Shown: piece after piece, positions 1 to 64,000 of the stretch | How positions within the stretch are numbered: the stretch's first letter is position 1 | Layout of the letters: the number at the start of each line of letters is the position of its first letter | DNA from: Gammaproteobacteria bacterium | GTDB taxonomy: Bacteria > Pseudomonadota > Gammaproteobacteria > Pseudomonadales > Azotimanducaceae | Direction of reading: 5' to 3' | Assembly (NCBI GenBank): GCA_009841615.1 | Contig: VXLL01000027.1 | Location: 1,223 to 65,222, forward strand | Length of the DNA: 64,000 nt | Program-made: the position numbers and the translations under genes | The notes under the pieces: model-generated | Told to the model about the DNA's origin: nothing | The model's input: only the letters and a program-made list of their open reading frames with translations | Databases searched by the model: none

Positions 1-651
1 TACCTAACGAGAGAGAAGAAACCTCTAATCGTGGATTCGATCGTGAAGTGGCGTATATTTGACACGACGCGCTATTACGAAGCGACTCAGGGCATCGAGG
101 ATAACGCGCACTCGCGTTTAGCTGCTCGTGTTGATGAAGGACTACGAAATCAAATTGGAAGTCGTACCATGTTCGATGTAGTCTCAGGCGATGCCCGAGA
201 TGAATTGATGGCTGAACTCACTAACAATCTTGACAACACGTCGCGCGCCCAACTCGGAGTAAGAGTTATTGATGTACGCGTGAAGAAAATCGAATTACCA
301 CCAGAGGTCGCATCCCAAGTGTACGAACGTATGAGGTCGGAACGGAAAATTGAAGCAGATCGATTTCGTGCTCAGGGAGAAGAGCAGAAGTTGATTATTC
401 GATCAGACGCAGACAAACAACGGGTAGTTATTCGTGCTGAAGCGGAAAGACAATCAGAACAGCTTCGTGGTGAAGGTGATCGGGAAGCGACTCGCATATA
501 TGCTGAAGCCTACGGGCGGGATCCAGAATTCTATGAGTTTTACCGGAGCATTAATGCGTACGTCAACGTGTTTGGGGACGGAAATTCGTTGTTGGTATTA
601 GATCCATCCAGTGATTTCTTCAAGTACTTGAAGGCCGGAACAGGAGACTAA
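1..651 (+). CDS. hflC: HflC (band-7/SPFH modulator of FtsH), 5'-truncated by the window edge
   Basis: The frame is open from base 1, with no stop before the listed Met at 31. The translation (...LIVDSIVKWRIFD...VIDVRVKKIELPPEV...GEGDREATRIYAEAYGRDPEFYEFYRS...DSDFFKYL) matches the C-terminal two-thirds of HflC. The hflC-purA neighbourhood is as in enterics. Confidence 0.85.
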   Translation, partial: YLTREKKPLIVDSIVKWRIFDTTRYYEATQGIEDNAHSRLAARVDEGLRNQIGSRTMFDVVSGDARDELMAELTNNLDNTSRAQLGVRVIDVRVKKIELPPEVASQVYERMRSERKIEADRFRAQGEEQKLIIRSDADKQRVVIRAEAERQSEQLRGEGDREATRIYAEAYGRDPEFYEFYRSINAYVNVFGDGNSLLVLDPSSDFFKYLKAGTGD

Positions 652-933
652 TTTCCCTTCGTAAATATGCGACGGGTCTTAACACCCGTTCGTTCAGTGA
701 AATTGTGCTAGTGGTGAGCATGTGAAAGCTGCTTACAACACGGGAAGAGTGGAGTGTTGAAGTCCCTCACCGTAATCAGACGCGCTTGAGTAATCAGGTG
801 TTGGTTGAGTGATTGTTTGTGGGTGTAAGTGAGAGTGAGTTCCTCAAATCAAATAGGAAGTACATCTTTCTCATTGAGACGACCCTACCAAAGCAACACA
901 CTGAATGTTTCCAATTGCTACCGAATTCGTTGA

Positions 934-2241
<1,308 letters not shown>

Positions 2242-2279
2242 TTTCATAAAGACATCTGCAGCACTTAGAATTTTGTAAT

Positions 2280-2471
2280 ATGATTGACGAAAAACTACTC
2301 GAAATACTTGTTTGTCCCTTGACAAAGGGAGAATTGGAGTATCACAAATCTGCAGGGGAACTTTGGTCTAGGGAAGCAAAACTCGCTTATCCAATTAAAG
2401 ACGGTATCCCTGTTATGATCGCTGACAAAGCGAGAACATTGACTGAAGGGGAACTCAAAGCTAAGTCATAA
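2280..2471 (+). CDS. ycaR: Trm112/YcaR family small protein (UPF0434)
   Basis: 63 aa. [14 protein letters not shown]...[12 protein letters not shown] matches the YcaR/Trm112 pattern. Confidence 0.75.
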
Positions 2472-2517
2472 GCGGTGAGTCTTCTTATTTCACATTTTCG
2501 AAATTACTTATGAAAGC

Positions 2518-2726
2518 TGGGTAGTGTCTCAGTTTGTATTTATGACTATAATATTGTATATGTGTACAGATGAGTTGAACATCGGAGGAGAGGTACTTCT
2601 TCGTCAATCGTGGAGAAGGTGTCAGACTAGATGCTATTGAGTATTCAGCAGTCTTCGATGAAGCGAGTGGGTTGGGCATCCTTGTCTAGCTTCGAAATGG
2701 CTCAGATTTCAAACTGAGACACTACC
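2518..2726 (-). mobile_element. MITE-like non-autonomous element, copy 1 (alternative reading: structured ncRNA)
   Basis: Has 17-bp perfect terminal inverted repeats: GGTAGTGTCTCAGTTTG at 2520-2536 and CAAACTGAGACACTACC at 2710-2726. It is flanked by the direct repeat GAAAGC at 2512-2517 and 2727-2732. A second copy in the opposite orientation lies at 49548-49756, with about 16 substitutions in 207 nt and no indels by eye. Confidence 0.6.
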
Positions 2727-2745
2727 GAAAGCGGATAGCTCAAAT

Positions 2746-3684
2746 ATGGAACATCCAATGCCTGATGTAGCCATGCGTTCGTTAGAGCATGATCATGGGA
2801 CCTTGGATTGGGTTGGAATGAGAGAAATTCGATTGCCCGTGAGAATACAAGACGGTGCCGCGATTTGCGAAGTCGTTGGATCGGTACAGTTATACGTCGA
2901 TCTACTCGATCCCAAGGCTAAGGGCATTCACATGTCGCGCCTATACGTTTTATTGGACGAAGCAGCGCGCTGTCGGATATTTTCGCCCGCGGCGATACAA
3001 CAATTCTTGCAGGAGATGCTCGATTCTCATTCAGAAGTTTCCTCGCGTGCGTTTATGGAGATATCGTTCGAACGACCGCTGCGGCGCGCGGCACTCGTAA
3101 CTGACCATGCCGGGTGGGGCAGTTATCCCGCCACAATTCGCGGTATCAGAAGCACCACCGAGAGTATTGTGGAACTGTGTTTTGCCGTCAAATATTCGAG
3201 CACTTGTCCTGCTTCCGCCGCACTCGCACGACAATCCATTCAAGAACAGTTTGAGCGGGACTTCGAGCAGTCAAACAAGGTTGAACCAGCACACGTCACG
3301 CAGTGGCTAGGTTCCACTCAAGGAATTGTTGCTACCCCTCATGGCCAAAGAAGTAAAGCAGATATAACAGTTCGACTATCCGAGCTTTCGGCTAACTTTC
3401 CACTCACAGAGTTAATCGATCGCATTGAAAGTTCATTAGCGACTCCGGTACAAACTGCGGTAAAACGAGAGGATGAACAGGAATTTGCCTTACTCAATGG
3501 GCAAAATCCAATGTTTTGTGAAGATGCGAGTCGTCGGTTAAAGCAAACTTTAGACGATACTCCAGGTCTTTTGGACTTTCTCGTTCGGGTCGAACACTTT
3601 GAGAGTTTGCACGCACACAACGTCGCGAGCTGGGTTGCCAAGGGAGTTCCAGATGGATTGCAAGCCGATCCTGCGAGGACATGA
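2746..3684 (+). CDS. folE2: GTP cyclohydrolase IB (FolE2 type)
   Basis: 312 aa. Contains KGIHMSRLY and a C-terminal ...FESLHAHNVAS, typical of COG1469 FolE2. Confidence 0.75.
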   Translation: MEHPMPDVAMRSLEHDHGTLDWVGMREIRLPVRIQDGAAICEVVGSVQLYVDLLDPKAKGIHMSRLYVLLDEAARCRIFSPAAIQQFLQEMLDSHSEVSSRAFMEISFERPLRRAALVTDHAGWGSYPATIRGIRSTTESIVELCFAVKYSSTCPASAALARQSIQEQFERDFEQSNKVEPAHVTQWLGSTQGIVATPHGQRSKADITVRLSELSANFPLTELIDRIESSLATPVQTAVKREDEQEFALLNGQNPMFCEDASRRLKQTLDDTPGLLDFLVRVEHFESLHAHNVASWVAKGVPDGLQADPART

Positions 3685-3690
3685 ACTGGT

Positions 3691-3777
3691 TGGTGCCGAG
3701 GAGAGGACTTGAACCTCCACGGGGTTACCCCCACCAGCACCTGAAGCTGGCGTGTCTACCAATTTCACCACCTCGGC
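3691..3777 (-). tRNA. tRNA-Leu (anticodon CAG), encoded CCA end
   Basis: The reverse complement reads GCCGAGGTGGTGAAATTGGTAGACACGCCAGCTTCAGGTGCTGGTGGGGGTAACCCCGTGGAGGTTCAAGTCCTCTCCTCGGCACCA. The anticodon stem CCAGC/GCTGG encloses the loop TTCAGGT. It has a long variable arm and a GGTTCAAGTCC T-arm. Confidence 0.9.
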
Positions 3778-3972
3778 ATGATTGCACCGGTTAATTCAGT
3801 GCATGAGACTCCTGAACATTTTCAGCGTTTTGTGGTCACATTCCTGATTCGACATCCAAGCCTGACGCGCGGTTTACCGACATCTAGGCTAGTGATCACA
3901 CACTAGCCACTTATGAAATATACAAAAAAACATCTCAATATCTCGACTATTTTGTTATAAGAATCAAATACT

Positions 3973-5916
3973 TTGAAACGAGCTACGCCTAGCCGCGTTC
4001 TTAGTTTACTGAAGAAATCGAGTTCACTGAGTTATGCCCAACTAGCAGAAAATTTTACGGCACCGCGGAGTCTTGCGGACGTATTACACTCCCTTGAGAA
4101 CAGTGAAACGATCGTTTGCGATCAGCGTGGCAAATACCAGTTGTCGCGCCGTACTCAACGATTAGATCAGCTACGGTCTTTTTTTGAACGTCAATACACT
4201 GGCGTAGCCGAAAACGCTAGGGGTCTTTGGCATTTTCGATCTCTAACGCCAAATTCACCTCCAAACGTCCTAATAAGAGGCAGCAAAGACCTTCTTAACG
4301 GCGAAATCGTAACCATAGAAATCGATGAAGTCGATATAGATCATTATTACGGTAAGGTCGTTGCCAAGATTCCAGCAGAAGATGAAGCCAGCCGCGCAGC
4401 ACTTGCGCTTCTCACAGCGTATGAAGTGCCACACGGCAACCCTTGGAATCCAAAGCGCAAAAGATTCTCGGAGTTCATAAGTGAACAGTCGGTGCAGGAT
4501 CGCGTTGATTTGCGCAAATACCCGTTCGTAACCATCGACGGAGAATCAGCGAAAGACTTTGACGACGCAGTGTATGTTGAGCCTCAAACTGCTGGCGGTT
4601 GGCGCATGTTGGTAGCTATTGCTGATGTCGCACACTACGTTTATCCCAATGACGAGCTAGACAGAGAAGCAAGACGACGTGGAAATTCGGTGTATCTACC
4701 GGATCGCGTCGTACCGATGTTACCGGAGGATTTATCCAACGGAATTTGTTCGCTCAAACCCGATCTAGATCGATTGGTCTTGGTGTGCGAAATGCAACTA
4801 ACCACAACAGGTAAAACCGAAGCGTTTAAGTTTTACGAAGCGGTGATTCGGAGTGCTGGACGTCTGACTTACTCGGAGACAGTTTCTGTATGCCGTGGTG
4901 AAGAATTGCGCGATCGCACGCCGGCGATAAATGCATCGCTAAAGGCTTTCTACCAAGCATTCCGTGTAGTGCGCCAACAGCGCGAACAGCGTGGTGCACT
5001 AGACTTTACTTCTCGAGAGACAACAGTAAAAGTGCAGAACGGCGAGCCGATTGAAGTCGTCGCGGTGCGACAAAACGAAGCCCATCAGATGATCGAAGAA
5101 GCCATGATCTTAGCGAACGTTTGCGCCGCGCAACATCTACAAAAGAACAATCTCAATCCCCTCTATAGAGTGCACACGAGTCCTCGTCCAGAAGCACTCA
5201 AAGAGCTGCAATCTACGCTACACCAGTCCCACATATGCAAATTTGATCTCGAGGAGTGCAATTCTCAGAAGATTCAGTATTTGCTAAATGAACTCCGCCG
5301 GTCGAGCAAAGATTCATGGATATGGGAGCTACAAGTACTACGAGCAATGCATCAAGCAAGATATTCGTTTCTTAAAAACCAACACTTTGGTCTTGCATTA
5401 ACGGAATATGCACACTTCACCTCTCCGATACGTCGATATGCCGATCTCCATCTCCACAGATTAATCAAGACTACATTGAAGTCTTCGCGAGAGAAATTAA
5501 AGAGAGACCCAGAACTTGCCTACTTGGGCGAAGACTTATCTGAGTGTGAACGTCGCGCCACAAGTGTTTCCCGCAAAGTCGACCATTGGTTAAAGTGTCG
5601 ATTGCTGAAGAAGATGAGTGGTAAAACATTTGGTGGTGTTATTTCTGGAGTGGAGGAGTTTGGGATATTCGTAGAGCTCGATCATTACTGTGTTTCTGGG
5701 TTAATTCACGTGACTGACCTCGGAGACGACTACTATGTTGCTCAGGGACCGGTGATGCAAGGAACGCGCAGCGGAGTCGAATATCGTTTAGGCGAACGTC
5801 TACAAGTAGTAGTTGTTTCTGTGGATGTCGAATTGTGTCGTATTGACTTGATTGAGTCGAAGCCTCGGCAAAAACGTCACGAATTTCGTCGTGGTAAACT
5901 AAAGTTTCATCGCTAG
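3973..5916 (+). CDS. rnr: Ribonuclease R (RNB-family 3'-5' exoribonuclease)
   Basis: RNB-domain motifs are present (TIDGESAKDFDDAVYV, HFGLALTEYAHFTSPIRRYADLHLHR) plus a C-terminal S1-like region (GVISGVEEFGIFVEL). It is followed by rlmB as in E. coli. The TTG start is uncertain. Confidence 0.85.
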   Translation: MKRATPSRVLSLLKKSSSLSYAQLAENFTAPRSLADVLHSLENSETIVCDQRGKYQLSRRTQRLDQLRSFFERQYTGVAENARGLWHFRSLTPNSPPNVLIRGSKDLLNGEIVTIEIDEVDIDHYYGKVVAKIPAEDEASRAALALLTAYEVPHGNPWNPKRKRFSEFISEQSVQDRVDLRKYPFVTIDGESAKDFDDAVYVEPQTAGGWRMLVAIADVAHYVYPNDELDREARRRGNSVYLPDRVVPMLPEDLSNGICSLKPDLDRLVLVCEMQLTTTGKTEAFKFYEAVIRSAGRLTYSETVSVCRGEELRDRTPAINASLKAFYQAFRVVRQQREQRGALDFTSRETTVKVQNGEPIEVVAVRQNEAHQMIEEAMILANVCAAQHLQKNNLNPLYRVHTSPRPEALKELQSTLHQSHICKFDLEECNSQKIQYLLNELRRSSKDSWIWELQVLRAMHQARYSFLKNQHFGLALTEYAHFTSPIRRYADLHLHRLIKTTLKSSREKLKRDPELAYLGEDLSECERRATSVSRKVDHWLKCRLLKKMSGKTFGGVISGVEEFGIFVELDHYCVSGLIHVTDLGDDYYVAQGPVMQGTRSGVEYRLGERLQVVVVSVDVELCRIDLIESKPRQKRHEFRRGKLKFHR

Positions 5917-5935
5917 TCTGAAGGTACGAACGACA

Positions 5936-6679
5936 GTGTCAATAGAGTCGAACATAGTATGTGGAATACATAGTGCGAAGTCGTTCTTGAGCACTCAACC
6001 CGACAAAGTTCGCAGGGTTCTTGTCGCTGAGAACTACCACGGTGCAAAGTTGCACGAGATTGTGACCTTAGCGAAACAAAACCGCATACAAACAAAGCCC
6101 GTGCCGCGTTCTTATCTCGATCGACTCGCGGCCAGAGTTGCGCATCAAGGAGTGGTTTTAGAAGTGCGAGCTTTTCGTGCGCACTCCGACGCCGACTTAG
6201 AAGACAGGTTGGAACATTGGAAATGTCCATTGATCTTAGCCCTCGACTCGATTCAGGATCCTCGTAACTTAGGTGCTTGCCTGCGTTCTGCTGAAGGAGC
6301 TGGTGTTAACGCTGTCATTGTGGGTAAAAATCGTAGTGCTCCTTTAACTGCTGTTGTTCATAAGACTTCGGCCGGCGCGCTGGATTCAATTTTCTTGGTA
6401 GAGGTTTCTAACCTAGTTCGCTGTCTTTCAAATTTAAAGGAGCAGGGTTGTTGGGTTGTGGGTGCCTCTGACCACTCTGATACTCAATATACTGCTATCA
6501 ATTACCGGGATCCGACGGTTTTGGTTATTGGTGGCGAAGCTAAAGGACTACGACGCCTAACGTCGGAAATTTGTGATCAGATTGTTTCCATTCCTATGTA
6601 TGGTGCCGTTCCCAGTTTAAACGTCGCGGTAGCAACCGGAGTAATCTTGTTTGAGGCAACGCGACAGAGAACAGTTTAA
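5936..6679 (+). CDS. rlmB: 23S rRNA (guanosine-2'-O)-methyltransferase RlmB (SpoU/TrmH family)
   Basis: SpoU motifs are present (LDSIQDPRNLGACLRSAEGAGV, VIGGEAKGLR, IPMYGAVPSLNVAVATG). It lies directly downstream of rnr. Confidence 0.85.
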   Translation: MSIESNIVCGIHSAKSFLSTQPDKVRRVLVAENYHGAKLHEIVTLAKQNRIQTKPVPRSYLDRLAARVAHQGVVLEVRAFRAHSDADLEDRLEHWKCPLILALDSIQDPRNLGACLRSAEGAGVNAVIVGKNRSAPLTAVVHKTSAGALDSIFLVEVSNLVRCLSNLKEQGCWVVGASDHSDTQYTAINYRDPTVLVIGGEAKGLRRLTSEICDQIVSIPMYGAVPSLNVAVATGVILFEATRQRTV

Positions 6680-6785
6680 TCTGTCATTCTACAATGGACA
6701 CGATAGTCGCACATCATAGGGACTTTATTTTTCCTGAAACTGTCTAAAGTAATTATTGAATGTGATTCTATAAGACAGTACCGCC

Positions 6786-7820
6786 ATGAACGCCAAGTCT
6801 AGGTCAGGTCATTTTCCAACTGACAATCCACGTACTGTAAAGCACGTTTCCATAATTACACTTGTCTGTCTACTCATGGTTGCTTCAAGTAGTGTCAGCG
6901 GAAGGACTGCGATCGGTGAACTCTATGGGGAACTCAGGAGCTTTCTCAAAAAGCCTATAGAAGTTGAGTATAGTGCAATCAGCGATTTTGAAGTGGCTGA
7001 TTCCGAATTGTTGGATTATGTTTCGGCGGCCCTTTTCAGCGATGACTCAGAAAAAGTTGATGAAATTCTCGTCGAATTGTTTAATTACGCACTTTCGGTA
7101 AACGTCCATCGTTGGTTAAATACGCAGCCACCTCCCATAAGGAATTTTTCTTCAGAACCCGGTCTTCGGGATTTCTTGATACAGCTCTGGTTCTTCGAGC
7201 AAGAAAAACTTGAATCTGAATTGAAATCCTATGAGGAAGTGAGACTCCCGTGGTCTAGAATCCCAAAAATCTTAGTAGTACTGTTTCCCCGGGATCGAGA
7301 AGTACACGACTTTATCTGGTCAATCCATAATACTTTGGAACCGACGGAACCTGCCGCAACTCTAATGCTGTTAGACAGTGGAGAGTTCCAGACTCCGAAA
7401 GCGAACAATCTTCGAATAGCAACTCTAACCTCGGACGGGCCAGAGATTTTTAGGTTGATTGCGGCACGCTCTCTTGGAAGATTTCAATCAACTGAAGGAT
7501 TCGAAACTTTGTTAGCTACACTCCGCGATTCGGATAACCGAAGTCTGGTGGCTGTAGTCATTGAAGCAATCATCCTACATGGGTACTCAGTCCTTCCCTA
7601 CGCTCAGGAAATCCGCGAAGTAGCCGAACGTTTTGGCGTGGATGAAGATACGAAGCTTGCGGTTCTGACTGATCATATCGTGTTTCCTACACCGTATGAT
7701 CTTACCTTTTTTGGTGAAGACGCATCCACGAATCGATTCGTGAGTGCACATAGAGACTTGGAACGGATGACGGTTAACCAGTCTAAACTACAGGCACGAG
7801 CTGAAGAACCGCAACCCTGA
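6786..7820 (+). CDS. Hypothetical secreted or membrane-anchored protein
   Basis: 344-aa ORF with an N-terminal hydrophobic segment (VSIITLVCLLMVASSSVSG). I recognise no motif. It lies between rlmB and rpsF and is followed by a hairpin plus T-run. Confidence 0.55.
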   Translation: MNAKSRSGHFPTDNPRTVKHVSIITLVCLLMVASSSVSGRTAIGELYGELRSFLKKPIEVEYSAISDFEVADSELLDYVSAALFSDDSEKVDEILVELFNYALSVNVHRWLNTQPPPIRNFSSEPGLRDFLIQLWFFEQEKLESELKSYEEVRLPWSRIPKILVVLFPRDREVHDFIWSIHNTLEPTEPAATLMLLDSGEFQTPKANNLRIATLTSDGPEIFRLIAARSLGRFQSTEGFETLLATLRDSDNRSLVAVVIEAIILHGYSVLPYAQEIREVAERFGVDEDTKLAVLTDHIVFPTPYDLTFFGEDASTNRFVSAHRDLERMTVNQSKLQARAEEPQP

Positions 7821-7863
7821 TTACGTCGCTAATTGAGCGAAAGTTTGTAAAATCTTCGATCCC

Positions 7864-7890
7864 GCAGCTACTTAGCTGCCTTTTATATTT
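7864..7890 (+). terminator. Candidate intrinsic terminator
   Basis: Perfect 6-bp stem GCAGCT (7864-7869) / AGCTGC (7874-7879) with loop ACTT, followed by CTTTTATATTT. Confidence 0.45.
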
Positions 7891-7947
7891 ATTCCTTGTT
7901 TCACGACTCGACTTGTGGTCGGAGACTTTTGCCAAAGGGAACAATCC

Positions 7948-8631
7948 ATGCGACATTACGAAATTGTGTTCATCGTTCACCCTGACCAATCTGAGCAGGT
8001 ACCGGGAATGATCGAACGATACAAAGCTATGATCGAACGGGATGGTGGCGCGATCCATCGGTGTGAAGACTGGGGTCGTCGGCAGCTAGCCTATCCGCTC
8101 GCAAAAATTCATAAAGGGCACTATGTACTCTTGAATATTGAAGTGCCTGCTAATACTTTGGCGGAACTTGAGAGTTCATTTCGCTTCAACGACGCAGTAC
8201 TAAGAAACCTGATTTTGTCTAGAAAAGAAGCTGTCACTGAGATGTCGAAACTGTACGCAGCCGAGCTGCGAGAACAAGAGCGTGAGCGAGAGCGCGAGCG
8301 ACAGCGTGAAGAAGATATGGCTGCACGTCAACGTGTCCGCGACGACGAATCCGAAGATGAGACCGACGGAGCTGAAATGGAAGCGATGACTGCAGTTGAA
8401 GAAGAACACGAAGGTGAACCAGCAAAAGATGAGGCCGATGTCGCGGTAGAGCCTCCTCCGGAAGAAGCTGAAGAGTCGTCCTTAGAAGAAGAGTCTGGTA
8501 CCGATGACCAAACTCAGGCTGAAGTCGTTGAAACGGAACCTGAGGAAGAAACTGAGCAAGAGGAAGAAACTGAGCAAGAGGAAGAAACTAAGCAAGAGGA
8601 AGAAGAGGAGAAAGAGGAGAAAGCGGAATGA
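7948..8631 (+). CDS. rpsF: 30S ribosomal protein S6 with a roughly 100-aa acidic C-terminal extension
   Basis: [25 protein letters not shown]...WGRRQLAYP is the canonical S6 core. ATG at 7948 is preceded by AAAGGGA. The tail is rich in Glu and Asp. Confidence 0.9.
8542..8595 (+). repeat. 3 x 18-bp in-frame tandem repeat (GAGGAAGAAACTGAGCAA) inside the rpsF tail
   Basis: Units lie at 8542-8559, 8560-8577 and 8578-8595; the third carries one substitution. Together they encode [18 protein letters not shown]. Confidence 0.9.
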
Positions 8632-8852
8632 TTAGAAACGTTAGACGCCGTCGTACCTGCCGATTCACCGCTGACGGCGTGAAAGAAATTGACTACAAAG
8701 ACCTCGAAACGCTCAAGCAGTATATTGGAGAGACCGGGAAAATTACGCCTGCTCGCATGATGGGTACTAGCGCCCGTTACCAACGCCAGTTGGCCAGGGC
8801 AATAAAACGTGCCCGGTACCTTGCGCTTTTGCCCTACACTGATCAACATTAG
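8628..8852 (+). CDS. rpsR: 30S ribosomal protein S18
   Basis: [23 protein letters not shown]...[24 protein letters not shown] is near-identical in pattern to E. coli S18. The start overlaps the rpsF stop (ATGA). Confidence 0.95.
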
Positions 8853-8865
8853 AAGAGGGGTCATC

Positions 8866-9312
8866 ATGAATGTTCTACTGCTAGATCGCGTTACGAACCT
8901 CGGTGATATTGGAGATGAAGTAAAGGTAAAGAACGGATACGCTCGAAACTTCTTGATTCCTCAGGGATTAGCACTGAAGGCGACACCAGAAAACCGCAAG
9001 ATTTTTGCGGACCGAGAGGAAGAATTGCGCGCCCAAGCGATCGAAAAGTTAGAAGGTGCAGAGAAACGCGCAGCACAATTAGAAGATCTCGAAGTCACGA
9101 TCCTACAGCGTGCTTTGGGCGAAGGCCGGCTGTACGGATCCGTCGGGCCGGTAGAGATCTCTCGCGCCTTAGCAAACCTCGGTATTGAAGTCAATAAGAG
9201 CGAAATCAAGATGCCCCTTGGACCGATCCGCGAAATCGGCGAGTTTGATGTTGATATTCAGGTCCACGCGGATGTCTCGCGTACCATCCATGTGATTGTC
9301 GCACCGAATTAG
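8866..9312 (+). CDS. rplI: 50S ribosomal protein L9
   Basis: MNVLLLDRVTNLGDIGDEVKVKNGYARNFLIPQGLA matches the L9 N-terminus. ATG at 8866 is preferred over the longer ORF start at 8809, which overlaps rpsR. Confidence 0.9.
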   Translation: MNVLLLDRVTNLGDIGDEVKVKNGYARNFLIPQGLALKATPENRKIFADREEELRAQAIEKLEGAEKRAAQLEDLEVTILQRALGEGRLYGSVGPVEISRALANLGIEVNKSEIKMPLGPIREIGEFDVDIQVHADVSRTIHVIVAPN

Positions 9313-9484
9313 TTTTCCAATTTCTAACTAAGACTTTTCCACTCAGTTATCCGTCGAAACTGAACGGTTCACCGTTCGATCGGTGGACTTTGTTTGAATC
9401 TTGATCGTTCAGTTTACGCTGGACCAATTTTTGCTGTTTAATATCATTTTGACTCTGGGAAAACTATCGGAGGTAATGACATAA

Positions 9485-11023
9485 ATGCACTCTGATTCTG
9501 ACGACGAAATTTATGGTTCGCGTGTCGGTTACGATGATGTGGAAGATTCACAGCCCGTAAGGCTACACGAAGCACTAACTAATCAAGACGCTGAACGGGC
9601 TATTTTGGCGTGTTTGATGAAAGAAGACAGTGCTTGGGATCGACTCACCGGGCTTATCCACGAAGCTGACTTTTCCGATCACAAACATCGACGAATTTTC
9701 GCTACGATGCGATTACTCGCGGAACAGAACAAATCACTAGATCCCATCAGTGTTAGTGGGGCGTTAAGGGACTCCGATCTTTTTGGGAAAGTTGGAGGTC
9801 AAAATTACCTGATGGAAATAGAGGAGACACTTTTCGATAAGAATAGGCTTCTCGACTACAAGGAACTCGTTCGCGCTACCGCGATCCGTCGGGAACTGGT
9901 GCATGTGTCACAGCAGATTCGGTTAATCGCTACACACCCTCAAGATCGGACCGTTGACGAGCTGCTGACCGAGTCCGAGACTAAGGTCTTGAAGGTGGGC
10001 GAACAACGCGACGACGAAGAAATAGTCGTTAGACTAAATGATCGAATCGACGATGCGGTGGGGTACGTCAGGACACTCGCTGAGCACGATGGCTACATCC
10101 CTGGTCTTGAGTCAGGTTTTGAACACTTAGACAAACTTACCGCCGGCTTTCGCGACAATGACTTGATCATCATCGCGGCTCGACCGGGTATGGGAAAAAC
10201 AGCACTCGCACTCAACATTTGCACGAACATCCTGTTGAGTTCGATGAAGCCGATTTTGTTTTTCTCGTTGGAACAAGATCGAGAGCAACTAATTCGGAGA
10301 ATGCTCTCGGCGGTCGCTGGAGTGTCGCACGGAAAGCTTGATCAAGGGAGGGGACTAACAACACAAGACTGGCAACAACTGGAGAGTGCTCGCTTGAGCC
10401 TATCTAAAGTTCAGTTTTTTATCGTAGATCGCCCGAACATTACACTGGAAGACATGATGTCTCAGATTCGACGCATCAATCGCGAACTGCGCGATGAGAG
10501 CAAAGAAACGAATAACAGGTTATCTATGGTAGTTGTGGACTATTTACAGCTGGTTAAACCTTCTCGCGAACGTTCGAGTCGAGTGATCGAACTCGGTGAA
10601 GTCTCCCGAGGCTTAAAAGCACTCGCGAAAGAGTTCAAGATTCCAGTCGTTAGTGTTGCTCAACTCAATAGAAACGTCGAAAATCGGGAAAACAAACGAC
10701 CTCGAATGGCAGACCTCCGTGATAGCGGTGAAATTGAACAAGATGCCGACTTGATCCTCTTCATCTATCGCGATGAAGTCTATGACGAGTATTCGGCGCA
10801 GAAAGGAAAAGCAGAAATCATCATTGGGAAACACCGTAACGGTCCTCGAGGAGATTTAACACTTGACTTTCAAGCTAAGCTCATGAGGTTTTCGAACGAA
10901 GGTGAAACAGCGTTTCGGGCACCTGTTCAGTATAGCAACGAAGATGAACCCGCTAAGACAACAGATGATGAGGACGACGACCTGATCGACGACGATCTGG
11001 ACGACGATGAACCTTCGTTCTAG
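9485..11023 (+). CDS. dnaB: Replicative DNA helicase DnaB
   Basis: Contains the Walker A motif ARPGMGKTALALN, plus VVDYLQLV, SVAQLNRNVENRENKRPRMADLRDSGEIEQDADL and KHRNGP. It follows rplI, as in many gammaproteobacteria. Confidence 0.95.
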   Translation: MHSDSDDEIYGSRVGYDDVEDSQPVRLHEALTNQDAERAILACLMKEDSAWDRLTGLIHEADFSDHKHRRIFATMRLLAEQNKSLDPISVSGALRDSDLFGKVGGQNYLMEIEETLFDKNRLLDYKELVRATAIRRELVHVSQQIRLIATHPQDRTVDELLTESETKVLKVGEQRDDEEIVVRLNDRIDDAVGYVRTLAEHDGYIPGLESGFEHLDKLTAGFRDNDLIIIAARPGMGKTALALNICTNILLSSMKPILFFSLEQDREQLIRRMLSAVAGVSHGKLDQGRGLTTQDWQQLESARLSLSKVQFFIVDRPNITLEDMMSQIRRINRELRDESKETNNRLSMVVVDYLQLVKPSRERSSRVIELGEVSRGLKALAKEFKIPVVSVAQLNRNVENRENKRPRMADLRDSGEIEQDADLILFIYRDEVYDEYSAQKGKAEIIIGKHRNGPRGDLTLDFQAKLMRFSNEGETAFRAPVQYSNEDEPAKTTDDEDDDLIDDDLDDDEPSF

Positions 11024-11479
11024 ACTCACGACGGTTAAAAAAAGTGCTAGGTACAGTCGCTACTCAAGCTTCTTCAACTTTAATTTGCCGGTAGACTCTC
11101 ACCTACCTTTCTCACCTATGTCTCGTGGGGATGCGAGGTCCGCGTAGTGCAGGCAACAGCTCTACGATATTCAACAAAACAAGGGGTATCAAACTGCCGA
11201 GAGGAGCTTATTGACACTGTGCTTTGAAGCGATTTTCTTCCGCCGTGTCAGTCAGTTTGACTAGAATGAGATTTTTCTCATCAATCCGTTCTGTACGTGT
11301 TAAAGTAGCGTGCGTGGACAGTAACTCATCAGTTTGTAGGAATTTGACTTATGACCTGGAATCTTCAACCTGAAATCTCACAGCATTTACATGACAACCA
11401 AACCTCAAAAATCGCTTCGTCTCTGAGGCGCTTTCGAATTGACAATGAACATTGCAAATTGTCGAGTCCGGCGACTGTG

Positions 11480-14077
11480 ATGAGTTTCATTGCGAAATCA
11501 AAGAAACTCATCGTCTTCTGGCTTGTATTGGTTGGCACGTTTTTTGTAAACCACTCAGTAGTCGGTCAAACCGAAAATGAGTGTCCTGTTCCGCCTGACA
11601 CTGATCCAGTTGAAGATCCCGAGGTTACTGCACAACAAGTCGTTGCAGACGAAACTAAATTAGGAGATTTCACACGACTAACACGAGATCGGTTTAAAAA
11701 CTATTCTTTGACGGTTACAAGTATCACACAAATTGCATATTTTGGATGTGTCCTTAGGGAAGACGAGGGACCTTGGCGCACGGATTCTGTCTATCCCATT
11801 CTTATGACTCCGTTTGGACGAGTGGTATTTCACACGAAGGACATGACTCTTTCTGGTAGGCTGCTTAATCCCGCCATCCTGGCGACCATTTATACCGCAC
11901 TAGGTGTCTCTCGCCAAGATATAGCAGACCTGAGATCTTCTGATCCCGATACCGTGGCAAAAGCCCGTCGATCGATCCTCCTTACACTGGCAAGAGAACA
12001 GGATGCAGCTTTTGACGCTACCGCACCCATACCCGGCGTGCGTCCAGGTATTCCGGGTGCTAAAGGCCACGTAGCAGTCTATGTAGGACGGGCGTTTCAG
12101 ATTCCTTTAATAGTACTCGGTGGGTTTGACTTAAACGCATCACATGTAGCTGACGAAGTTGTCGATTACGGCGACCCAAGTGTGACTGCTAGTGATGTGG
12201 TTGACCGAGAAACGTTGAAGCAATTTGTTATCGAAGCCGGAAATTACTTTATCGATGCACAGAGAGATACTCGAGATGGTATTCTTGGATCGGTCGCGAA
12301 AGTCGCGATGCGAGATCCAAACGGACCTTGGCGACATGGTTCAGTGTACATTTACATACTAGACCTCAGGAGCAACATTATTTTCTTTCACGGTGCGAAT
12401 CCGAACAGGTTTGAATTTCGACCGTTGATTGCAACCGTTCGAGACGCGGTGACTGGCGAGTTGATTTTGCCGCAGGTCATCGATGCTGCGAAGAGTAGTC
12501 CTGAAGGGGGATTTGTGCGATATTACTTCGACGATCCTACTGATGACACGGATAGTGCGGATACACCCAAGGTGGGGTATGCTCGTGAGTTTACAGGGAC
12601 TGTCAGACGACAAGACGGTAGCGTCATCCCATCGAACTACATCGTTGGGTCTGGCTTTTATCTAACTGACCCAGCAGTTGTTACGATACGCCAAAACAAA
12701 GTCGTCCAAACCGTGCTTCCCCAAGTCTTGCGAACTATGACTGCAAGTACCGTGGATGCTATTTCTGACCGTATTGAGCAAGTGACATCCGACTCGAGCG
12801 CTTCTGCCTCTGCGGGAATCAGATTAGGTGGTACATCTACATTCGCTAATGCTCTGATCGGGAAACGGAGCGGTTCGTATTTGTCGAACTGGCTGGCTGA
12901 GGGATCTTACTTCGTGCTCCCGTTGAATGCAGCTCACGGCGGCAACGGCTTTCTCAGTCACTTTACTCTTTGGGCGAACGCTGACCACCGAAAACTCTCT
13001 GATGAGAACATGCAAGTCATGGCCTACGACGGTAACGTGACTAGTGCTAACATCGGTATCGATCGTAAAGTAGGCGAGAACTTAGTTGGTGGAGTTTCCA
13101 TGACCTTTGCGAGTGGGACAGTGGACTACGAAGACCCAGAAGCAGCCATGGGGGAACTATCAACATCAATATCGAGTATCAATCCCTACCTCGGATGGCA
13201 GATGGCAGACAATGCTCGAGTGTGGGCTGCGGCCGGTTTTGGTTGGGGCGAGGTTGAGTTTACTGAATCAACGAACTCGCAAGCCAGTGATCTGTCTCAG
13301 ACTATGTTCGCCGCGGGTATTGATCTGTCTCTGATGTCCAGTGAGAACCTGCTCAAGGGCGGTACGACGAGTATCAAATTGAAGGGTCAGTCAGCTTTCA
13401 CGACCGCAGATGTCGACGAAGGCGTCAGTTTAGAACAAACAAGTCTAGACGCTTCCCGACATCGAGTGTCGTTTAAAGGTCTGTATGAAAGGAAATTAAA
13501 GTCGGAGGCAGTGATTACCCCTTCGATCGAAGCTGGTTGGAGGATTGACGGTGGAGACGGTACTACAGGAAACGGACTCGAGGTTGGCGCAGGACTGGGA
13601 TATTCCGCGGGCCGGCTAGTGCTTAAACTCAACTCCCAGACCTTACTCACGCATTCGGATGTCGATGATTTCGAAGATTGGAGTTTTAGGGGCATGATCG
13701 CGTTCCAGCCGAGTAGCGATGGCCACGGACTCTCTATGTCCCTAGGTTCTTCGTGGGGACTGGCGAATCGAGAGCTTGAAAGCGACGCGCTACGGTCAAT
13801 GAGCGCTGCTCGACTATCGAATCAGCGCGAGACGTTGATGTCAACGTCGCCGTGGATACATGCCGCAATTCGATACGACTTTAGCAAACCACAAGGACTT
13901 GGCTTGTGGACATCCTATCGTGGTACTGATCACGATCACCAAATCCGCGTATTGCAACTGGGTTTACAGTTCCGAGCCACTCAAGGTTTTAATGCTGGAC
14001 TGCAGATTGGAAGACAAGAGAGTATTCATAGGTCGCCTCATCACAGTATCGAGCTTCGCGGTACGCTACGGTGGTGA
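11480..14077 (+). CDS. Autotransporter-like outer-membrane protein with a passenger of two Cache-like modules
   Basis: A signal-peptide-like N-terminus starts at Met 11480 (MSFIAKSKKLIVFWLVLVGTFFVNHSVVGQ). There are two internally similar modules (GPWRTDSVYPILM... and GPWRHGSVYIYILDLRSNIIFFHGANP...GGFVRYYFDDP...KVGYAREF). The second resembles an sCache_2 fold. The C-terminal roughly 390 aa shows an alternating beta-strand pattern and ends in ...IELRGTLRW, with a terminal aromatic residue. Confidence 0.6.
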   Translation: MSFIAKSKKLIVFWLVLVGTFFVNHSVVGQTENECPVPPDTDPVEDPEVTAQQVVADETKLGDFTRLTRDRFKNYSLTVTSITQIAYFGCVLREDEGPWRTDSVYPILMTPFGRVVFHTKDMTLSGRLLNPAILATIYTALGVSRQDIADLRSSDPDTVAKARRSILLTLAREQDAAFDATAPIPGVRPGIPGAKGHVAVYVGRAFQIPLIVLGGFDLNASHVADEVVDYGDPSVTASDVVDRETLKQFVIEAGNYFIDAQRDTRDGILGSVAKVAMRDPNGPWRHGSVYIYILDLRSNIIFFHGANPNRFEFRPLIATVRDAVTGELILPQVIDAAKSSPEGGFVRYYFDDPTDDTDSADTPKVGYAREFTGTVRRQDGSVIPSNYIVGSGFYLTDPAVVTIRQNKVVQTVLPQVLRTMTASTVDAISDRIEQVTSDSSASASAGIRLGGTSTFANALIGKRSGSYLSNWLAEGSYFVLPLNAAHGGNGFLSHFTLWANADHRKLSDENMQVMAYDGNVTSANIGIDRKVGENLVGGVSMTFASGTVDYEDPEAAMGELSTSISSINPYLGWQMADNARVWAAAGFGWGEVEFTESTNSQASDLSQTMFAAGIDLSLMSSENLLKGGTTSIKLKGQSAFTTADVDEGVSLEQTSLDASRHRVSFKGLYERKLKSEAVITPSIEAGWRIDGGDGTTGNGLEVGAGLGYSAGRLVLKLNSQTLLTHSDVDDFEDWSFRGMIAFQPSSDGHGLSMSLGSSWGLANRELESDALRSMSAARLSNQRETLMSTSPWIHAAIRYDFSKPQGLGLWTSYRGTDHDHQIRVLQLGLQFRATQGFNAGLQIGRQESIHRSPHHSIELRGTLRW

Positions 14078-14243
14078 GCACCGCCCAACGGTGGAGGTGT
14101 GGGATCGGGGAGTAGGAGTTCGTTATTGTACAACGTCTGACTCGACCATGTATGGTGCTGTGCGTCGAATAAGCCGGTAATCGTTAACAGATTCCTCAGG
14201 CTCTTTCAGTAGCAAAGGTGAAAGGGTAGGAAGAGGTGCTAGA

Positions 14244-15626
14244 ATGGTGAAATCAAAGGTTCTTTTCGCCTGTCGCGAGTGTGGTGCCTCGTATCCTAAA
14301 TGGCAGGGACAGTGTGCAACCTGCGGAGAGTGGAACTGCTTGGAAGAAGTCAAGGTTTCACAAAAACAAAAAAAGTCAGGTGTCGCGGCGGGAGTTGGGT
14401 TTTCTGGCAGTGGGACTGAGATCACACGATTAGCTGAAGTCAAGCTTGAATCAAGCCAGCGTATTCTGACCCACATTCACGAGTTCGACCGTGTTTTAGG
14501 TGGTGGTTTAGTACCCGGTTCAGTGGTATTGATAGGTGGTGAGCCTGGTGCTGGAAAGTCAACCTTGCTGATACAGATGGCAAGCGAGATAGCGCGCGAT
14601 TTGGGGTGCGTCTACGTCAGTGGAGAAGAGTCCATTCAGCAGATTGCCAGTCGCGCTATACGTCTTGGGATTTCGGACCGTGAGGTTCAACTGGCGACAC
14701 TAACAGATGTCGGACACGTGATTTCCTTAGTGGAACATACAAAACCTACGGTGGTAGTCGTAGACTCTATCCAAGTGATGCATTCCGATGAGATAGAGAG
14801 TGTTCCGGGGAGTGTCAGCCAAGTTCGAGAGTGCGCGTCTGAGCTGACGCAACTCGCAAAACAAACAGGCACAATCTTCGTACTCATTGGACATGTAACT
14901 AAGGAAGGAAATCTCGCTGGTCCCAAAGTTCTGGAGCACATGATTGATTGCTTTGTGATGTTAGAAGCTCCGATTGGTAGTCGTTTCCGAATGCTACGAG
15001 GAATTAAGAACCGGTTCGGCGCGGTAAATGAACTAGGTGTGTTTGCGATGACAGACCGAGGGTTGCGAGAAGTCGCTAATCCCTCGGCGATTTTTTTAGA
15101 ACGTACTACAGAACCAACGGCCGGCAGTGTAGTTACCGTTACTTGGGAAGGTACGCGGCCATTGTTAGTTGAAATTCAGGCACTGGTTGACGATGTGCAA
15201 GGAGGATATCCACGTCGTGTTTCTGTAGGTCTGGACACTCAACGATTGGCTATGCACTTAGCGATCATGCACCGACACTGTGGAATCTCACTAGCGGATC
15301 AAGATGTGTTCGCCAACGTCACCGGCGGTATCAAGGTGGCAGAGACCGCCGTAGACTTAGCCACTCTGATCGCAGTGTATTCCAGTTTTAGAAATCGCGC
15401 GCTTCCCCACGATCTGGTTGTGTTTGGTGAATTAGGACTGACGGGTGAAATACGACCAGTTCCCAATGGGCAAGAACGTCTGCGCGAGGTACAAAAACAC
15501 GGTTTTACACGGGCGATAGTTCCACTAGCAAACAAAGCCAAAAAGCCTTTTGCAGGGGTCGAAGTTTCTTACGTCCCTACTCTTAGCAGCGCACTAGATG
15601 TTCTAAACGAAATTTTGACCGGTTAA
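14244..15626 (+). CDS. radA: DNA repair protein RadA/Sms
   Basis: Has an N-terminal zinc ribbon (CRECGASYPKWQGQCATCGEWN), Walker A (GGEPGAGKSTLL), the KNRFG motif and a Lon-like C-terminal domain. Confidence 0.95.
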   Translation: MVKSKVLFACRECGASYPKWQGQCATCGEWNCLEEVKVSQKQKKSGVAAGVGFSGSGTEITRLAEVKLESSQRILTHIHEFDRVLGGGLVPGSVVLIGGEPGAGKSTLLIQMASEIARDLGCVYVSGEESIQQIASRAIRLGISDREVQLATLTDVGHVISLVEHTKPTVVVVDSIQVMHSDEIESVPGSVSQVRECASELTQLAKQTGTIFVLIGHVTKEGNLAGPKVLEHMIDCFVMLEAPIGSRFRMLRGIKNRFGAVNELGVFAMTDRGLREVANPSAIFLERTTEPTAGSVVTVTWEGTRPLLVEIQALVDDVQGGYPRRVSVGLDTQRLAMHLAIMHRHCGISLADQDVFANVTGGIKVAETAVDLATLIAVYSSFRNRALPHDLVVFGELGLTGEIRPVPNGQERLREVQKHGFTRAIVPLANKAKKPFAGVEVSYVPTLSSALDVLNEILTG

Positions 15627-15677
15627 GGTATAGAAACTTACACGATATATGTGCTAGTACCTATAGTTTGAGTGGTA

Positions 15678-17201
15678 TTAGTCCTCTTGGGAACGTAGTT
15701 CGATAAGGTGTCGTACGCCGTAACTGCCTACGCGTAGATCGTCGATCACTAACGGTTCATACCAATAATAACCCACTTCCTCAAGAATTTGTTGCGAGAC
15801 ATCTTCAGATAGTACCGTGCCTTGAACCTCAACAATATTTGGTCGCTCGACGAACCCCTGTTTATCAACGTCGAATTCAACGATGACGCTACCATTTTTT
15901 TGGTTACCTTCGATAAACAACGTGTGGGTCGGATTAACTCTATGTTTGGGTCGGTGTACTATAGCATTCCGAAGGTGGGGAGGGGCATTCGGTGGCAAAA
16001 CCATCGGTACTTGTGATCGAGGATCCGGTGAGCTGTCACCAAGAGCACGACCTGGACTTGTGCTATCTTCGCGAGCAATTACGTATTTGACATTGGTGAG
16101 TGCTGTTGTTCGTGTAGGTTGGCCATCTACGTACTTAGGTATGTATTTAAACTGTTTAATGGCACTAAGAGCCGATTGATCGAAGATCTTTGGTGGGTTA
16201 GCTTCTATAACCTCGACATTTTCGACAGAGCCGGTTTCGGCTATCTCAAATCGAACAATTACGTAGCCCTCGACGTTGTCTAACAATGCTTGTTCCGGAT
16301 ATTCTGGTTCAACTTTGCTCAATGATTGCCAATCTTGGTTGAATCCAAATTCGATCTTGTGTAGCACCTCTGTCGAGGGTTTGTCCGGATCAAAACTGAA
16401 CTGAGATACGGTGGTGATTGCAGCGGTCTCAAATTCACTAGCATCGGAATAAATCACTTCAGGGTTTTCTACCTCACCATCAGCGTTGATATCAAATTCG
16501 ACGATGACGTGCCCATGTAGCTGTTTTTCCTTGGCTTCAGCGGGATATGTAGCGACTACTGCTTCATTGGGATTACTGTCTAAAGAAAAGATAAACATGT
16601 GCGACACAATTTGATCTGGTTTAAATCGCGTTGTTTCAAATTTCATCCTCCCTGCGGCGTCGAGCGCTGCGGCTTCAAAGACACCAGCTGGTTCAGCACC
16701 AACAACTTGTTGACCACGTACTTCACCCCACTCCGATACACTAAACTGAACAACAACAAAACCTTCGGCACCACTCTCTAACGCTGTTTGCGGATATTTC
16801 ACTTTTACTGGAACCATAGGCTCGGAATCGAGTGAAAAGAAAAAGCTTTTCGTGGCTCCCTTCATATGCCGTGCAGGTCCACCGAGCTGTTCATATCGAT
16901 GGTTTTTAATTGCTTGTAGCGCATAGAGTTCGAATTTGCCAGGTAATGAAGAATTGACGATACATGGGTTTTCGACGTCGCCCTCTTCGGTAACATCAAA
17001 CATCACAGTGACCATACCTTCCAGCAGATCTGTCCAGAGTGCTTTAGGATAGTCCGGCAGTGGAGCTTCGATTTCTTTGAGGAGATTTCCATCAGCTGGG
17101 GCCGTCGTTACCGCTCGCACAAAAACACTACTCATCAATGCGATTGTCAGAACAGACAACGCGACACATAGTGGGATTTGCTTTGACTTATCAGTTCCCA
17201 T
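15678..17201 (-). CDS. Secreted protein made of 4-5 tandem TonB C-terminal (TonB_C) domains
   Basis: A signal peptide is followed by repeated units of the form YP..A.....G.V.V.F.V...G.V.N....., for example YPKALWTDLLEGMVTVMFDVTEEGDVEN, YPQTALESGAEGFVVVQFSVSEWGEV, YPAEAKEKQLHGHVIVEFDINADGEVEN and YPEQALLDNVEGYVIVRFEIAETGSVEN. A fifth unit is degenerate. There is no TonB-like N-terminal TM anchor. Confidence 0.7.
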   Translation of the reverse strand: MGTDKSKQIPLCVALSVLTIALMSSVFVRAVTTAPADGNLLKEIEAPLPDYPKALWTDLLEGMVTVMFDVTEEGDVENPCIVNSSLPGKFELYALQAIKNHRYEQLGGPARHMKGATKSFFFSLDSEPMVPVKVKYPQTALESGAEGFVVVQFSVSEWGEVRGQQVVGAEPAGVFEAAALDAAGRMKFETTRFKPDQIVSHMFIFSLDSNPNEAVVATYPAEAKEKQLHGHVIVEFDINADGEVENPEVIYSDASEFETAAITTVSQFSFDPDKPSTEVLHKIEFGFNQDWQSLSKVEPEYPEQALLDNVEGYVIVRFEIAETGSVENVEVIEANPPKIFDQSALSAIKQFKYIPKYVDGQPTRTTALTNVKYVIAREDSTSPGRALGDSSPDPRSQVPMVLPPNAPPHLRNAIVHRPKHRVNPTHTLFIEGNQKNGSVIVEFDVDKQGFVERPNIVEVQGTVLSEDVSQQILEEVGYYWYEPLVIDDLRVGSYGVRHLIELRSQED

Positions 17202-17272
17202 ATCTCCTCCTGATCAGTAGTCTTAAAAAAATTATATGTCGTCTATCTGACTTGACACGACCGTGCCACACC

Positions 17273-17470
17273 TTACTGTTGTAGGAGTGGATAGTAAATT
17301 TTGAGTTGGATTCGGCTTAGGGGACTCGGTCTTTGGGTTTGCTTTTGTAGCCATCGCCAGTAGTAGCCGAGTTCTTGCAGAATTTGATCGAAATTTATTG
17401 TATAGCAATCCTGTGGGACAACGCTCAGCGAATTCCCGATGACGAAAATTTGCTCCGCTCTAGTTTCCAT
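17273..17470 (-). pseudogene. Probable relic of a third multi-TonB_C paralog (C-terminal fragment only)
   Basis: The 65-aa ORF contains DQILQELGYYWRW...RIQLKIYY. This parallels the C-termini of the flanking paralogs (QQILEEVGYYWYEP...RHLIELR and ERILDEVSFFWYVP...KHRIELT). It overlaps the stop of the upstream paralog by 11 nt. Confidence 0.35.
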
Positions 17471-19001
17471 CGAAAGTCAGTTCAATCCGGTGTTTAACCC
17501 CGTTAACTCGTATTGGTTGATCGTTCTTAAGCCATGGCACGTACCAGAAGAAGCTGACCTCGTCAAGAATGCGTTCCTTGATTTCTTCCGGTAAGCTAGT
17601 GTCGATGACCTCGAGTATTTTTGGTCCTTCAACGTAGCCGTGGCCGTTCACATCGAATTGAACGATGACACTACCGTCATCATGATCCCCAGTCAACTGT
17701 AATTCGTAGATTGGATCGAGTTTGATATTGCGCATAGACTCGGGTCGCCTGTCTTCAATTACCGGTTGCCTCCTTGGATTTTCAGACTGCCTTCTTCGAT
17801 TCGGCGTTCGCCGTCCTTGACGTTGCGGTCGAATCTCCTGCGTATTCTGCCGAGCGTTTTGGTTTGGTGTTCCGAGTGCAAATCGAAGTCTGTTGCGTTC
17901 CCCTTGAACTCGAACTGGTTTTCCGTCAACATACTTCGGTAAGTAAGTAAACTGCGCCGTAGCCGCTAGAGCAGCTTCGTTGAAAACATCAGGTGGTTCT
18001 GCTTCGAGCACCGACAAGTTGTCGACGGATCCTCTTTCGTCAACGTCGAACCTCACGATTACGTATCCTTCAATTCTGTTTAGAATTGCCGCACGAGGAT
18101 ATTTGGGCACTTTTTTGGTCAGAGCGTGGAGGTTCCGATTTAGGATGAACTCTACTTTGTGATAGACGTTTTGAGCGGGCTTATTAGGATCAAAAATAAA
18201 TTGAGATACCGCGTCCACTGCAGGCTGATCAAATATGCTATCACTGGAGTAAACCACATAGGCTCTGTCGACACTACCTTCAGAGTTGATGTCAAAGTTC
18301 ACGATTGCGTGTCCCTGTATACCTTCTTCCTTAGCTTGATTTGGATATTCGGGGATTACTAGATTGTTTGGTTCGCTATCCAATGAAAAAATAAATTTAT
18401 GATGCATTGTTTGGCGTTCTAAAAATCGATTCGAGTCAAACCTGAACTGTCTTGCAGCCTCCAAAGCGGCATCTTCAAACACCTTAGCAGGTACTGCGGC
18501 TGGCGTCGAGAAGTTGCGCACTTTACCGTTAGATTTAACGTCAAACTTAACCACGACATATCCTTGGAATCCGAACTCCAAAGCAGCGTAAGGATATTTA
18601 GGAGAAACAAAGTCTTTCGGATTTGAATCTAGAGTGAAATCAACAGTCGTACTGACTCCCTCAATGAGTTCACGAGGACGGGTCAAGTTTTCATAACGGA
18701 AGTCTTTCACAGCTTGAAGTGCGTAGAGCTCGAATATACCGGGGTACGTGGAATTGGTGATACAAGGGTTTTGCACTCTACCGCGTTTAGTTACGTCAAA
18801 CATGACCGTGACCTGGCCATCTTGACCCTTTTGCCACACTCCTTTAGGATAGGGCGCGTTCGGAGTAGCTGTTTCTTTTAGCCGATTGTCGTCGACGGCT
18901 GAGATGATTGTTGTTTGTGCAAGAATTGTCCCAACTAGTGCGGTATAAATCGCCAAAATTAGGGCGTGTCTTCGAATTTGCTTTGTCTCAACCGCTCGCA
19001 T
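17460..19001 (-). CDS. Secreted protein made of 4-5 tandem TonB_C domains (paralog of 15678-17201)
   Basis: Same architecture and collinear similarity to the neighbour (YPKGVWQKGQDGQVTVMFDVTKRGRVQN, YPYAALEFGFQGYVVVKFDVKSNGKV, YPNQAKEEGIQGHAIVNFDINSEGSV, YPRAAILNRIEGYVIVRFDVDERGSVDN). An Arg/Pro/Gln-rich linker precedes the last domain. Confidence 0.7.
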   Translation of the reverse strand: MRAVETKQIRRHALILAIYTALVGTILAQTTIISAVDDNRLKETATPNAPYPKGVWQKGQDGQVTVMFDVTKRGRVQNPCITNSTYPGIFELYALQAVKDFRYENLTRPRELIEGVSTTVDFTLDSNPKDFVSPKYPYAALEFGFQGYVVVKFDVKSNGKVRNFSTPAAVPAKVFEDAALEAARQFRFDSNRFLERQTMHHKFIFSLDSEPNNLVIPEYPNQAKEEGIQGHAIVNFDINSEGSVDRAYVVYSSDSIFDQPAVDAVSQFIFDPNKPAQNVYHKVEFILNRNLHALTKKVPKYPRAAILNRIEGYVIVRFDVDERGSVDNLSVLEAEPPDVFNEAALAATAQFTYLPKYVDGKPVRVQGERNRLRFALGTPNQNARQNTQEIRPQRQGRRTPNRRRQSENPRRQPVIEDRRPESMRNIKLDPIYELQLTGDHDDGSVIVQFDVNGHGYVEGPKILEVIDTSLPEEIKERILDEVSFFWYVPWLKNDQPIRVNGVKHRIELTFDGN

Positions 19002-19176
19002 TGGTCCTCCGAAATAATTTCTGCCAAAATTTTAGACCACGCACTTATCAAGACATTTGTAACAAAAATATAGTCAATGTGTGAAGACCATTTTGATTGA
19101 TAGAAGTCGCTAGTCGTTGCCTGGCACAACACTAAAATACCTTCTTCACTAATTCACAGAAGTTGTTGTTCCGCAA

Positions 19177-20430
19177 ATGTTTAATCAACAAAAACTGAGC
19201 GACCTTGATCCCGAAGTGTGGGAGTCCATCGTCGCTGAAGATCGTCGTCAAGAAGAGCACATAGAACTGATCGCATCAGAGAACTATGTCTCCCCAGCAG
19301 TGCTCGAAGCACAAGGGTGCGGGATGACAAATAAATATGCAGAAGGCTATCCAAGTAAACGGTATTACGGCGGTTGTGACTATGTAGATCAGGTAGAGGT
19401 ATTGGCGATTGAACGAGCGAAAAAGCTCTTTGGAGCCGACTATGTGAATGTACAGCCGCATTCGGGTAGTCAGGCTAATGCATCAGCTTACTTAGCGTTG
19501 ATGGAACCCAATGATGTAGTTTTGGGAATGAGCCTTTCAGAAGGTGGCCATTTAACCCATGGTTCACCCGTAAATTTTTCGGGGCGAATTTATCGCGCAG
19601 TCCAGTACGGCGTACGACCCAACGACGGTCTTGTGGACTACGATGATGTTTTAGCAATCGCAAAAGCACACCAACCTAAACTCGTCGTCGCTGGTTTTTC
19701 CGCGTACAGTCGAAAACTGGACTGGGCTAAGTTTCGGGAGATTGCAGATTCTGTGGGCGCATATCTGTTGGTGGATATGGCTCACGTTGCAGGTTTAGTA
19801 GCCGCTGGCGTTTATCCCAATCCAATCCCACATGCGGACGTTGTAACTACGACGACGCACAAAACACTGGCTGGCCCAAGGGGTGGATTGATCTTGGCTC
19901 GAGCTAACCCAGACATTGAGAAAAAGCTCAATTCTGCTTTGTTTCCGGGAACCCAAGGGGGACCATTGATGCACATCATCGCCGCGAAAGCGGTGTGTTT
20001 TAAGGAAGCCGCGGCACCAGAATTTCGAGACTATCAAATTCGGGTTGTGGAAAATGCACGTACGATGGCTAGAGGATTCGTGAAGCGCGGCTACAAGGTA
20101 GTATCGGGTGGTACCGATAACCATTTGTTCTTATTGGATCTAATCGATAAGGAGATAACCGGAAAAGCAGCCGACGCTGCGTTGAATCGAGCTAACATCA
20201 CGGTCAATAAGAACACTGTACCTGGAGATCCACGCTCACCGTTCGTGACCAGTGGATTACGCATTGGCTCCGCGGCGGCGACTCGTCGTGGTTTTGGGAC
20301 GGAGGAATGTTCTACGTTAACTCAATGGATGTGCGACATTTTAGACGACATTTCCAACGACAACATGGTTGCGTCCGTACGGATAAAAGTACGCGAGTTG
20401 TGCCAAAAGCATCCAGTTTACACGCAGTGA
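19177..20430 (+). CDS. glyA: Serine hydroxymethyltransferase
   Basis: Contains [18 protein letters not shown], the PLP-lysine motif [14 protein letters not shown], and [24 protein letters not shown]. Confidence 0.95.
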
Positions 20431-20483
20431 TTGAGCTGCCTTAACACCATTTACGGTCGAGTTTCGATCCAGGAATTCTGGCA

Positions 20484-21563
20484 ATGCACCGGCCTACAGT
20501 TGACAAACTCTACACCCACGCGGCTATTCGGCTAGCTGCAAACGGGCTCTATAGTGTGACACGAAACAATCCTCGAGTGGGTTGTCTATTAGTCAAAAAT
20601 GGCAAGGTGATCGGACGTGGCGTACATCTACATGACGGCGGTGTACACGCAGAAGTTCAAGCACTTTCTACCGCATCGGAAGATCCCTCAGGAGCTACCG
20701 CGTACGTTAGTTTAGAACCGTGTTGTATTGAGGGGCGAACCCCACCATGCACGGCTGCATTGATCGCTTCCGGAATCCAACGTGTTGTTATTGGAGAACT
20801 CGATCCCAATCCTGAGGTGAACGGTTCTGGTGTCCGCGAACTTAAGGATGCGTCAATATCGGTAACTGTACTTGGGTTAGCCGAAGCTCGATCTTTGAAT
20901 CTCGGTTTCTATAAACGGATGACGCGTGCAAGACCCTATATCCGAGTGAAATCAGGAATGTCACTGGATGGACGCGTGGCTATGGAGAACGGGGAGAGTC
21001 AGTGGATCACTAGCGCGGACGCCCGACAGGATGTCCAACGTCTGCGGGCGCGTAGCGGCGCGATTGTTTCCGGTATAAACACGATTCTTATCGACAATCC
21101 GAAACTGACAGTTCGAGACGCTCGTTTCGGGTCGAGTTCCCCCATGCGAGTGGTCTTAGACACTCGCGGCCAGATCCCGCCTGACGCGGAGTTATTCAAG
21201 CATCCAGGTGAAGTTGTAGTCGTCTGCAATTCGTCTGCGACGCTACCACCGAACTCCATCAAATGGGAACACGATAACGACAAGGCTGATCTCGACCTCT
21301 TACACGAGCGATTGGCCGAAGCGGGAGTGAATGAAGTCTTCGTTGAAGCCGGTCCTACTCTCACCTCTAGTTATTTGCAAACAGGCTTATGGGATGAATT
21401 TGTCTTCTATGTCGCACCTAAGATTCTCGGATCGCGAGCTCGTCCTGTAGCGCAATTACAGATTGATGCTCTATGCGACGCGATCAACGGTAGACTACAG
21501 TCGATAGATAAGATTGGAGGTGACCTTCGTATTGTGATCCTTAACGGTGGGCCCAGTGTCTAA
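20484..21563 (+). CDS. ribD: Bifunctional riboflavin biosynthesis protein RibD (deaminase/reductase)
   Basis: Carries the CMP/dCMP deaminase zinc motifs (HAEVQAL ... SLEPCC...PPC) followed by a RibD_C reductase domain. Confidence 0.9.
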   Translation: MHRPTVDKLYTHAAIRLAANGLYSVTRNNPRVGCLLVKNGKVIGRGVHLHDGGVHAEVQALSTASEDPSGATAYVSLEPCCIEGRTPPCTAALIASGIQRVVIGELDPNPEVNGSGVRELKDASISVTVLGLAEARSLNLGFYKRMTRARPYIRVKSGMSLDGRVAMENGESQWITSADARQDVQRLRARSGAIVSGINTILIDNPKLTVRDARFGSSSPMRVVLDTRGQIPPDAELFKHPGEVVVVCNSSATLPPNSIKWEHDNDKADLDLLHERLAEAGVNEVFVEAGPTLTSSYLQTGLWDEFVFYVAPKILGSRARPVAQLQIDALCDAINGRLQSIDKIGGDLRIVILNGGPSV

Positions 21564-21990
21564 CGCAGAGAAGTTTTCGCCTAAACAACGTCGCCAGAGT
21601 CGTCGTGCTTTGCTGCAAGCCCTCTATCAATGGGATTTAGCCAAAACAGGTGAAGCTGACCTGCACAAATTCATGACAGATGAAGGATCTCTAGCCAAGG
21701 CAGACAAAAAATACTTCACACAGTGTTTGCAGGGAATTTTGCGTTCTATGCAAGATCTTGATCGTACCTACGAACCTTATCTCGACCGGTCATTCGACGA
21801 CATAACACCCGTAGAAAGGGCCTGTCTGCGAGCCGGTAGCTTTGAGTTGCTGGAACGCGAGGATGTTCCGACTACGGTGGTAATCAATGAATGGGTCGAA
21901 CTTGCCAAATTGTTTGGTGCGCAGGATAGTTTTCGCTACATCAATGCCGTGCTTGATGCGGTGGCGCGGAGCGCGCGTGAGACCTCATGA
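21547..21990 (+). CDS. nusB: Transcription antitermination factor NusB
   Basis: RRQSRRALLQALYQW... and ...NEWVELAKLFG...FINAVLD are typical of NusB. The GTG start overlaps the end of ribD. Confidence 0.85.
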   Translation: MGPVSNAEKFSPKQRRQSRRALLQALYQWDLAKTGEADLHKFMTDEGSLAKADKKYFTQCLQGILRSMQDLDRTYEPYLDRSFDDITPVERACLRAGSFELLEREDVPTTVVINEWVELAKLFGAQDSFRYINAVLDAVARSARETS

Positions 21991-22937
21991 ATGAAGTAGA
22001 GTTGATCCAATTGATTCTCGATCGACTTGGAACAGCCGGACGCGACGCACGACTTAAGATCGGACCCGGCGACGACGCTGCTGTGGTTGAATGGGAAGCA
22101 GAGCAAGAAATGGTGGTGAGTACGGACGTATGTCTGGACGGAGTGCACGTGCCGTCCGATTGTCCTGGAGATTTAGTTGGGTATCGAAGCGTTGCGATGA
22201 GCGTGTCAGATGTCGTCGCAATGGGTGCTGTGCCTCAATATTTAACTATTGCTTTAACTATCGAACAAGCTGACGTCGAATGGATAGCTGCGTTCGCGGA
22301 TGGCGTGCGCGACGGTTGTTCCGAAGCCGATACTACCGTGATTGGCGGCAATCTCGCTAAAGGCGTCAAGCAGATTACCGTAACCGCAATCGGGTCAGTA
22401 CCTAGAGGTCAAGCGATACTACGTAATACTGCCCAACCAAAGGATGATATCTGGGTCACAGGTAAGTTGGGGGCAACATCACTTGCATTGCAGGCTAAGA
22501 CCAAATGGAGTCCACGAGGGTTGTCCGAGTTGAAACGACTGACGAGTACAGATGTTATTGCGCGCTACTTGCTCCCACCGATACGAACTCGATTTGTAGA
22601 TTGCGTACGTGAATGTGCTAGTGCGTGTACAGACATCAGTGATGGCTTAGCGTTTGAATTAGAACAGTTAGTTTCTGGTTCTACATATGGGTATAACGTC
22701 GAGACTCATGAAATTCCTCTTTGGCCTGGTGCGGAGCTAGGAGACGTTTTAGCAAACGACGATTGCTATGAAATGTTGTTCACTTCATCGAAAGACAAAC
22801 GAGAGGTTGTGTTAAACTTTGCTCAAAGTTCAGGTATCTCGGTGTCCCGCATCGGTTGCATAGTGTCAACAGATGAGCGTACATTCACCCCGGATCATGA
22901 TGTGATTTCTCGTTCTTCTGGTTATTCTCACTTTTAA
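21987..22937 (+). CDS. thiL: Thiamine-monophosphate kinase
   Basis: AIR-synthase-like fold motifs (IGPGDDAAVV, STDVCLDGVHV, GGNL) are present. It sits in the nusB-thiL-pgpA order, and its ATG overlaps the nusB stop. Confidence 0.85.
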   Translation: MNEVELIQLILDRLGTAGRDARLKIGPGDDAAVVEWEAEQEMVVSTDVCLDGVHVPSDCPGDLVGYRSVAMSVSDVVAMGAVPQYLTIALTIEQADVEWIAAFADGVRDGCSEADTTVIGGNLAKGVKQITVTAIGSVPRGQAILRNTAQPKDDIWVTGKLGATSLALQAKTKWSPRGLSELKRLTSTDVIARYLLPPIRTRFVDCVRECASACTDISDGLAFELEQLVSGSTYGYNVETHEIPLWPGAELGDVLANDDCYEMLFTSSKDKREVVLNFAQSSGISVSRIGCIVSTDERTFTPDHDVISRSSGYSHF

Positions 22938-22949
22938 AAGAGATTTTCC

Positions 22950-23465
22950 GTGCCAGAAAATACGCCCCCAATTGATTCGAACGCGGAGCAGTTAAGAGCG
23001 AACGCGTTTAAAGATCCTCTGGTAGTAATAGCGACTGGTTTCGGAATCGGTTGGATTCCTTTCGCACCGGGAACAGTAGCCTCTTTGGTGATCGCGCTGA
23101 CCTTTTTTTTCTTGGTACCGGTCGTACCAGAGGCGAACGTTATCCAGTGCGCAGTCATTTTTTTGCTATTTATTTGTACTCGACTTACACTAGGCTTCGT
23201 CGTTCGAAAGTACGGTGCAAAAGATGAATCTTGTATTGTTCTCGACGAGTTTCTTGGTATGGCTGTAGCGCTGCTTTGGGTACCTAAAGAGTGGTGGCTA
23301 TACGTGATTGCGTTTCTGATATTTAGAATTTTTGACATCGTAAAACCGTGGCCGATTTCTTGGGTTGAGCAGAGAGCCCCAGGTGCATACGGGATTATTT
23401 TGGACGATGTGATCGCCGGCGCTGGAGCAGCAATAATTACCCAACTTATCTGGATCACACAGTAA
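22950..23465 (+). CDS. pgpA: Phosphatidylglycerophosphatase A
   Basis: ATGFGIGWIPFAPGTVASL, VLDEFLGM, IFRIFDIVKPWPI and ILDDVIAG match PgpA. Confidence 0.85.
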   Translation: MPENTPPIDSNAEQLRANAFKDPLVVIATGFGIGWIPFAPGTVASLVIALTFFFLVPVVPEANVIQCAVIFLLFICTRLTLGFVVRKYGAKDESCIVLDEFLGMAVALLWVPKEWWLYVIAFLIFRIFDIVKPWPISWVEQRAPGAYGIILDDVIAGAGAAIITQLIWITQ

Positions 23466-23480
23466 CGACTAGGAGAGCTT

Positions 23481-23705
23481 ATGTCGAAGAATGAAGAAAA
23501 CACAGCAGTTGACTTTGAAAAAGACATTGCTGAGTTGGAGACGCTAGTCTCGAAAATGGAAAGTGGCGAGTTAACGTTAGAAGAATCATTAAAGGCGTTT
23601 GAAAAGGGCGTCGGACTGGCTCGGCGCTGTCAGCGATCTCTCGCTGATGCAGAGGCGAGAGTGTCAAAATTGATGCAGGAAATGAACTTCGACTCCGAAG
23701 ACTAA
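23481..23705 (+). CDS. xseB: Exodeoxyribonuclease VII small subunit
   Basis: 74 aa. FEKDIAELETLVSKMESGELTLEESLKAFEKGVGLARRCQ matches the XseB pattern. It is followed by ispA as in E. coli. Confidence 0.9.
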   Translation: MSKNEENTAVDFEKDIAELETLVSKMESGELTLEESLKAFEKGVGLARRCQRSLADAEARVSKLMQEMNFDSED

Positions 23706-23723
23706 GAGCTTAGCTCTTCCGAG

Positions 23724-24614
23724 GTGGTAGCTATGCACGATTTAGAACAGATTCGGCATCAGGTCGAATCCGACTTAGAGGCGCGGTTGCAGCTGACTTC
23801 CGTGCATTCATCTGCTTTGATTGAAGCGATGAAGTATTCGGTATGTGGGACTGCGAAACGAGTGCGTGCGGTGCTGGTGTGCGCTACGACTATTGGCTTT
23901 GGCATGGAGATTCATAGAGCACTACCGCCTGCAGCCGCGATCGAGTTGATTCACGCGTATTCACTCGTGCACGATGACTTACCAGACATGGACGACTCCG
24001 ATACTAGGCGTGGAAAACCCAGTTGTCACAAAAATTATGGTAGCACCATCGCGATTCTTGCTGGAGACGCACTTCAAACGTTGGCGTTCTCAACCATACT
24101 GGATGCGGCAGAACTAACCATACAACAGCGAACGGACTGTGCAGCCGTACTAGCAAACGCAAGTGGTTGGCAGTATATGGTGGGTGGTCAAGCCATGGAT
24201 ATGGAACTAATGCATAGTGCTATACACAACCTTGATCAACTGTTCACGATGCACGAGGGTAAAACTGGCGCGCTATTTCGCGCTGCGCTTGAAATGGGTG
24301 CCATAGTTGCGGGATACTCGCGAGAATCAGAGCAATTTGAAACGATGAGTAAAGTCGGCACCAAAATTGGCATCGCATTTCAACTCACGGATGACTTTCT
24401 AGACGCTACTGCCGCAAACGAACAACTCGGTAAACCAGCCGGTGCGGATTCACTCGCAGGGAAGAAGAATGCAGTCGCGTTCTTAGGTAAGGATGAGACT
24501 CGAAATCGAGCCATTCAGTATCTGGAAGAAGCTGTGGAAATCCTCAAGTCCGTAGATGGTGATATGAACTTGGTGCAAAAGCTCGCTGAGGAGTGCGTGC
24601 ATCGTCATCGCTGA
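23724..24614 (+). CDS. ispA: Farnesyl diphosphate synthase
   Basis: First aspartate-rich motif HAYSLVHDDLPDMDDSDTRRGKPSCH and second FQLTDDFLD. The start could be GTG 23724 or ATG 23733. Confidence 0.9.
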   Translation: MVAMHDLEQIRHQVESDLEARLQLTSVHSSALIEAMKYSVCGTAKRVRAVLVCATTIGFGMEIHRALPPAAAIELIHAYSLVHDDLPDMDDSDTRRGKPSCHKNYGSTIAILAGDALQTLAFSTILDAAELTIQQRTDCAAVLANASGWQYMVGGQAMDMELMHSAIHNLDQLFTMHEGKTGALFRAALEMGAIVAGYSRESEQFETMSKVGTKIGIAFQLTDDFLDATAANEQLGKPAGADSLAGKKNAVAFLGKDETRNRAIQYLEEAVEILKSVDGDMNLVQKLAEECVHRHR

Positions 24615-24621
24615 TGCTGAG

Positions 24622-24906
24622 CTAGTTACTTTGCGCGGACCATGTCGGGTCCCAACTTTTTGCGACTAAGTGCCAAGTCGCCGATTCTTCATCGAATCGT
24701 ATCAGCCCAAGTTCGTGCAACGTGTTTAACTCCCCAATGATTTTCCAGATTCCCAAGGGGTCGTTCTGTTCCCGCATGTGTTGGACGAGATCACCCGGAA
24801 GCACTGCTGTAGCTCCTTCATCGCTGACCTCTACAAACGCATCGAAAATAGTCTTGGTGATTCGAAGTGCTTCACCCATGAGTGGTGGCCGTTTGGTACG
24901 TTTCAA
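24622..24906 (-). CDS. Hypothetical 94-aa protein
   Basis: An ORF with no overlapping better candidate. I recognise no motif. It is convergent with ispA and adjacent to ssrA. Confidence 0.4.
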   Translation of the reverse strand: MKRTKRPPLMGEALRITKTIFDAFVEVSDEGATAVLPGDLVQHMREQNDPLGIWKIIGELNTLHELGLIRFDEESATWHLVAKSWDPTWSAQSN

Positions 24907-24967
24907 TCAAATAGCTGGATATAATTTATAAAAAGGTAGAAATCTCTGTTTTTCTACTTACACATTT

Positions 24968-25325
24968 GGGGGCGATCTGGATTCGACGACGGATACAAAG
25001 TCTCAGGTGCATGTCGAGCGTGTAGGATAACTCGTAAAACGATCCTTCAAATCAAACATAGTTGCCAACGACGACAACTACGCTCTAGCAGCTTAAAGCC
25101 GCTAGTTCTGTCTAGCTGCTTGCTCATGGGAAGTTAGACGGAATCATACTACGTGAGCTCGTGTTTTTTGCCGGTCCAAGCAACGAACACTAAATCTCCG
25201 GACTCGCTTACCGTGGCCTCGTCCAGTTGGGCTAACGGCGAGTTAAATTTGAGAACTGGACTAAGCATGTAGATCCAAGGATCGAGTTCTGGCGGACGCG
25301 GGTTCAAATCCCGCCGCCTCCACCA
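24968..25325 (+). ncRNA. ssrA: tmRNA (SsrA)
   Basis: The 5' end is GGGGCGATCTGGATTCGACG. The tag reading frame GCCAACGACGACAACTACGCTCTAGCAGCTTAA (25064-25096) encodes ANDDNYALAA plus stop. The 3' end has a tRNA-like T-arm and acceptor, GGCGGACGCGGGTTCAAATCCCGCCGCCTCCACCA. Confidence 0.95.
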
Positions 25326-28300
25326 TCTTCATAATCGTAGTTCCGTCTAGTGCTGACTGGAACCCAGCGGATGGCGTCTGCATAGAGCCATGGCGTGTCG
25401 TTGGACGCACTAATTACTCGTACGTTCACTTTACCTTTTAGTAGTTCGAATTCACCAACTTCATTCCAGCCATAAATCGAGTTTTCGAAGCTCAAGTCTC
25501 GCATTTCTGTTGCTTCGGAGTGTTCGATTTCTAAGTGGTAGTCTCCTTGTCTACTACTACGTCTGAACCAACCAGTATTTATAAAATACTCCAACTTCCA
25601 CCTAGTAGTTTCCGGCAACTCCGCGGAAAAAGCGACAGGATGGATTTCTGGAGCAAACTGAGTCACTGTGGCCGTACGGCGAAAGTGTCCGAAGGAATTG
25701 TCGTCAGAGATGCGTCCCCACACGCCGCTAGTGGTTCGATAGGCATAGTTGGCGCGCGCTGGTAAGCCGTTGTCATTATCCGCTTGTAGTCTCGGAATGC
25801 GAAACCAACCCAACGGACCAACCGATGACGCACTATTGAACGCAGGTGGTTGATCAACAGCAAAACCAGGATCTAAGTCATCAACGATGATACCAGGGTC
25901 GGGTGGCCGCCAGTCTACTACTTCGAACATTGGACGGGGACTAAGTGTCTCGTCCTTGCTCGCCAACGACAAGGATTCATCAAGACTAGTTCCGAATTCG
26001 TTCCGATTTAACGAAAGATTGGGGTAAAGGTGAATGTAGTCAATTTCGTGTGAGGTCACTATATTAATTCGCACAGAGGACTTGCCTTCAATCACGACGG
26101 TCGGCGTTCGTGGCCATTCTCGCCTCGAGTCTGGTGGGTATGCCGCCCAAAACACGCCGGTAGTTTCACTCGGGTTGTGCACATAGAATGACGACTCATA
26201 CTGCAACTTTCCCTCCTCGTCTTCGGCAAGTTCTCGACGGGTAATGTCGGACACCAAATATCCCGGTAAATTACTGCTACGAAGCCACTCTCCGAAAAAA
26301 GGATGTAAATCCAACTCAGCTGTTTCCGCATGAGCTAGCAAATCTTGCATCGTGAAAGACCGTCCTTGATAAGTACTCCTTAAACTACCGAGCCACGCTA
26401 GGATCGCGTCGTTATCGTTGGTCTGAACAAATACTCGAGCGATCATGCGATTTTTCGCAAGCATCAACTCAAGATCGCTCTGGTGCGAGTCGCTGGTCGG
26501 GAGTTCTAACAGTGACTTAGTCTCCATAGCTTCCCACACGGAGTGTCGATTCAAATATCGTTGTGCTAAACTGCGTACCCAACTGGTCATGTCTCCACCA
26601 CCGCCATCGTCAATCGCCCATTCGAGGGCCGGGAGAAAAATTTGTGTGAAGTCGGATATTTGGTACGTAGCGTAGGGTGAAAACCACAAATCTGGAGCTT
26701 CGGAAAGGCGAGAAATAACGTTCTGAACAAGGTCGTTCAGTACGATCGCATGGTTCCCATCAGCAGAGGTAGAGTGAGTCCAAAAAATCTTTGAGAAGCT
26801 AGCCCACAGATTGTCGGTTCCCACAGCATCTCCAAAGTAATCCGCCAGTGCCCAAAATTTGCGGTACTCCAACCATTCCGCGTTGTCTACCCAACGTTCA
26901 ATTCGTCGGATACGCGTATCAAAATGGGCCGTTGGGAAACCGCGCTCTTTCATGAGAACCATACCAGGCAGCACCTGCACAGATTCGGTTTTAAACCCGC
27001 CGCTTAGCGTCCGAAGTCTGTTTGGGACTTCTACAAACGACAATTCGTTGAAAGGGTATCCTAGTCCTGCTTCCTGGAACGGAATGAATATTTCTTCAAT
27101 CTCTTCTCTTACGTGTTCGTCGTCGAAATTGAATTTACCGAAATTTTTCTGATGGTTTTCATGGAGGTAAAGATTGAACTGAATGTCTGCGATGGTCAGC
27201 GAGTGTTTGACAAAGTTTGTACCAAAAACGGCGATTTCCGATAACGGAATCTCCGGTCGCAATTCGAACGTCCCCTGCTCGTCAGCACTTTGTGTAATGT
27301 CTGTACCCACCAGTAACCAATTTGAATCAGTCACCGAAAACTTGATGTAGGTCTGGAAAAAGTCTATCCCAATAGCCGAGGACCGGGCAAGACTTTGTGA
27401 GTTAGGGACGGGGTACCAATACATCCCCGGCATGAGCGCGACGTACGATGTCGAGAACACGGAACCGTCCTCACCGAATAGCTGTCCAGCCCGATGCGGT
27501 ACTGTACGGTCGACGAGATATTGAACCGGACTATCTAAGTATGCAAACAGTGGATTGGGGATGCCTTCAGCTTCAATAGTCAATTGGTGCTGGTCGTCTG
27601 GTTGTAAGGGTACTCCCGTGGGGACGATCAATAGTCCATTGGAGAATTTGTGCTCAACCTCTTTTCCGTTTAGGGTAACCCGATCAACAGCATAGCCTGG
27701 GTTGAGTGTGAAAGTCAAGCGCGGTATGTTTTGTTCATGTTTTAATCGAAAAACGTACTCAAGATTTAAGGACAGGAGCTGACCTGGGTCAATTGTCACT
27801 GAACCTTGAATCTGCTCGATGTCAAGTTCAACGTTCTGGTCGTATTCAGCATGAAATTTAGACCACTGTTGTGGTTGATAATAAGCCTTCACCACCTGAT
27901 GTGAAAGAAAGCCGAAACCGACGACACTTAGCACGATCATGGTTGCACCGATAGGTAGGTTCACCATACCTACTCGAGCATCGCGTCGATTTAGTACAAA
28001 GGCTGCAATAGTAATGAGCCCGAGGGCTCCAACAACCGTAAGCGCTCGCATCCCAATGACGTCAAGAGAGGCAAAGTCTGGGACCAGTTCAGAGATGTAC
28101 GCGGTGAAATTCGACGACGGTGTAACTACATCAAGCCAAGCGAACGGAACTATCAAACTACCAATGTAAAACGCTACCAAAAGGCTCGAAGCGATTACTA
28201 CGGCAACAAAGGCAGATCGTAGAGTGCAGGTAAGAGTTAGTGCGACAGTGCTCCAAAGGAGAAGTGATGGGAGAGTATCGATGACGAGTAGATTTAAAAC

Positions 28301-28768
28301 TGACACGGGTTCTAGGAAGTCGCCCCAAGCCGAGCCAGAGAAGTGGCTCAGAGCTCCGAATCCCTCGATCAGCGCAATGTTGCATAGAACCACCACGTAG
28401 AGTAGAACAGTTACCCCCATGACACTGCCCAAGAGATACTCAAAGTTTGTAAGTTGCCGACTCTCCAGAACAGAATGGATGCGATTTCTAATGTGGTATT
28501 GCCGAATGTCAAAACTCAACAATACGGCGGCAAACTGAAAAGCAAAGAACACCAACGCATCGACACTACTCAACAGATACTTGGGTTGGGCCAGACTAAA
28601 GGAAGGAGAGTAGGACGCGTTTAGAGTCTGCCACACGCAGGACTGGAGATACCCAATCAACACGACTAAAGTAAGTAGTCCGCTGGTAACCCAGAATCGT
28701 ACTTGAGATCGGCAAATTCGAATTTGCGCGCCCGCGACGGCTAAGGTTCGAGATATCGAGTTAAACAC
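25304..28768 (-). CDS. Large polytopic membrane protein: about 7 N-terminal TM helices (ABC-2-permease-like), then roughly 850 aa that may be a degenerate M1-aminopeptidase-like region
   Basis: 1154-aa ORF with multiple hydrophobic helices in the first roughly 300 aa. The architecture recalls proteins annotated as ABC permease/M1 aminopeptidase fusions. I find no HEXXH anywhere in the translation. The last 7 codons plus the stop overlap the ssrA 3' end. Confidence 0.6.
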   Translation of the reverse strand: MFNSISRTLAVAGAQIRICRSQVRFWVTSGLLTLVVLIGYLQSCVWQTLNASYSPSFSLAQPKYLLSSVDALVFFAFQFAAVLLSFDIRQYHIRNRIHSVLESRQLTNFEYLLGSVMGVTVLLYVVVLCNIALIEGFGALSHFSGSAWGDFLEPVSVLNLLVIDTLPSLLLWSTVALTLTCTLRSAFVAVVIASSLLVAFYIGSLIVPFAWLDVVTPSSNFTAYISELVPDFASLDVIGMRALTVVGALGLITIAAFVLNRRDARVGMVNLPIGATMIVLSVVGFGFLSHQVVKAYYQPQQWSKFHAEYDQNVELDIEQIQGSVTIDPGQLLSLNLEYVFRLKHEQNIPRLTFTLNPGYAVDRVTLNGKEVEHKFSNGLLIVPTGVPLQPDDQHQLTIEAEGIPNPLFAYLDSPVQYLVDRTVPHRAGQLFGEDGSVFSTSYVALMPGMYWYPVPNSQSLARSSAIGIDFFQTYIKFSVTDSNWLLVGTDITQSADEQGTFELRPEIPLSEIAVFGTNFVKHSLTIADIQFNLYLHENHQKNFGKFNFDDEHVREEIEEIFIPFQEAGLGYPFNELSFVEVPNRLRTLSGGFKTESVQVLPGMVLMKERGFPTAHFDTRIRRIERWVDNAEWLEYRKFWALADYFGDAVGTDNLWASFSKIFWTHSTSADGNHAIVLNDLVQNVISRLSEAPDLWFSPYATYQISDFTQIFLPALEWAIDDGGGGDMTSWVRSLAQRYLNRHSVWEAMETKSLLELPTSDSHQSDLELMLAKNRMIARVFVQTNDNDAILAWLGSLRSTYQGRSFTMQDLLAHAETAELDLHPFFGEWLRSSNLPGYLVSDITRRELAEDEEGKLQYESSFYVHNPSETTGVFWAAYPPDSRREWPRTPTVVIEGKSSVRINIVTSHEIDYIHLYPNLSLNRNEFGTSLDESLSLASKDETLSPRPMFEVVDWRPPDPGIIVDDLDPGFAVDQPPAFNSASSVGPLGWFRIPRLQADNDNGLPARANYAYRTTSGVWGRISDDNSFGHFRRTATVTQFAPEIHPVAFSAELPETTRWKLEYFINTGWFRRSSRQGDYHLEIEHSEATEMRDLSFENSIYGWNEVGEFELLKGKVNVRVISASNDTPWLYADAIRWVPVSTRRNYDYEDGGGGGI

Positions 28769-28847
28769 GGTCCGGATGTGATGATTCCAAAGAGATTGAA
28801 TAAATGGTTAGAGCTTAGTTTGGTGGTCTCCGATGGAGGTACGTGCT

Positions 28848-30944
28848 TTACCAAAAACGACGTTTAATTCCTACGAAAAATTGTCTTAAATCCGCCGGGA
28901 AATAGCGGTGTTTTCCGAACGCGAAATCCGCACGATCGGCATAGTAGGTGTCGAAGACGTTGAGTATTCTACCGAAGATCGACCAGTGTTTACTGAGCTG
29001 AAAATGCATCCGAAAGTTCACGACATTGTGCCCACCATACCGCGCGGTATTCGCAGCATTTAGGTAGTGTGATCCGATCCGATTGAATTCTACTTCAGCC
29101 GTACCGGCAGAGCCTATGGTTGCTGACCAACGAGCATGTGCGAGGACGCGGGGCGCGGTATCCATTTGATTGCCGGAAAAAATCACTTCGCCTCTGGCGA
29201 GATTCCGGTTAAAGTCGTACACGTGGTTAGAAAAGGTACTCGCGACAGAAATCTTATGCACGTCATTGACTCGCCAATCAACTTCGACTTCGACCCCTCT
29301 CGAATCTGTCGCGCCATCGCTTACATTCATTCCTTTGGCATCTCGGAAAATGAGGTTGGAACTCGAGTCAAAGTAAACCGCGATGGAAAACTCGAGAGAG
29401 CGCCACGACGATTGCCAACCCAATTCAACTGAACGTGTATTTTCACTCTTAAGATCAGCGACAGTCTGACCACTTTGAAGTCGATACAGCTCTGTAATCT
29501 GTGGTGGTCGATAACCAATCGATGAGAGTACCCAAAAATTCGAAAGAGCCGTGGTTTGGAATTTATAGCCGATTCTTGCGGCTATACTTGTGAAACTGTC
29601 GGATCGATCACTGGGTCGGGTGTACAGACAGCCCCCGAAAGCACAGATTGAACCATCGTCGCGGGAGTTTCCGTCCAAATGACGATTGTCATACTGATAT
29701 TGCACATGCTCTACGCGAAGGCTCTCTTCTACTTCGTGTCGGTTGTCCCAGAGCTTGGTAGCACTCTGAAAGACTGCGTAGGTCCCCCCTGTTACCTTGA
29801 AGTCATAGTGTGTGCCAGTTGGTCGAGTCGCCTGCAAGAATTCCGATCCTACTGTTGGATGTTGTTGATGTTGTACCAGCGAAGCTCCGAACCATTCCAG
29901 TTGCGCGCCTAGCTTAATGCTCAGAGTATTGAATTGGGTCATCCGAAACAGTATTGCTCCTGCACTCATTTGTTCGTTGTCCTCACGCGGCTGACCTGGG
30001 AGAAAGTGTTGCAGGAAGTTCATTTGCGACATACGTGCGTAAGGGTATATGTATAAACCACTACCGTTGTCGATTTGGCTAGACACACGGAACGAGTCGG
30101 CGTTGCGAAACGCCTCAGGATTAGGATTGGCTCGCCGGAAGTTACGATCTTTGTATGATTGGTAGCCCAGTACGTACCCGCCGGTTTCTTGTCTCAGAGA
30201 TGTCATTGAGAGAGAATGGGTCGCATCCCAACTACCAAATTTCGAAGTCCATCCAACATTGAGTTTTTGTTGCGCGTACCCTGTATCTCGTCGGAATCCA
30301 TTCGTGTCTGTGGCATGAAATTTCATATGCGCTCTTCTGGTGTACCACGTCATACGAACTTGCCTGTAGTCATGCTGTCCAGATTCCAAACTCAGTGCAC
30401 TGGTCCCCTCACTTCCTACGAAGGGTCGGACGTTAATCACCCCGCGCATAGCGTTGCCGCCGTAGATAGCACTCGCTGGACCTCGTAGGACGGCTACGCG
30501 ATCAGCTTGCTCAATGTTGAGCTCAAACAATCCGTTGACGTTGCAAAATCCAATAGGACGCACGGGAATGTTATCCTCGAGAAGAAGGTAGGCTCCACAC
30601 GCGCCCGAACCTGCCAGTACGGCTGAACGAAGTCCCGTGAGATGTTCTTGACCTGAATTCTTTACAACCCATATACCAGGTGTCCTTGCGAAAATTTCGT
30701 GTGGATGAAGAGGTCTCGCGAGCTCAAGATCTTGATTATCGACTATCGTCAAACTACCAAGATTGGACCGAGTCGGTATATCGCGAGGATCGCCTTTGAC
30801 AATGACTTCTTCATTTAATTCGATGTCATCGGAGGGTTCGTTTCCGACAACCACGATGCCAAGAAAGAGAAAAGAGCACGCAATAAGAGTCGCTTGCACA
30901 CACGCGCGATCTACCAAAGTTAAGACCGTCACCAGGCTAGGCAT
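28848..30944 (-). CDS. TonB-dependent outer-membrane receptor
   Basis: A signal peptide is followed by a plug domain (EEVIVKG..., RTPGIWVV, AVLRGPASAIYGGNAMRGVINV) and a long beta-barrel ending in ...FFVGIKRRFW. Confidence 0.85.
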   Translation of the reverse strand: MPSLVTVLTLVDRACVQATLIACSFLFLGIVVVGNEPSDDIELNEEVIVKGDPRDIPTRSNLGSLTIVDNQDLELARPLHPHEIFARTPGIWVVKNSGQEHLTGLRSAVLAGSGACGAYLLLEDNIPVRPIGFCNVNGLFELNIEQADRVAVLRGPASAIYGGNAMRGVINVRPFVGSEGTSALSLESGQHDYRQVRMTWYTRRAHMKFHATDTNGFRRDTGYAQQKLNVGWTSKFGSWDATHSLSMTSLRQETGGYVLGYQSYKDRNFRRANPNPEAFRNADSFRVSSQIDNGSGLYIYPYARMSQMNFLQHFLPGQPREDNEQMSAGAILFRMTQFNTLSIKLGAQLEWFGASLVQHQQHPTVGSEFLQATRPTGTHYDFKVTGGTYAVFQSATKLWDNRHEVEESLRVEHVQYQYDNRHLDGNSRDDGSICAFGGCLYTRPSDRSDSFTSIAARIGYKFQTTALSNFWVLSSIGYRPPQITELYRLQSGQTVADLKSENTRSVELGWQSSWRSLEFSIAVYFDSSSNLIFRDAKGMNVSDGATDSRGVEVEVDWRVNDVHKISVASTFSNHVYDFNRNLARGEVIFSGNQMDTAPRVLAHARWSATIGSAGTAEVEFNRIGSHYLNAANTARYGGHNVVNFRMHFQLSKHWSIFGRILNVFDTYYADRADFAFGKHRYFPADLRQFFVGIKRRFW

Positions 30945-31016
30945 CAGGACACAACGAGAAGCAGGACATGGCGTCTCATGCTCGCTAATTTGGGCTAATG
31001 TCGTTGGTGAAATCTA

Positions 31017-31568
31017 TTAAGTCTCTTCGACTTTTTCGACCTTCAATTCTTCAAGAATTTTTGCCATGTCTTCAGCGGATGTATCTACCGACACATTCCG
31101 GTCGACTTTTAAGATTTTTCCATCTTTACCGATGTAAAAAGTGTGCCGTTTCGGGTTTCCACTCTTTGAAAGCACACCGTATTCTTTGGCGACTGCTTTA
31201 GTCTCGTCAGACAAGATCGCGAAGTCCGCTCCATACTTTTCCGCGAATGCTTGGTTGTCGTCTTCGGAGTCTACACTGATCATGAAGTAGTTCACTTTGA
31301 ACTTACGAATGAGGTCGCCATTTTTAGTAATTGATTTACACTGAGCGGTACACCCCGGCGTATCAGCTTTAGGGAACCAAGCGAGTACTACAGGTCCTTC
31401 TTTTAACAGATCCGACAATTTGTACTCTTCGTCGTCGGTGCCAGGTAGTGTAAAGTCTGGTGCTTCATCGCCCGCATTGAGTTCAACAGTTTCTGTTTCT
31501 TCACCAGAAGCTATTAGTGCTAGAACTGGTGCAATAACCACCAAGGAAAACGTTCGCCAAAATTTCAT
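31017..31568 (-). CDS. Periplasmic peroxiredoxin/thiol peroxidase (Bcp/PrxQ-like, AhpC/TSA family)
   Basis: A signal peptide is followed by GDEAPDFTLPG... and WFPKADTPGCTAQC, which carries the peroxidatic Cys in a TPGC context. Confidence 0.75.
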   Translation of the reverse strand: MKFWRTFSLVVIAPVLALIASGEETETVELNAGDEAPDFTLPGTDDEEYKLSDLLKEGPVVLAWFPKADTPGCTAQCKSITKNGDLIRKFKVNYFMISVDSEDDNQAFAEKYGADFAILSDETKAVAKEYGVLSKSGNPKRHTFYIGKDGKILKVDRNVSVDTSAEDMAKILEELKVEKVEET

Positions 31569-31629
31569 AGTTGATTCTCCTATCTATATGTATTCTTTCA
31601 CACACAGTATTTTAGTATCGAGTCTTCTG

Positions 31630-32421
31630 TCAGACCCGTAGTTCACAGCCGCGAATGATGGCATCCAGATACTTTTGTACGACGGGCACAAGACCGTGAT
31701 CGAGTGCATCAGCGATGAGCGCATGACCGATAGATACTTCACCAACATTGACAGCGCGACAGAACTCCGATAAGTTGTCTAAATTCAAGTCGTGTCCAGC
31801 GTTCACACCTAGTCCGAGTGCGTGCGCGGTATCGGCGGCTTTGATGTATTGCTCTAGGCATCGTGTAGCATCACTACTCTTGATTCCATAGTTCTCGACG
31901 GCTGTAGCCCAAGGTCCAGTAAAAAGTTCAATCCGATCGGTTTGAGTTTGGCGTGCTAGGCTGACAATTTCCGGATCCGCCTCGACGAAAATACTAACTC
32001 GGCATCCAAGTTCGTGCAGGTCATTGACAAAGTGGGACACCGTTTCCATATGTTTCGATTCACGTAGGTTCCAACCGTGATCTGAGGTTAGTTGAGATGA
32101 TTCATCAGGTACCAACGTGCACTGTGTTGGACGAGTATCTCGAACCAACTTCATAAATCCTGGATACCCATTGCTCTGTGGACCAGCCGTTGGGTTCCCC
32201 TCGATGTTGTACTCAACACTGAAGGAATGAGTTATGGAACTAAGTTCATAGACATCGTCTGGACGGATATGCCGTTGATCTGGTCGAGGGTGCACGGTGA
32301 TCCCGGTCGCACCGGCTTTGATGATTTTTGTACTTGCCGCGCCGACATTCGGTTCGTTGCCATTACGGGCGTTTCGTAGCCACGCAATCTTGTTGACATT
32401 TACCGATAATACTGTGTGCAC
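31630..32421 (-). CDS. pdxJ: Pyridoxine 5'-phosphate synthase
   Basis: VNVNKIAWLRNARNG, HPRPDQRHI, NIEGNP, NAGHDLNLDNL and EVSIGHALIADAL fit the PdxJ TIM-barrel motifs. Confidence 0.8.
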   Translation of the reverse strand: MHTVLSVNVNKIAWLRNARNGNEPNVGAASTKIIKAGATGITVHPRPDQRHIRPDDVYELSSITHSFSVEYNIEGNPTAGPQSNGYPGFMKLVRDTRPTQCTLVPDESSQLTSDHGWNLRESKHMETVSHFVNDLHELGCRVSIFVEADPEIVSLARQTQTDRIELFTGPWATAVENYGIKSSDATRCLEQYIKAADTAHALGLGVNAGHDLNLDNLSEFCRAVNVGEVSIGHALIADALDHGLVPVVQKYLDAIIRGCELRV

Positions 32422-33030
32422 TTACTCTGTCGCGGGCAGATCTTCTTCCATTTCAAGAAGTTCATGTTCGACTTTTTCTTCGAACTCTTCACGCATCAAC
32501 GGGACTACTATATGAGCAACAGCGTGCACGATCAAACCCGTTAGTGTCCATGCGAAAATTACGAACAGTACCCAAGCTTTGTCGTTGAACGCGTAAGCAA
32601 CCACTAGGTTGGCGATCCCCGCAAGAAGATAGGTGATTCCGAATACCACACAGATAGCAGTCCAGAAAAATTGAAAAAGAAACATCCATCTCCCCAAGAT
32701 CCATTGAAGGATTTTTTTTCGATCTAGGACGAGAGCGAGGAAGCAAACCGCGCTTATGGTCCAAAAAACCACCGTAGGTCGCCATTTGATCGCGATCGGA
32801 TCTTGAAACACCATAGCAATTACGACTGTTGTCATCGCTACACCGAATGCGGTCCACATTAGATTGGAAATTTTCCAATTGAAGACTAGGCGAAATATCA
32901 TGAATTGAGCTGCTAAAACAATCATGAAAAGAACTGTAGCCGAGTAAATGTTCTGATCGAAGAAAAAGAAGTAAGAAACTCCAAAAGCGAGAGCAGCTAT
33001 TAAGTCAGTGATACCGTAAGCAAACATCAA
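32422..33030 (-). CDS. YciB/IspZ-like inner-membrane protein (intracellular septation protein A family), copy 1
   Basis: Five-TM pattern with ...DQNIYSATVLFMIV...IKWRPTVVFW...ANLVVAYAF..., collinear with E. coli YciB. It has an acidic C-terminal tail. Confidence 0.6.
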   Translation of the reverse strand: MMFAYGITDLIAALAFGVSYFFFFDQNIYSATVLFMIVLAAQFMIFRLVFNWKISNLMWTAFGVAMTTVVIAMVFQDPIAIKWRPTVVFWTISAVCFLALVLDRKKILQWILGRWMFLFQFFWTAICVVFGITYLLAGIANLVVAYAFNDKAWVLFVIFAWTLTGLIVHAVAHIVVPLMREEFEEKVEHELLEMEEDLPATE

Positions 33031-33187
33031 TGCATTCCTTATTTGGACCTATGCGATTATAGCCTCGACACTCGGCGTTCCCGAGTTCGTGTTCAAGGAG
33101 GGAAACGGAACATAAGATCAATTGGACTGACAAACCTTCCGTCAATATGCAGTCGTGTTGACCGTTGAGCCTCAATTTACTATGCGC

Positions 33188-33805
33188 TTACTGCGTCGAT
33201 TCGTGGTCGCTCGGTTCTAGTTTCTGTGTGATCGATTCTTTGCTATCTGGTTCAAAAATTGCCCCTCCAGTTCGACGATGTTCTACCCAGAATACTATTC
33301 CTAACAAGGTGCCAGAAAGCAGGGGCCACACAAACCACGACAAAAATTTGTAAAACATCCAGGTCTGCTCGGAGAACGAGTAGGCAACTACGATGTTGGT
33401 AGTACCCGATAGCAGAAACACGATCCCGAGCACCAGAGTTTGATAATTCCAGAGTCGGTCTGAGAGTTGTACGTAGTCTTCGAGGAGCCACTTAAGGATG
33501 TTTTTACGACCGAGAAAGTGGGTCATTAGAAACGCAGCACTCATCGCCCATGAGATTGCTGTGGGTCGCCACTTGATAATGATCGGCATTTGAAACACTA
33601 TCGTGATGGTCCCCGCAGTCATACCTACCCCAAGTACGACCCACATTAGCTTAGAAATTTTCAATTTGAAGAGGAAACAAATTATGAATTGGACGACTAG
33701 CGCAATCATAAAAAATGCGGTAGCCCAATAAATGTCCTGGTCCACAAGGAAGAAGTATGAACCTATAAAAACTACGCCAGGTGCGATTTCAAGAATCTGG
33801 TACAA
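33188..33805 (-). CDS. YciB/IspZ-like inner-membrane protein, copy 2 (tandem paralog)
   Basis: Collinear with the neighbour: DQDIYWATAFFMIA...IKWRPTAISW...TNIVVAYSF. Confidence 0.6.
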   Translation of the reverse strand: MYQILEIAPGVVFIGSYFFLVDQDIYWATAFFMIALVVQFIICFLFKLKISKLMWVVLGVGMTAGTITIVFQMPIIIKWRPTAISWAMSAAFLMTHFLGRKNILKWLLEDYVQLSDRLWNYQTLVLGIVFLLSGTTNIVVAYSFSEQTWMFYKFLSWFVWPLLSGTLLGIVFWVEHRRTGGAIFEPDSKESITQKLEPSDHESTQ

Positions 33806-33861
33806 AGTTTCAATCCTCTCCGTGAATCGGTTAGTTCATTCTAGTGTTAGATCATCGCAAG

Positions 33862-34542
33862 TTAGGTGGATTCCGGCAGTCTGCCAACTAGCAGAATCTG
33901 GTCTTTAGCCACTCCAACCACCATACATTTCCCACGATCTGCAATATTGACGTTTGAGCCTACGGTCACCGGTTCAGTGGGTCGGTTCGTACGAAAGACT
34001 TGTCTTTTTACCTGACCACGGTGTTCTGCTCTAGCTACGATCTCTTGCCCTAGATAACACCCCTTTGTGAAACTGACTGCACCATGTTGGGTTAGATTTA
34101 ACATTTGTGGTAGGAACAGCCCGCTCGTGTTTTCTTGTACGATGGGAAATTCGTTGCTGACGGTGAGGTGATTCAGTTGATTGTCCGCACCCGTGGACGG
34201 CATTACTCCCCAGCCAAACGGGGCAAATTCAACCTCGCCTTCGACAACAGTAGCTGTGAGACTCAGTTCCTCTTTTTCATCAATGAACTCTGATTTAGCA
34301 AACGCGATGTATCTTCCGAGGTGATTCTTGACTGTTTCTAGTAAAGACTGATGGAAAACGAGCGTAACTTGCGTGGCCTGTCCATAGCACCATCCGTTGG
34401 CGATGACGCGGCCCTTGATTTCGGTGATTGCAGATGGTAGACCCTGCTTCGGTTGAATCGAGTCCAAGTCGTTGGTGACGTAGCCTTGAAGAAATTTGGC
34501 GGCGTCAATTCCACTAACTGTCAGTGAGGCAAGATATCCCAT
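33862..34542 (-). CDS. ygfZ: YgfZ/CAF17-type folate-binding Fe-S cluster repair protein (short form)
   Basis: Carries the signature KGCYLGQEIVARAEHRGQVKR. It is divergent from sdhE, as in E. coli (ygfZ/ygfY). Confidence 0.75.
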   Translation of the reverse strand: MGYLASLTVSGIDAAKFLQGYVTNDLDSIQPKQGLPSAITEIKGRVIANGWCYGQATQVTLVFHQSLLETVKNHLGRYIAFAKSEFIDEKEELSLTATVVEGEVEFAPFGWGVMPSTGADNQLNHLTVSNEFPIVQENTSGLFLPQMLNLTQHGAVSFTKGCYLGQEIVARAEHRGQVKRQVFRTNRPTEPVTVGSNVNIADRGKCMVVGVAKDQILLVGRLPEST

Positions 34543-34599
34543 ACTTCTTTTAGAATCTCACATTTTGGGAATAGTATTGAATTGTGATACTTTCAAGTC

Positions 34600-34884
34600 G
34601 TGAAGCATTCTGACAAATCCGTACTCCATCAACAAGCACTTTGGCGCTCACGGCGAGGAATGCTAGAGCTAGACCTTTTATTTCGCCCTTTTGCAGAAGC
34701 ATGTTTTGAACAACTTTCAAGCGAGTTTCAGTTAGCGTTTGTTGAACTGCTTGATAGGGACGACTTTGAACTATTAGATCTAACACGGCAGCCAGATCAG
34801 ATTCCTCGTTTTACCAAACTCATTCAGATGGTGATGCGATTTCGAACAACCGGCGAGATTGAGGACTCGAAACCATTGTGCTAA
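34600..34884 (+). CDS. sdhE: FAD assembly factor SdhE (YgfY)
   Basis: Contains WRSRRGMLELDLLF..F, the RGxxE motif family. 94 aa with a GTG start. Confidence 0.8.
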   Translation: MKHSDKSVLHQQALWRSRRGMLELDLLFRPFAEACFEQLSSEFQLAFVELLDRDDFELLDLTRQPDQIPRFTKLIQMVMRFRTTGEIEDSKPLC

Positions 34885-34888
34885 ACGA

Positions 34889-36487
34889 TTAAAACACATC
34901 GAGAGGATCCATGTCCGGTCGGATGATACTGGGTGATGCGTTGGGACTTGTTTCAGGATAGTCTTTGTTAAAGTGTAGGCCGCGAGATTCTTTTCGCCAT
35001 TGAGCGGCTTTTACTATGAGTTCTGCGACCATAATTAAATTTCTCAGTTCCAACAAATCACTGTTTACTCGGAACTTCGAGTAGTACTCGTGCACTTCGC
35101 GTTTCAACATATCAATGCGACGAGAAGCTCGTTCTAGCCGTTGGTTGGTTCGCACGATCCCGACATAGTTCCACATAAAGCTTCGTAATTCGCCCCAGTC
35201 TTGCGAGAGAACGACATCTTCATCAGATTCTGTGACTTGACTTTCGTCCCACTCCGGAATGACGAGATCCATTTGTTGCAGAACAGTCCAATTTTGTTGT
35301 ACGTGTTTTGCCGCGGCGGTGGCGTATACAAAGCACTCAAGTAATGAATTGCTTGCTAATCGATTCGCTCCGTGCAATCCGGTACACGCAGTTTCGCCCA
35401 CTGCATAGAGTCCCTCAATATCGGTTAGTCCGTCGCGATCGACCAATACGCCACCACACGTATAGTGTGCGGCTGGAACGATCGGAATCGGTTCGCGCGT
35501 CATATCGATTCCAATACTCAGTAGTTTCTCATAGATTGATGGGAACCGTTCCTGCACATGGGTCGCTGCGAGTTGGCTTACATCCAGATACAACGAGGGT
35601 ACTCCGAGACGTTTCATTTCAAAATCAATCGCCCGCGCAACGACATCTCGCGACGCCAGCTCTTCCCTTTCATCAAATCGATGCATAAACGAATCGCCGT
35701 TAGGTAAGATCAACTTTCCACCTTCACCTCGTACTGCTTCTGAAATCAAAAATGAGGTAGCGCTCGGATGGTATAGGCAGGTTGGGTGAAACTGATTGAA
35801 TTCCATGTTTGAAATGCGACAGCCTGCTCGCGCGGCAATCGCAATACCATCCCCAGTCGCGCCTGCTGGGTTGCTGGTGTATTTGTACACTTTGGAAGCA
35901 CCGCCCGTAGCGAGCACAACACATGGGATCGCCAAGGTCTCCACGATTTGTTGTCCTCGGTCGTAGACGTACATTCCTAGCACTCTGTTGTCGTGTTTAC
36001 CGAGCTTTTTGCTAGTGATAAGATCGATAGCTACTCTGTTGACACGAACCTCAATGTTGGGATGGTCACTTACATGCCGTATGAGGGTTGCGGCAATAGC
36101 ATGGCCAGTTTCATCTGCAACGTGTAGTACTCTGGGAAAGCTGTGAGCACCTTCATTGGCGAGCTGAAACCCTTCAGTGTCTCGATCGAAGGGTACGCCG
36201 AGCTCCACAAGACGCGCAACCACCTGATTGGCTTGACCGACTACCATGCGCACGACTTCTGGTATACACAAACCAAATCCCGTGTTTAAGGTGTCTTGAA
36301 CGTGCGCCTCCAAAGAGTCCCCTTTGTGAGTTACGGCTGCAACGCCACCTTGCGCTTGTGTGGTCGAGCCAGCTGTGAGATCCTCCTTGGTGATCAACAG
36401 GACCTTGTGGGTTTCAGCTAACTGAAGAGCCGTGGTGAGTCCAGCCGCCCCTGCTCCAACAATTAATACGTCTGCGTCAACGCTCAT
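34889..36487 (-). CDS. nadB: L-aspartate oxidase
   Basis: FAD-binding N-terminus DVLIVGAGAAGLTTAL, plus HYTCGGV, GLYAVGETACTGLHGANRLASNSLLE. It is divergent from rpoE as in E. coli. Confidence 0.95.
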   Translation of the reverse strand: MSVDADVLIVGAGAAGLTTALQLAETHKVLLITKEDLTAGSTTQAQGGVAAVTHKGDSLEAHVQDTLNTGFGLCIPEVVRMVVGQANQVVARLVELGVPFDRDTEGFQLANEGAHSFPRVLHVADETGHAIAATLIRHVSDHPNIEVRVNRVAIDLITSKKLGKHDNRVLGMYVYDRGQQIVETLAIPCVVLATGGASKVYKYTSNPAGATGDGIAIAARAGCRISNMEFNQFHPTCLYHPSATSFLISEAVRGEGGKLILPNGDSFMHRFDEREELASRDVVARAIDFEMKRLGVPSLYLDVSQLAATHVQERFPSIYEKLLSIGIDMTREPIPIVPAAHYTCGGVLVDRDGLTDIEGLYAVGETACTGLHGANRLASNSLLECFVYATAAAKHVQQNWTVLQQMDLVIPEWDESQVTESDEDVVLSQDWGELRSFMWNYVGIVRTNQRLERASRRIDMLKREVHEYYSKFRVNSDLLELRNLIMVAELIVKAAQWRKESRGLHFNKDYPETSPNASPSIIRPDMDPLDVF

Positions 36488-36558
36488 GGCCAGCTACTTG
36501 ATTTTTTACTGGGAACCCACTTGAAACAGTCTGTTTTTCTGGCATGTTCATGGGTTAG

Positions 36559-36587
36559 GGAACTTTTTTACTGTTACCGCTAACAAA
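36559..36587 (+). promoter_or_regulatory. Tentative sigma-E-type promoter upstream of rpoE
   Basis: GGAACTT (36559-36565) is followed 17 nt later by ACAAA (36583-36587). The E. coli consensus is roughly GGAACTT-N16-TCAAA. The spacing and the -10 element are imperfect. Confidence 0.25.
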
Positions 36588-36714
36588 CTAAGTATCAATG
36601 AACTGTTGTCTAAGCACACGTGTTGTTCAGGAGTGTAATGCTCTACAATATTTAAAAAATATTTGACCAGTGGTCTGCTCGATTCTCGCGGTCAATGATC
36701 AAAGGAACATTCAC

Positions 36715-37299
36715 TTGACAGTAAAGGAAGACACAGACGCCGTATTGGTGAAGCGAGTACAAGCAGGTGACAACCGGGCGTTCGATTTGCTGTTCCATCG
36801 ATATAAGCACCGGTTACGGTCAGCCGTGAGTCGAATTTTAGATAACCGCGAAGATGTGGATGACGTGGTGCAAGATGCTTTCGTCAAAGCTTATCGGGCA
36901 CTACCGAAATTTCGTGGGGACAGTCAATTTTTTACTTGGCTGTATCGCATCGCTACCAACACTGCAAAGAACCACCTAGTGGCTAAGGCACGCAAGCATA
37001 CTAATACCGATATCGACATCTACGAAGAGACTTCTAGCAACGAATATACCCATCTCCAAGAAAATGAAAATCCAGAAAATCTGTTAGAGTCTCGAGAGTT
37101 GGAACTTTTGATTAAGGAGACTGTCCAAAACCTTGAACCAGAACTACGGAGTGCTATTACGTTACGAGAACATGCGGGTCTGAGCTACGAACAGATCGCT
37201 CAGATCATGGATTGTCCGGTGGGAACGGTTCGTTCACGAATATTTCGGGCACGTGCATCAGTGTCTGAGAAAATTCGCGAGCGTGAAAACAGGTTCTAA
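36715..37299 (+). CDS. rpoE: ECF sigma factor RpoE (sigma-24)
   Basis: VKRVQAGDNRAFDLL..., FRGDSQFFTWLYRIATNTAKNHLVA, and LREHAGLSYEQIAQIMDCPVGTVRSRIFRAR. TTG at 36715 is preceded by AAGGA and aligns with the E. coli N-terminus. The longer ORF starts at GTG 36670. Confidence 0.9.
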   Translation: MTVKEDTDAVLVKRVQAGDNRAFDLLFHRYKHRLRSAVSRILDNREDVDDVVQDAFVKAYRALPKFRGDSQFFTWLYRIATNTAKNHLVAKARKHTNTDIDIYEETSSNEYTHLQENENPENLLESRELELLIKETVQNLEPELRSAITLREHAGLSYEQIAQIMDCPVGTVRSRIFRARASVSEKIRERENRF

Positions 37300-37429
37300 C
37301 AAGTAATGAATAATTAATTAACCTTGTGAAAGGAAGGAGAATATCGTAAAGCACAATGATTTTTCGTATAAAATTGAGTGTTAACTCTTGGGTTTCCCGA
37401 GAGGTCATTCCAACAAGCGTTGAGAAATC

Positions 37430-38044
37430 ATGATGTCTGATTCGTTGAAAACGTCCCTTTCCGCATTTGTCGATGGAGAAGCTTCGACAGACGAATCCTC
37501 GCAAGTTTTACAACAGTTAGCCGAGGACGAAGAATTGCGAGCAGAGTGGAAAAATTACCACTCGATCGCTGCTGTATTAAGGAATGAAGGCATCTCTAAT
37601 GTGCAAGTGCCGACGGATTGGGATGCCCTTGCTGACGCACTTCCGGTTAATGGTGATGTTCTACCGTTCCGATCGCGAAATAGGGTCAAGAATATGTTGG
37701 TCCATGGAGGTATCGGCGCCGGTCTTGCGGCGTGTATCATGGTCGCGATGTTTTTCCTGTTTACAGACAATCCTTCCGAGTCTGCCTCAAACTTAGCCAA
37801 AACCAACGCGACGGAGGACAGCGTCTCTAATGCACTCACGTCTCAAGACTTCGCTCAGCAACCACGTTCCTTTGACAGTCCGTTTGAAATGAGTGTATCG
37901 GTGGTACCTCCAGAAATTCTTGCAGACCTTCACCAGATGATGCTGGATGCTTTGCTCGCTCACGACATCAGCCGTTCCGGCATAGAACAATCATTGCTAC
38001 ATGATGCGAACATAATCTCAAGGAACGTATCCCAAGAGTTATGA
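37430..38044 (+). CDS. rseA: Anti-sigma-E factor RseA
   Basis: The N-terminus LSAFVDGEAS...WKNYHSIAAVLR matches the RseA_N pattern. It has a central TM segment (GIGAGLAACIMVAMFFLF) and sits directly after rpoE. Confidence 0.8.
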   Translation: MMSDSLKTSLSAFVDGEASTDESSQVLQQLAEDEELRAEWKNYHSIAAVLRNEGISNVQVPTDWDALADALPVNGDVLPFRSRNRVKNMLVHGGIGAGLAACIMVAMFFLFTDNPSESASNLAKTNATEDSVSNALTSQDFAQQPRSFDSPFEMSVSVVPPEILADLHQMMLDALLAHDISRSGIEQSLLHDANIISRNVSQEL

Positions 38045-39039
38045 CCGACACAAAGTACCGTTTCACACACCCCATTTATTACTGCTTCGTCATTGTGGTA
38101 TGTGTGCTAGGAGTACACGGGGAAGAGCGGACCGCAACGGAATGGGTTGAGGCCATGCACAAAGCTCAATCGGAGATGGGCTTTGAGGGAACTTTAGAAA
38201 TTTGGAACGGTATCGCGTTAACCACGATTGAGTATTGTCAATATGTCATTGATGGCAAGGTTCAGGTCAAAGCCAAGCCAAGTGAGGGACCTCAACGCGA
38301 GATTAATAGAACTGACAAAGAGCTATCGATCAGTTTTGCCGCAGATGACGAATTTCATGAATTCGGTAATGAACTGAGCGGCGATTCACTTTCTCGACTG
38401 TTTCCTCCTGATATTGCGACACTCAGCGAGTCCTATGACATCGCCAAAATGCCGGACCAAGAAATTGCAGATCGCGACGCAGTGGGAATTTCAATCATGC
38501 CCAAGCAAGCAGATCGACACGGCTTCAAGATTTGGATTGACAAATCTACTGCGTTACTACTCCGCATGGAAATGTGCGACTGTGACGACGCGCGACGAAT
38601 ACTCAGTATGTTGGTATTTACCGAAATAAAGGTTTTGGAAGGTTCTGGGCCGGTACTCTCGGTTGCTGAAGAGACGAAAGAATCGGATCTGTCCGTAAGT
38701 ATCGTAAATGAGGACGAATCGGATTCATCCGGCGTTCAAGCTGATTGGGAAGCGAGCTACATGCCCGAAGGTTTTAAGCTGTCAGGCATAAAGTCTAAGG
38801 ATGGCGTGTTAATGCATCGCACGTATTCGGACGGGATGAATGCGGTCACTGTAGAGATTCGCCCAATGTCGACGAAATTGAATGGCGAACTTCATATAGA
38901 AAAAATTGTTGGTCCTACAATAATTGCTACCCGTAATGCGTTAGACGCCCGCGGACGACCCCAGATAATTACTGTGGTCGGTGATTTACCTCGTAGAACG
39001 ATTTGGAAAATCTCCGAAGGGGTCAAGTTCGAACGATAA
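38041..39039 (+). CDS. rseB: Sigma-E regulatory protein RseB/MucB
   Basis: Its position (start overlaps the rseA stop), size (332 aa), signal sequence and MucB-like features (AVGISIMPKQADRHGFKIWIDKSTALLLRME) all fit RseB. Confidence 0.7.
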   Translation: MTDTKYRFTHPIYYCFVIVVCVLGVHGEERTATEWVEAMHKAQSEMGFEGTLEIWNGIALTTIEYCQYVIDGKVQVKAKPSEGPQREINRTDKELSISFAADDEFHEFGNELSGDSLSRLFPPDIATLSESYDIAKMPDQEIADRDAVGISIMPKQADRHGFKIWIDKSTALLLRMEMCDCDDARRILSMLVFTEIKVLEGSGPVLSVAEETKESDLSVSIVNEDESDSSGVQADWEASYMPEGFKLSGIKSKDGVLMHRTYSDGMNAVTVEIRPMSTKLNGELHIEKIVGPTIIATRNALDARGRPQIITVVGDLPRRTIWKISEGVKFER

Positions 39040-39053
39040 CTCGTGTGACCGCG

Positions 39054-39422
39054 ATGATCGTAGCACGTGGCACCGTGATTACTACCGCAAGTGGTAGTTC
39101 AGTGATCCAATTCGAGTACCCAGAGTGCATAGGTTGCACAAACCAATGCCCTCGTAATAAACGGAATGAATATTTGTATCCAGAACCGCTGCCTGAAAGG
39201 TCCATCATACTTCTAAATATACCTGCTTCTGGTCTATCCATTGCGTTGTTTATTTTGTTGGGAGTACCGGTGCTCATCGGTGCATTGAGTTTTACCGTGA
39301 CTAGATCAGTACTGTGGGCTTGCGTGTCGATGACAATCGCTGTTCTTGCAAATATCGGAGTATTTCGACGTTTCAGTATAGCGGACTACCTGCTACGTCC
39401 TACAATTCGTAGAATAGGTTAG
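39054..39422 (+). CDS. rseC: RseC/MucC-like protein
   Basis: Has an N-terminal beta region with a Cys cluster (ECIGCTNQCP) followed by two TM helices. It sits after rseB. The start could be ATG 39054 or GTG 39045. Confidence 0.55.
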   Translation: MIVARGTVITTASGSSVIQFEYPECIGCTNQCPRNKRNEYLYPEPLPERSIILLNIPASGLSIALFILLGVPVLIGALSFTVTRSVLWACVSMTIAVLANIGVFRRFSIADYLLRPTIRRIG

Positions 39423-39500
39423 TTTGTTAGGCCACGCGTATCGGCGGATTATGTCGATCTAGACGTAAACAGTTAACCTGCTGAAGACATTTCGGAGAAG

Positions 39501-40154
39501 TTGAGTATGAATAGTTCTGGAGTTCAAGGGGCTAGTAAAGCCTTAGTACCACTATTTCTACTTATGTTCATGTTGTGCGCGGTCTCTTCTTTCGCCACTG
39601 GTGGTGTATTGATATTTAGTAGTTGGGACACACAAGAAAAGGCGACGACTGACGCAGAGAGAATTTCCGGTCTTTTAGAACAGAAAGCGACGACCATGCA
39701 GGCTACAGTCAAGGATCGTACTGTTTATCGTGTCGTTGTTGCTGTAGACACAGACGAAGATCGTTCAGCATTAGTGCAAACAGCCGAGGGGAAAAGCTTA
39801 AAGCCATGGTTTCTCACGACAGCAAAATTGGCTGAGACCGAACAAACTACCGACGCAGCGAATTCGTCACCGAACACCGAAGCAGAGGGTGCTTTGACTT
39901 CAGGTGATCAAAAGGTTGTTTTAAGTGTCAATAACGCAGACCCTGAACAAGTGCTAAATTTCCTTGACCAAGCGACTATTGATTCTACGTTAGCTAAACT
40001 CGATGCAGTTCGGAAGCGTGCTCAAGAACTCATTCCAGATTTCGAACCTCGAATGAAGGATTTGCCACCACTTGAAGACTTACCAGAGATGCCTCAAGCG
40101 GAACAAGACGAGGAGAGCGAGGAACAACCCGAGACCTCTTCTACTTCAGAATAA
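39501..40154 (+). CDS. Hypothetical secreted or membrane-anchored protein with an acidic C-terminus
   Basis: 217 aa with an N-terminal hydrophobic segment (ALVPLFLLMFMLCAVSSFA). The C-terminus is EQDEESEEQPETSSTSE. A hairpin plus T-run follows. Confidence 0.5.
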   Translation: MSMNSSGVQGASKALVPLFLLMFMLCAVSSFATGGVLIFSSWDTQEKATTDAERISGLLEQKATTMQATVKDRTVYRVVVAVDTDEDRSALVQTAEGKSLKPWFLTTAKLAETEQTTDAANSSPNTEAEGALTSGDQKVVLSVNNADPEQVLNFLDQATIDSTLAKLDAVRKRAQELIPDFEPRMKDLPPLEDLPEMPQAEQDEESEEQPETSSTSE

Positions 40155-40190
40155 TCAAGAACTGTTGACTTTTCAAAGTTGTACTAAGTA

Positions 40191-40223
40191 GGCCAGCCGT
40201 CACTTCGGTTTGCCTATTTTTTT
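40191..40223 (+). terminator. Candidate intrinsic terminator
   Basis: Stem GGCCAGCCG (40191-40199) / CGGTTTGCC (40206-40214), 9 bp with one mismatch and one G-T pair. The loop is TCACTT and the tail is TATTTTTTT. Confidence 0.55.
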
Positions 40224-40599
40224 ACATAAGCTCGTAGGAACGAGTTAATACTTCAAGAAAGTGCCCATTTGGGTCGTAGAAGTAGAAACCACGACCTCCA
40301 TCGCGTGTATTAATTTCGTTCGGTCGATTCTTTGATGGGTCAGCCCAGTATTGCAACTTCTTGCTTTGAATTCTGGCGAACACCTCATCGAACTCCTGTT
40401 CGCTAACCTTGAAAGCAAAGTGTCGCGACTGAATTTCGTCCTTAGTATCTACAAAGTCAATAGAGAGTTCGCCAACTTTCACAATTGCAAAGTGTCCCCA
40501 AGAAACCGGTTTTGGAAGATCTAAGATCTCAGCAAGAAACTCTGCGGTATCTTCTTTATTGCGCGCGCTAACTATTGTGTGATCAAGTATGACAGCCAT
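40222..40599 (-). CDS. VOC-family (glyoxalase/bleomycin-resistance/dioxygenase fold) protein
   Basis: 125 aa. LDHTIVSARNKEDTAEFLAEIL...HFAFKV...GGRGFYFYDPNGHFLEV fits the paired beta-alpha-beta-beta-beta VOC pattern. Confidence 0.65.
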   Translation of the reverse strand: MAVILDHTIVSARNKEDTAEFLAEILDLPKPVSWGHFAIVKVGELSIDFVDTKDEIQSRHFAFKVSEQEFDEVFARIQSKKLQYWADPSKNRPNEINTRDGGRGFYFYDPNGHFLEVLTRSYELM

Positions 40600-40783
40600 T
40601 AGTCAAATTCTCCGTAGTTGGTTTCAATCTTTCACAAAAGAAATAGATATTTTCAGTAAATTCTGCAAAGTGACTGCTTTATATCTAGGTTTAAGGATCT
40701 GCAGTCTCAATGGTTGGACGATGCCAAGACGCGTTGAAGAGATACTGAGTCTTGGTCTGTGCTACAAACAGTGATTTAGAAAT

Positions 40784-41698
40784 TTGACAGAAGTGAAAGA
40801 ACGGCTCCGTCCCATTGAATCGGCTCCGGAATGGAGCGATTCAATCTTTGACACTTGTTCGGAACTGGCCGAACTCTTGGAGCAGCATGCGTACTGTTTC
40901 GCGTTCACGATGCCCAGCACGCCTCACCGTTACACGCTGAAACGGATGTGGGAAAGCGACGAACTGTTCGTCGAGGCCCTACGGAAAATGAGGGCAGTGG
41001 AGCGCGTCGAGGAGTTTTTTAGAGGCTACTGGTATCGGCGATTCATTGCCAACGGGTACAAATACTGGACGATGGGGGCAAACCTCGACCATGTCTTGAT
41101 CAATCGAGCGACTCATGCCATACCTATCGATCCCTACACAGCTGTCGCGGATTATTATGACCTTGGGTTTCACAAGAGTCAGTCGGAAGTCGAGCGGAGT
41201 ATACGGGTGTACGAGCAATTGCCGATTCAACCCGATCAAGAAATTCTGGACATAGGTTGTGGTACTGGAACGCTTGTCGACTTTCGTTTCAAACACATCC
41301 GACCTGAGCAATATACCGGTATTGACCCCAGTCGCGGGATGCTAAGTGTCTTCGGTGACAAGCACTCCGAATTCCGCGCCCGATTGTGTCGAACTGCGTT
41401 TGAAGACTATTGGCCGAGACCATTGAAGAAGTTCGATTTGATTGTAGCGCTGTTTGGAGTACCTTCGTACATAGGTGCCCCCGAATTCCTCTCCCAGAAA
41501 ATCCAGTGGCTTCTAAAACCTGGTGGCTCGGCTTTCTTAATGTACAACAAACGTAAGCCCGAACATACAGATTTTTACCGTAATCTAAGTATGGAGATCC
41601 CCGAAACATACGGGGAAGTCGTGAGTGATGAATTTTGGGTTGTTCAGGAAGGAGATGATTCCTCTTGGTTAATGGTAGTGGGAAGCAAATCAAGCTAA
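40784..41698 (+). CDS. Class I SAM-dependent methyltransferase with an uncharacterised roughly 150-aa N-terminal domain
   Basis: Motif I is ILDIGCGTGTL, with a post-I acidic residue and LKPGGSAFL downstream. The N-terminal region carries MPSTPHRYTLKR...GYKYWTMG...LINRA. Confidence 0.65.
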   Translation: MTEVKERLRPIESAPEWSDSIFDTCSELAELLEQHAYCFAFTMPSTPHRYTLKRMWESDELFVEALRKMRAVERVEEFFRGYWYRRFIANGYKYWTMGANLDHVLINRATHAIPIDPYTAVADYYDLGFHKSQSEVERSIRVYEQLPIQPDQEILDIGCGTGTLVDFRFKHIRPEQYTGIDPSRGMLSVFGDKHSEFRARLCRTAFEDYWPRPLKKFDLIVALFGVPSYIGAPEFLSQKIQWLLKPGGSAFLMYNKRKPEHTDFYRNLSMEIPETYGEVVSDEFWVVQEGDDSSWLMVVGSKSS

Positions 41699-41760
41699 AT
41701 AACGCTCTTACTGTTTTCAGCAGTTCATCCCCATGGTTGAAGACACGCGACTTTAAATTG

Positions 41761-42801
41761 CTAATCAGAAACGTTGCTTAGCACCTTGGTAGCAATTTCC
41801 TCAATCTGACCAACACAGTTCTCAATGACTCTTTCCCTTTCTACGCCAGTCTTGAGGCGGATAGGGATCCAAACTTGGTTACCTTTAATCTTGATGACTT
41901 TGAATAGTTCGGGCATTGTCTGGAAATGGTTAGCGTTGAGACCGTGATCTCCGATTCGACACCAAATAGGAGAAATCCCTTCATCACGCCACCAGCGCAG
42001 AGGAACACCGATCCACGCGCCAAACTTCTTTCTGGCACATATTCTTAAGTAGTGCCCCGTTTCGTGAGCCGATGATGCCCAAGTCAAGCCTTTCACGTCC
42101 GCGAGGTCTGCTCGACGGAGTTCCTGCATTATTTGACCAATTAAATCAATGTAGTTTACCAGACGACTAGGCAATTCTTGATCGTTAGTCTCATCTTCCT
42201 TGAGAGGTAGGAATGCTCCTAAATTCATACTGTCTGTCAAACCGCGCAACTGCAGAACGTCCGCTCTGACCTCGTCCATTCCTTGAGAGTTGGCGATATC
42301 CAATAGTTGATTCAAAACGCACTTCCAACTCACTACCAACAAGCTTTTGCCATCAACGGATGCTCGGCGTATTTCGCCGCTTTCATTAGGTGTAGCGCCC
42401 CATTCGAGTCCTTGTGCTTCGCATCGATCCTTGAGTTCGTCACAAACGGTCGGAACACGTTGGTAAGGAACAATAAAAATGAGAGCAGACGGGTAGTCGT
42501 TCGAAAGTTTCCTAAGATAGAACACAGGTTGTGCCTTCGTAAGACCAGCCCAGAATTTATTTTCAACAAAAACCCGCAAACGACCTTCCAGATCGTAAAT
42601 TGTTACATCGGGTTGGCCGTCTTCAATACTATGTTCGGCATCCACACGACCAGGTTCAAACTGAAGTTTTTCATCGTTAATTAAACCAACCAAAGACTGT
42701 ACGAGATTTGGATCCTTTCTCAGAATGTAGGTTAGAGCTTGTGTTGCGGCGGGTTCGTTTTGTTGTGGTCCTCCGCGAACGACGTGTGCAAGTACGCTCA
42801 T
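41761..42801 (-). CDS. PD-(D/E)XK nuclease-like hypothetical protein
   Basis: The N-terminal region PDVTIYDLEGRLRVFVENKFWAGLTKAQPVFYL fits the D...(D/E)xK core followed by a Q..Y helix, as seen in many PD-(D/E)XK family proteins. I do not recognise the rest. Confidence 0.4.
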   Translation of the reverse strand: MSVLAHVVRGGPQQNEPAATQALTYILRKDPNLVQSLVGLINDEKLQFEPGRVDAEHSIEDGQPDVTIYDLEGRLRVFVENKFWAGLTKAQPVFYLRKLSNDYPSALIFIVPYQRVPTVCDELKDRCEAQGLEWGATPNESGEIRRASVDGKSLLVVSWKCVLNQLLDIANSQGMDEVRADVLQLRGLTDSMNLGAFLPLKEDETNDQELPSRLVNYIDLIGQIMQELRRADLADVKGLTWASSAHETGHYLRICARKKFGAWIGVPLRWWRDEGISPIWCRIGDHGLNANHFQTMPELFKVIKIKGNQVWIPIRLKTGVERERVIENCVGQIEEIATKVLSNVSD

Positions 42802-43275
42802 GTATTGAGTCCCCAGAGACTTCCAAACAAAATTACACGAACCAATTTTGACATGAAAAACTTAGAGAACTCTTTGTGTTTGTACTTAGTGCCCATGGAA
42901 AAAATACGAAAAAAGGACATAGACTTCTGGTTCCTTTGATGGTTAGAAAGATGCCCGATCAAATCAGACATGGTTGGCGCACAAAATTTTGCATAGTAAG
43001 TCCACGCTCGAATCTCCGACTGTATTCAATATCGCGACTGTTCGGCGCTTTCAAACTCGTCGTATTACTTTGGTGTTGCGTTTCTTCACTCGGACGTTAA
43101 ATCAACTCGTAGTAGCTGTTTTAGGTTCCTAAGGAAAGTCATGGTTGGCTTGGTGTTTTTTTCGACACTTAAAATCTCCGACATAGAAATATCAAGAGAG
43201 AATTGGCAGGTATTCTGATCAGAAGCTGTCCTATTCACATCTCCTTATTCACCTTTTAATTTTCACGAAATAAAA

Positions 43276-44760
43276 ATGACCGCCGTAAAAGAATTACAAG
43301 AACACTTTCAAACGCTCCACCACATTGGTCACGCGGCACAGTATTTGTCGTGGGACGAAGCCGTGATCATGCCAGCTGGAGGTGGTGAAGCGCGAGCGAA
43401 GAGTCTCGCTACGCTACACAAGATTTCACACGAAATGGTCACAGCACCAAAAGTAGGGGAACTACTAGAGTCAGCTAAACAGGAAGCCACGTCAGCATGG
43501 GACCAAGCAAATCTGCGAGTAATTGAGCGTCGTTGGACTCGAGCGACCGCTCTACCAGTTGACTTAGTCGTTGCCTCCTCATTAGCTTCGTCTCGATGCG
43601 AGCAATCTTGGCGTCGCAATCGTAGGGCTAACAACTGGGAAGAAGTAAAACCATTACTTAAAGAAGTCTTAAACCTCACCAAACAAAAAGCAGAGATTCT
43701 TGGTGAAAAACTTGCCCTCTCACCATACGACGCACTACTCGACGGCTACGAGGCAGAACTGAAACGAGCTTATATTGATCCAATTTTTAAGGAATTATCC
43801 GAATTCTTACCAAATTTTGTTAATGAAGTAATTGCGAATCAGCGTCCACATGTCTCGTTAAAAGGAGAATATCCTGCTGATCGGCAAATGGATCTAGCCA
43901 AGAAATTGATGCTACCTCTTGGTTTCAATTTCGGGCGCGGACGCGTAGACACTAGCGACCATCCTTTCACTTGCGGCGACCTCTGGGACACGCGGATCAC
44001 TACTCGGTTCGGGGACGACGATTTCTTAGAGTCTATGTATGCCGTTCTCCATGAAACTGGACACGCCTTGTACCAACAAGGACTGCCAGAAGATCGATAC
44101 GACCAACCGGTCGGTGGATCGTTAGGAATGATGATTCACGAGAGTCAGTCGCTGTTTATGGAGCAACAAGTTTGTCGTAGCGAAGGCTATTTGTCCTATG
44201 TCTTACCCATTCTGACTGAGTCATTAGGGGTGGACGCGACGGATGAAAAGTGGTCTGTAACAAACTTTATTCGAAATGTACACTATGTGGAGAAAGGTTA
44301 CATTCGAGTTGAAGCAGATGAGTGTACGTATCCGCTGCATGTCATATTGCGATATCAGCTGGAGAACTCGTTATTTGACGACTCCCTTTCGATTGACGAT
44401 CTACCAAATGCTTGGAATGAGCTAATGGATCGATTCTTCGGCTTAGACACTCGTGGCGACTTCGCCAATGGAGTGATGCAAGACGTTCACTGGTATGCAG
44501 GATTGTTTGGCTACTTTCCTTGTTATACGCTCGGCGCACTGACAGCGGCACAACTCTACCAAGCTTACACCACAACAAATTCCGATGCCGAAGCACAATT
44601 CGAAGCTGGTAATTTCGAATCAGTTCTGTCTTGGTTGAGAGACAACATTCACAGTAAAGCGCAACTGACATCTGGATTCGACCGCATCGTCGAAATAACG
44701 GGGAAACCGCTGACTACTGCAGCGTTTGTAGCGCACGTAAATCAACGGTATCAGACTTAA
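43276..44760 (+). CDS. M32 carboxypeptidase (Taq-type metallocarboxypeptidase)
   Basis: HEXXH is present as LHETGHALYQQG, with IHESQSLFME and the DRY-like region ahead of it. Length (494 aa) is typical. Confidence 0.85.
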   Translation: MTAVKELQEHFQTLHHIGHAAQYLSWDEAVIMPAGGGEARAKSLATLHKISHEMVTAPKVGELLESAKQEATSAWDQANLRVIERRWTRATALPVDLVVASSLASSRCEQSWRRNRRANNWEEVKPLLKEVLNLTKQKAEILGEKLALSPYDALLDGYEAELKRAYIDPIFKELSEFLPNFVNEVIANQRPHVSLKGEYPADRQMDLAKKLMLPLGFNFGRGRVDTSDHPFTCGDLWDTRITTRFGDDDFLESMYAVLHETGHALYQQGLPEDRYDQPVGGSLGMMIHESQSLFMEQQVCRSEGYLSYVLPILTESLGVDATDEKWSVTNFIRNVHYVEKGYIRVEADECTYPLHVILRYQLENSLFDDSLSIDDLPNAWNELMDRFFGLDTRGDFANGVMQDVHWYAGLFGYFPCYTLGALTAAQLYQAYTTTNSDAEAQFEAGNFESVLSWLRDNIHSKAQLTSGFDRIVEITGKPLTTAAFVAHVNQRYQT

Positions 44761-44872
44761 TCTGAACTGAAGTCGGGTTCGCGACACCTAACGACTAGTC
44801 CTGAGACTTGCACGCTCACCAAAACTGAATTGAATCTCGGTCTCAGATACTTGTACATACATCAACTTCGTC

Positions 44873-46690
44873 ATGAGTGACTCGCTCGCGTCAAAAATTT
44901 CACGGACTCGAAATTTTTCGATTATCGCCCACATTGATCATGGAAAATCGACATTAGCCGATCGATTTATTCAACACTGTGAAGCCCTTCCAGAAAGAGA
45001 AATGGCTGATCAAGTTCTGGATTCAATGGAACTAGAGCGCGAACGGGGCATCACAATTAAGTCACAGAGCGTCGCGCTGAGATATCGGGCACGAGATGGA
45101 GAACTTTATTATCTAAATTTCATTGATACGCCTGGCCATGTGGATTTCAGCTACGAAGTTTCGCGTTCTCTCGCCGCATGTGAAGGTGCTCTGCTAATTG
45201 TTGACGCGACGCAGGGTGTCGAAGCCCAATCTGTGGCAAATTGCTATGCGGCTATCGAGATGGCTGTAGAAATTTTGCCAGTACTCAACAAGATGGACTT
45301 ACCACAAGCTGACGCAGAGCGGACCATCGCCGAAATCGAATCGTTGATCGGATTACTTACTGATGATGTAGTAGAAATCAGTGCGAAGATAGGCACAGGG
45401 ATCGAAGAATTGCTGGAAGCGATCGTCACCAAGATTCCTCCGCCCAAAATAGACGGATTTGATACGTTTCGCGCGTTGATCATTGACTCTTGGTTCGACA
45501 GGTACGTTGGTGTGGTCTCGTTGGTACGAGTTTGGGGCGGTAGCTTACAGCGTCGTGATCGTATCGTTTCGCATAGTGTCGGAAAAGATCACGTTGTCGA
45601 AGAACTCGGAGTGTTCACCCCGCGTCGCGAAAAACGAGAGCAGTTGCATGCGGGCGACGTTGGATATGTAAGTGCTGGGATCAAGGAAATCAACGGTGCC
45701 CCCGTCGGAGACAGTTTGATGCATGCGCGCAACCCGATTGAACCGTTACCAGGTTTTGAGCGTGCCAAACCGCAGGTCTATGCAGGGCTGTACCCCAGCG
45801 ATGCGGACGATTATGTCGCCCTCGGAGATGCTTTGGAGAAACTCGGTTTAAATGACGCGGCACTGCACTTTGAAGTCGAGAACTCCGACGCCTTGGGCTT
45901 TGGATATCGTTGTGGTTTTTTGGGAATGCTACACATGGAAATCGTGCAGGAGAGATTAGAACGAGAATATCAGCTCGATCTTGTAGTTACTGCCCCCTCC
46001 GTAGTGTATGAAGTGTTATTGCGAAATCTAGAAACTGTTTTGATTCATAACCCGTCGCATTTGGACGAGCTGAAGGACATCGCTGAGATTCGGGAACCCG
46101 TAGCTTCAGTCAATATCTTGGTGCCGCAATCGTATATCGGAAACGTCATTGAACTATGCGTGGAACGTCGCGGTTCCCAAAAGAGTATGCAGGTCACCCA
46201 CACTCAAGTCTCACTCGTCTACGACATTCCAATGAGCGAAGTTGTCGTGGACTTCTTTGATAGGCTCAAGTCGGCGAGCCGCGGTTTCGCAAGTTTGGAC
46301 TATAGCTTTTCTCGTTTTGAACCAGCACCCTTGGTCCGGCTTGATATTTTGATTAATGAGGAACGGGTCGATAGTCTTGCTGTGATAGTGCACAAAGAAG
46401 CGGCGATGTCCCGAGGACGGGCGGTAACTTCGAAATTAAAGGAAGTTATTCCAAGGCAAATGTTCGATGTTGCGATTCAAGCAGCGGTCGGTCGAAAAGT
46501 TCTTGCCCGTACCACAGTGAAAGCTCTACGTAAAAATGTCACTGCAAAATGCTATGGCGGCGACGTAACGCGAAAACGCAAGTTATTGGAAAAACAGAAA
46601 GCCGGAAAAAAACGCATGAAACAAATTGGACGCGTCGAAGTGCCTCAGCAGGCATTCATGGCTGCATTGACCATCGATCGCGCAAAGTAA
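44873..46690 (+). CDS. lepA: Translation elongation factor 4 (LepA)
   Basis: [33 protein letters not shown], and the LepA-specific C-terminus ...[37 protein letters not shown]. Confidence 0.97.
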
Positions 46691-46710
46691 ATCTCCCAGA
46701 GAGCAAAAAG

Positions 46711-47481
46711 ATGACAAAATTTTGTAAGGTCTCCACTCGTAATCACGTACTCACAGTGACGTTAAACCGCCCCGAACGATTGAATGCGCTGCATCCCCCC
46801 GCACATCAGGAGCTGTCCGACATATTCGACGATTTCGCGAACAATGATGAATTGTGGATTGCTGTAATTACGGGCGAAGGACGCGCATTTTGTGCAGGTA
46901 ATGACCTGCGAGAACAGGCCAAGTTTGACGCGGTCGTATTTCCTGAAAAGGGGTTTGGCGGGATAACAGCAAGGTTTGATCTCACCAAACCGCTTATCGC
47001 GGCTGTGAACGGACCCGCGATGGGTGGTGGCTTTGAAATCGCACTAGCATGTGATTTGATTGTGGCTTCCGATAAAGCCATTTTTGCATTACCAGAACCT
47101 AGGCTTGGACTGGCCGCACTTGCAGGCGGATTGCAACGCTTACCTCGACAAATCGGAACCAAACGAGCGTTAGGGATGATTCTCACCGGACGCACGGTAG
47201 CTGCTCAAGAAGCTGTTGCGATGGGTTTCGTGAACGAAGTCGTACCGCATGATGACCTCATGTCGGCCGTTGATGAATGGGTAAACCAGATTTTGGAATG
47301 TGCTCCGATGTCGGTTCGAGCGAGTAAGGATGTCGTCTACAAGAGTCTTTCTATGAACTCATTAGAGGAATCTATGACTACTCCTTACGACTCTGTCGCC
47401 CAACTGATTAGAAGTGAAGACTTTAAAGAGGGGCCTCGTGCTTTCGCGGCAAAAAGAACTCCTAAGTGGTCTGGGCACTAA
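46711..47481 (+). CDS. Enoyl-CoA hydratase/isomerase (crotonase) family protein
   Basis: LTVTLNRPERLNAL, VITGEGRAFCAGNDL, AAVNGPAMGGGFEIALACDL. ATG 46711 was chosen because the longer ORF start at 46549 lies inside lepA. Confidence 0.85.
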   Translation: MTKFCKVSTRNHVLTVTLNRPERLNALHPPAHQELSDIFDDFANNDELWIAVITGEGRAFCAGNDLREQAKFDAVVFPEKGFGGITARFDLTKPLIAAVNGPAMGGGFEIALACDLIVASDKAIFALPEPRLGLAALAGGLQRLPRQIGTKRALGMILTGRTVAAQEAVAMGFVNEVVPHDDLMSAVDEWVNQILECAPMSVRASKDVVYKSLSMNSLEESMTTPYDSVAQLIRSEDFKEGPRAFAAKRTPKWSGH

Positions 47482-47487
47482 TCTGTT

Positions 47488-49083
47488 GTGGTGTATTACG
47501 ACGACCTTGATTGGGACCTTCCTTATCGGTCTCGTCGCGACCCGGTTCTAGCAAGAAACATTGTCGCTACGTCCCAACCGTTAGCTACCCAAGCCGGATT
47601 AGAAACTCTTCGACGGGGAGGGAACGCAATTGATGCTGCGCTTGCCGCAGCAATCACGCTCACGGTGGTTGAACCGAGTTCCAACGGAATTGGAAGCGAC
47701 GCGTTTGCGTTAGTGTGGGACGGAAACCAACTCACTGGACTCAATGCGTCTGGCCGCTCACCTCGTCGATGGCATCGAGAGCATTTCCAACAATATGCGA
47801 CAATGCCGATGAATGGTTGGGATTCGATAACTGTACCAGGTGCTGTGAGTGCTTGGGTTGCGTTATCAGAACGATTTGGCGCGCTACCGTTCCAAGATTT
47901 GTTTCAAACTGCTATCGAGTACGCGGAAAACGGATTTCATGTCGCTCGACGTACCGCGTACCATTGGGGTCGAGCCGCGTTGCACCTACGGCAGTTTGAA
48001 GGATTCTGCGAGCACTTTTTAAAGAATGGTCGAGCACCTCGGGTCGGAGAGTTGTTCTTGAGGCCCGAACTTGCCCAAACGCTTGCGTTAATCGCGGAAA
48101 CGAACGGCGATGCTTTTTATCGCGGGGTCCTTTGTGATCGCATCATACAACAATCAGAGTCCGAGGGTGGTCTACTAGAACGTACTGACTTTGAAGAGCA
48201 CAATCCTACTTGGTGCGATTCACTTGTTCAATCCTACGGTCAGGTCACCGCGCACGAAATTCCACCGAATGGTCAAGGACTGGCCGCGTTACTCGCGCTC
48301 GGGATATTGGAACGATTGCCCACTCGCGATCTTGACCCCCTTTCACCCCTATGGACACATCGTCAATTGGAGACGATGAAAATCGCCATTCGAACGTCGT
48401 TTGAATATTTCGCCGATCCGGATTACATGACAGTGTCTCCATCACAACTGCTTGAAGATTCGGTACTCGATGAACTCGCTGCGCAAATTTCCGATAGTCA
48501 AGTAGCAGTTGTACCAAGCGTACCAAATTTCGGTGGTGATACCGTTTACCTGACAACTGCGGACGCAAAAGGGAAAATGGTGTCTTTCATTCAATCAAAT
48601 TTCCACGGATTTGGTTCTGGAATAGTAATCCGTGGGACTGGAATTGCGATGCAAAACCGCGGTGCAGGTTTTACGCTAGAGTCAAACCACGTCAACGAAG
48701 TAGGACCTGCCAAACGTCCCTTTCACACGATTATTCCCGGATTTGTTACTAGAAATGGAGCACCCGAACTTGCGTTTGGAGTTATGGGTGGGCATATGCA
48801 GCATCAAGGGCATGTGCAGATGATTTCGAGAATTTTCGATCACAAGGAGAATCCGCAAGCGGCATCGGATGCACCACGGTGGTACGTCTCACCAAACTTT
48901 GAGATTTTTCTTGAACAGGGTTATCCGAATTCAACCATGGAAGCACTACGCAAACTTGGTCATAAAGTACAGCTCAGCCACGACATTGATCTCTTCGGTG
49001 GCTCACAACTGATCTTGCGGATTGAAGACGGCTATGTTGGCGCGTCAGATCACCGCAAGGAAGGCTTAGCAGCAGGTTTTTAG
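47488..49083 (+). CDS. Gamma-glutamyltransferase family protein (no signal peptide seen)
   Basis: ATSQPLATQAGLETLRRGGNAIDAALAA, the nucleophile context GGDTVYLTTAD, and GVMGGHMQ. Confidence 0.8.
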   Translation: MVYYDDLDWDLPYRSRRDPVLARNIVATSQPLATQAGLETLRRGGNAIDAALAAAITLTVVEPSSNGIGSDAFALVWDGNQLTGLNASGRSPRRWHREHFQQYATMPMNGWDSITVPGAVSAWVALSERFGALPFQDLFQTAIEYAENGFHVARRTAYHWGRAALHLRQFEGFCEHFLKNGRAPRVGELFLRPELAQTLALIAETNGDAFYRGVLCDRIIQQSESEGGLLERTDFEEHNPTWCDSLVQSYGQVTAHEIPPNGQGLAALLALGILERLPTRDLDPLSPLWTHRQLETMKIAIRTSFEYFADPDYMTVSPSQLLEDSVLDELAAQISDSQVAVVPSVPNFGGDTVYLTTADAKGKMVSFIQSNFHGFGSGIVIRGTGIAMQNRGAGFTLESNHVNEVGPAKRPFHTIIPGFVTRNGAPELAFGVMGGHMQHQGHVQMISRIFDHKENPQAASDAPRWYVSPNFEIFLEQGYPNSTMEALRKLGHKVQLSHDIDLFGGSQLILRIEDGYVGASDHRKEGLAAGF

Positions 49084-49494
49084 TTAGTCTGCGGAGCTTG
49101 TTTTGTCTTCCTCAAGAGACAATGATGCTGAGTTAATGCAGTACCTAAGTCCGGTAGGTTGAGGTCCGTCTTCAAAAACATGTCCCAGATGACCCTTACA
49201 ATGCGCACAATGCACTTCAATACGGGTCGCGAACAACGACCGGTCGATTTGAGTTCCTACAGCATCCTTTTCGATAGGTGCATGAAAACTAGGCCATCCA
49301 GTACCGGAATCGTATTTTGTCGCAGAGGAAAACAAGGGCTTACCACATCCTTTACACACATAGATACCAGCGTCCTTAGTATTCCAATATTCACCAGAGA
49401 ATGCACGTTCAGTATGTTGTTTGCGTAAGACTTTGAACTCTAGGTCCGTAAGTTTCTCTGTCGGTGGATCTTCTTTGTTAGGAGTGTTAGCCAT
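49084..49494 (-). CDS. msrB: Peptide-methionine (R)-S-oxide reductase
   Basis: Two CxxC zinc motifs (CKGCGKPLF, CAHCKGHLGHVF), GTGWPSF, and the catalytic RYCINS. Confidence 0.92.
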   Translation of the reverse strand: MANTPNKEDPPTEKLTDLEFKVLRKQHTERAFSGEYWNTKDAGIYVCKGCGKPLFSSATKYDSGTGWPSFHAPIEKDAVGTQIDRSLFATRIEVHCAHCKGHLGHVFEDGPQPTGLRYCINSASLSLEEDKTSSAD

Positions 49495-49547
49495 ATTTAT
49501 TGGTCATTGGGGTATGACAAGTTGTCCCGAGTGAATCGCAAATTTAC

Positions 49548-49756
49548 GGTAGTGACTCAGTTTGAAATCTGAGCCATTTCGGAGCCAGACACAGATGCCC
49601 AACCCACTCGTTTCATCGAAGACTGCTGAATACTCAATAGCATCTAGTCTGACACCTTCTCCACGATTGACGCAGAAGTACCTCTCCTCCGATGTTTAAC
49701 GTATTTGCAAACATATACAATATTATAGTCATCAATTCAAACTGAGCCACTACCAG
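49548..49756 (+). mobile_element. MITE-like non-autonomous element, copy 2 (alternative reading: structured ncRNA)
   Basis: TIRs are GGTAGTGACTCAGTTTG (49548-49564) and CAAACTGAGCCACTACC (49738-49754), with one mismatch between them. The flanks are ATTTAC (49542-49547) and ATTTCA (49757-49762). It is the reverse complement of copy 1 at 2518-2726. Confidence 0.6.
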
Positions 49757-49792
49757 ATTTCAAAAATATTGAAAGAAGAAACCGAATTACAC

Positions 49793-51070
49793 ATGCAAAA
49801 CTCAGACAAGCATTCTGACGAACAATCACTGCGTAAGCGCCGTGCGAGATCAAGAATTGAAAAAGCGGAGAAACTCCTCGAAGTCCGTTACGAGATTCGC
49901 GGAAAAGTGCTCCAGAAAGCGCGCCGTCTTGAACAGGAGGGACATCGCGTTCTTAAACTCAACATCGGTAATACAGCTCCGTTTGGATTTGAAGCACCGG
50001 AGTCCATTTTACGCGCAGTGATTCACGAATTGCCGCGCTCACAGGGGTACGAAGACGCAAAAGGGATTTTCACGGCACGCAACGCCGTCGTCCACGAGAG
50101 CCAAAGAATCGGTATTCCAAACGTTGATGTCGACGACGTTTATCTAGGAAATGGTGTGAGCGAGTTGATCGTTATGGCGACACAAGCTTTGCTCAATCCG
50201 GGCGACGAGGTACTAGTCCCGGCGCCGGACTATCCACTGTGGACTGCAGCGGTCTTACTGGCGGGTGGTACCCCAGTACATTATCGATGCGATGAGGAGG
50301 CTGATTGGTACCCAGACTTGCAAGACATTCAAGCTAAAACCACTTCCCGCACCAAAGCGATGGTGGTAATTAACCCAAACAATCCCACCGGCGCCGTTTA
50401 CGAACGCAGTTTGTTGTCATCTCTCGCCGAATGGGCGCGACAACACAACATTGTGGTATTTGCCGATGAAATCTACTCCAAGGTTTTGTATGACGACGCA
50501 GAGTACATACCGATGGCATCGATTGACGATGAGGTGCTCACATTAACTTTTAACGGTTTATCCAAGTCATACCATGTGCCAGGCTTTCGGGTGGGCTGGA
50601 TGATTGTTAGCGGCGCTTTAGTGCGGGCACGAAGTTTCATCGACGGGTTGGACACCCTGGCCTCAATGAGATTGTGCCCGAACGTACCGGTGCAACATGC
50701 TGTGCCAGCGGCTTTAGGCGGCTATCAAGCTATTTTTGACGAAACGCGTCCCAGTGGATTGCTTTACGAACAACGTAATGCAGCACATGAATCCCTTACT
50801 TCCATACCGGGAATCTCATGCTTTAAACCAAAGGGTTCGATCTTCCTATTTCCTCGTATCGACACCAAGAAGTACAAGATTTACAACGATGAAAAATTTG
50901 TTTACGACCTACTTATGGACAAGAAAATTCTTGTAGTTCAAGGTAGTGGGTTTAACTATCCTGTACCAGACCATTTCCGTATCGTTTTTTTGTCGAAACG
51001 AGCGGAACTGTTTTCGGCGAGCGAGAGTATAGGGGCGTTTCTTGCAACCTATAGTCAAAACCAAAAGTAG
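49793..51070 (+). CDS. alaA: Glutamate-pyruvate (alanine) aminotransferase, AlaA/YfbQ type
   Basis: Collinear with E. coli AlaA: KLNIGNTAPFGFEAPESIL, YLGNGVSELIV, LVPAPDYPLWTAAV, INPNNPTGAVY, FNGLSKSYHVPGFRVGWM, ASMRLCPNVPVQHA. ATG 49793 is preferred over TTG 49769. Confidence 0.88.
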   Translation: MQNSDKHSDEQSLRKRRARSRIEKAEKLLEVRYEIRGKVLQKARRLEQEGHRVLKLNIGNTAPFGFEAPESILRAVIHELPRSQGYEDAKGIFTARNAVVHESQRIGIPNVDVDDVYLGNGVSELIVMATQALLNPGDEVLVPAPDYPLWTAAVLLAGGTPVHYRCDEEADWYPDLQDIQAKTTSRTKAMVVINPNNPTGAVYERSLLSSLAEWARQHNIVVFADEIYSKVLYDDAEYIPMASIDDEVLTLTFNGLSKSYHVPGFRVGWMIVSGALVRARSFIDGLDTLASMRLCPNVPVQHAVPAALGGYQAIFDETRPSGLLYEQRNAAHESLTSIPGISCFKPKGSIFLFPRIDTKKYKIYNDEKFVYDLLMDKKILVVQGSGFNYPVPDHFRIVFLSKRAELFSASESIGAFLATYSQNQK

Positions 51071-51076
51071 CTACTG

Positions 51077-52168
51077 CTAGTCGTTAGCAAGCGCAACAAT
51101 ATACTCCCCAATCGCTAACGATGATGTCAGTCCAGGCGAGTCAATTCCAATCGCTTCGACGTATCCTGCAATCCCAGTTTCTTTTGGGCCGCGAATCCGA
51201 AAGTCTACGAAGCCGTGACCTTCGGATACTAGCTTGGTTCTTATACCTGTGTATCCAGGTCGTAAAGCGTCTTCAACTAGACTTGGATAGTATCGCTTTA
51301 TAGCTTTTGCAAACAAGTGTTTGCGAGACTCGTCGAAGTCGTAACTGATTTCTTTTATCCACTGTACATCGGGACCAAATTTCACGGTCCCTTGCAAATC
51401 CACCGTTATGTGGATACCTATTGTTTCTGGCGTGGCTACCGGATAGATTAGGTGTTGAAATAAAGGTCGATCTAAGCTGAGGCTAGGATATTCGAAGTAT
51501 TGACCTTTGGCAAAGAACTGATTGTGTTCAATTCCAAGACCTTGTGCTAGCGAGGAAGCAGTTAACCCGGCGCAATTGATTAACAGGTTTGGTTTTAACT
51601 TAAAGTCTGCTACCTCTACACAAAGTTCCTTTGAACCTTTAAAGCTATTCACGAGGGTGTTGAGTACAACGCTACCGCCAAGGGCTTCTAAGTCAGCTTG
51701 CAAACGGTGCAAAAGAGTTGCTGTATCCACCACTCCTGAGCTAGGCGAGAGCAAACCAGCTACGCATCGGACTTGAGGTTCTAAGTGCTGTACTGTCTGT
51801 TTTTTCAGCCAATGTAGGTCATAAACGCCATTTGCTAAAGCTTGATTCTGGTGCTTCTGTAACTGAGGAAGCTCACTCTCGTCCGACGCAACTATGAGCT
51901 TTCCACAACGTTTGTATTCGACATCGTAATCCCGACAAAAGGCATACAACAGTTGTTTTCCTCGAACACAAAGCTGTGCTTTGAGTGAATTCTTCGGATA
52001 GTAAATCCCAGCATGGATCACACCCGAATTTCTACTTGACGTTTCACTGCCAATGGTACTGTTTTGCTCGAGCACGATAACCTCGCGCCCGCTTCTCGCA
52101 AACGCACGACCAGTAGCTAGTCCGATTACACCAGCGCCAACGATGACTACATCAGCGGTTTCTCCCAT
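51077..52168 (-). CDS. FAD-dependent oxidoreductase, L-2-hydroxyglutarate oxidase (LhgO)-like
   Basis: [15 protein letters not shown] dinucleotide fold. [27 protein letters not shown] parallels the LhgO sequence [22 protein letters not shown]. Confidence 0.65.
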   Translation of the reverse strand: [363 protein letters not shown]

Positions 52169-52390
52169 CTAATACAGTGTTTCTTCGTACTTGCTGGAGC
52201 AGTTCAAAGTGGTTTGCGACCAACTGTTGGTGTCGGCAATTCTGTCAGTTTGAGTACGGGAGTACAACGTCGAGTAGTGTTGCTTTTTAGACTACGTCCT
52301 CGCAACTATCTCTCGTGTCCAATGTCTTACATTAACACAAAGTGTTGTACGTTTTTTTCAAGTTTAACGCATCCGATTTAGTACTTCCGC

Positions 52391-52642
52391 TCATGACGTA
52401 TCTTGCACCCCCTTGCGTATAACATATTTATGTTCATTGTTAGCAACTTCCGCGAGTTCCAACGTATGCTTCATGAAGCGACAAAAATTTCTAAAATCTC
52501 TATCCGTACTCGGATCAGTGGCTAGCACGAATAAACGCTCGCCGTGATGCATTGTCCGAACTTTATTCCTGACAATCATGAGAGGTTCTGGACAAACGAG
52601 CCCCCGTGTATCAACGAAGTGTTCGTACTCAGGAGAAGACAT
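52391..52642 (-). CDS. tusA: Sulfurtransferase TusA
   Basis: DTRGLVCPEPLMIVRNKVRTM..GERLFVLATDPSTDRDFRNFCRFMKH...YVIRKG is collinear with E. coli TusA. Met at 52642 is preferred over 52699. Confidence 0.85.
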   Translation of the reverse strand: MSSPEYEHFVDTRGLVCPEPLMIVRNKVRTMHHGERLFVLATDPSTDRDFRNFCRFMKHTLELAEVANNEHKYVIRKGVQDTS

Positions 52643-52819
52643 GCTAATGTATTTGCTAGTGTTGGTGATTTGAATTCGTTGAAGTCTGGTCACGCTCAAA
52701 CTATTGCTGGTCGCGTTGTTGATTATGCTTGTTTGAGATCGGAGTCATCAGATTTCGCATCCCTCGTTGTAGTGTAAATTTAGATAATTGGTTCATCGAA
52801 ATTGAGAGAATTTCAAACT

Positions 52820-54085
52820 ATGAGAATCGGATTGGGTACGCTCGCATTGCTTTGTTCGATTACTTTCTTTAGCAACTCCCATGAAGCTTCTGTGCCTTCG
52901 TTGGGTACGCCGACGTTAGACAACGCTGATGAAGAGATGCTCCTTGAGCCAAGTAAATTGCGTGCGCGCATCGAAGCAGGCGAAGCAGAGGAGGTGTTGA
53001 CACTCGCCACGGAAGTCATCTCAGAAATCGAAGAGAATCGTACAAGGTATGACGAAGCGTTGGTTAAACCACTCATCGTGTTCGGTGACGCGAGCCGAGA
53101 GTTGGGGGAATACATCGACGCGATTGAAGCTTATGAACGTGCCCGACAGATTTCGAGACTAACAAATGGACTAAATTCGATTGAGCAAGTCGAAGCAGTA
53201 CACAGAGAGGCTGAAACCTACTTTGAGCTTGGACACATCGGGGACGCAAACGATAGCTATGAGTACATCTTCTCGATTTACAACCAGCAATTCGAACCGT
53301 TTTCCGTGGACTTGTTGCCAACCATCTTCATGCTTGCAGATTGGTACGTGTTGATTTACAACGTTTTTGCAGCTCGCGGTTTGTATGAATATGCCACCGA
53401 AATTGTGGATCACCATTTAGAACGGACTAGTCCTGAAAACATTCGAGCACTACAGGGACTAGCAGACACCTATCGTCTAGAACGTTTTCGACCTCTAAGT
53501 GCTCTGGGTCAAATCCAAGCCCGCATACCTGTGTTGTATTGGGCGGATGAGACGCCGTTCAGATATTTTGCGAAAGTAAACGACTTTGAAACCGGTGAGG
53601 ATGCTCTAGTCGAGCTCGTCAAAATCGAGCTCGAACGATCTGAGAGCACGCCAGAGTCCGTTGCGCGGGCAAAACTCCAGCTCGCCGATTGGTTTACACT
53701 GTTTGAACAGAACGAGCGCGCAGTGGTCATTTACCAAGACATATTAGCAACGTTTGAGGACACCGAAACAGAGTTTTTTACAAGTGAATTTAGGGAAGCG
53801 GTACCACTATTTCTTCCTTTGTCCACAAGTCCTGATCCCCAACCACTGCGATTGGAGTCTCCTCCCGCGACCGGAGAAGTTGGATTTACGGTTGATGTCG
53901 ACGAAACCGGCCGTGTTATTCAAGTACAATTAGACTTTGCGCAACCGCAAGGCGATTTCGTCGAGGAATTCGAGAAGTCTTTGAAGAATGCGATCTATCG
54001 GCCTCGCTTTGAAGATGGGAAGCCGATGCCGCGTACGAATGTCAAGGTGCATCACAGGTATATCTTCTTTCCCAAAGCTGAATAG
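52820..54085 (+). CDS. Secreted alpha-helical-repeat (TPR-like) protein ending in a TonB_C domain; first gene of the 52.8-64 kb operon
   Basis: Signal peptide MRIGLGTLALLCSITFFSNSHEA. The helical region has TPR-like spacing. The C-terminal TonB_C-like unit is GEVGFTVDVDETGRVIQVQLDFAQP...FEKSLKNAIYRPRFEDGKP. Confidence 0.6.
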   Translation: MRIGLGTLALLCSITFFSNSHEASVPSLGTPTLDNADEEMLLEPSKLRARIEAGEAEEVLTLATEVISEIEENRTRYDEALVKPLIVFGDASRELGEYIDAIEAYERARQISRLTNGLNSIEQVEAVHREAETYFELGHIGDANDSYEYIFSIYNQQFEPFSVDLLPTIFMLADWYVLIYNVFAARGLYEYATEIVDHHLERTSPENIRALQGLADTYRLERFRPLSALGQIQARIPVLYWADETPFRYFAKVNDFETGEDALVELVKIELERSESTPESVARAKLQLADWFTLFEQNERAVVIYQDILATFEDTETEFFTSEFREAVPLFLPLSTSPDPQPLRLESPPATGEVGFTVDVDETGRVIQVQLDFAQPQGDFVEEFEKSLKNAIYRPRFEDGKPMPRTNVKVHHRYIFFPKAE

Positions 54086-54205
54086 GGCGAACGCGAAAGG
54101 CGATTGGACAAAAAAATAAAATATTTACAGTACGTAGAACTTGGAACTTTGTGGAACACGCAATTGTCTACTATGAGGTACCACCAAGAGCGAGGAGGTC
54201 AGAAC

Positions 54206-55345
54206 ATGGACAAACGAATTGACACTCTACTGGAGTATGGAAGCTTAAAGTTCATAAGTTCCTTTTTTCGCCGATTTTTGGAATTCGTTTTAGGGGCTAA
54301 GGTTGTCGTTTTAGTAATCGCTATTTTTGGGCTTAGTGGGTGCATGTCTAGTGTGCCTTCCACTTTTCCTGACATCCAATTACCGTCTCCACAGTCCTCC
54401 ACTGGTAGTCCAACTTCCTCCTCCTCATCGGGACAACCGTCGGGGAACCCGATGCCCCAACCAAATAGTGGTTCGCAATCGTCGTTGCCGACACCATCTT
54501 TACCAACTCCTGGTTCTCCGAGTTCTGGAACCCCCTCGTTACCGAGACCGCCTTCCCCCATGCCTTCGCCAGATTCCTCCGACGGTACTCCATCAACACC
54601 GTCATTGCCGTCGCCCGAAAGTCAGGGCAGCCCCAATTCCGGAGAGTCTAATGATGGAACGACGACACCAGAATCGAGCTCGGGCAACGAAGGACAACAA
54701 GATGGCCAAGACGGAACAATGGGCGATAACATCGAACTACCTCCAGGTGACCTTCAATTTCCTGTGGGCGACCCCAATGGACAACAAGGTGGCGAACAAT
54801 CCAATGATGGTGGCGGAGTGATGATGCCAGAAGATGAAGGTGAGGGAGCTGGAGGTTGGGAAACCAGTAACCAGTTAGAGCCGCAACCCGGCGATTCCGA
54901 AGAAGGAGGTAACACCGACGAAGAGGAAGATGAAAGTGCAGTTGCCAGTGGGTCTGGTGAAGATGCAATGCAAGAAGTTCTCGGGGATCTTGACGGCGAG
55001 ATTATGAATGAACGAAACGCAGCGAACACTAGGGCTAATGATGAGATCGCTGAAGCCGGTTCTTTTGAAACTGAAACTGACGAGCCGGAATCGGGAGTTC
55101 TGGACGGAGATACCGATGGCGGTGATGAGACTGCGGACGAAGAACAACAAGCCGGGACGGGAGCAGGAGAACAAGACGAACCATTACTTCCCGAATCTCG
55201 ACAAGGTGTTGCCGACACACCCGATGCAACAGATAAGAGTGTAGTGGCGCGCCAGCTCAAAGAAGCAGCGTTAGCGGAGGAAGACCCTGAGCTGAAAAAG
55301 AAACTTTGGGAAGAGTATGAAAACTATGTGGACGGATTGAAATGA
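54206..55345 (+). CDS. Lipoprotein with a Pro/Ser-rich linker and a long Asp/Glu/Gly-rich disordered region
   Basis: ATG 54206 is preceded by GAGGAGG. The lipobox is FGLSGC. There is roughly 100 aa of S/P-rich sequence, then roughly 230 aa rich in D/E/G. The stop overlaps the next start (ATGA). Confidence 0.6.
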   Translation: MDKRIDTLLEYGSLKFISSFFRRFLEFVLGAKVVVLVIAIFGLSGCMSSVPSTFPDIQLPSPQSSTGSPTSSSSSGQPSGNPMPQPNSGSQSSLPTPSLPTPGSPSSGTPSLPRPPSPMPSPDSSDGTPSTPSLPSPESQGSPNSGESNDGTTTPESSSGNEGQQDGQDGTMGDNIELPPGDLQFPVGDPNGQQGGEQSNDGGGVMMPEDEGEGAGGWETSNQLEPQPGDSEEGGNTDEEEDESAVASGSGEDAMQEVLGDLDGEIMNERNAANTRANDEIAEAGSFETETDEPESGVLDGDTDGGDETADEEQQAGTGAGEQDEPLLPESRQGVADTPDATDKSVVARQLKEAALAEEDPELKKKLWEEYENYVDGLK

Positions 55346-56589
55346 AATTTCTGCGCATTTCTCTTCTTTCGCTTGTGGTGCTGAGCATGGTCGGGTGCTC
55401 GACAGTCATCAAGCGTCGAGTTGACACAACACCACCGAAACAATCTACTAGAGCCATTCCGGAAGAACAATTGTTGGACGTCGGTATCGTAGTGTTCGAT
55501 TCCAACGTCCCGGAGCTCTACGATGACATTATTGAGGCAAACATTACTCCTGAAGTCCGGCGAGCTGAGGCGAATTGGATCGTCAATTACGCCAAAGAGT
55601 ATCTCCAAGCCACCGGTAATTGGGGTGCCGTGCGCGCGATTCCCAAACCTAGCTTGGCAATCGATGTTCACATTACGGGAGACATTCTACATTCCGACGG
55701 CGAGCTTCAGGTGTTAAAGATCAAAGCTGCTGATTCCCGTGGAGTCGTTTGGTTTGATGACATTTTTGAGACTCGCGCCAGTAAATATTCGTACGATTCA
55801 GACGTGCCCCGTGACATTGATCCCTTTCAGACCAACTATCGAGAACTGTCTGACAGACTGCTCGAGTACCAAGAGTCCTTAACCCCAGAAGAAATTCTTG
55901 AAATTCGAAGTACCACTTTGGTGCGGTACGGCAAAGCAGTAGTTCCAGAAGCATTTGGCGACTATGTCGTAAAAGAAAGAAACGGTCGATTCCGATTGAA
56001 CAGATTGCCGACTCCGGATGATCCAACTATGTCCAACGTTCGACAGTTACTTGAAAGGGAACTTGTCATTATTGACACTTTGGACGAGAGTTTTGATCGG
56101 TTTGCAAACGACATGGACGAACCTTACTGGTTCTGGCGCGAAGGATCTTATCCGTTAGCGATTGCCTTTCGTGAGGAGCGTCAGCGTTCAAAAACTCGTA
56201 TAGCTTCTGGGATTATTCTCGCGATCGTCGGCGCTTACTTTCAACGACAAACCGGTGGGTTTCGAGAGATTGGCGGTTACACGGCTGTTATCGGTGGCGG
56301 GACAGAAATTCTCGGAGGCGTTGGAGACCGTGCTAATGCAAAAAATCATCAAGAAATGTTGCACGAAATCGGTGTAAGCGCGTCGCAACAGATTGGTCCA
56401 ATAACAATTGAGCTAGAAAATGCGACGATTTCGTTACAAGGAACGTTTGAAGAGCAGTACCAAAAAGCCATTGAGTACATTCGCGAGACTTACCAGAAAG
56501 AGCTAGGCAACATCCTAGACCCCGATAGTTCTACGGATGAATCAACTGGAGACGAAACCACTGACGAATTCATCCAGGACCCCGAATGA
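55342..56589 (+). CDS. Predicted lipoprotein, function unknown
   Basis: N-terminus MKFLRISLLSLVVLSMVGCS has a lipobox-like motif. 415 aa, with a Gly-rich hydrophobic segment near residue 300 (IASGIILAIVGAYF...GGYTAVIGGGTEILGGVG). It is translationally coupled to its neighbours. Confidence 0.6.
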   Translation: MKFLRISLLSLVVLSMVGCSTVIKRRVDTTPPKQSTRAIPEEQLLDVGIVVFDSNVPELYDDIIEANITPEVRRAEANWIVNYAKEYLQATGNWGAVRAIPKPSLAIDVHITGDILHSDGELQVLKIKAADSRGVVWFDDIFETRASKYSYDSDVPRDIDPFQTNYRELSDRLLEYQESLTPEEILEIRSTTLVRYGKAVVPEAFGDYVVKERNGRFRLNRLPTPDDPTMSNVRQLLERELVIIDTLDESFDRFANDMDEPYWFWREGSYPLAIAFREERQRSKTRIASGIILAIVGAYFQRQTGGFREIGGYTAVIGGGTEILGGVGDRANAKNHQEMLHEIGVSASQQIGPITIELENATISLQGTFEEQYQKAIEYIRETYQKELGNILDPDSSTDESTGDETTDEFIQDPE

Positions 56590-58090
56590 CGAACACCAAC
56601 CGGTGGTTCTGCAACCGGTTCAACCTAAGCTCGCGGGTAGTACAAGTACCAAGCGCTTTCGCTTTGTAAAACCAAACCGCAGCCAGCTTAATATGCTGGC
56701 TGTGCTTACTCTACTAGGCATCGCTATCGCCTTTTGGTTTTTAGCACCAAGAGATTGGATTACACCAAACAACGATAGCTTGTCGACCGCGAACAATGGA
56801 AGTCTTCGCGACAGGAGTAATCAAACAACTGGCGAACCGACCACTCCTTTTAAAGATGCGCAACAAGAACGCGCGCGTGAAGCTGCACAGACCGTCTTCG
56901 ATGAGTTTGTCCAGTATCAAGACGAAATAGAGAGAAATCAATATGGGACAGAGGAGCACTCAGAGCGGGAGAGCGCAATCTACGAACGCGCGAACAAAGC
57001 CGATTTACTGTTTTCTGAACGACGGTTTGATGAAGCCATTAGTGAGTATGAACAAGCATTACAAGATATAAAGCAACTGCTTGACGACATGAACACTGAA
57101 TTTAACCATTGGGTTGAACAAGGTACAGAAGCTCTGCAGGATCGAGATTTCGAGATTTCATTGGAAGCGTGGTCGCGCGCTCAGGCGATTAAACCACTGG
57201 ATCAAGACGTGCAAGCTAAATTAGCTCGGGTGCAACTATTACCCAAAGTTAACGAACTCATCCGCGAGAGTGAACGGGCAAGGATAAAGGAAGACTGGGT
57301 TCAAGCGCTTGAGCATCTGAATGAAGTCACGAAACTCGATCCCCTTACACTTGGGATAACAGACCTGAGCGAACAAATCTTAGAACGCATTAAATCTCAA
57401 GATCTCAAAGATGCACTCACTGACGGTCATGAGCAATTAGCCGGCAGCAACTTCGATTCTGCGGAACAAATATTCGAAGAAATTCTCGTGGATTATCCCG
57501 AAAATACCGCGGCCCAAACCGGTTTGCAACAAGTTGAAAGAGCACGACTAGCCGCGAAAATAGAAGCCTTAAAAGTTGAGGCACGAGAAAAAGAAGACCA
57601 ACTAGATATGCGCGGTGCGCTGAAAATTTACGATGAAGCTTTAGCTCTCGATGACTCGTTGCAATTTGCTGTTGAGGGTAGAGAGAGAGTGTTTGAAATA
57701 ATCTCTGTCGTGAACGACATGAATGACACATTGCAGGATCCACATTCCTTATCTGCGGATGACGCTTACGAAGAAGCGAAAGAAACCTTAGAAACTGCAC
57801 AGAGTCATCGTGGTCATAGCGGAGAATATGATAAGTTGTTACAGAGCTTCGCTGACTTGGTGAGCTATGCAGGGACACTTCTTCCGGTAGTATTGATCTC
57901 AGATGAGATGACTGAAGTAACTCTTACTACCAGGCAGCGTATCGGATCTTTTAAGCGACATGAGTTGATGCTACGACCGGGCCGTTACACGCTACACGGG
58001 ACCCGGGACGGGTGGGTCGACATTCGTAAACCTTTCATCGTTGAACAAGACATGGATCCGGTGTCGATCTTTTGTGAAGAACAAATCTAA
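56537..58090 (+). CDS. Bitopic membrane protein with TPR-like/coiled-coil repeats and a PEGA-like C-terminal beta domain
   Basis: TM anchor LNMLAVLTLLGIAIAFWFLAP. Repeated helical units follow (AISEYEQALQDIKQL, LEAWSRAQAIKPLDQDVQAKLA, ALEHLNEVTKLDP, AEQIFEEILVDYPENTAAQTGL). The C-terminus is ...MLRPGRYTLHGTRDGWVDIRKPFIV. The start is uncertain: ATG 56537 overlaps the upstream gene by 53 nt, and GTG 56603 is the alternative. Confidence 0.55.
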   Translation: MNQLETKPLTNSSRTPNDEHQPVVLQPVQPKLAGSTSTKRFRFVKPNRSQLNMLAVLTLLGIAIAFWFLAPRDWITPNNDSLSTANNGSLRDRSNQTTGEPTTPFKDAQQERAREAAQTVFDEFVQYQDEIERNQYGTEEHSERESAIYERANKADLLFSERRFDEAISEYEQALQDIKQLLDDMNTEFNHWVEQGTEALQDRDFEISLEAWSRAQAIKPLDQDVQAKLARVQLLPKVNELIRESERARIKEDWVQALEHLNEVTKLDPLTLGITDLSEQILERIKSQDLKDALTDGHEQLAGSNFDSAEQIFEEILVDYPENTAAQTGLQQVERARLAAKIEALKVEAREKEDQLDMRGALKIYDEALALDDSLQFAVEGRERVFEIISVVNDMNDTLQDPHSLSADDAYEEAKETLETAQSHRGHSGEYDKLLQSFADLVSYAGTLLPVVLISDEMTEVTLTTRQRIGSFKRHELMLRPGRYTLHGTRDGWVDIRKPFIVEQDMDPVSIFCEEQI

Positions 58091-58103
58091 AGGCATTTAG
58101 ACT

Positions 58104-60170
58104 ATGACTGATGGCGGTGTCCAAAACACTTTACTACAACCTGATGTCTTTGAACCTTCCCGATCTCGTCCCCCCCGTCGTACTCGAATAGTCTCTTGGG
58201 TTCAGGTAATCGCCGCGGTCCTCACGCTCTTTGTAGTTTTCGCCCTTTGGTTTGTTCTTACCGCCAAGTCGGTAAAACTCGAACCCAATGTTGTAGACGC
58301 AGAAATCAAAATTCTCGACGGATTACGGTTGAATACAGGAGAACGTTACTTACTCCGGCCAGGTGAGTACCGAGTAAGCGGTCAAGCGTCCGGTTATTAC
58401 GAAGTAGATGAAATCATTGAAGTCGGGCGACAAAGCCAGCAAACAATTCCCATAAATTTTGAGCGTTTACCGGGTTTGGTACACATCACTGCATCGCCAG
58501 TCGATGCTACAGTCTCGTTGAACGGAGCTCCACTAGGACAGGCACCGATTTCGCACGATGTCCCTGCGGGACCAGCGACGCTTTTATTTTCAGCACCGCG
58601 ATATCAAAGTGACACTATCACTTTCGATGTGGAAGGTATGGCTCGCGAACAGAGCCAACACCTCGACTTAAAACCAAATTGGGGCGATATCACAATCCCC
58701 ACTCAACCTGAAGGGGCGACCATCCTAGTCGACGGTAAAGACTCTGGTTTCACGACACCCGGTCCTGCAGAAATATTGGCTGGAGAGCACGAAATATCAG
58801 TCAAACTCCAAGGTTACGCGCTGTGGACGGATCTAATTTTCGTGACAGCCGGCGAACAGCGTACATTGGACCCTGTCCAGCTACACCCGGTGCAAGGAAA
58901 AATTTCGATTGTTTCAACGCCTCCTTCTGCGAGTGTCACGATCAATGGTAAATTTCAAGGTACGACTCCACTACCTGATGTACAAGTGGAACCAAATGCA
59001 GACTTACAAGTCGAAGTGTTACTTGCAGGTTATCACGTCGATAAACGAACTATTTCCTTGAACCCAGGACAAGAAACTAATCTGACGATCAAATTGGAAG
59101 AAGAGACTGGTGAAGTAGTAATGATTACAGATCCTGAAGACGTCGAGTTTTATATAGATGGTAAGCGCGTCCAACTACCAGAGGATCGAAAGATTACACT
59201 ACACGCTATCAATCATCATTTTGAAGTTAAAAAGGAAGGTTATGCTGGATGGGCAGGGGAAATTTCAGTGCAACCAGGACAAGCTCAAGTAAAGAGAATT
59301 CGTCTACTTACCGAAGCCGAAGCTGAAATTAAATATTTGGAACAGAACCGTACCACCGTTGACGGACAGGAACTCGTGCTCTTGCAACCCACGCCGATCC
59401 GAATGGGGGCTTCGAGATCACAACCTGGAAGACGAGCAAATGAGCCCTTTCGTACTACGAATCTCAATCGAATGTACTATCTGGGCAAGTATGAAGTCAC
59501 CAATGAAGACTTTCGCAAATTTATTCCTGTACATGACTCAGAAGACTACCACGGCCACAATTTGAACAAAGACCAACAACCTGTCGTAAACGTCACTTGG
59601 AATGAGGCAGCATTGTACTGTAATTACTTATCAGAGAAACAGGGGTTAGAACCGTTTTACGAAGTGCGCGGTGCTAAGGTCGTTGGTTATAGACCTGATT
59701 CCATTGGGTATCGACTACCGTCGGAGGCAGAGTGGAGCTGGGCAGCACGGCATATGGAAGGTCAAGCCGAACTGATGCACTTCCCTTGGGGTACGGATTT
59801 TCCGCCTCCAGAAGATCGCGTGGGCAACTTTGCTGACGCAGCCGCACAGCATGTAGTGGGCCGGATCATCTTTGAATACAACGACAATTTCACCGTGTCC
59901 GCGGAAGTAGGTTCATTTCGTCCAAATTCTAAGGGTATTCACGACCTAGGTGGTAACGTTGCAGAATGGGTACATGATTTTTATGACATTCCGGCAGTAA
60001 ACAGCACCGTCGACAACTTAGGACCGAGCCAAGGACAATATCGAGTGATGCGAGGTTCAAGTTACTTAGATGGCACCATCACTCCCTTACGATTGTCATA
60101 TCGCAATTATGGGACCGACGGAAGTGCATATGTGGGGTTCAGAATTGCTCGTTACGCGAAAAAGGAGTAG
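58104..60170 (+). CDS. Bitopic membrane protein with multiple PEGA-like domains and a C-terminal FGE-sulfatase (SUMF1-like) domain lacking the catalytic Cys pair
   Basis: TM anchor VSWVQVIAAVLTLFVVFALWFVLTA. PEGA-like repeats are present (HITASPVDATVSLNGAPLGQAP...; ITIPTQPEGATILVDGKDSGFTTP...AGEHEISVKLQGY; ISIVSTPPSASVTINGKFQGTTP...; VMITDPEDVEFYIDGKRV...). FGE-domain motifs are VTWNEAALYCNYLSEKQG, YRLPSEAEWSWAAR, GNVAEWVHDFY, RVMRGSSY and GFRIARY. Confidence 0.7.
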   Translation: MTDGGVQNTLLQPDVFEPSRSRPPRRTRIVSWVQVIAAVLTLFVVFALWFVLTAKSVKLEPNVVDAEIKILDGLRLNTGERYLLRPGEYRVSGQASGYYEVDEIIEVGRQSQQTIPINFERLPGLVHITASPVDATVSLNGAPLGQAPISHDVPAGPATLLFSAPRYQSDTITFDVEGMAREQSQHLDLKPNWGDITIPTQPEGATILVDGKDSGFTTPGPAEILAGEHEISVKLQGYALWTDLIFVTAGEQRTLDPVQLHPVQGKISIVSTPPSASVTINGKFQGTTPLPDVQVEPNADLQVEVLLAGYHVDKRTISLNPGQETNLTIKLEEETGEVVMITDPEDVEFYIDGKRVQLPEDRKITLHAINHHFEVKKEGYAGWAGEISVQPGQAQVKRIRLLTEAEAEIKYLEQNRTTVDGQELVLLQPTPIRMGASRSQPGRRANEPFRTTNLNRMYYLGKYEVTNEDFRKFIPVHDSEDYHGHNLNKDQQPVVNVTWNEAALYCNYLSEKQGLEPFYEVRGAKVVGYRPDSIGYRLPSEAEWSWAARHMEGQAELMHFPWGTDFPPPEDRVGNFADAAAQHVVGRIIFEYNDNFTVSAEVGSFRPNSKGIHDLGGNVAEWVHDFYDIPAVNSTVDNLGPSQGQYRVMRGSSYLDGTITPLRLSYRNYGTDGSAYVGFRIARYAKKE

Positions 60171-60171
60171 G

Positions 60172-60576
60172 GTGCAAGCTACACACTCCAAGCCCGCCAA
60201 CACGCCTACATTGATACTTAGGATAGCAATGATCCTCGCTGTTCTAGTGTTTGGCTATCACTGTATTGGACAAGAAGATAACGTTGAAGAATCTGAGACG
60301 ACCGAACCGGCTGATAGTGTCTCGGAAGAAACTCCCGAAGACACAGCAGCAGAGGAATCCGAAAACGACTTAGATGATTCCGAAAACAGCACATCCCAGA
60401 GTTCTGAAGAGGACTCAAGCTCTACCCAAGACATCAATTCAGAAGAAGAGACGACTAACGAAGATACCCCCAGCACTGAAGACACGGAAGAGTCGGTTGA
60501 CGCTGACTATGAAGATTTCGTTCCCACGGAAAATTTATCGGAAGACGTAGATATACCTTTTCCCGTTGATATTTGA
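60172..60576 (+). CDS. Small secreted, extremely acidic (D/E/S/T-rich) protein
   Basis: The hydrophobic signal-like segment ILRIAMILAVLVFGYHCIGQ is followed by about 100 aa dominated by E, D, S and T. The start is GTG 60172 (directly after the upstream stop) or ATG 60229. The longer ORF from 60070 overlaps the upstream gene. Confidence 0.5.
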   Translation: MQATHSKPANTPTLILRIAMILAVLVFGYHCIGQEDNVEESETTEPADSVSEETPEDTAAEESENDLDDSENSTSQSSEEDSSSTQDINSEEETTNEDTPSTEDTEESVDADYEDFVPTENLSEDVDIPFPVDI

Positions 60577-60591
60577 TACTAAGGACCTAGT

Positions 60592-61395
60592 TTGACTAAA
60601 CGCTTTACCACCAACTTCTTTACGCAACTGTTAGCACTGGTTGTGGCAATATTGCTCGTACATACGATGTACGAAACTTTGATTCGGCCTAAAGCTAACG
60701 CAATTCTTGAAGAGCGCAAGGAAGCCATTGAGAATGAAGTAGAGGGATACGAGATTAAGCGGTCAGTGTACGTTACTCTCAAAGATTATGAGCAAGAAAT
60801 TTGTTTCATTCTCATGTTCTGGGCGTTTGCCATCATGATTACGAAGGGGATTAGCGTACGGGGGCAACATCGTCTCACCAAGCAGGAATTGGTGAAGATC
60901 GTGGAGGGCACAAGCGTGTTGCCAGAAGATGCTCGCGTGTATATGCGATCAATTCAGTCGCTACCGCAAAAAGCCCAAGATTCGTTACTCCCTCGAGCAG
61001 CCATGACCGCGTTGCAGCGTTTTGAATCTACTCAAGAGATTCAACATGCTTCCGAAGCGGTGCGGACGGTATGCGAAGGCGAGGCAGATAGATTAGATAG
61101 CGAGCTCGCCATGATTCGGTACATTTCTTGGGCTATTCCGTCCATTGGGTTCATCGGAACCGTACGTGGTATCGGAGGAGCACTCGGTCTCGCTCATGAA
61201 GTGTTCCAACAAGGAACGATTACAGGAGTTACCGAAAACTTGGGTATTGCGTTCAATTCAACACTTGTCGCCCTAGTGATCAGTATTGTGATTATGTTCT
61301 TCGTGCATCAACTTCAACGATACCAAGAAGAGATGGTAATCGACATCGAGTCATGGTGCGACGACAACTTGCTTCGACATCTACAGGTACGCTAA
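60592..61395 (+). CDS. MotA/TolQ/ExbB-family proton-channel protein
   Basis: Two N-terminal TM helices, a cytoplasmic helical insert, then the family signature region IRYISWAIPSIGFIGTVRGIGGALG...GVTENLGIAFNSTLVALVISIVIMFFVHQL. Confidence 0.75.
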   Translation: MTKRFTTNFFTQLLALVVAILLVHTMYETLIRPKANAILEERKEAIENEVEGYEIKRSVYVTLKDYEQEICFILMFWAFAIMITKGISVRGQHRLTKQELVKIVEGTSVLPEDARVYMRSIQSLPQKAQDSLLPRAAMTALQRFESTQEIQHASEAVRTVCEGEADRLDSELAMIRYISWAIPSIGFIGTVRGIGGALGLAHEVFQQGTITGVTENLGIAFNSTLVALVISIVIMFFVHQLQRYQEEMVIDIESWCDDNLLRHLQVR

Positions 61396-61396
61396 C

Positions 61397-62677
61397 ATGT
61401 GGATTCTAGAACTCGACGATACAGAAATCCGCCTATGTAAGGACGGCGAAGTCGTCATTACAGAACCCGGCATTGCTTGGGCAGAAGTTAAAGAACTAAA
61501 GTTCGGTGAGGCGGCATTGAGGGTTGCTAAGCTTTATCCCGCCCGAGTTCATACGCAGTATTGGAATCTAATGGATCAAAGTCACGTTGAACCCAAAGGA
61601 TTTGCTGTTGAGACTCAGGCCGACCTGGTCTATCAACAATTGCTTCACATCAAAGCACAAGCGAAGCTTGGGGACAAGGATGAAGTCTTAATCGTAGTAC
61701 CAAGCGACCGTACTGAGCAACAATTAAGGCTACTGTATGGAATAATATTGAAAGCAGGCTATAACGTTGTTGATTTTGTTGACTTGGGAGTCGCGGGCGC
61801 ACTTGCATCTGAAGGTCATGGTGCCCTTGCGTATGTCAGCGTCGGCATGCAACGTACCGTAATCACGCATCTAAAAGCTTCTGACAGAGTTGTGAGAGAA
61901 AAGGTGTCCGTAACACCGCAACTAGGTGTCTTACCGTTATGCAACACATGGATTCGTATGGTAGCGGAAAAGTTTCTAGCGAGTTCTCGATTTGACCCAC
62001 GTAAATTCGCGGAAACCGAGCAGCAAATTTTCGATCAAATTCTAGTGTTTGTTCAATCTCCTAAAAACAATACTGCCATCGAAACTGAGTACCGTGGCTT
62101 TACGCGTCAAGTAGAGATTTCTAAAGCTGAAGTTATAGAGGTCGCGAAAGACCGATATGCATCCGTGCTCAGTCGCATCAACACGGAAGAAGACCTTGTG
62201 TTATCGAACACAACGCATACGCTACCTGGACTGACCGAAGCGCTGACTCAGAACGGACGCAAGTATTTTGTCAGTACGTTTCAAAGTGTGGTCGACGAGC
62301 TTACGGCTTCCTTAGGTGATGATTTAGCTACTGGTCAGTGCACGTTACATACTAGCTTAACCAAGCAAGGGACAAGCGCCCCATTTGTCGAAAAACACAA
62401 CGATACACTCGCTGAGACTCCAGTGCATCCTACACATATACTGCACCAAGCAACTGCTTATCCGATTGGGTCAGAGTTTACCGTTAATAGTGGTGAGTTA
62501 GACGAATCTCTGCTGTTCACGCTGGAACACCGTTCTCGAGGTACGGCGTTAAAGATTGGTACTTCGGCACCGATCTCGGTAAATGGCGCGAGAGTACATT
62601 CCGAACAAATTGTTCAACCGGGTGATCGTATTTCTGTGCTTGATCGCAACTATGAATTGATCATGGTTCAAGGTTGA
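61397..62677 (+). CDS. Soluble protein with a degenerate Hsp70/actin-fold-like N-terminal domain and an FHA-like C-terminal domain
   Basis: VLIVVPSDRTEQQLRLLYGIILKAGYNVVDFVDLGVAGALA parallels the Hsp70 sequence VITVPAYFND.QRQATKDAG.IAGL.V.RIINEPTAAALA. The phosphate-binding motifs are not conserved (WILELDDTEIRL, YVSVGMQRTVIT). The C-terminus ...LKIGTSAPISVNGARVHSEQIVQPGDRISVLDRNYELIMV is FHA-like. Confidence 0.45.
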   Translation: MWILELDDTEIRLCKDGEVVITEPGIAWAEVKELKFGEAALRVAKLYPARVHTQYWNLMDQSHVEPKGFAVETQADLVYQQLLHIKAQAKLGDKDEVLIVVPSDRTEQQLRLLYGIILKAGYNVVDFVDLGVAGALASEGHGALAYVSVGMQRTVITHLKASDRVVREKVSVTPQLGVLPLCNTWIRMVAEKFLASSRFDPRKFAETEQQIFDQILVFVQSPKNNTAIETEYRGFTRQVEISKAEVIEVAKDRYASVLSRINTEEDLVLSNTTHTLPGLTEALTQNGRKYFVSTFQSVVDELTASLGDDLATGQCTLHTSLTKQGTSAPFVEKHNDTLAETPVHPTHILHQATAYPIGSEFTVNSGELDESLLFTLEHRSRGTALKIGTSAPISVNGARVHSEQIVQPGDRISVLDRNYELIMVQG

Positions 62678-62681
62678 AGAA

Positions 62682-63773
62682 GTGAAACGTCCTCGCAAAC
62701 GTCAGATCAGCGTTTTTCTGTTGTCGTTTCTCGACATCATGGCGGGCGGCTTCGGCGCGGTGGTGCTCATATTTTTGATCATAGACCACAACACAATGGA
62801 AGTAATCGAATCAGCGAATCAAGATCAGCTTGCTGAGGTTCGCTTGTTGGACATGAGGAAAGAAGAGGGCGAAAAGGATTTAGCTGTGCTACGTGAAAAA
62901 GTCGCCCAGTTGAAGCTTGAGATTGCGGATGCAAGAGAAAAGATCGAGAACATCCAACTAGAGGTGGATGAAAAAGAAGAAGAAGTTAAAGAAGTCGAAC
63001 GCCAGGCCCTAGATCAGAGCGAAACTGAAAAGAAATTACAGAGCGAGATCGAAACAAAAGAAGAGGAACTTGAAGATATCAAACAGAATCTCGACGATGT
63101 GCGACCAGATGTTTTGGAAATCGCTGGCGCAGGCGATCGACAATACCTCACAGGTCTATTCTTGGGCGGGAACCGCATTCTGATAGCAGTGGACAATTCT
63201 GCCAGTATGCTGCACAACAATATCGTTAATGTCGCAATACTACGAAACAGGGAAAAAGAAGCACAATTACAGTCGAAGAAATGGATCCGAGCTATTGATT
63301 CCGTTGAATGGTTTGTAGCCAAGGCACCTATTTCAAGTCAGTTGCAGATCGCGACTTTTAACACTGAAGCAAAGTTGATCGTCGACGATGGTGATTGGCA
63401 TGATGCGACAGATGCACAAGCATTGCAAGACGCGATCAAGGTCTTACGCGAGACACCACCTGCTCATGGTACGGATCTCAAAGGTTTGTTCGAACTGATT
63501 GCGAAAATGAGTCCTATACCTGACAACGTGTTTCTTATTACCGACGGGTTTCCCACAACAGATGACAGTAATGCCAGTAGACGCCGAACGACGATCGATG
63601 GACAAGCTCGGTTCGAATTGTTTCGGCGAGCGATGAGGGAACTTCCGTCAGGGATTACAGTAAATTCGATCCTACTTCCCTTTGAGGGAGATCCGTTGGC
63701 GGCGGGTGCCTATTGGACTCTGTCGCACAATACTGGAGGGACCTTCATGACTCCGTCGAAGGACTGGCCATGA
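62682..63773 (+). CDS. ExbD/TolR-like TM anchor (conserved Asp) fused to a coiled coil and a vWA domain with an intact MIDAS motif
   Basis: The N-terminus KRQISVFLLSFLDIMAGGFGAVVLIFLII resembles the ExbD/TolR pattern (I..TPLIDV..VLLIFF) and includes an Asp (codon at 62733-62735). A coiled coil of roughly 100 aa follows. The vWA motifs are ILIAVDNSASM (DxSxS at 63192-63206), AHGTDL and VFLITDGFPT. Confidence 0.65.
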   Translation: MKRPRKRQISVFLLSFLDIMAGGFGAVVLIFLIIDHNTMEVIESANQDQLAEVRLLDMRKEEGEKDLAVLREKVAQLKLEIADAREKIENIQLEVDEKEEEVKEVERQALDQSETEKKLQSEIETKEEELEDIKQNLDDVRPDVLEIAGAGDRQYLTGLFLGGNRILIAVDNSASMLHNNIVNVAILRNREKEAQLQSKKWIRAIDSVEWFVAKAPISSQLQIATFNTEAKLIVDDGDWHDATDAQALQDAIKVLRETPPAHGTDLKGLFELIAKMSPIPDNVFLITDGFPTTDDSNASRRRTTIDGQARFELFRRAMRELPSGITVNSILLPFEGDPLAAGAYWTLSHNTGGTFMTPSKDWP

Positions 63774-64000
63774 GACGAGCGCGCGAAGGAAGCGAAATTA
63801 GCTTAGCTTTTCTTGACGTGATCTGTTGCGGATTTGGGGCAATCATTCTATTACTAATGATCACCAAGCAGAATTTGCCAACCATACTTGAACCCTCCCT
63901 AGAAGACATTGTGGCTGAGCTCGCAAAGCGGCAGGAGGCGATTAATGAAATTTTGGGTGAAACCGAAAGACTCGAACGCACCAAAGTCGAGACCGAAGCC
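63770..64000 (+). CDS. Second ExbD/TolR-like TM-anchor protein (paralog of 62682-63773), 3'-truncated by the window edge
   Basis: This ORF is not in the ORF track because it is open at the window end. ATG 63770 overlaps the upstream stop (ATGA). The translation is MRRAREGSEISLAFLDVICCGFGAIILLLMITKQ...AELAKRQEAINEILGETERLERTKVETEA. It shows the same Asp-containing TM motif (Asp codon 63815-63817) followed by a coiled coil. Confidence 0.6.
   Translation, partial: MRRAREGSEISLAFLDVICCGFGAIILLLMITKQNLPTILEPSLEDIVAELAKRQEAINEILGETERLERTKVETEA

Follow-up and report, generated by a model that had tools for sequence, protein, structure and literature searches.

Two adjacent genes encode predicted exported proteins built of TonB_C domains

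The window analysed here is a 64,000-nucleotide stretch of DNA from an uncultured marine gammaproteobacterium, in which two neighboring genes on the reverse strand, geneA and geneB, encode proteins with 43% identity across their entire length (Table 1). An earlier note, made from the letters alone, had placed an adjacent pair of paralogs here, and both open reading frames were recovered at the same positions and lengths. Each start codon follows a GGAGG ribosome-binding site located 5-7 nt 5’ of the ATG, and upstream of the two starts the frames stay open for just 4 and 10 codons, too few for a hidden N-terminal domain. Promoter-like sites are also present for both genes; the site preceding geneA suggests that each gene could be transcribed from its own promoter. 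No Fur box was found in the whole window when up to 3 mismatches were allowed, and an Rfam scan of positions 15400-19400 (E<=1) gave no match. The spacer between the genes may be the remnant of a lost third copy, a weak reading because the peptide echo within it spans only 10 residues (E 0.004 against a tiny 15-sequence database) and no DNA-level similarity to sister loci was found.

Table 1. Features of the geneA-geneB locus. Coordinates are positions in the window; domain residues are approximate.
Feature	Coordinates	Strand	Remarks
geneB, 513 aa	17460..19001	-	Intact ORF; five TonB_C-fold domains; predicted exported
geneB leader, residues 1-28	18918..19001	-	Probable Sec signal peptide; K/R-rich start followed by a hydrophobic core of 16 residues and A-Q-T
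geneB domain 1, residues 46-125	18627..18866	-	
geneB domain 2, residues 131-208	18378..18611	-	Invariant junction motif F-x-L-D-S-x-P just before
geneB domain 3, residues 214-289	18135..18362	-	
geneB domain 4, residues 296-377	17871..18116	-	Most canonical domain
geneB linker, residues 378-427	17721..17870	-	Arg/Gln/Pro-rich, pI 12, predicted disordered
geneB domain 5, residues 428-511	17469..17720	-	Divergent TonB_C fold without YP motif
Promoter-like site ahead of geneA	17231..17258	-	GTGTCA, 16 nt, TATAAT; consensus match only
Spacer between paralogs, 258 bp	17202..17459	-	Weak peptide echo, QILQELGYYW, of domain-5 helix
geneA, 507 aa	15678..17201	-	Intact ORF; geneB paralog with the same five-domain plan
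geneA leader, residues 1-30	17112..17201	-	Probable signal peptide ending V-R-A
geneA domains 1-4, residues 46-375	16077..17066	-	
geneA linker, residues 376-420	15942..16076	-	Pro/Ser-rich, 9 Pro, pI 10.6, predicted disordered
geneA domain 5, residues 421-505	15687..15941	-	

Each protein had been described as four clear TonB_C units followed by a fifth, degenerate one, and Pfam, NCBIfam, a profile built from the family and AF2 models all agree with this description. Pfam TonB_C (PF03544) matched the geneA product over 5 stretches (E 5.6e-60, 200.2 bits) and the geneB product over 4 (E 5.1e-59, 197.1 bits), against a cut-off of 24.6 bits. NCBIfam tonB_Cterm likewise returned 5 and 4 stretches, respectively, and one TonB equivalog model found 5 in the geneB product. 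Domain bounds were drawn from the family-built HMM together with AF2 secondary structure, in which a beta-beta-alpha-beta order recurs five times; domain 5 of the geneB model reads beta-beta-beta-alpha-beta. The AF2 models (pLDDT 81 and pTM 0.71 for geneB; pLDDT 78.5 and pTM 0.58 for geneA) thus give the fold of a TonB C-terminal domain (CTD) five times per protein, and the best Foldseek matches were TonB CTDs (2gsk_B, TM 0.92, probability 1.00). The PDB fold search returned single-domain TonB CTDs and no solved tandem array. Multi-domain matches to complement C3 and alpha-2-macroglobulin, with probabilities below 0.1, were set aside as noise.

Domains 1-4 are joined by short, invariant F-x-L-D-S-x-P junctions, and domain 5 is set apart by the linker that had been noticed in the geneB copy, where pLDDT falls below 50. 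Rigid-looking junctions and fairly high pTM values might be expected of structural or tethering envelope proteins, in which the heads and the basic linker would attach to peptidoglycan or to components of the outer membrane and serve as a spacer or scaffold, with no recognition of TonB boxes. The strongly basic character of the linkers (pI 10.6-12), which are flanked by acidic domains, also fits such a role, as does a lipoprotein of 135 aa in the same genome that carries one TonB_C domain and indicates that the fold is used there outside TonB. Contact of the periplasmic domains of Ton systems with peptidoglycan is, moreover, under discussion (PMC11658791). We nevertheless regard this explanation as unlikely, since Pfam detected no OmpA, LysM, SPOR or other known peptidoglycan-binding domain, the linker ranges in length from 0 to about 60 aa across family members and is nearly missing in some, a poor fit to an essential binding element, and the family is dispensable across most of its genus.

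The N-terminus resembles a signal peptide and not a TonB anchor

The only hydrophobic segment of each protein is N-terminal. The earlier note had read it as a cleavable-looking signal peptide in place of the TonB anchor, and comparison with relatives favors that reading. Among orthologs the N-terminus is 47-51% identical, compared with 75% for the rest of the protein, whereas in the canonical TonB of the same genomes the anchor is 94% identical and the rest 72%. In 16 of 18 family members the leader combines a positive n-region, a long h-region of 16-18 residues and small residues at -3/-1, with the small-x-small peptidase site falling at the same alignment column; the A-Q-T of geneB corresponds to A/T-x-A in its orthologs. 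The S-x-x-x-H motif, present in the 241-aa and 287-aa TonBs of the same genome, was not found in either protein. The leaders are therefore probably Sec signal peptides, and from these patterns we infer that they are cleaved and that the proteins are soluble in the periplasm. Hydrophobic cores of 16-18 residues are long enough that an uncleaved signal anchor is also possible.

The Pro-rich rod that precedes the head in TonB is missing, as had been claimed: domain 1 begins already at residue 46, about 15 residues past the hydrophobic segment, and Pro/Arg-rich sequence occurs only further on, between domains 4 and 5. Gene context differs from that of TonB as well. None of three paralogs has an exbB or exbD gene as a neighbor, whereas the genome’s real TonBs sit in exbBD clusters, and none of about 10 family loci examined showed exbBD linkage, their flanks being radA and glyA throughout. 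Because these proteins have no conserved anchor, no periplasm-spanning rod and no exbBD linkage, they are most likely not energy transducers, and an ordinary TonB identity was ruled out by anchor conservation, the missing spacer and the gene context. TolA was rejected too, as a long helical domain II, tolQR linkage and a TolA_bind/domain III match were not found: the AF2 models contain no helical segments beyond the leader, TolA structures appeared in Foldseek only as weak matches with E above 0.1, and the tolQR-like cluster of the genome lies on contig C13.

ExbD genes are encoded elsewhere in the genome, and exbB/exbD genes with no adjacent tonB occur at C3:66757-67796 and C3:157360; these could in principle partner an anchored protein. 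The two proteins might then be atypical, signal-anchored TonB paralogs whose leader docks onto such distant ExbB/ExbD, with the rigid four-domain array replacing the rod and a distal domain pulling on a transporter. The length of the hydrophobic core and the Lys/Arg residues before it would suit this arrangement, there is a loose likeness between the geneB leader and the V-G-x-x-L-x-Q pattern of the TonB2 anchor, and the TonB2 operons of sister species include genuine anchored TonBs with 2-4 heads, so multi-headed transducers do exist in the genus. Nonetheless, it is a distinctly unlikely arrangement, given that conservation is lowest at the N-terminus, the A-x-A type site is retained, domain 1 follows the hydrophobic segment so closely, the loci are without exbBD, and the domain most like TonB is domain 4 and not the distal domain 5.

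Origin, distribution and selection

The best match of every domain outside the family is the genome’s own 202-aa, TonB2-type TonB (G000:C3:105383-105991), with identities of 45-47% for domain 4, 38-39% for domain 1, 38% for domain 2, 26-30% for domain 3 and 22-33% for domain 5. For domain 4 of geneB, which is 45% identical to the CTD of the 202-aa protein, the best PDB match is 2k9k, the TonB2 CTD of Vibrio anguillarum. The domains group by position, each position making up a clade of its own across the paralogs, and the five-domain plan is older than the split between paralogs. The array probably arose by internal duplication of a TonB2-type head taken from the lineage’s own TonB, after which the whole gene would have been repeatedly duplicated, lost and pseudogenised at one site between radA and glyA.

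The family is carried by 7 of 25 species (genomes) of the genus and in every case sits between radA and glyA, two genes that are directly adjacent in the species of the genus that lack it. Across a sample of 150 further genomes from the family-level taxon, no match reached E<=1e-60. The family is thus lineage-restricted and inserted between these two genes. On phyletic distribution the earlier note needs correcting, since the multi-TonB_C architecture as such is widespread in the protein library. The remaining hits of a GTDB-wide pattern scan (L026-L030) had other architectures and were not counted as family members.

Copy number ranges from 1 to 3 per genome, pseudogenes and truncated copies occur among close relatives, and the proteins evolve 7-10 times faster than those of the neighbors radA and glyA. 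Such turnover in a lineage-restricted family with a single insertion site is what might be seen if the arrays were arms-race decoys that trap, in the periplasm, the TonB boxes of TonB-dependent bacteriocins or phage proteins. Colicins and phage phi80 do act more weakly on E. coli in the presence of soluble TonB fragments and TonB-box peptides (PMC9841981). On the other side, PADLOC defence models matched none of the three paralogs, no defence or mobile genes were seen adjoining the locus, and dN/dS is 0.2-0.3, well below 1 and similar to that of the adjoining thiL. We consider a decoy role improbable. The dN/dS values indicate that the family is under purifying selection at the coding level.

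Proposed function

The known activity of the TonB_C fold is to bind short stretches of extended peptide, TonB boxes among them, by beta-strand addition. The interpretation we favor, with about even confidence, is that the geneA and geneB products are Sec-exported, un-energised periplasmic binders of TonB-box-like strands. Domains 1-4 would form a contiguous unit through their short junctions, with domain 5 carried on a disordered basic or Pro-rich tether, and the heads would add TonB-box-like segments as beta-strands without exerting force. In this way the array would serve in the periplasm as a multivalent holder, buffer or competitor for partners that bear TonB boxes. These partners could be the cell’s own TonB-dependent transporters, of which there are at least 17, or incoming TonB-box ligands; both the binding partner and the physiological role are speculative. 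The proposal in the earlier note that the proteins might bind several TonB boxes or peptidoglycan, or might compete with TonB, remains plausible. Against a competitor role, constitutive competition with TonB would impose a cost on a bacterium dependent on TonB-dependent transporters.

The same note had placed these genes among further Ton-related modules. The receptor at 28848-30944 is a genuine TonB-dependent transporter with Plug and barrel. The supposed TonB_C protein at 52820 is instead a TPR protein whose TonB_C match stays below threshold (17.5 bits against 24.6), and for this reason the description of the window as rich in Ton-related modules was overstated.

TonB-dependent uptake plays a central part in how Gram-negative bacteria, both marine and host-associated, acquire nutrients, and TonB is usually regarded as a single-headed, motor-coupled protein. 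Here a conserved, selected family has multiplied the head domain fivefold and uncoupled it from the anchor, and proteins with a leader and tandem TonB_C domains are numerous across bacteria yet unstudied. If they do bind TonB boxes without force, the arrays would be endogenous modulators of transporter energisation, which would matter for how scarce TonB is shared among many transporters and for how bacteria naturally resist bacteriocins and phages that depend on TonB. A bolder and rather unlikely version is that they serve as natural, un-energised “anti-TonB” proteins or TonB-box sinks, which tune the access of transporters to limited TonB or trap the TonB boxes of bacteriocins and phages. 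The Ton system would then have a further, undescribed layer of regulation or defence, which may extend to the tandem TonB_C proteins of other phyla. If the proteins are merely structural, the gain is a modest refinement of annotation, in which “TonB family protein” should not imply “energy transducer”.

Comparison with known systems

Compared with canonical TonB, and especially with the TonB2 type (2k9k and the genome’s own 202-aa TonB), the two proteins share the fold of the head and clear sequence homology, domain 4 of geneB aligning over the entire 2k9k domain. They differ in having five heads where TonB has one, and in being without the conserved anchor, the Pro-rich rod before the head and the exbBD neighborhood.

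Closer to hand are multi-head TonBs of four sister species (G002, G007, G022 and G024; NCBI MYD79425.1, “energy transducer TonB”), which are anchored and encoded in TonB2 operons. These belong to the same genus, and their TonB_C domains, also in tandem, go back to the same TonB2-type head. They possess, however, a TonB-like anchor, lie directly after exbB-exbD-tonB, and have spacers of about 30 aa between their 2-4 near-canonical heads, whereas geneA and geneB combine a signal-peptide-like leader with five old, diverged heads joined directly and a housekeeping neighborhood.

Proteins from other phyla follow the same plan, a hydrophobic leader leading directly into tandem TonB_C domains. Such “TonB family proteins”, with 2-7 domains and often in tandem gene clusters, are found for example in Opitutaceae (MCP5529102.1). 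Among the best 150 matches in the representative library, from a search that favors multi-domain proteins, 137 contained at least 2 TonB_C-like domains as counted with our HMM, and in 71 of these 137 a hydrophobic leader stood directly before the first domain. As judged from sequence, the layout of signal peptide plus tandem TonB_C is common in databases and annotated merely as “TonB family protein”. The relationship to geneA and geneB is at the domain level only (E 1e-15 to 1e-30), and domain number and linkers differ.

The literature on characterised soluble multi-TonB_C proteins offered nothing beyond a remark on TonB9 (BT3896) and TonB10 (BT3898) of Bacteroides thetaiotaomicron, each with two TonB_C domains in a “unique domain structure” whose meaning was left unexplained (PMC10350073). 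More than one PF03544 domain per protein is the common feature; the Bacteroides proteins have two domains and not five, come from another phylum and are uncharacterised, and TonB10 also has a Peptidase_M56 membrane domain.

For competition there is an artificial precedent. In E. coli, an overproduced periplasmic TonB domain blocks import through TonB-dependent transporters (Howard et al. 2001, as related in PMC9841981). By that account, those fragments resemble geneA and geneB in being periplasmic TonB heads without anchor or motor, and there they compete for TonB boxes. The fragments are a one-head laboratory construct, whereas geneA and geneB are natural, five-headed and conserved under selection.

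Genes and domain plan

Two adjacent paralogs, geneA and geneB, each encode a leader and five TonB_C-fold domains (D1-D5), and both minus-strand open reading frames have exactly the coordinates and lengths claimed in the earlier note (see table). A GGAGG ribosome-binding site lies a few bases 5' of each ATG, and upstream of the starts the open frames run on for just 4 and 10 codons. geneA has its own promoter-like site; a TAAAAT element 5' of geneB is kept in four of five relatives compared. Over their full length the paralogs share 43% identity. Pfam TonB_C (PF03544, the TonB head domain) matched geneA in five stretches (E 5.6e-60) and geneB in four (E 5.1e-59), and NCBIfam profiles agreed on their TonB_C content.

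An alignment of 18 family members, two AlphaFold2 models (geneB: pLDDT 81, pTM 0.71; geneA: pLDDT 78.5, pTM 0.58) and a family-built HMM gave an identical plan in every member, with an invariant F-x-L-D-S-x-P junction at D1-D2 and D2-D3. The D4-D5 linker is basic (pI 12 in geneB; 10.6 in geneA, with 9 prolines) and varies across the 18-member alignment from almost nothing to ~60 residues. D4 is the most canonical head, aligning across the entire Vibrio anguillarum TonB2 C-terminal domain (CTD; 2k9k) and with E. coli TonB; D5 has the fold and lacks the YP motif. Foldseek against the PDB returned single-domain TonB CTDs only (2gsk_B, TM 0.92; 1u07; 6i97_D; others) and no solved tandem TonB_C array.

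Location of the array genes, their protein regions and related genes (residues numbered as in geneB; G000, source genome; C, its contigs unless another genome is named; L, extracted loci)
Feature	Location	Strand	Remarks
geneA	15678-17201	minus	507-aa ORF
geneB	17460-19001	minus	513-aa ORF
radA	14244-15626	plus	flanks array pair
glyA	19177-20430	plus	flanks array pair, other side from radA
Leader	first ~30 residues		poorly conserved
Strand x-L-K-E-I	after leader		short, conserved
D1	residues 46-125
D2	residues 131-208
D3	residues 214-289
D4	residues 296-377
Linker	between D4 and D5		disordered
D5	residues 428-511
P0036	G000 C3:41029-42732	minus	third, strongly diverged paralog, 567 aa; Pfam TonB_C E 3e-39, 4 stretches
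140-aa ORF	C3:42761-43183		adjoins P0036; D1-like domain only
TonB2-type cluster	C3		DUF3450-like, TtpC-like, ExbB, ExbD, 202-aa TonB
241-aa TonB	C24		S-x-x-x-H anchor; adjoins two ExbD genes
TolQRA-like cluster	C13
287-aa TonB	C4
Multi-head TonB-like genes	L017 (G002:C1:2826000-2840000) 5629-9220		after TonB2-type operon
Multi-head TonB-like genes	L018 (G007) 4972-8635		after TonB2-type operon
Multi-head TonB-like genes	L019 (G024) 4919-7710		after TonB2-type operon
Multi-head TonB-like genes	L020 (G022) 5474-8142		after TonB2-type operon

Leader and coupling components

The source genome encodes at least 17 TonB-dependent transporter barrels, and no exbBD was found next to any of its three multi-domain paralogs. 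In the same five genomes, the anchor of canonical TonB is 94% identical versus 72% for the remaining protein, whereas array leaders are 51% (geneB clade) and 47% (one geneA-type clade) identical versus 75% for the remainder. A helix that docks with ExbB/ExbD stays conserved, while a signal peptide must keep only its physico-chemical pattern; the array leaders vary as a signal peptide would. Sixteen of the 18 members share a small-x-small site, [AGVT]-x-[AGT], at one alignment column, and by these sequence features the leader is probably cleaved. With no exbBD neighbours, a leader variable unlike the canonical anchor, and this site present, the reading of geneA and geneB as ordinary TonB was rejected. 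The hydrophobic cores, 16-18 residues long, and the orphan exbB/exbD genes in the genome would suit a signal-anchored atypical TonB, which we consider improbable.

ExbB/ExbD-like genes without an adjacent tonB lie at C3:66757-67796 and C3:157360-157764; one pair precedes what we take, from sequence, to be msbA- and lpxK-like genes, and the other orphan ExbD is close to a contig end.

Distribution and evolution

Of 25 species representatives of the genus, 7 encode full-length relatives, in every case between radA and glyA. In six members without the family glyA directly follows radA, so the insertion at this site took place within a subclade. A sample of 150 further genomes, spanning 44 genera of the same family-level taxon, gave no match at E<=1e-60. 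A search of 5.8 billion proteins yielded about 22 relatives, and a 1.8-billion representative library 18 matches at E<=1e-30; related records are all MAGs, labelled 'OMG group bacterium', 'Pseudomonadales bacterium' or 'Gammaproteobacteria bacterium', and NCBI names family members 'TonB family protein'.

A 908-aa autotransporter-like gene (11351-14077), whose orthologs have weak precomputed Pfam matches (dCache_2, Autotransporter), lies between dnaB and radA only in genomes that also carry array genes. In members without both whose loci extend far enough 5' (L038, L041, L042), dnaB stands directly in front of radA, so two accessory exported-protein genes were inserted in the same housekeeping stretch.

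Apart from its own orthologs, every domain finds its best match in the 202-aa TonB head of the same genome (D4 45-47% identity, D1 38-39%, D2 38%, D3 26-30%, D5 22-33%); judged by such comparisons, the array is derived from TonB. In a domain tree each position forms a separate clade spanning the paralogs, so the five-domain plan is older than the gene duplications. A dN/dS of 0.2-0.3 indicates purifying selection, and at the protein level the rate of change is 7-10 times that of radA and glyA (0.03) and about that of thiL.

The radA-glyA locus is a small birth-and-death array. Most genomes have two copies; G020 and the contig carrying family protein P0013 have one, G018 has three with the middle one broken (L011 5886-7470), and the contig with P0015 has a truncated second copy. 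geneB and its orthologs form a well-defined clade, and geneA-type copies split into at least two subclades. P0036 shares the overall plan of the pair; it and its neighbouring ORF adjoin a gene that is, from its sequence, presumably MiaB-like.

The broken G018 copy sits at the place equivalent to the spacer between geneA and geneB (17202-17459). This spacer translates to ...QILQELGYYW..., echoing the geneA D5 helix (8 of 10 residues identical); the peptide echo is weak, and DNA similarity to sister loci was nil.

Other TonB_C-bearing genes

In sister species the operon order is DUF3450-like, TtpC-like, ExbB, ExbD, TonB, then multi-head genes, whose products combine 2-4 full near-canonical heads with an N-terminal anchor like that of TonB (MQK.IERYG... 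or MQSSF...). These proteins look like genuine multi-headed TonB paralogs, and NCBI names one 'energy transducer TonB' (MYD79425.1). Genomes of the five-domain family have between one and three single-head TonBs in this operon position instead, and an unsystematic look through them turned up no anchored multi-head gene.

In the window, the 427-aa product of 52802-54085 combines TPR repeats with a C-terminus that resembles TonB_C below threshold (17.5 bits versus a cut-off of 24.6); one relative has a similar protein downstream of tonB in its TonB2 cluster (L032 3523-4269). A 135-aa lipoprotein (G000:C37:24387-24794; lipobox L-M-G-C) consists of a single TonB_C domain, and many members of the genus have ORFs similar in size and sequence (matches of 130-160 aa).

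How common the architecture is, and its possible role

The representative search gave 9850 clusters at E<=0.001, and the best 150 were examined with the family-built HMM. Two or more TonB_C-like domains were found in 137 of these; in 71 of the 137 a hydrophobic leader precedes a first domain within 90 residues, 12 of them with a lipobox-like site, counts that are not frequencies since the search is biased toward multi-domain proteins. The results show that the leader-plus-tandem plan is common, with examples in Opitutaceae and in a metagenomic cluster of three genes. That cluster (L045 982-4412, an ENA contig of an unrelated lineage) comprises adjacent TonB_C-only genes of 408, 458 and 242 aa, so tandem multi-TonB_C clusters recur independently. 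The earlier note had read the pair as anchorless, exported-looking TonB_C arrays of unusual architecture: the observation holds, the reading is supported in part, and the architecture is less rare than thought. The class is large, and the one remark on multi-TonB_C proteins found in the literature concerns B. thetaiotaomicron TonB9 and TonB10, with two TonB_C domains each and meaning unknown (PMC10350073).

The data show that the five-head arrays are exported-looking, TonB-derived, without coupling parts and conserved under selection. They would sit in the periplasm. Of the rival readings, a structural or peptidoglycan tether is unlikely, though likelier than the signal-anchored TonB, and the least likely of the three has the arrays act as decoys for bacteriocins or phages that depend on TonB. 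The one activity known for the TonB_C fold is to bind short stretches of extended chain, TonB boxes among them, by beta-strand addition. The likeliest reading is that the array heads would do so as well, without force. In E. coli, according to a summary of the original work, transporters are blocked in their function when a periplasmic TonB domain is overproduced (Howard et al. 2001, summarised in PMC9841981); by analogy, a soluble array of natural origin should retain or buffer TonB boxes or act as a competitor for them.

Follow-up and report, generated by a model that had tools for sequence, protein, structure and literature searches.

A Conserved Envelope Operon Combining a TolQ/ExbB-Type Channel and Asp-Helix–vWA Proteins: A Candidate Ion-Driven Trans-Envelope Machine

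Gene Content and Organization of the Locus

The last part of the window (the whole stretch of DNA that was analysed, 64,000 nucleotides in length) carries ten tightly packed open reading frames on the plus strand, A to J, which span positions 52802–64000, as claimed in a sequence-only reading of this DNA:

A, 52802..54085, +, secreted TPR protein with a C-terminal TonB domain (aa ~338–427, nt ~53813–54082)
B, 54104..55345, +, lipoprotein with a lipobox (...LSGC), an extended linker rich in Pro/Ser and Asp/Glu, and a C-terminal module
C, 55342..56589, +, lipoprotein with an N-terminal alpha/beta domain and two helices of ~50–75 residues
D, 56537..58090, +, bitopic inner-membrane protein: short tail in the cytoplasm, single TM helix, TPR repeats in the periplasm, conserved beta module at the C-terminus
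E, 58104..60170, +, bitopic inner-membrane protein with a tail in the cytoplasm, a single TM helix, four PEGA repeats and a domain of FGE-sulfatase fold
F, 60229..60576, +, small acidic protein secreted by means of a signal peptide, with an acidic linker that varies and a C-terminal 20-mer that does not
G, 60592..61395, +, channel subunit of the MotA/TolQ/ExbB family, presumably pentameric
H, 61397..62677, +, cytoplasmic protein in which an Hsp70-NBD/actin-like fold (aa 1–~320) is followed by a linker and an FHA domain (aa ~345–426, nt ~62429–62674)
I, 62682..63773, +, protein with a basic N-terminus, a TM helix, a coiled coil of ~110 residues and a vWA domain
J, 63770..64000, +, paralog of I, of which only the first 77 codons lie in the window

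The start of F was taken from the gene call on an identical metagenome contig (L001), and the true start of A is likely the ATG at 52820. Both ATGA overlaps reported previously (55342/55345 and 63770/63773) can be read directly in the sequence, and the other junctions are gaps or overlaps of 1–58 nt; the close packing stands. Terminator-like sites are not in excess (13 found vs. 12.4 expected from shuffled sequence), and the genes G-H-I-J, spaced by 1–4 nt or by an ATGA overlap, are translationally coupled. As predicted, the unit runs beyond the window end: in relatives, J continues and is followed on its 3' side by two conserved lipoprotein genes, K and L. The ten genes of the locus open a conserved operon of twelve (A to L), and the single envelope unit proposed earlier holds as a set conserved around the channel, with twelve genes rather than ten.

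The genes C-D-E-F-G-H-I-J-K-L are collinear in ~80 fetched, independent genomic loci, and because their order recurs so often, the arrangement is not due to chance. The core from B to J is also found in a metagenome-assembled genome of Acidobacteriota (Vicinamibacteria; locus L083), while one lineage (L084/L085) retains B to F, H, I, J, K and an A-like gene, with no MotA_ExbB gene found within 10 kb when one was looked for. Relatives of I were confirmed at at least 591 sites in the GTDB collection (one genome per species) and form 452 protein clusters at E ≤ 1e-30; the hosts are mostly planktonic marine bacteria (Halieaceae, Luminiphilus, Porticoccaceae). The gene set is kept across relatives, a conservation that the sequence-only reading had named as a check on its proposal.

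The Channel and Its vWA Partners

The assignment of G to the MotA/ExbB family, on which the earlier proposal hinged, holds, with a Pfam match to PF01618 at 3.5e-14 (53.1 bits vs. a cut-off of 22.9). Its pore threonines T190 (nt 61159–61161) and T224 (nt 61261–61263) align with the threonines of the GTVWGI and IATAIGL segments of E. coli TolQ (8odt) and are, together with P183, invariant in 32 homologs, Acidobacteriota included. The partners of the channel are indeed non-canonical: neither an ExbD/TolR nor a MotB gene occurs in the cluster, PF02472 and OmpA-type domains find no match among the twelve products, and what accompanies G is an Asp-bearing TM helix joined to a coiled coil and a vWA domain.

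In both I and J, the sole membrane helix bears an invariant Asp within an F-L-D-V/I-M/I motif (Asp18 in I, nt 62733–62735) and leads into a coiled coil of ~110 residues and a vWA domain whose metal-site motif is intact; the helix of J has a SFLDV..GFGA motif in common with that of I. In I, Pfam recognizes a VWA_2 domain (1.5e-7; 32.5 bits vs. a cut-off of 27), the MIDAS motif D171-x-S173-x-S175 lies at nt 63192–63206, and D18, D171, S173, S175 and D288 are invariant in 22 homologs, T264 nearly so (≥90%). The length of I varies narrowly (360–376 aa across 81 loci), which is consistent with a ruler-like span. In relatives, full-length J proteins (329–349 aa) feature a coiled coil and a vWA-type domain; a homolog of 329 aa (L003) is 90% identical over aa 1–77 to the J of the window, and D16, D158, S160 and S162 show no variation in 28 homologs; no VWA call is made for J by Pfam itself. 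That I and J are paralogs, as proposed, is borne out by hhalign (99.3%, E 4e-20), the alignment running through DxSxS. The vWA domain attributed to I is confirmed, but not as a property of I alone, since a domain of vWA type, DxSxS included, is present in J too. A profile of 20 N-termini retrieved no ExbD/TolR chain from the PDB, nor did the TM helix of I and J match PF02472; judging from sequence, its resemblance to ExbD/TolR is at the motif level only.

Accessory Proteins

The TPR and TonB_C domains ascribed to A are both recovered, the former directly (TPR_12, 4.6e-9), while TonB_C is below the cut-off for the single sequence (0.0058 in Pfam) and emerges from a profile of 23 homologs searched against the PDB (C-terminal domain of Vibrio TonB2, 2k9k, 1.2e-12; E. 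coli TonB, ~1e-9). Unlike TonB and TolA, which have a membrane anchor, A has a signal-peptide-like N-terminus (poorly kept among homologs, with a 15-residue hydrophobic stretch), and is therefore no TonB-like energised transducer. It adjoins the cluster in many loci; L083 has no copy of A nearby, and in L084 the gene is found on the opposite strand.

B and F had been described as disordered and acidic, respectively, but there is more to them, as each also has a strongly conserved C-terminal module. B is without Pfam match; its lipobox and a C-terminal module of ~40 aa (nt ~55223–55342; DDDVVARQLREAAMxExDPELREKLWEEYRKYK) are kept in 18 of the 18 loci inspected, including L083. F ends with a 20-mer (...FVPTENLSEDVDIPFPVDI-COOH, nt ~60514–60573), and in 72 of 74 loci G is directly preceded by a small ORF ending in [FY]P[VTI][DN]I*; the listed F tails have ...ISEDxxVxFPVDI in common, a motif also found in L083 and in another locus, L086. 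Sequence searches with C gave no match in Pfam or the PDB, its mean column identity is 58% in 25 homologs, and its AlphaFold2 model (pLDDT 81) yields only weak Foldseek matches for the N-terminal domain (TolB, 4r40, E 3.5e-3; LptE, 8h1s, E 1.1e-2).

D matches TPR_2 at 9.9e-7 and TPR families are detected in 25 of its 29 homologs, while the PEGA-like end once suggested for it could not be confirmed, with PEGA present in 0 of the 29. In E, both predicted domains are found by Pfam: PEGA (5.8e-38, four stretches) and FGE-sulfatase (6.2e-39; aa 422–683, nt ~59367–60152). When compared with human FGE (1y1e), E shows a Cys-free stretch in place of CHRSYC, i.e., the catalytic cysteines are absent. Finally, H has no Pfam match in the window protein, yet its description as a degenerate Hsp70-like domain with an FHA-like C-terminus proved accurate: the AlphaFold2 model (pLDDT 89.7, pTM 0.73) retrieves DnaK, BiP and Ssb from the PDB at E ~1e-16 with Foldseek (TMt 0.63–0.70 and rmsd 4.2–4.9 Å against NBD-only targets), its profile matches FHA domains in the PDB at 3e-4, and PF00498 is present in distant homologs. 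In the H consensus, no glycine-rich phosphate loops of the Hsp70 type can be recognized.

A Candidate Machine and Alternative Readings

Our best reading of the operon is that of a proton- or ion-driven trans-envelope force transducer, i.e., an envelope-spanning machine driven by a TolQ/ExbB-type ion motor, an explanation to which, taken as a whole, we give a probability of about 0.5. By analogy with the 5:2 architecture of the MotA/ExbB family, five copies of G would surround an I/J heterodimer; this assembly and its Asp-in-Thr-ring geometry are predicted from family membership and from AlphaFold 3 models published for a family of the same architecture, in which the Thr ring of a TolQ-like pentamer encloses the paired Asp residues (PMC12204202). 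Proton (or Na+) flow through the Asp/Thr site would make pentamer and axle turn relative to each other. Because the N-termini of I and J are basic, their coiled coils and vWA heads are expected to be periplasmic, and a helix of ~15 nm plus a head of ~4 nm could extend as far as the outer-membrane side. At that point, the metal site of the vWA heads would most likely bind an acidic ligand, the prime candidates being, by conjecture, the C-terminal peptide of F (...ISEDxxVxFPVDI-COOH) and the acidic C-terminal module of lipoprotein B, each borne on a long flexible linker. D and E, through TPR repeats and through PEGA repeats and a non-catalytic FGE-sulfatase fold, respectively, would form an inner-membrane-anchored periplasmic scaffold, while A (TPR and TonB C-terminal domain) and the lipoproteins C, K and L would make up the outer-membrane-proximal end. 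H, with its putative pseudo-ATPase fold and FHA domain, may act as a cytoplasmic platform or regulator, probably docking on a short conserved motif of the D/E cytoplasmic tails and/or on G, and would couple the machine to Ser/Thr phosphorylation. As to the output, our best guess is that lipoprotein complexes of the outer membrane are tethered or remodelled with energy from the motor, in a force transduction resembling that of Tol-Pal or Agl-Glt; nutrient import and flagellar rotation seem less likely. Several findings speak against the reading: the cluster encodes no outer-membrane beta-barrel, peptidoglycan-binding domain or secreted substrate on which the motor could act, the TM helix of I and J resembles ExbD/TolR by its motif only, L084/L085 have no local MotA_ExbB gene, and the Hsp70 phosphate loops are not seen in H.

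Another reading, which we find rather unlikely, is that of an outside-in sensor, in which the vWA heads would bind a periplasmic or outer-membrane ligand and G/I/J would report the state of the envelope or the PMF, with signalling to the cytoplasm through H and Ser/Thr phosphorylation. vWA domains are classic ligand receptors, an FHA-bearing protein (H) is encoded among the motor genes, the gene at the position of D carries an N-terminal Hanks-type Ser/Thr kinase domain in L084/L085, the E of L083 has an FHA-like stretch at its N-terminus, and the cytoplasmic tails of D and E show short conserved motifs. On the other hand, every characterised MotA/ExbB-family complex, to our knowledge, uses the flow of ions to do mechanical work, the cluster has no conserved transcription factor or response regulator, and the four conserved lipoproteins and the TonB_C protein suggest a mechanical trans-envelope link. 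Moreover, FHA domains in the Agl-Glt motor have a structural role, as docking modules (PMC11761067).

It is quite improbable that I and J are instead membrane-anchored vWA proteins of the BatA/BatB kind adjoining a TolQ paralog, with G pairing with a TolR/ExbD encoded elsewhere. Bat operons also join TM-vWA proteins with TPR proteins, and this reading would account for the lack of significant ExbD/TolR similarity in the TM helix as well as for the persistence of I and J in L084/L085 without a local G. Yet an invariant Asp in a TM helix is costly unless functional and is nonetheless retained in both paralogs across phyla, L084 included; G is translationally coupled to I and J and syntenic with them in 79 of 82 loci; the Bat hallmarks MoxR and DUF58 are absent from the cluster products; and the AlphaFold 3 models of the same architecture put the helices inside the pentamer (PMC12204202).

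A secretion or surface motility system of the T9SS/gliding kind, with G/I/J akin to GldL/GldM and E to the ring protein GldK/PorK, is very doubtful as well, for while E matches PorK (9mzu, 1.6e-11) and GldK (TIGR03525, 1.2e-26), has, like them, a non-catalytic FGE-sulfatase fold devoid of the catalytic cysteines, and a long dimeric periplasmic shaft would stand on the motor, the GldK score is far below the cut-off (93.9 vs. 350 bits), the cluster contains no GldL, GldM, GldN, SprA or T9SS C-terminal-domain substrate, E is anchored in the inner membrane as a bitopic protein instead of being a lipoprotein of the outer membrane, and the hosts are chiefly planktonic.

Comparison with Known Systems

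The motor core of the force transducer favoured here (TolQ-like channel and Asp-helix–vWA protein) was already predicted in print in 2025, by modelling, in a study that used genomics and AlphaFold 3 to describe a family of TM-tethered vWA proteins (PMC12204202; Mol Biol Evol, June 2025). The sequence-only reading, which knew of no stator subunit with a terminal vWA/MIDAS domain, is outdated on this point. In contrast, its view that the domain set is unlike that of any characterised system remains valid, with no fit to Tol-Pal, Ton, Agl-Glt, T9SS, Bat or Zorya. What is new here is the conserved accessory set around the TolQ-like/vWA core, along with the invariant C-terminal peptide of F and the conserved C-terminal module of lipoprotein B. 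Finally, a canonical tolQRA operon lies 5 kb downstream of the system in L086, where the two coexist, and the system is therefore no replacement for Tol.

Organization, Extent and Distribution of the Operon

The layout of the ten ORFs A to J proposed by the sequence-only reading was reproduced (see the list below), and the two ATGA overlaps it had noticed, between B and C and between I and J, are both present when the sequence is read; spacing is similarly tight at G/H (1 nt) and H/I (4 nt).

Genes of the operon in the window (window positions, all on the plus strand)
A, 52802-54085 (+), protein with TPR repeats and a TonB_C domain
B, 54104-55345 (+), lipoprotein
C, 55342-56589 (+), lipoprotein
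D, 56537-58090 (+), bitopic TPR protein
E, 58104-60170 (+), PEGA and FGE-sulfatase protein
F, 60229-60576 (+), small acidic secreted protein (start taken from an identical 6.6 kb metagenome contig)
G, 60592-61395 (+), MotA/TolQ/ExbB-type channel
H, 61397-62677 (+), Hsp70-NBD-like and FHA protein
I, 62682-63773 (+), protein with an Asp-bearing helix, a coiled coil and a vWA domain
J, 63770 to the window end (+), paralog of I

The window comes from an uncultured gammaproteobacterium, and proteins 100% identical to I and H are on record from an NCBI MAG contig of 90.6 kb. Upstream of A lie a divergent tusA sulfurtransferase gene (52391-52642, minus strand; PF01206, 2.4e-18) and an FAD oxidoreductase gene, so that A is the first gene of a new unit; the region of about 180 nt common to tusA and A is available for the operon promoter. 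The downstream end was inferred from the closest relative (L003, in which I is 81% identical) and from 70+ further loci, the 6.6 kb metagenome contig, which matches H exactly, stopping within I. A genome-collection scan using the I alignment as query confirmed at least 591 sites among 600 candidates, and the best 80 loci were fetched. When these were searched by tblastn with all window products, C-D-E-G-H-I-J proved collinear in nearly all of them, with A and B usually upstream. Moreover, J is followed by two lipoprotein genes, K (about 216–230 aa; 72 of 82 loci) and L (about 225–230 aa; 70 of 82). The operon therefore comprises twelve genes and is cut by the window: the ten-gene unit of the sequence-only reading was right to continue past the window end but too short by K and L.

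Among abundant marine Gammaproteobacteria the family is widespread, and it extends to Acidobacteriota. It is hosted mainly by Halieaceae, Luminiphilus, Congregibacter, Pseudohongiellaceae, Porticoccaceae and gammaproteobacterial MAGs, while the B-C-D-E-F-G-H-I-J core also occurs in a MAG of Vicinamibacteria (Acidobacteriota), reached via distant H homologs. A library-wide profile search returned 452 clusters (50% identity) at E ≤ 1e-30. The family is of modest size and mostly environmental. Almost all cluster-member names were those of metagenome proteins, with one from Porticoccaceae. A search for plasmid-borne homologs of I found none. In one genome (L086), a complete A-L version lies directly upstream of a canonical ruvCAB-tolQRA region, which shows that two TolQ-type systems coexist side by side; at 14846-21281 of that locus, an M48 peptidase gene comes after A-L, ahead of ruvCAB and the canonical tolQ-tolR-tolA. 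Finally, in a variant lineage the D-position gene encodes an N-terminal Ser/Thr kinase domain (L084, 4748-7132; L085, 2228-4612), an A-like gene is found on the other strand and a local G gene is missing: no MotA_ExbB gene was found within 10 kb of the L084 and L085 clusters, the I and J proteins of which retain the Asp helix.

The Predicted Motor Core: G, I and J

As proposed from the sequence, G belongs to the MotA/TolQ/ExbB family (PF01618: 53.1 bits vs. a cut-off of 22.9; E = 3.5e-14). Its closest relatives, both among solved structures and in NCBIfam, are TolQ, and its residues T190 and T224, neither of which varies among 32 homologs, align with the pore threonines of TolQ (positions T145/T178, in the last two TM helices). 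The I protein has, in order, a basic N-terminus, a helix with the motif SFLD(V/I)M..GFGA including an invariant Asp18, a coiled coil of about 110 residues and a vWA domain, in which D171-x-S-x-S and D288 are invariant and T264 nearly so. That I and J are paralogs is borne out by hhalign (99.3%); J shares the helix motif and carries its own invariant DxSxS. Both thus display an ExbD/TolR-type feature, i.e., a single N-terminal TM helix with an invariant aspartate (D18 in I, D16 in J) behind an R/K-rich N-terminus, and by the positive-inside rule everything beyond this helix should be periplasmic. The periplasmic alpha/beta domain of ExbD/TolR is absent from I and J, its place being taken by the coiled coil and the vWA domain. 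The genes for G, I and J are syntenic and tightly coupled in translation.

Homology of the I/J helix to ExbD/TolR was considered and rejected, since Pfam found no PF02472 match in full-length I and J or in their isolated N-termini, and an N-terminal I/J profile matched none of the solved ExbD/TolR chains in the PDB.

The sequence-only reading had placed its central claim to novelty in a stator partner ending in a vWA domain. This architecture is already in print, in silico: the searched text of PMC12204202 (Mol Biol Evol 2025;42:msaf138), a computational study with Idiomarina loihiensis as exemplar, predicts transpore-helix-vWA/TolQ-like motors. The family it describes, reported in Proteobacteria and Verrucomicrobia, consists of TM-tethered vWA proteins having a TolR/ExbD-like helix with a conserved Asp, which occur as heterologous pairs adjoining a tolQ homolog without tolR/exbD; the Thr ring is kept in the pentamer, and AF3 models put the Asp pair inside it. 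By that description, the family equals G/I/J in architecture (vWA pair with Asp helix, tolQ-type neighbor, no tolR/exbD), and the claim is thus pre-empted. The motor core, the most striking feature of the operon, was predicted in 2025. As to its surroundings, the searched text of PMC12204202 contains neither “PEGA” nor “sulfatase” (0 occurrences each), its sole word-start match to “FHA” being FhaC, and the accessory genes considered here (PEGA/FGE-sulfatase, Hsp70-like-FHA, the F and B modules, lipoproteins) go unmentioned in it. Literature searches found no published description of the full operon, so that the twelve-gene surround and the conserved peptide modules appear to be undescribed.

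Accessory Proteins

Nearly all domain calls of the sequence-only reading were confirmed by Pfam, NCBIfam, profile searches and two structure predictions. In A, TPR repeats were found, and a 23-sequence profile recovers the TonB2 C-terminal domain at 1.2e-12. The N-terminus of A, a signal-peptide-like hydrophobic stretch of 15 residues that is not conserved among the 23 homologs, looks like a cleavable signal peptide rather than a TonB/TolA anchor. The lipoproteins B and C have no known domain. C is predicted (pLDDT 81) to combine a long helical hairpin with an alpha/beta domain weakly like TolB-N/LptE, the match of this N-domain to that of TolB being itself weak (E = 3.5e-3). D is a bitopic protein with TPR in 25 of 29 homologs, and the PEGA-like end once attributed to it was recovered in none of the 29. 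E carries four PEGA repeats and the FGE-sulfatase domain (PF03781, 6.2e-39). In alignment with human FGE (1y1e), the CHRSYC segment is replaced by a Cys-free one and the catalytic pair (human C336/C341) is missing; E also matches the PorK/GldK ring protein of T9SS, and on these grounds it is a structural, non-FGE member of the fold.

H has no Pfam match, yet its description as an Hsp70-like protein with an FHA-like C-terminus was upheld: the AF2 model (pLDDT 89.7) adopts a two-lobed NBD fold (Foldseek E ~1e-16; TMt up to 0.70 on NBD-only chains), its C-terminus matches by profile the FHA domains of YukB, KIF13B and Ki-67 (3e-4 to 7e-3), and PF00498 is precomputed on distant H homologs. In the family consensus, D8 is nearly invariant and no glycine-rich phosphate loops (DxG/DxGGGT) are evident from the sequence. 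The cytoplasmic tails of D and E (window 56537-56700 and 58104-58260) share a short, conserved proline-containing motif, I-x-P-x-x-[FYA]-x-P-[LTS], before the TM helix, which is a possible docking site for H. The Acidobacteriota homolog of E (L083, 4067-6397; 776 aa) is extended at its N-terminus by a stretch that reads like an FHA domain (…VSVNGAPV…LHDGDVV).

Regarding the lipoproteins known from relatives, a search for PDB relatives of L found none, and the profile match between C and K is marginal (64%), involving mostly signal peptide and lipobox. K was also considered as an LptE-like lipoprotein and rejected: the Pfam match (0.004 in L003) is found in only 1 of 27 homologs, and K has no PDB relative.

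Conserved C-Terminal Modules of F and B

A small signal-peptide ORF (F) precedes G by 3–130 nt or overlaps it by 4 nt in 72 of 74 loci, and ends in a near-invariant 20-mer, [FY]x[PA][ST]ExISEDxxVxFPVDI-COOH (window 60514-60573). The linker ahead of it is hypervariable, while the motif is kept from Gammaproteobacteria to Acidobacteriota. Judged by this pattern, F is more than an acidic peptide, and its C-terminal end resembles a short linear motif directed at a partner within the machine. B is built similarly, with a conserved lipobox, a disordered linker of variable composition and a conserved C-terminal module of about 40 aa (window ~55223-55342), DDDVVARQLREAAMxExDPELREKLWEEYRKYK (DDDVVARQLREAAM..DPELREKLWEEYRKYK), kept across phyla. 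Because F and B are part of the phylum-spanning core, to which A, K and L do not belong, their partners are more likely to be found in that core (I/J, D, E, C) than in A.

Comparison with Known Trans-Envelope Machines

The system is real, strongly conserved and outside every characterized machine. The earlier statement that its domain set matches none of Tol-Pal, Ton and Agl-Glt held, and the same was found for Nfs, T9SS, Bat and Zorya. With Tol-Pal it has in common a TolQ-like channel, a TonB/TolA-type C-terminal domain, a TPR protein, outer-membrane lipoproteins and a trans-envelope logic, but it lacks a TolR domain, a TM-anchored TolA, a TolB beta-propeller and an OmpA-type Pal. Accordingly, all Tol equivalogs score far under cut-off (tolQ TIGR02796: 35.3 bits vs. 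221), and no product from A to L matches TolR, TolB or Pal in Pfam/NCBIfam. The likeness to Ton lies in the TonB C-terminal domain of A (the 1.2e-12 profile match to the TonB2 CTD), which nevertheless has no TonB-type N-terminal TM anchor (SHLS motif) coupling to ExbB.

The Agl-Glt machinery of Myxococcus uses the same domain vocabulary: a TolQ-like motor whose two axle subunits differ from each other, FHA docking at its cytoplasmic face, TonB-CTD-like domains, several TPR proteins, lipoproteins, a vWA protein (CglB) and GltF, a small disordered protein that bridges partners via its C-terminus (PMC11761067). In Agl-Glt, however, these domains are spread over different polypeptides, the axle consists of AglQ/AglS, ordinary TolR-like subunits, and the vWA protein serves as an adhesin in the outer membrane, whereas here vWA is fused to the axle. 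Neither a GltA/B/H-type beta-barrel domain nor PF02472 was found in the twelve products, and no NCBIfam gliding-motility equivalog (Gld/Tgl) scored above cut-off.

A T9SS-like apparatus would account for a 5:2-type motor whose long periplasmic dimeric shaft points towards a non-catalytic protein of FGE-sulfatase fold, as in GldLM-GldKN (PorLM-PorKN). This explanation is less well supported than force transduction of the Tol-Pal or Agl-Glt kind, as G is a PF01618 protein and not GldL, the shaft is made of coiled coil and vWA instead of GldM domains and E is anchored in the inner membrane, while no GldL, GldM, GldN or SprA was found and NCBIfam scored GldK at 93.9 bits against a cut-off of 350. 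Equally less well supported are Bat-like vWA anchors unrelated to G: membrane-anchored vWA and TPR proteins in an envelope operon do recall the Bat/aerotolerance operon, but the latter consists of MoxR, DUF58 and BatA-E, and Pfam found neither a MoxR AAA+ nor a DUF58 domain in A to L. Bat systems are not known to include a MotA/ExbB channel or a helix motif bearing an Asp.

Membership in a defense system (Zorya etc.) was rejected, PADLOC returning only 17-bit ZorA and coiled-coil matches.

A Possible Mechanism and Its Significance

The 5:2 motors of the MotA/ExbB/TolQ type supply the power for flagella and gliding, for nutrient import and the upkeep of the outer membrane, and for type IX secretion and a phage defense system; how their small dimer turns ion flow into work is still debated. 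The present case stands out by an axle predicted to be joined with a rigid coiled coil and two bulky heads for ligand binding, and by an operon that holds an unusually complete complement of candidate partners (lipoproteins, tethered peptides, scaffold, cytoplasmic FHA platform), so that the role of the axle can be studied in one self-contained system.

We favor a Tol-Pal-like or Agl-Glt-like force transduction onto outer-membrane lipoproteins. G5:I:J would form a motor in which ion flow drives relative rotation, and a coiled coil of about 15 nm would carry the two vWA heads towards the outer membrane. Their metal sites would engage acidic ligands, the obvious candidates being the tethered C-terminal modules of F and B. 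D and E might provide an inner-membrane-anchored periplasmic scaffold, in analogy with PorK/GldK, and H could act in the cytoplasm as a platform for docking and regulation, with a link to Ser/Thr phosphorylation. No load for the motor (beta-barrel, peptidoglycan-binding domain or cargo) was identifiable among the operon products.

In its most specific form, to which we give roughly a three-in-ten chance, this proposal would define a new class of ion-driven trans-envelope machine: a rotating heterodimeric coiled-coil axle with two metal-dependent vWA “hands” that cyclically catch and pull short, conserved C-terminal peptides on flexible tethers (the secreted F and the outer-membrane lipoprotein B), working on an outer-membrane lipoprotein complex of C, K and L, and gated from the cytoplasm by an Hsp70-like/FHA pseudo-chaperone reading Ser/Thr phosphorylation. 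If true, this would be a third mode of force transmission by 5:2 motors, differing both from the side-arm coupling of TonB/TolA and from stators of the MotB/GldM type. Two observations are caveats to reading the core as a motor, namely an I/J helix without detectable ExbD/TolR similarity and one lineage without a local G; the idea that the assembly is an outside-in sensor is itself less well supported than force transduction. The predictions are directly testable, because there are hosts in culture, namely Congregibacter variabilis IMCC43200, Kineobactrum sediminis, Pseudohalioglobus sediminis and strain HTCC2080.

Other Features of the Window

About 14 kb upstream of the operon, an rseA/rseB pair (anti-sigma-E, MucB/RseB) lies within 36670-39039, preceded by a 209-aa ORF (36670-37299) that may be rpoE; this region is an ordinary envelope-stress context. 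Further downstream of it, lepA (44873-46690) was identified by reading its translation. Finally, a tmRNA gene (24968-25325; 206 bits) overlaps at its 3′ end, by 22 nt, a mechanical ORF on the minus strand (25304-28768; 1154 aa, no significant Pfam domain), which adjoins a TonB-dependent receptor gene (28848-30944, minus strand).

Follow-up and report, generated by a model that had tools for sequence, protein, structure and literature searches.

To our knowledge, the 5:2 proton motor has few known uses (flagella, Ton, Tol-Pal, gliding/T9SS and Zorya), and in nearly all of the 5:2 motors known to us a short anchor serves as the axle, while a separate protein transmits the force. The gliding motor of Myxococcus xanthus, AglR-AglQ-AglS, comprises one TolQ-like channel gene and two different TolR-like genes. 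From genome data, a further arrangement has been proposed, in which pairs of TPH-vWA proteins are encoded beside tolQ-like genes (Mol Biol Evol 2025;42:msaf138, PMC12204202, section 8, Fig. 4c,d). Members of this class are TM-tethered vWA proteins encoded as adjacent, heterologous pairs beside a tolQ-like gene, with tolR/exbD absent; their trans-pore helix resembles that of TolR/ExbD and contains a conserved Asp, the channel protein contributes a conserved Thr ring, and the class has been reported in Proteobacteria and Verrucomicrobia (PMC12204202). A role as motor axle was published there as a hypothesis, together with AlphaFold 3 complexes.

The stretch of DNA analysed here (the window, 64,000 nucleotides) ends in a gene pair, I and J, that appears to join the proposed TPH-vWA class. 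The shared features are an N-terminal Asp helix that lacks the SHLS/His motif, a C-terminal vWA domain, an adjacent heterologous pair, a linked tolQ-like gene (G) and the absence of tolR/exbD nearby. In the window, a further gene, H, separates G from I. The genes and sites of this core are as follows.

60592-61395, forward strand: protein G, 267 aa, MotA/TolQ/ExbB-family channel subunit (PF01618, TolQ alignment).
61397-62677, forward strand: protein H, 426 aa, no TM helix (AF2, Foldseek, distant homologues).
62682-63773, forward strand: protein I, 363 aa, GTG start (ORF call, Pfam, AF2, Foldseek).
62733-62735, forward strand: Asp18 codon of I in the TM helix, candidate proton-binding residue (homologue conservation, hhalign).
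62820-63098, forward strand: residues 47-139 of I, a single continuous heptad helix (AF2 secondary structure, periodicity test).
63174-63746, forward strand: vWA domain of I, residues 165-355 (Pfam VWA_2, Foldseek, column conservation).
63770-64000, forward strand: protein J, truncated at the window end after 77 codons (ORF call, comparison with a relative).
63815-63817, forward strand: Asp16 codon of J in the TM helix, kept in 52/52 J orthologues.

We consider it probable (roughly 0.6) that I and J pair up as the inner axle, a heterodimer, of a 5:2-type motor that is driven by protons and ringed by a G pentamer. The initial annotation had interpreted the two proteins as ExbD/TolR-like anchors that carry a coiled coil and a vWA domain. 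This interpretation is supported, and none of the three outcomes that the annotation had named as refuting it was observed. The helices bearing D18 of I and D16 of J would sit in a pore lined by T190 and T224 of G, where proton flow would turn or shift the G ring relative to the I/J axle. The paired coiled coil, about 14 nm long, would cross the periplasm and end in two different vWA heads, coil and heads together standing where TolR/ExbD have a small periplasmic domain and MotB has its peptidoglycan anchor. The MIDAS metal sites of the heads may grip an acidic ligand on a partner in the outer envelope, so that PMF-derived force or rotation would be passed to a complex of co-conserved operon products. 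Domain content, conservation, topology signal, synteny and the lack of a nearby ExbD/TolR gene are observations, whereas the G5:I1:J1 assembly, its coupling to protons, the ligand and the role in the cell are inferred.

The N-terminus of I reads MKRPRKRQISVFLLSFLDIMAGGFGAVVLIFLII and the part of J that lies in the window reads MRRAREGSEISLAFLDVICCGFGAIILLLMI, the latter comprising a basic tail, a TM helix and the start of a coiled coil. As had been claimed for both proteins, the basic tail leads into a single TM helix that contains an Asp, D18 in I and D16 in J. The Asp of I is present in 228/231 I-family homologues, counting complete N-termini, with Ser replacing it in two of them; the Asp of J is retained in 52/52 J orthologues. 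Among 50 diverse sequences the Asp of I is at least 90% conserved and nearly invariant. Because the FLD....GFGA helix is nearly invariant family-wide, over about 1000 clusters at 50% identity, the Asp helix pattern of I is more than a chance occurrence. The net charge changes from +3.1 before the helix to -1.8 after it in I, and from +1.5 to -2.7 in J. This bias predicts an N-in/C-out topology for both proteins and hence a periplasmic coiled coil and vWA domain, on the same side as the periplasmic parts of ExbD, TolR and MotB.

The resemblance of these helices to ExbD/TolR, which the initial annotation had drawn, found weak support in profile-profile alignment and none in direct profile searches. 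Pfam ExbD (PF02472) gave no match at E<=10 to I, J and 58 family N-termini, and an ExbD+TolR HMM (HMMER) gave none to the I and J N-termini. An HMM of the N-terminus searched against all PDB sequences retrieved no ExbD, TolR or MotB, only a chance match to NDUFB4. When the family N-termini were aligned with those of ExbD/TolR by hhalign, Asp fell on Asp with a score of 15.8 (P=0.003), which exceeds 199/200 column-shuffled controls; the probability was only 11%, over 12 columns. Enterobacterial ExbD and E. coli TolR made up the narrow reference for this alignment, since the ExbD+TolR profile search returned enterobacterial ExbD only. At the level of sequence, this weakly suggests that the N-terminus of I is closer to ExbD/TolR than an arbitrary helix with matching composition would be.

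The missing HMM matches would also fit a different arrangement, in which I and J are transducers or accessories of the TolA/TonB type that lie outside the G pentamer or serve another motor, the TolR/ExbD axle being encoded elsewhere. Another vWA family that works peripherally has been described (PMC12204202), and the operon of I and J includes a protein with a TonB C-terminal domain. The helices themselves argue against this: in place of the SHLS/His motif of TolA/TonB, an invariant Asp lies close to their cytoplasmic end. The SxxxH...L...S pattern is absent from the helices of I and J, the only His (H36) lying after the helix. Moreover, an ExbD/TolR HMM found no match among 12,584 ORF fragments from 88 related loci (10 kb) and the window, so that no tolR/exbD lies within 10 kb in the 88 loci; a canonical TolR/ExbD elsewhere in the genome could serve G. 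Together with the pairing of I and J described below, these findings make a peripheral role unlikely.

In the AF2 model of I, residues 47-139 form one helix of 93 residues, about 14 nm if straight, whose 3.5-residue hydrophobic periodicity exceeds that of 2000/2000 shuffles. The TM helix has low confidence in this monomer model, whereas the vWA fold at residues 165-355 is predicted with pLDDT >90. The proposed order of about 100 aa of coiled coil followed by a vWA domain was thus recovered. VWA_2 (Pfam) scores 32.5 bits on I against a cut-off of 27 bits, and the metal site, formed by D171/S173/S175, T264 and D288, is intact at all positions. As annotated, DNSAS lies exactly at 63192-63206, and the GT and TDG motifs are found in HGTD (63465-63476) and ITDG (63537-63548). 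Across 50 diverse sequences, S173 and D288 do not vary. The C-terminal DWP of I is invariant. A search of I against NCBIfam returned coiled-coil noise only, and no OmpA-family Pfam match, which would mark the peptidoglycan-binding domain of MotB/PomB, was found in I or J.

Foldseek matches of the I vWA domain comprise the TFIIH p44/Ssl1 vWA, ITIH1, CMG2, BatB and CLCA1. The presence of BatB among them raises the question of whether I and J are ordinary vWA scaffolds or adhesins of the BatA/BatB kind that just share an operon with G, in which the TM Asp would serve oligomerization or folding instead of proton coupling. Like BatA and BatB, they are membrane-anchored bacterial vWA proteins with a MIDAS; databases call them only 'VWA domain-containing protein', and at one locus (L087) the pair occurs without a nearby G. 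Bat operons, however, combine MoxR and DUF58 and have no MotA/ExbB gene, whereas neither a MoxR ATPase nor DUF58 is among the 12 genes of the operon studied here. Neither the Asp-bearing helix nor the long coiled coil is present in Bat proteins. A charged residue that is near-absolutely conserved in a single-pass helix, the lack of any other axle gene near G, and the linkage of G to I/J in 53/53 loci and across phyla leave this explanation with little probability. At L087, H, I and J occur without G within 10 kb, and the I protein there has lost the MIDAS motif (EASGGM).

An exact match to the window's own protein I is not on record, and a relative whose I is 82% identical was therefore taken for comparison. 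Full-length J was read from this relative, whose J aligns with the 77 residues in the window. It has 328 aa and consists of a TM helix, a coiled coil and a divergent vWA-like domain with the motif DTSPS/DTSGS; in the J family, the MIDAS residues D158/S160/S162 and D256 are invariant, with no clearly assignable position for the Thr. The heptad signal is strong in J as well as in I. Comparison of the two families by hhalign identifies them as paralogues over TM helix, coil and vWA domain (probability 99.3%, E=1.5e-20). The stop codon of I overlaps the start codon of J, and I is followed by J in 81 loci, five of them distant, the pair always being adjacent in this order. TM motifs and TM-to-MIDAS spacer lengths co-vary between I and J within loci. 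Such co-varying helices in paired paralogues fit a dimeric axle, which counts against placing I and J outside the channel ring.

The channel protein G matches PF01618 with E=3.5e-14 (53.1 bits against a cut-off of 22.9 bits). Its pore threonines T190 and T224 align with T145 and T178 of TolQ and are invariant in 75 sequences (the window G and 74 orthologues). G is therefore of the same Pfam family as ExbB/TolQ, with both pore threonines kept. The gene had been placed directly upstream of I; this does not hold in the window, where H (61397-62677) sits between G and I, while G abuts I in some other lineages. The AF2 model of H (pLDDT 89.6) combines a fold like the Hsp70 nucleotide-binding domain with a C-terminal FHA-like beta-sandwich. 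Foldseek matched the model to Hsp70/DnaK/BiP (E~1e-17), and PF00498/PF16697 were found in distant H homologues. H is lineage-variable, being missing from loci L085 and L086. It is probably a cytoplasmic regulator or scaffold, and in the axle model it would regulate or scaffold the motor from that side of the membrane.

Compared with known motors, I and J share with ExbD/TolR the short basic tail, the single Asp helix near the cytoplasmic face and the N-in/C-out topology. They differ in lacking a profile match and a compact periplasmic domain, in carrying a coiled coil of about 95-100 residues with a vWA head, and in that the axle would be a heterodimer. TonB and TolA are separate proteins in ExbD/TolR systems, whereas in I/J the force-transmitting element would be fused to the axle. 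The parallel of G/I/J with AglR/AglQ/AglS is one of analogy only: AglQ and AglS are small, of the TolR type, and without coiled coil or vWA domain, and Glt-type partners of the Agl motor are not encoded at the I/J locus. GldL-GldM, which powers type IX secretion and gliding, likewise combines an inner-membrane motor with an axle whose long periplasmic arm extends toward an outer-membrane-associated complex. However, GldL does not belong to PF01618, unlike G, and GldM has neither a vWA domain nor a coiled coil of the I/J type. A co-encoded protein of the FGE-sulfatase fold, E, adds a likeness to GldK/PorK (E against TIGR03525 GldK, E=1.2e-26, far below the cut-off), but it is TM-anchored with PEGA domains, whereas GldK/PorK is a lipoprotein; other T9SS genes are absent from the locus.

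The pair is part of a larger conserved, envelope-related operon of 12 genes. The genes upstream of G are the following.

52802-54085, forward strand: protein A, 427 aa, first gene of the operon (Pfam TPR_12, weak TonB_C).
54104-55345, forward strand: protein B, 413 aa, one predicted TM helix, no known family.
55342-56589, forward strand: protein C, 415 aa, lipoprotein (lipobox LSMVGC), no known family.
56537-58090, forward strand: protein D, 517 aa, TM helix and periplasmic TPR region.
58104-60170, forward strand: protein E, 688 aa, four PEGA domains and an FGE-sulfatase-like domain in addition to an N-terminal TM helix (Pfam).
60070-60576, forward strand: protein F, small signal/TM-anchored acidic protein (motif conservation).

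Protein A is a secreted protein that carries a signal peptide and TPR as well as a genuine TonB C-terminal domain; its family profile matches TonB2 (2k9k, E=4.5e-15) and many other TonB C-terminal domains in the PDB. The true start of F is probably near 60172. Its C-terminal peptide is conserved as ...F.PTE.LSEDVDIPFPVDI (end also given as ...SEDVDIPFPVDI) in 67/74 loci and in the distant loci L086 and L088. The operon encodes three lipoproteins, C, K and L, and no sequence relatives of K and L were found in the PDB. E is the partner most widely co-conserved with G/I/J. A PEGA/FGE-sulfatase protein is not mentioned for TPH-vWA in PMC12204202 and is identified here; we found no literature on the combination of PEGA/FGE-sulfatase, MotA and vWA beyond that paper. 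The conserved list of operon parts around the I/J pair (A, E, F, the lipoproteins and H) is new relative to the published account.

If I and J are a motor axle, the complex that receives the force could consist of E, A, D, F and the lipoproteins C, K and L. We tentatively extend this to the whole operon, a step for which the odds are somewhat against us: the 12 genes may encode a trans-envelope machine, a third Ton/Tol-like system in which I/J is a drive shaft reaching the outer envelope. The MIDAS heads would then clamp the acidic C-terminal peptide of F or another operon partner, A and the PorK/GldK-like FGE-fold/PEGA protein E would form an outer assembly, and H would gate the motor from the cytoplasmic side. 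Such a machine would then be widespread, occurring in marine Gammaproteobacteria of the OM60/NOR5 type, in sponge symbionts and in Verrucomicrobiota.

Long coiled coils on a 5:2-type motor are also reminiscent of Zorya, and the locus could in principle serve phage defence in the manner of Zorya, where perturbation of the envelope is sensed by a MotAB-like motor that bears a long coiled-coil tail. PADLOC returned weak matches to ZorA models (G, E=4.5e-4; J, E=3.6e-3), but these span only the generic MotA domain or the coiled coil. It found neither ZorC/ZorD-type nor ZorE effectors and reported no defence system at the locus. The 12-gene cluster is chromosomal, keeps its order across whole families and lies beside housekeeping genes rather than in a variable defence island. 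A role in phage defence is therefore highly improbable. The Zorya-like and the BatA/B-like readings were both rejected on gene content.

The genome collection was scanned with a 14-sequence alignment, the 50-sequence version being too diverse. G, H, I and J occur in this order in 53/53 long loci; for E and D the count is 52/53. Puniceicoccaceae (Verrucomicrobiota) and other distant contigs carry the E-G-I-J core as well. If the axle model is correct, the I/J fusion would represent a distinct route by which PMF energy reaches the outer envelope, in a system found in abundant marine and symbiotic bacteria. Cultured hosts include Congregibacter variabilis, HTCC2080, Kineobactrum sediminis and Pseudohalioglobus sediminis, which makes the motor hypothesis directly testable. 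The names of the sequence clusters into which the family falls are uninformative or spurious ("VWA domain-containing", "FtsB", "phasin", "SlyX").

Genes G, H, I and J form a single same-strand run with tight junctions at the end of the window, where the stop codon of I overlaps the start codon of J (ATGA). I and J encode paired proteins combining an Asp-bearing transmembrane (TM) helix, a coiled coil and a vWA domain, and G encodes a channel subunit. The initial annotation had placed the MotA/ExbB gene directly upstream of I, a wording that does not hold: gene H separates G from I. Otherwise its observation on I and J was confirmed as a whole; the N-terminal sequences it quoted agree with the window and its position for the DNSAS motif of I is exact.

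Features of the operon, with window coordinates
52802-54085: A, first operon gene; signal peptide, TPR, true TonB C-terminal domain
58104-60170: E; TM helix, four PEGA domains, FGE-sulfatase-like domain
60070-60576 (true start probably near 60172): F, small and acidic, encoded between E and G
60592-61395, + strand: G, PF01618 (MotA/ExbB) match, E=3.5e-14
61397-62677, + strand: H, 426 aa, between G and I
62682-63773, + strand: I, N-terminus MKRPRKRQISVFLLSFLDIMAGGFGAVVLIFLII
62733-62735, + strand: Asp18 codon of I
63192-63206, + strand: DNSAS motif of I
63465-63476, + strand: HGTD motif of I
63537-63548, + strand: ITDG motif of I
63770 to window end, + strand: J, 77 codons in window, N-terminus MRRAREGSEISLAFLDVICCGFGAIILLLMI
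B and D: single-pass membrane proteins
C, K and L: lipoproteins

Residues 166-289 of I match VWA_2 above the Pfam cut-off. In an AlphaFold2 model that draws on 41 homologues, residues 47-139 form a single helix and residues 165-355 a high-confidence α/β domain, the top PDB matches of which are vWA domains (TFIIH p44/Ssl1, ITIH1, CMG2/ANTXR2, BatB and CLCA1). The helix has a strong hydrophobic 3.5-residue periodicity, matched by 0 of 2000 shuffles. The I family comprises 1033 clusters at 50% identity (E<=1e-3); among 50 diverse members, F16, D18, G25, S173, D288, W362 and P363 show little or no variation, and conservation is 90% or more at D171, S175 and G263. The MIDAS site is thus a feature of the family, although a few divergent members have lost it (for example, EASGGM in locus L087). 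I ends in ...PSKDWP (63756-63770); its last two residues, W362 and P363, do not vary among the 50 diverse sequences, suggesting a docking peptide.

Full-length J, seen on a contig that encodes an I with 82% identity, has 328 residues, the same layout as I and a DTSPS motif; no variation occurs at D158/S160/S162 or D256 among 52 orthologues. By pairwise BLAST, the likeness between I and J is limited to the N-terminal 76 residues. The two family profiles align over 299 columns (probability 99.3%, E=1.5e-20) with their DxSxSM motifs in register. I and J are thus paralogues of old standing whose vWA heads differ.

Conservation of the TM Asp among orthologues, put forward as a check by the initial annotation, is borne out: of the 231 I-family sequences whose N-terminus is complete, 228 keep the residue (Ser in two of the exceptions, an aberrant start in the third), and D16 of J is invariant in the 52 orthologues. 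This conservation points to a functionally important Asp. The net charge is +3.1 (I) and +1.5 (J) before the helix and -1.8 (I) and -2.7 (J) after it; this bias gives an N-in/C-out topology, in which the Asp lies toward the cytoplasmic end of the helix and the vWA domain is periplasmic rather than cytoplasmic, an arrangement shared with ExbD, TolR and MotB.

The expected resemblance to ExbD/TolR profiles was found in part. HMMER detected no Pfam ExbD match in I, J or any of 58 family N-termini, a local ExbD+TolR HMM left the I/J N-termini unmatched, and the N-terminal profile matched no ExbD, TolR or MotB chain in the PDB. By the Pfam definition, I and J are not members of the ExbD/TolR family. 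Profile-profile comparison with a narrow reference set of ExbD/TolR N-termini aligned the short segments SVFLLSFLDIMA and EINVTPFIDVML, Asp opposite Asp (score 15.8, P=0.0027, probability 11%). Column-shuffled controls of the same alignment averaged 7.8 +/- 1.8. Because only 1 of 200 shuffles reached the observed score, the helix is, against this narrow set, more ExbD/TolR-like than a composition-matched helix.

The closest solved relative of G is E. coli TolQ. T190 (GFIGTVRG) and T224 (AFNST) of G align with TolQ T145 and T178, the pore threonines surrounding the TolR/ExbD Asp in known motors. Neither segment varies across 75 G sequences (the window G and 74 orthologues). Pore threonines around this Asp in known motors are described in PMC12204202 (Mol Biol Evol 2025;42:msaf138), which reports TM-tethered vWA proteins that mostly come as heterologous pairs, in tight linkage with tolQ homologues and without tolR/exbD. 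These proteins carry a TolR/ExbD-like trans-pore helix, the conserved Asp of which lies inside the Thr ring in AlphaFold 3 models. The arrangement, present in Proteobacteria and Verrucomicrobia, was published as a hypothesis from sequence and such models, with no function assigned. The ExbD/TolR-like motor-subunit interpretation of I and J is supported and coincides with that hypothesis. Our locus is a new member of the proposed class, an assignment that rests on a match of every described feature between the I/J family and the published one, not on the Idiomarina seed sequence, the paper's starting protein. We found no further papers on this gene combination in a literature search, and PMC12204202 makes no mention of a sulfatase or PEGA protein. 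The conserved partners found here, especially the TonB-CTD protein A, the FGE-fold/PEGA protein E and the invariant acidic peptide of F, are new to the literature.

In the machine we infer, including its assembly, ligand and cellular role, a G pentamer would surround a heterodimeric I/J axle, the fused coiled coil and MIDAS heads of which would carry PMF-derived force outward to an assembly at the outer envelope, formed from the remaining operon products. We consider this the most likely mechanism, with a probability of roughly 0.6.

Protein A is a secreted TPR protein without a TonB-type membrane anchor, and its family profile matches TonB2 (E=4.5e-15) in the PDB along with a dozen further TonB CTDs. 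Across phyla, no other partner of G/I/J is as widely co-conserved as E, which recalls GldK/PorK beside the GldLM motor. By eye, E appears to have no Cys in the region that carries the catalytic cysteines of true FGEs; E is therefore probably non-catalytic. F ends in a conserved peptide (F.PSE.ISED..V.FPVDI-COOH; 67 of 74 related loci and two distant loci), a candidate ligand of the MIDAS heads or TPR proteins. H has no TM helix and no database annotation; its model (pLDDT 89.6) combines an Hsp70 nucleotide-binding-domain fold with a C-terminal, FHA-like β-sandwich, and databases label its distant homologues FHA or Yop-YscD_cpl.

At least 586 loci emerged when one genome per species was scanned; the best 80 belong to Pseudomonadales of Halieaceae/Luminiphilus/Congregibacter type, including the cultured HTCC2080, Kineobactrum sediminis, Congregibacter variabilis and Pseudohalioglobus sediminis, and to sponge-associated MAGs. 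The operon comprises twelve genes, A-L, with K and L represented by orthologues beyond the window end. Across the 53 loci that span 19 kb or more, G, H, I and J are kept in order in all 53, D and E in 52, C, K and L in 50, B in 42 and A in 36. No ExbD/TolR gene was detectable in 88 loci and the window. The two conserved lipoprotein genes (216 and 230 aa; L001:12113-13467), which come after J in 50/53 loci, fall just past the window end; in the second product several Cys are invariant and a PWFEPR motif occurs, and neither K nor L has a solved relative by sequence in the PDB.

The I and J TM motifs change together within a locus (both are FMDCICCGFGAV in L084), and their TM-to-MIDAS spacers co-vary (r=0.82, n=81 loci, with few independent lineages and one outlier). 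Spacers typically measure 156/144 residues (I/J); in divergent lineages both are short or both are long (137/136, 144/137 and 163/147; outlier 159/140). Such co-variation fits two helices in one pore and two arms in one coiled coil.

The operon core persists in distant members. H occurs in the window clade and in Verrucomicrobiota, where a Puniceicoccaceae contig reads E ... G, H-like gene, I, J; it is missing in some lineages, where G abuts I, and two other distant contigs carry D-E-F-G-I-J without it. One distant locus has an FHA-annotated H-like gene. In L087 (8482-12080), H-like, I and J genes occur, but neither a MotA/ExbB nor a PEGA/FGE gene lies within 10 kb; the MIDAS is lost in I and DTSGSM is kept in J, and a gene for a protein of ~14,900 aa adjoins them on the opposite strand.
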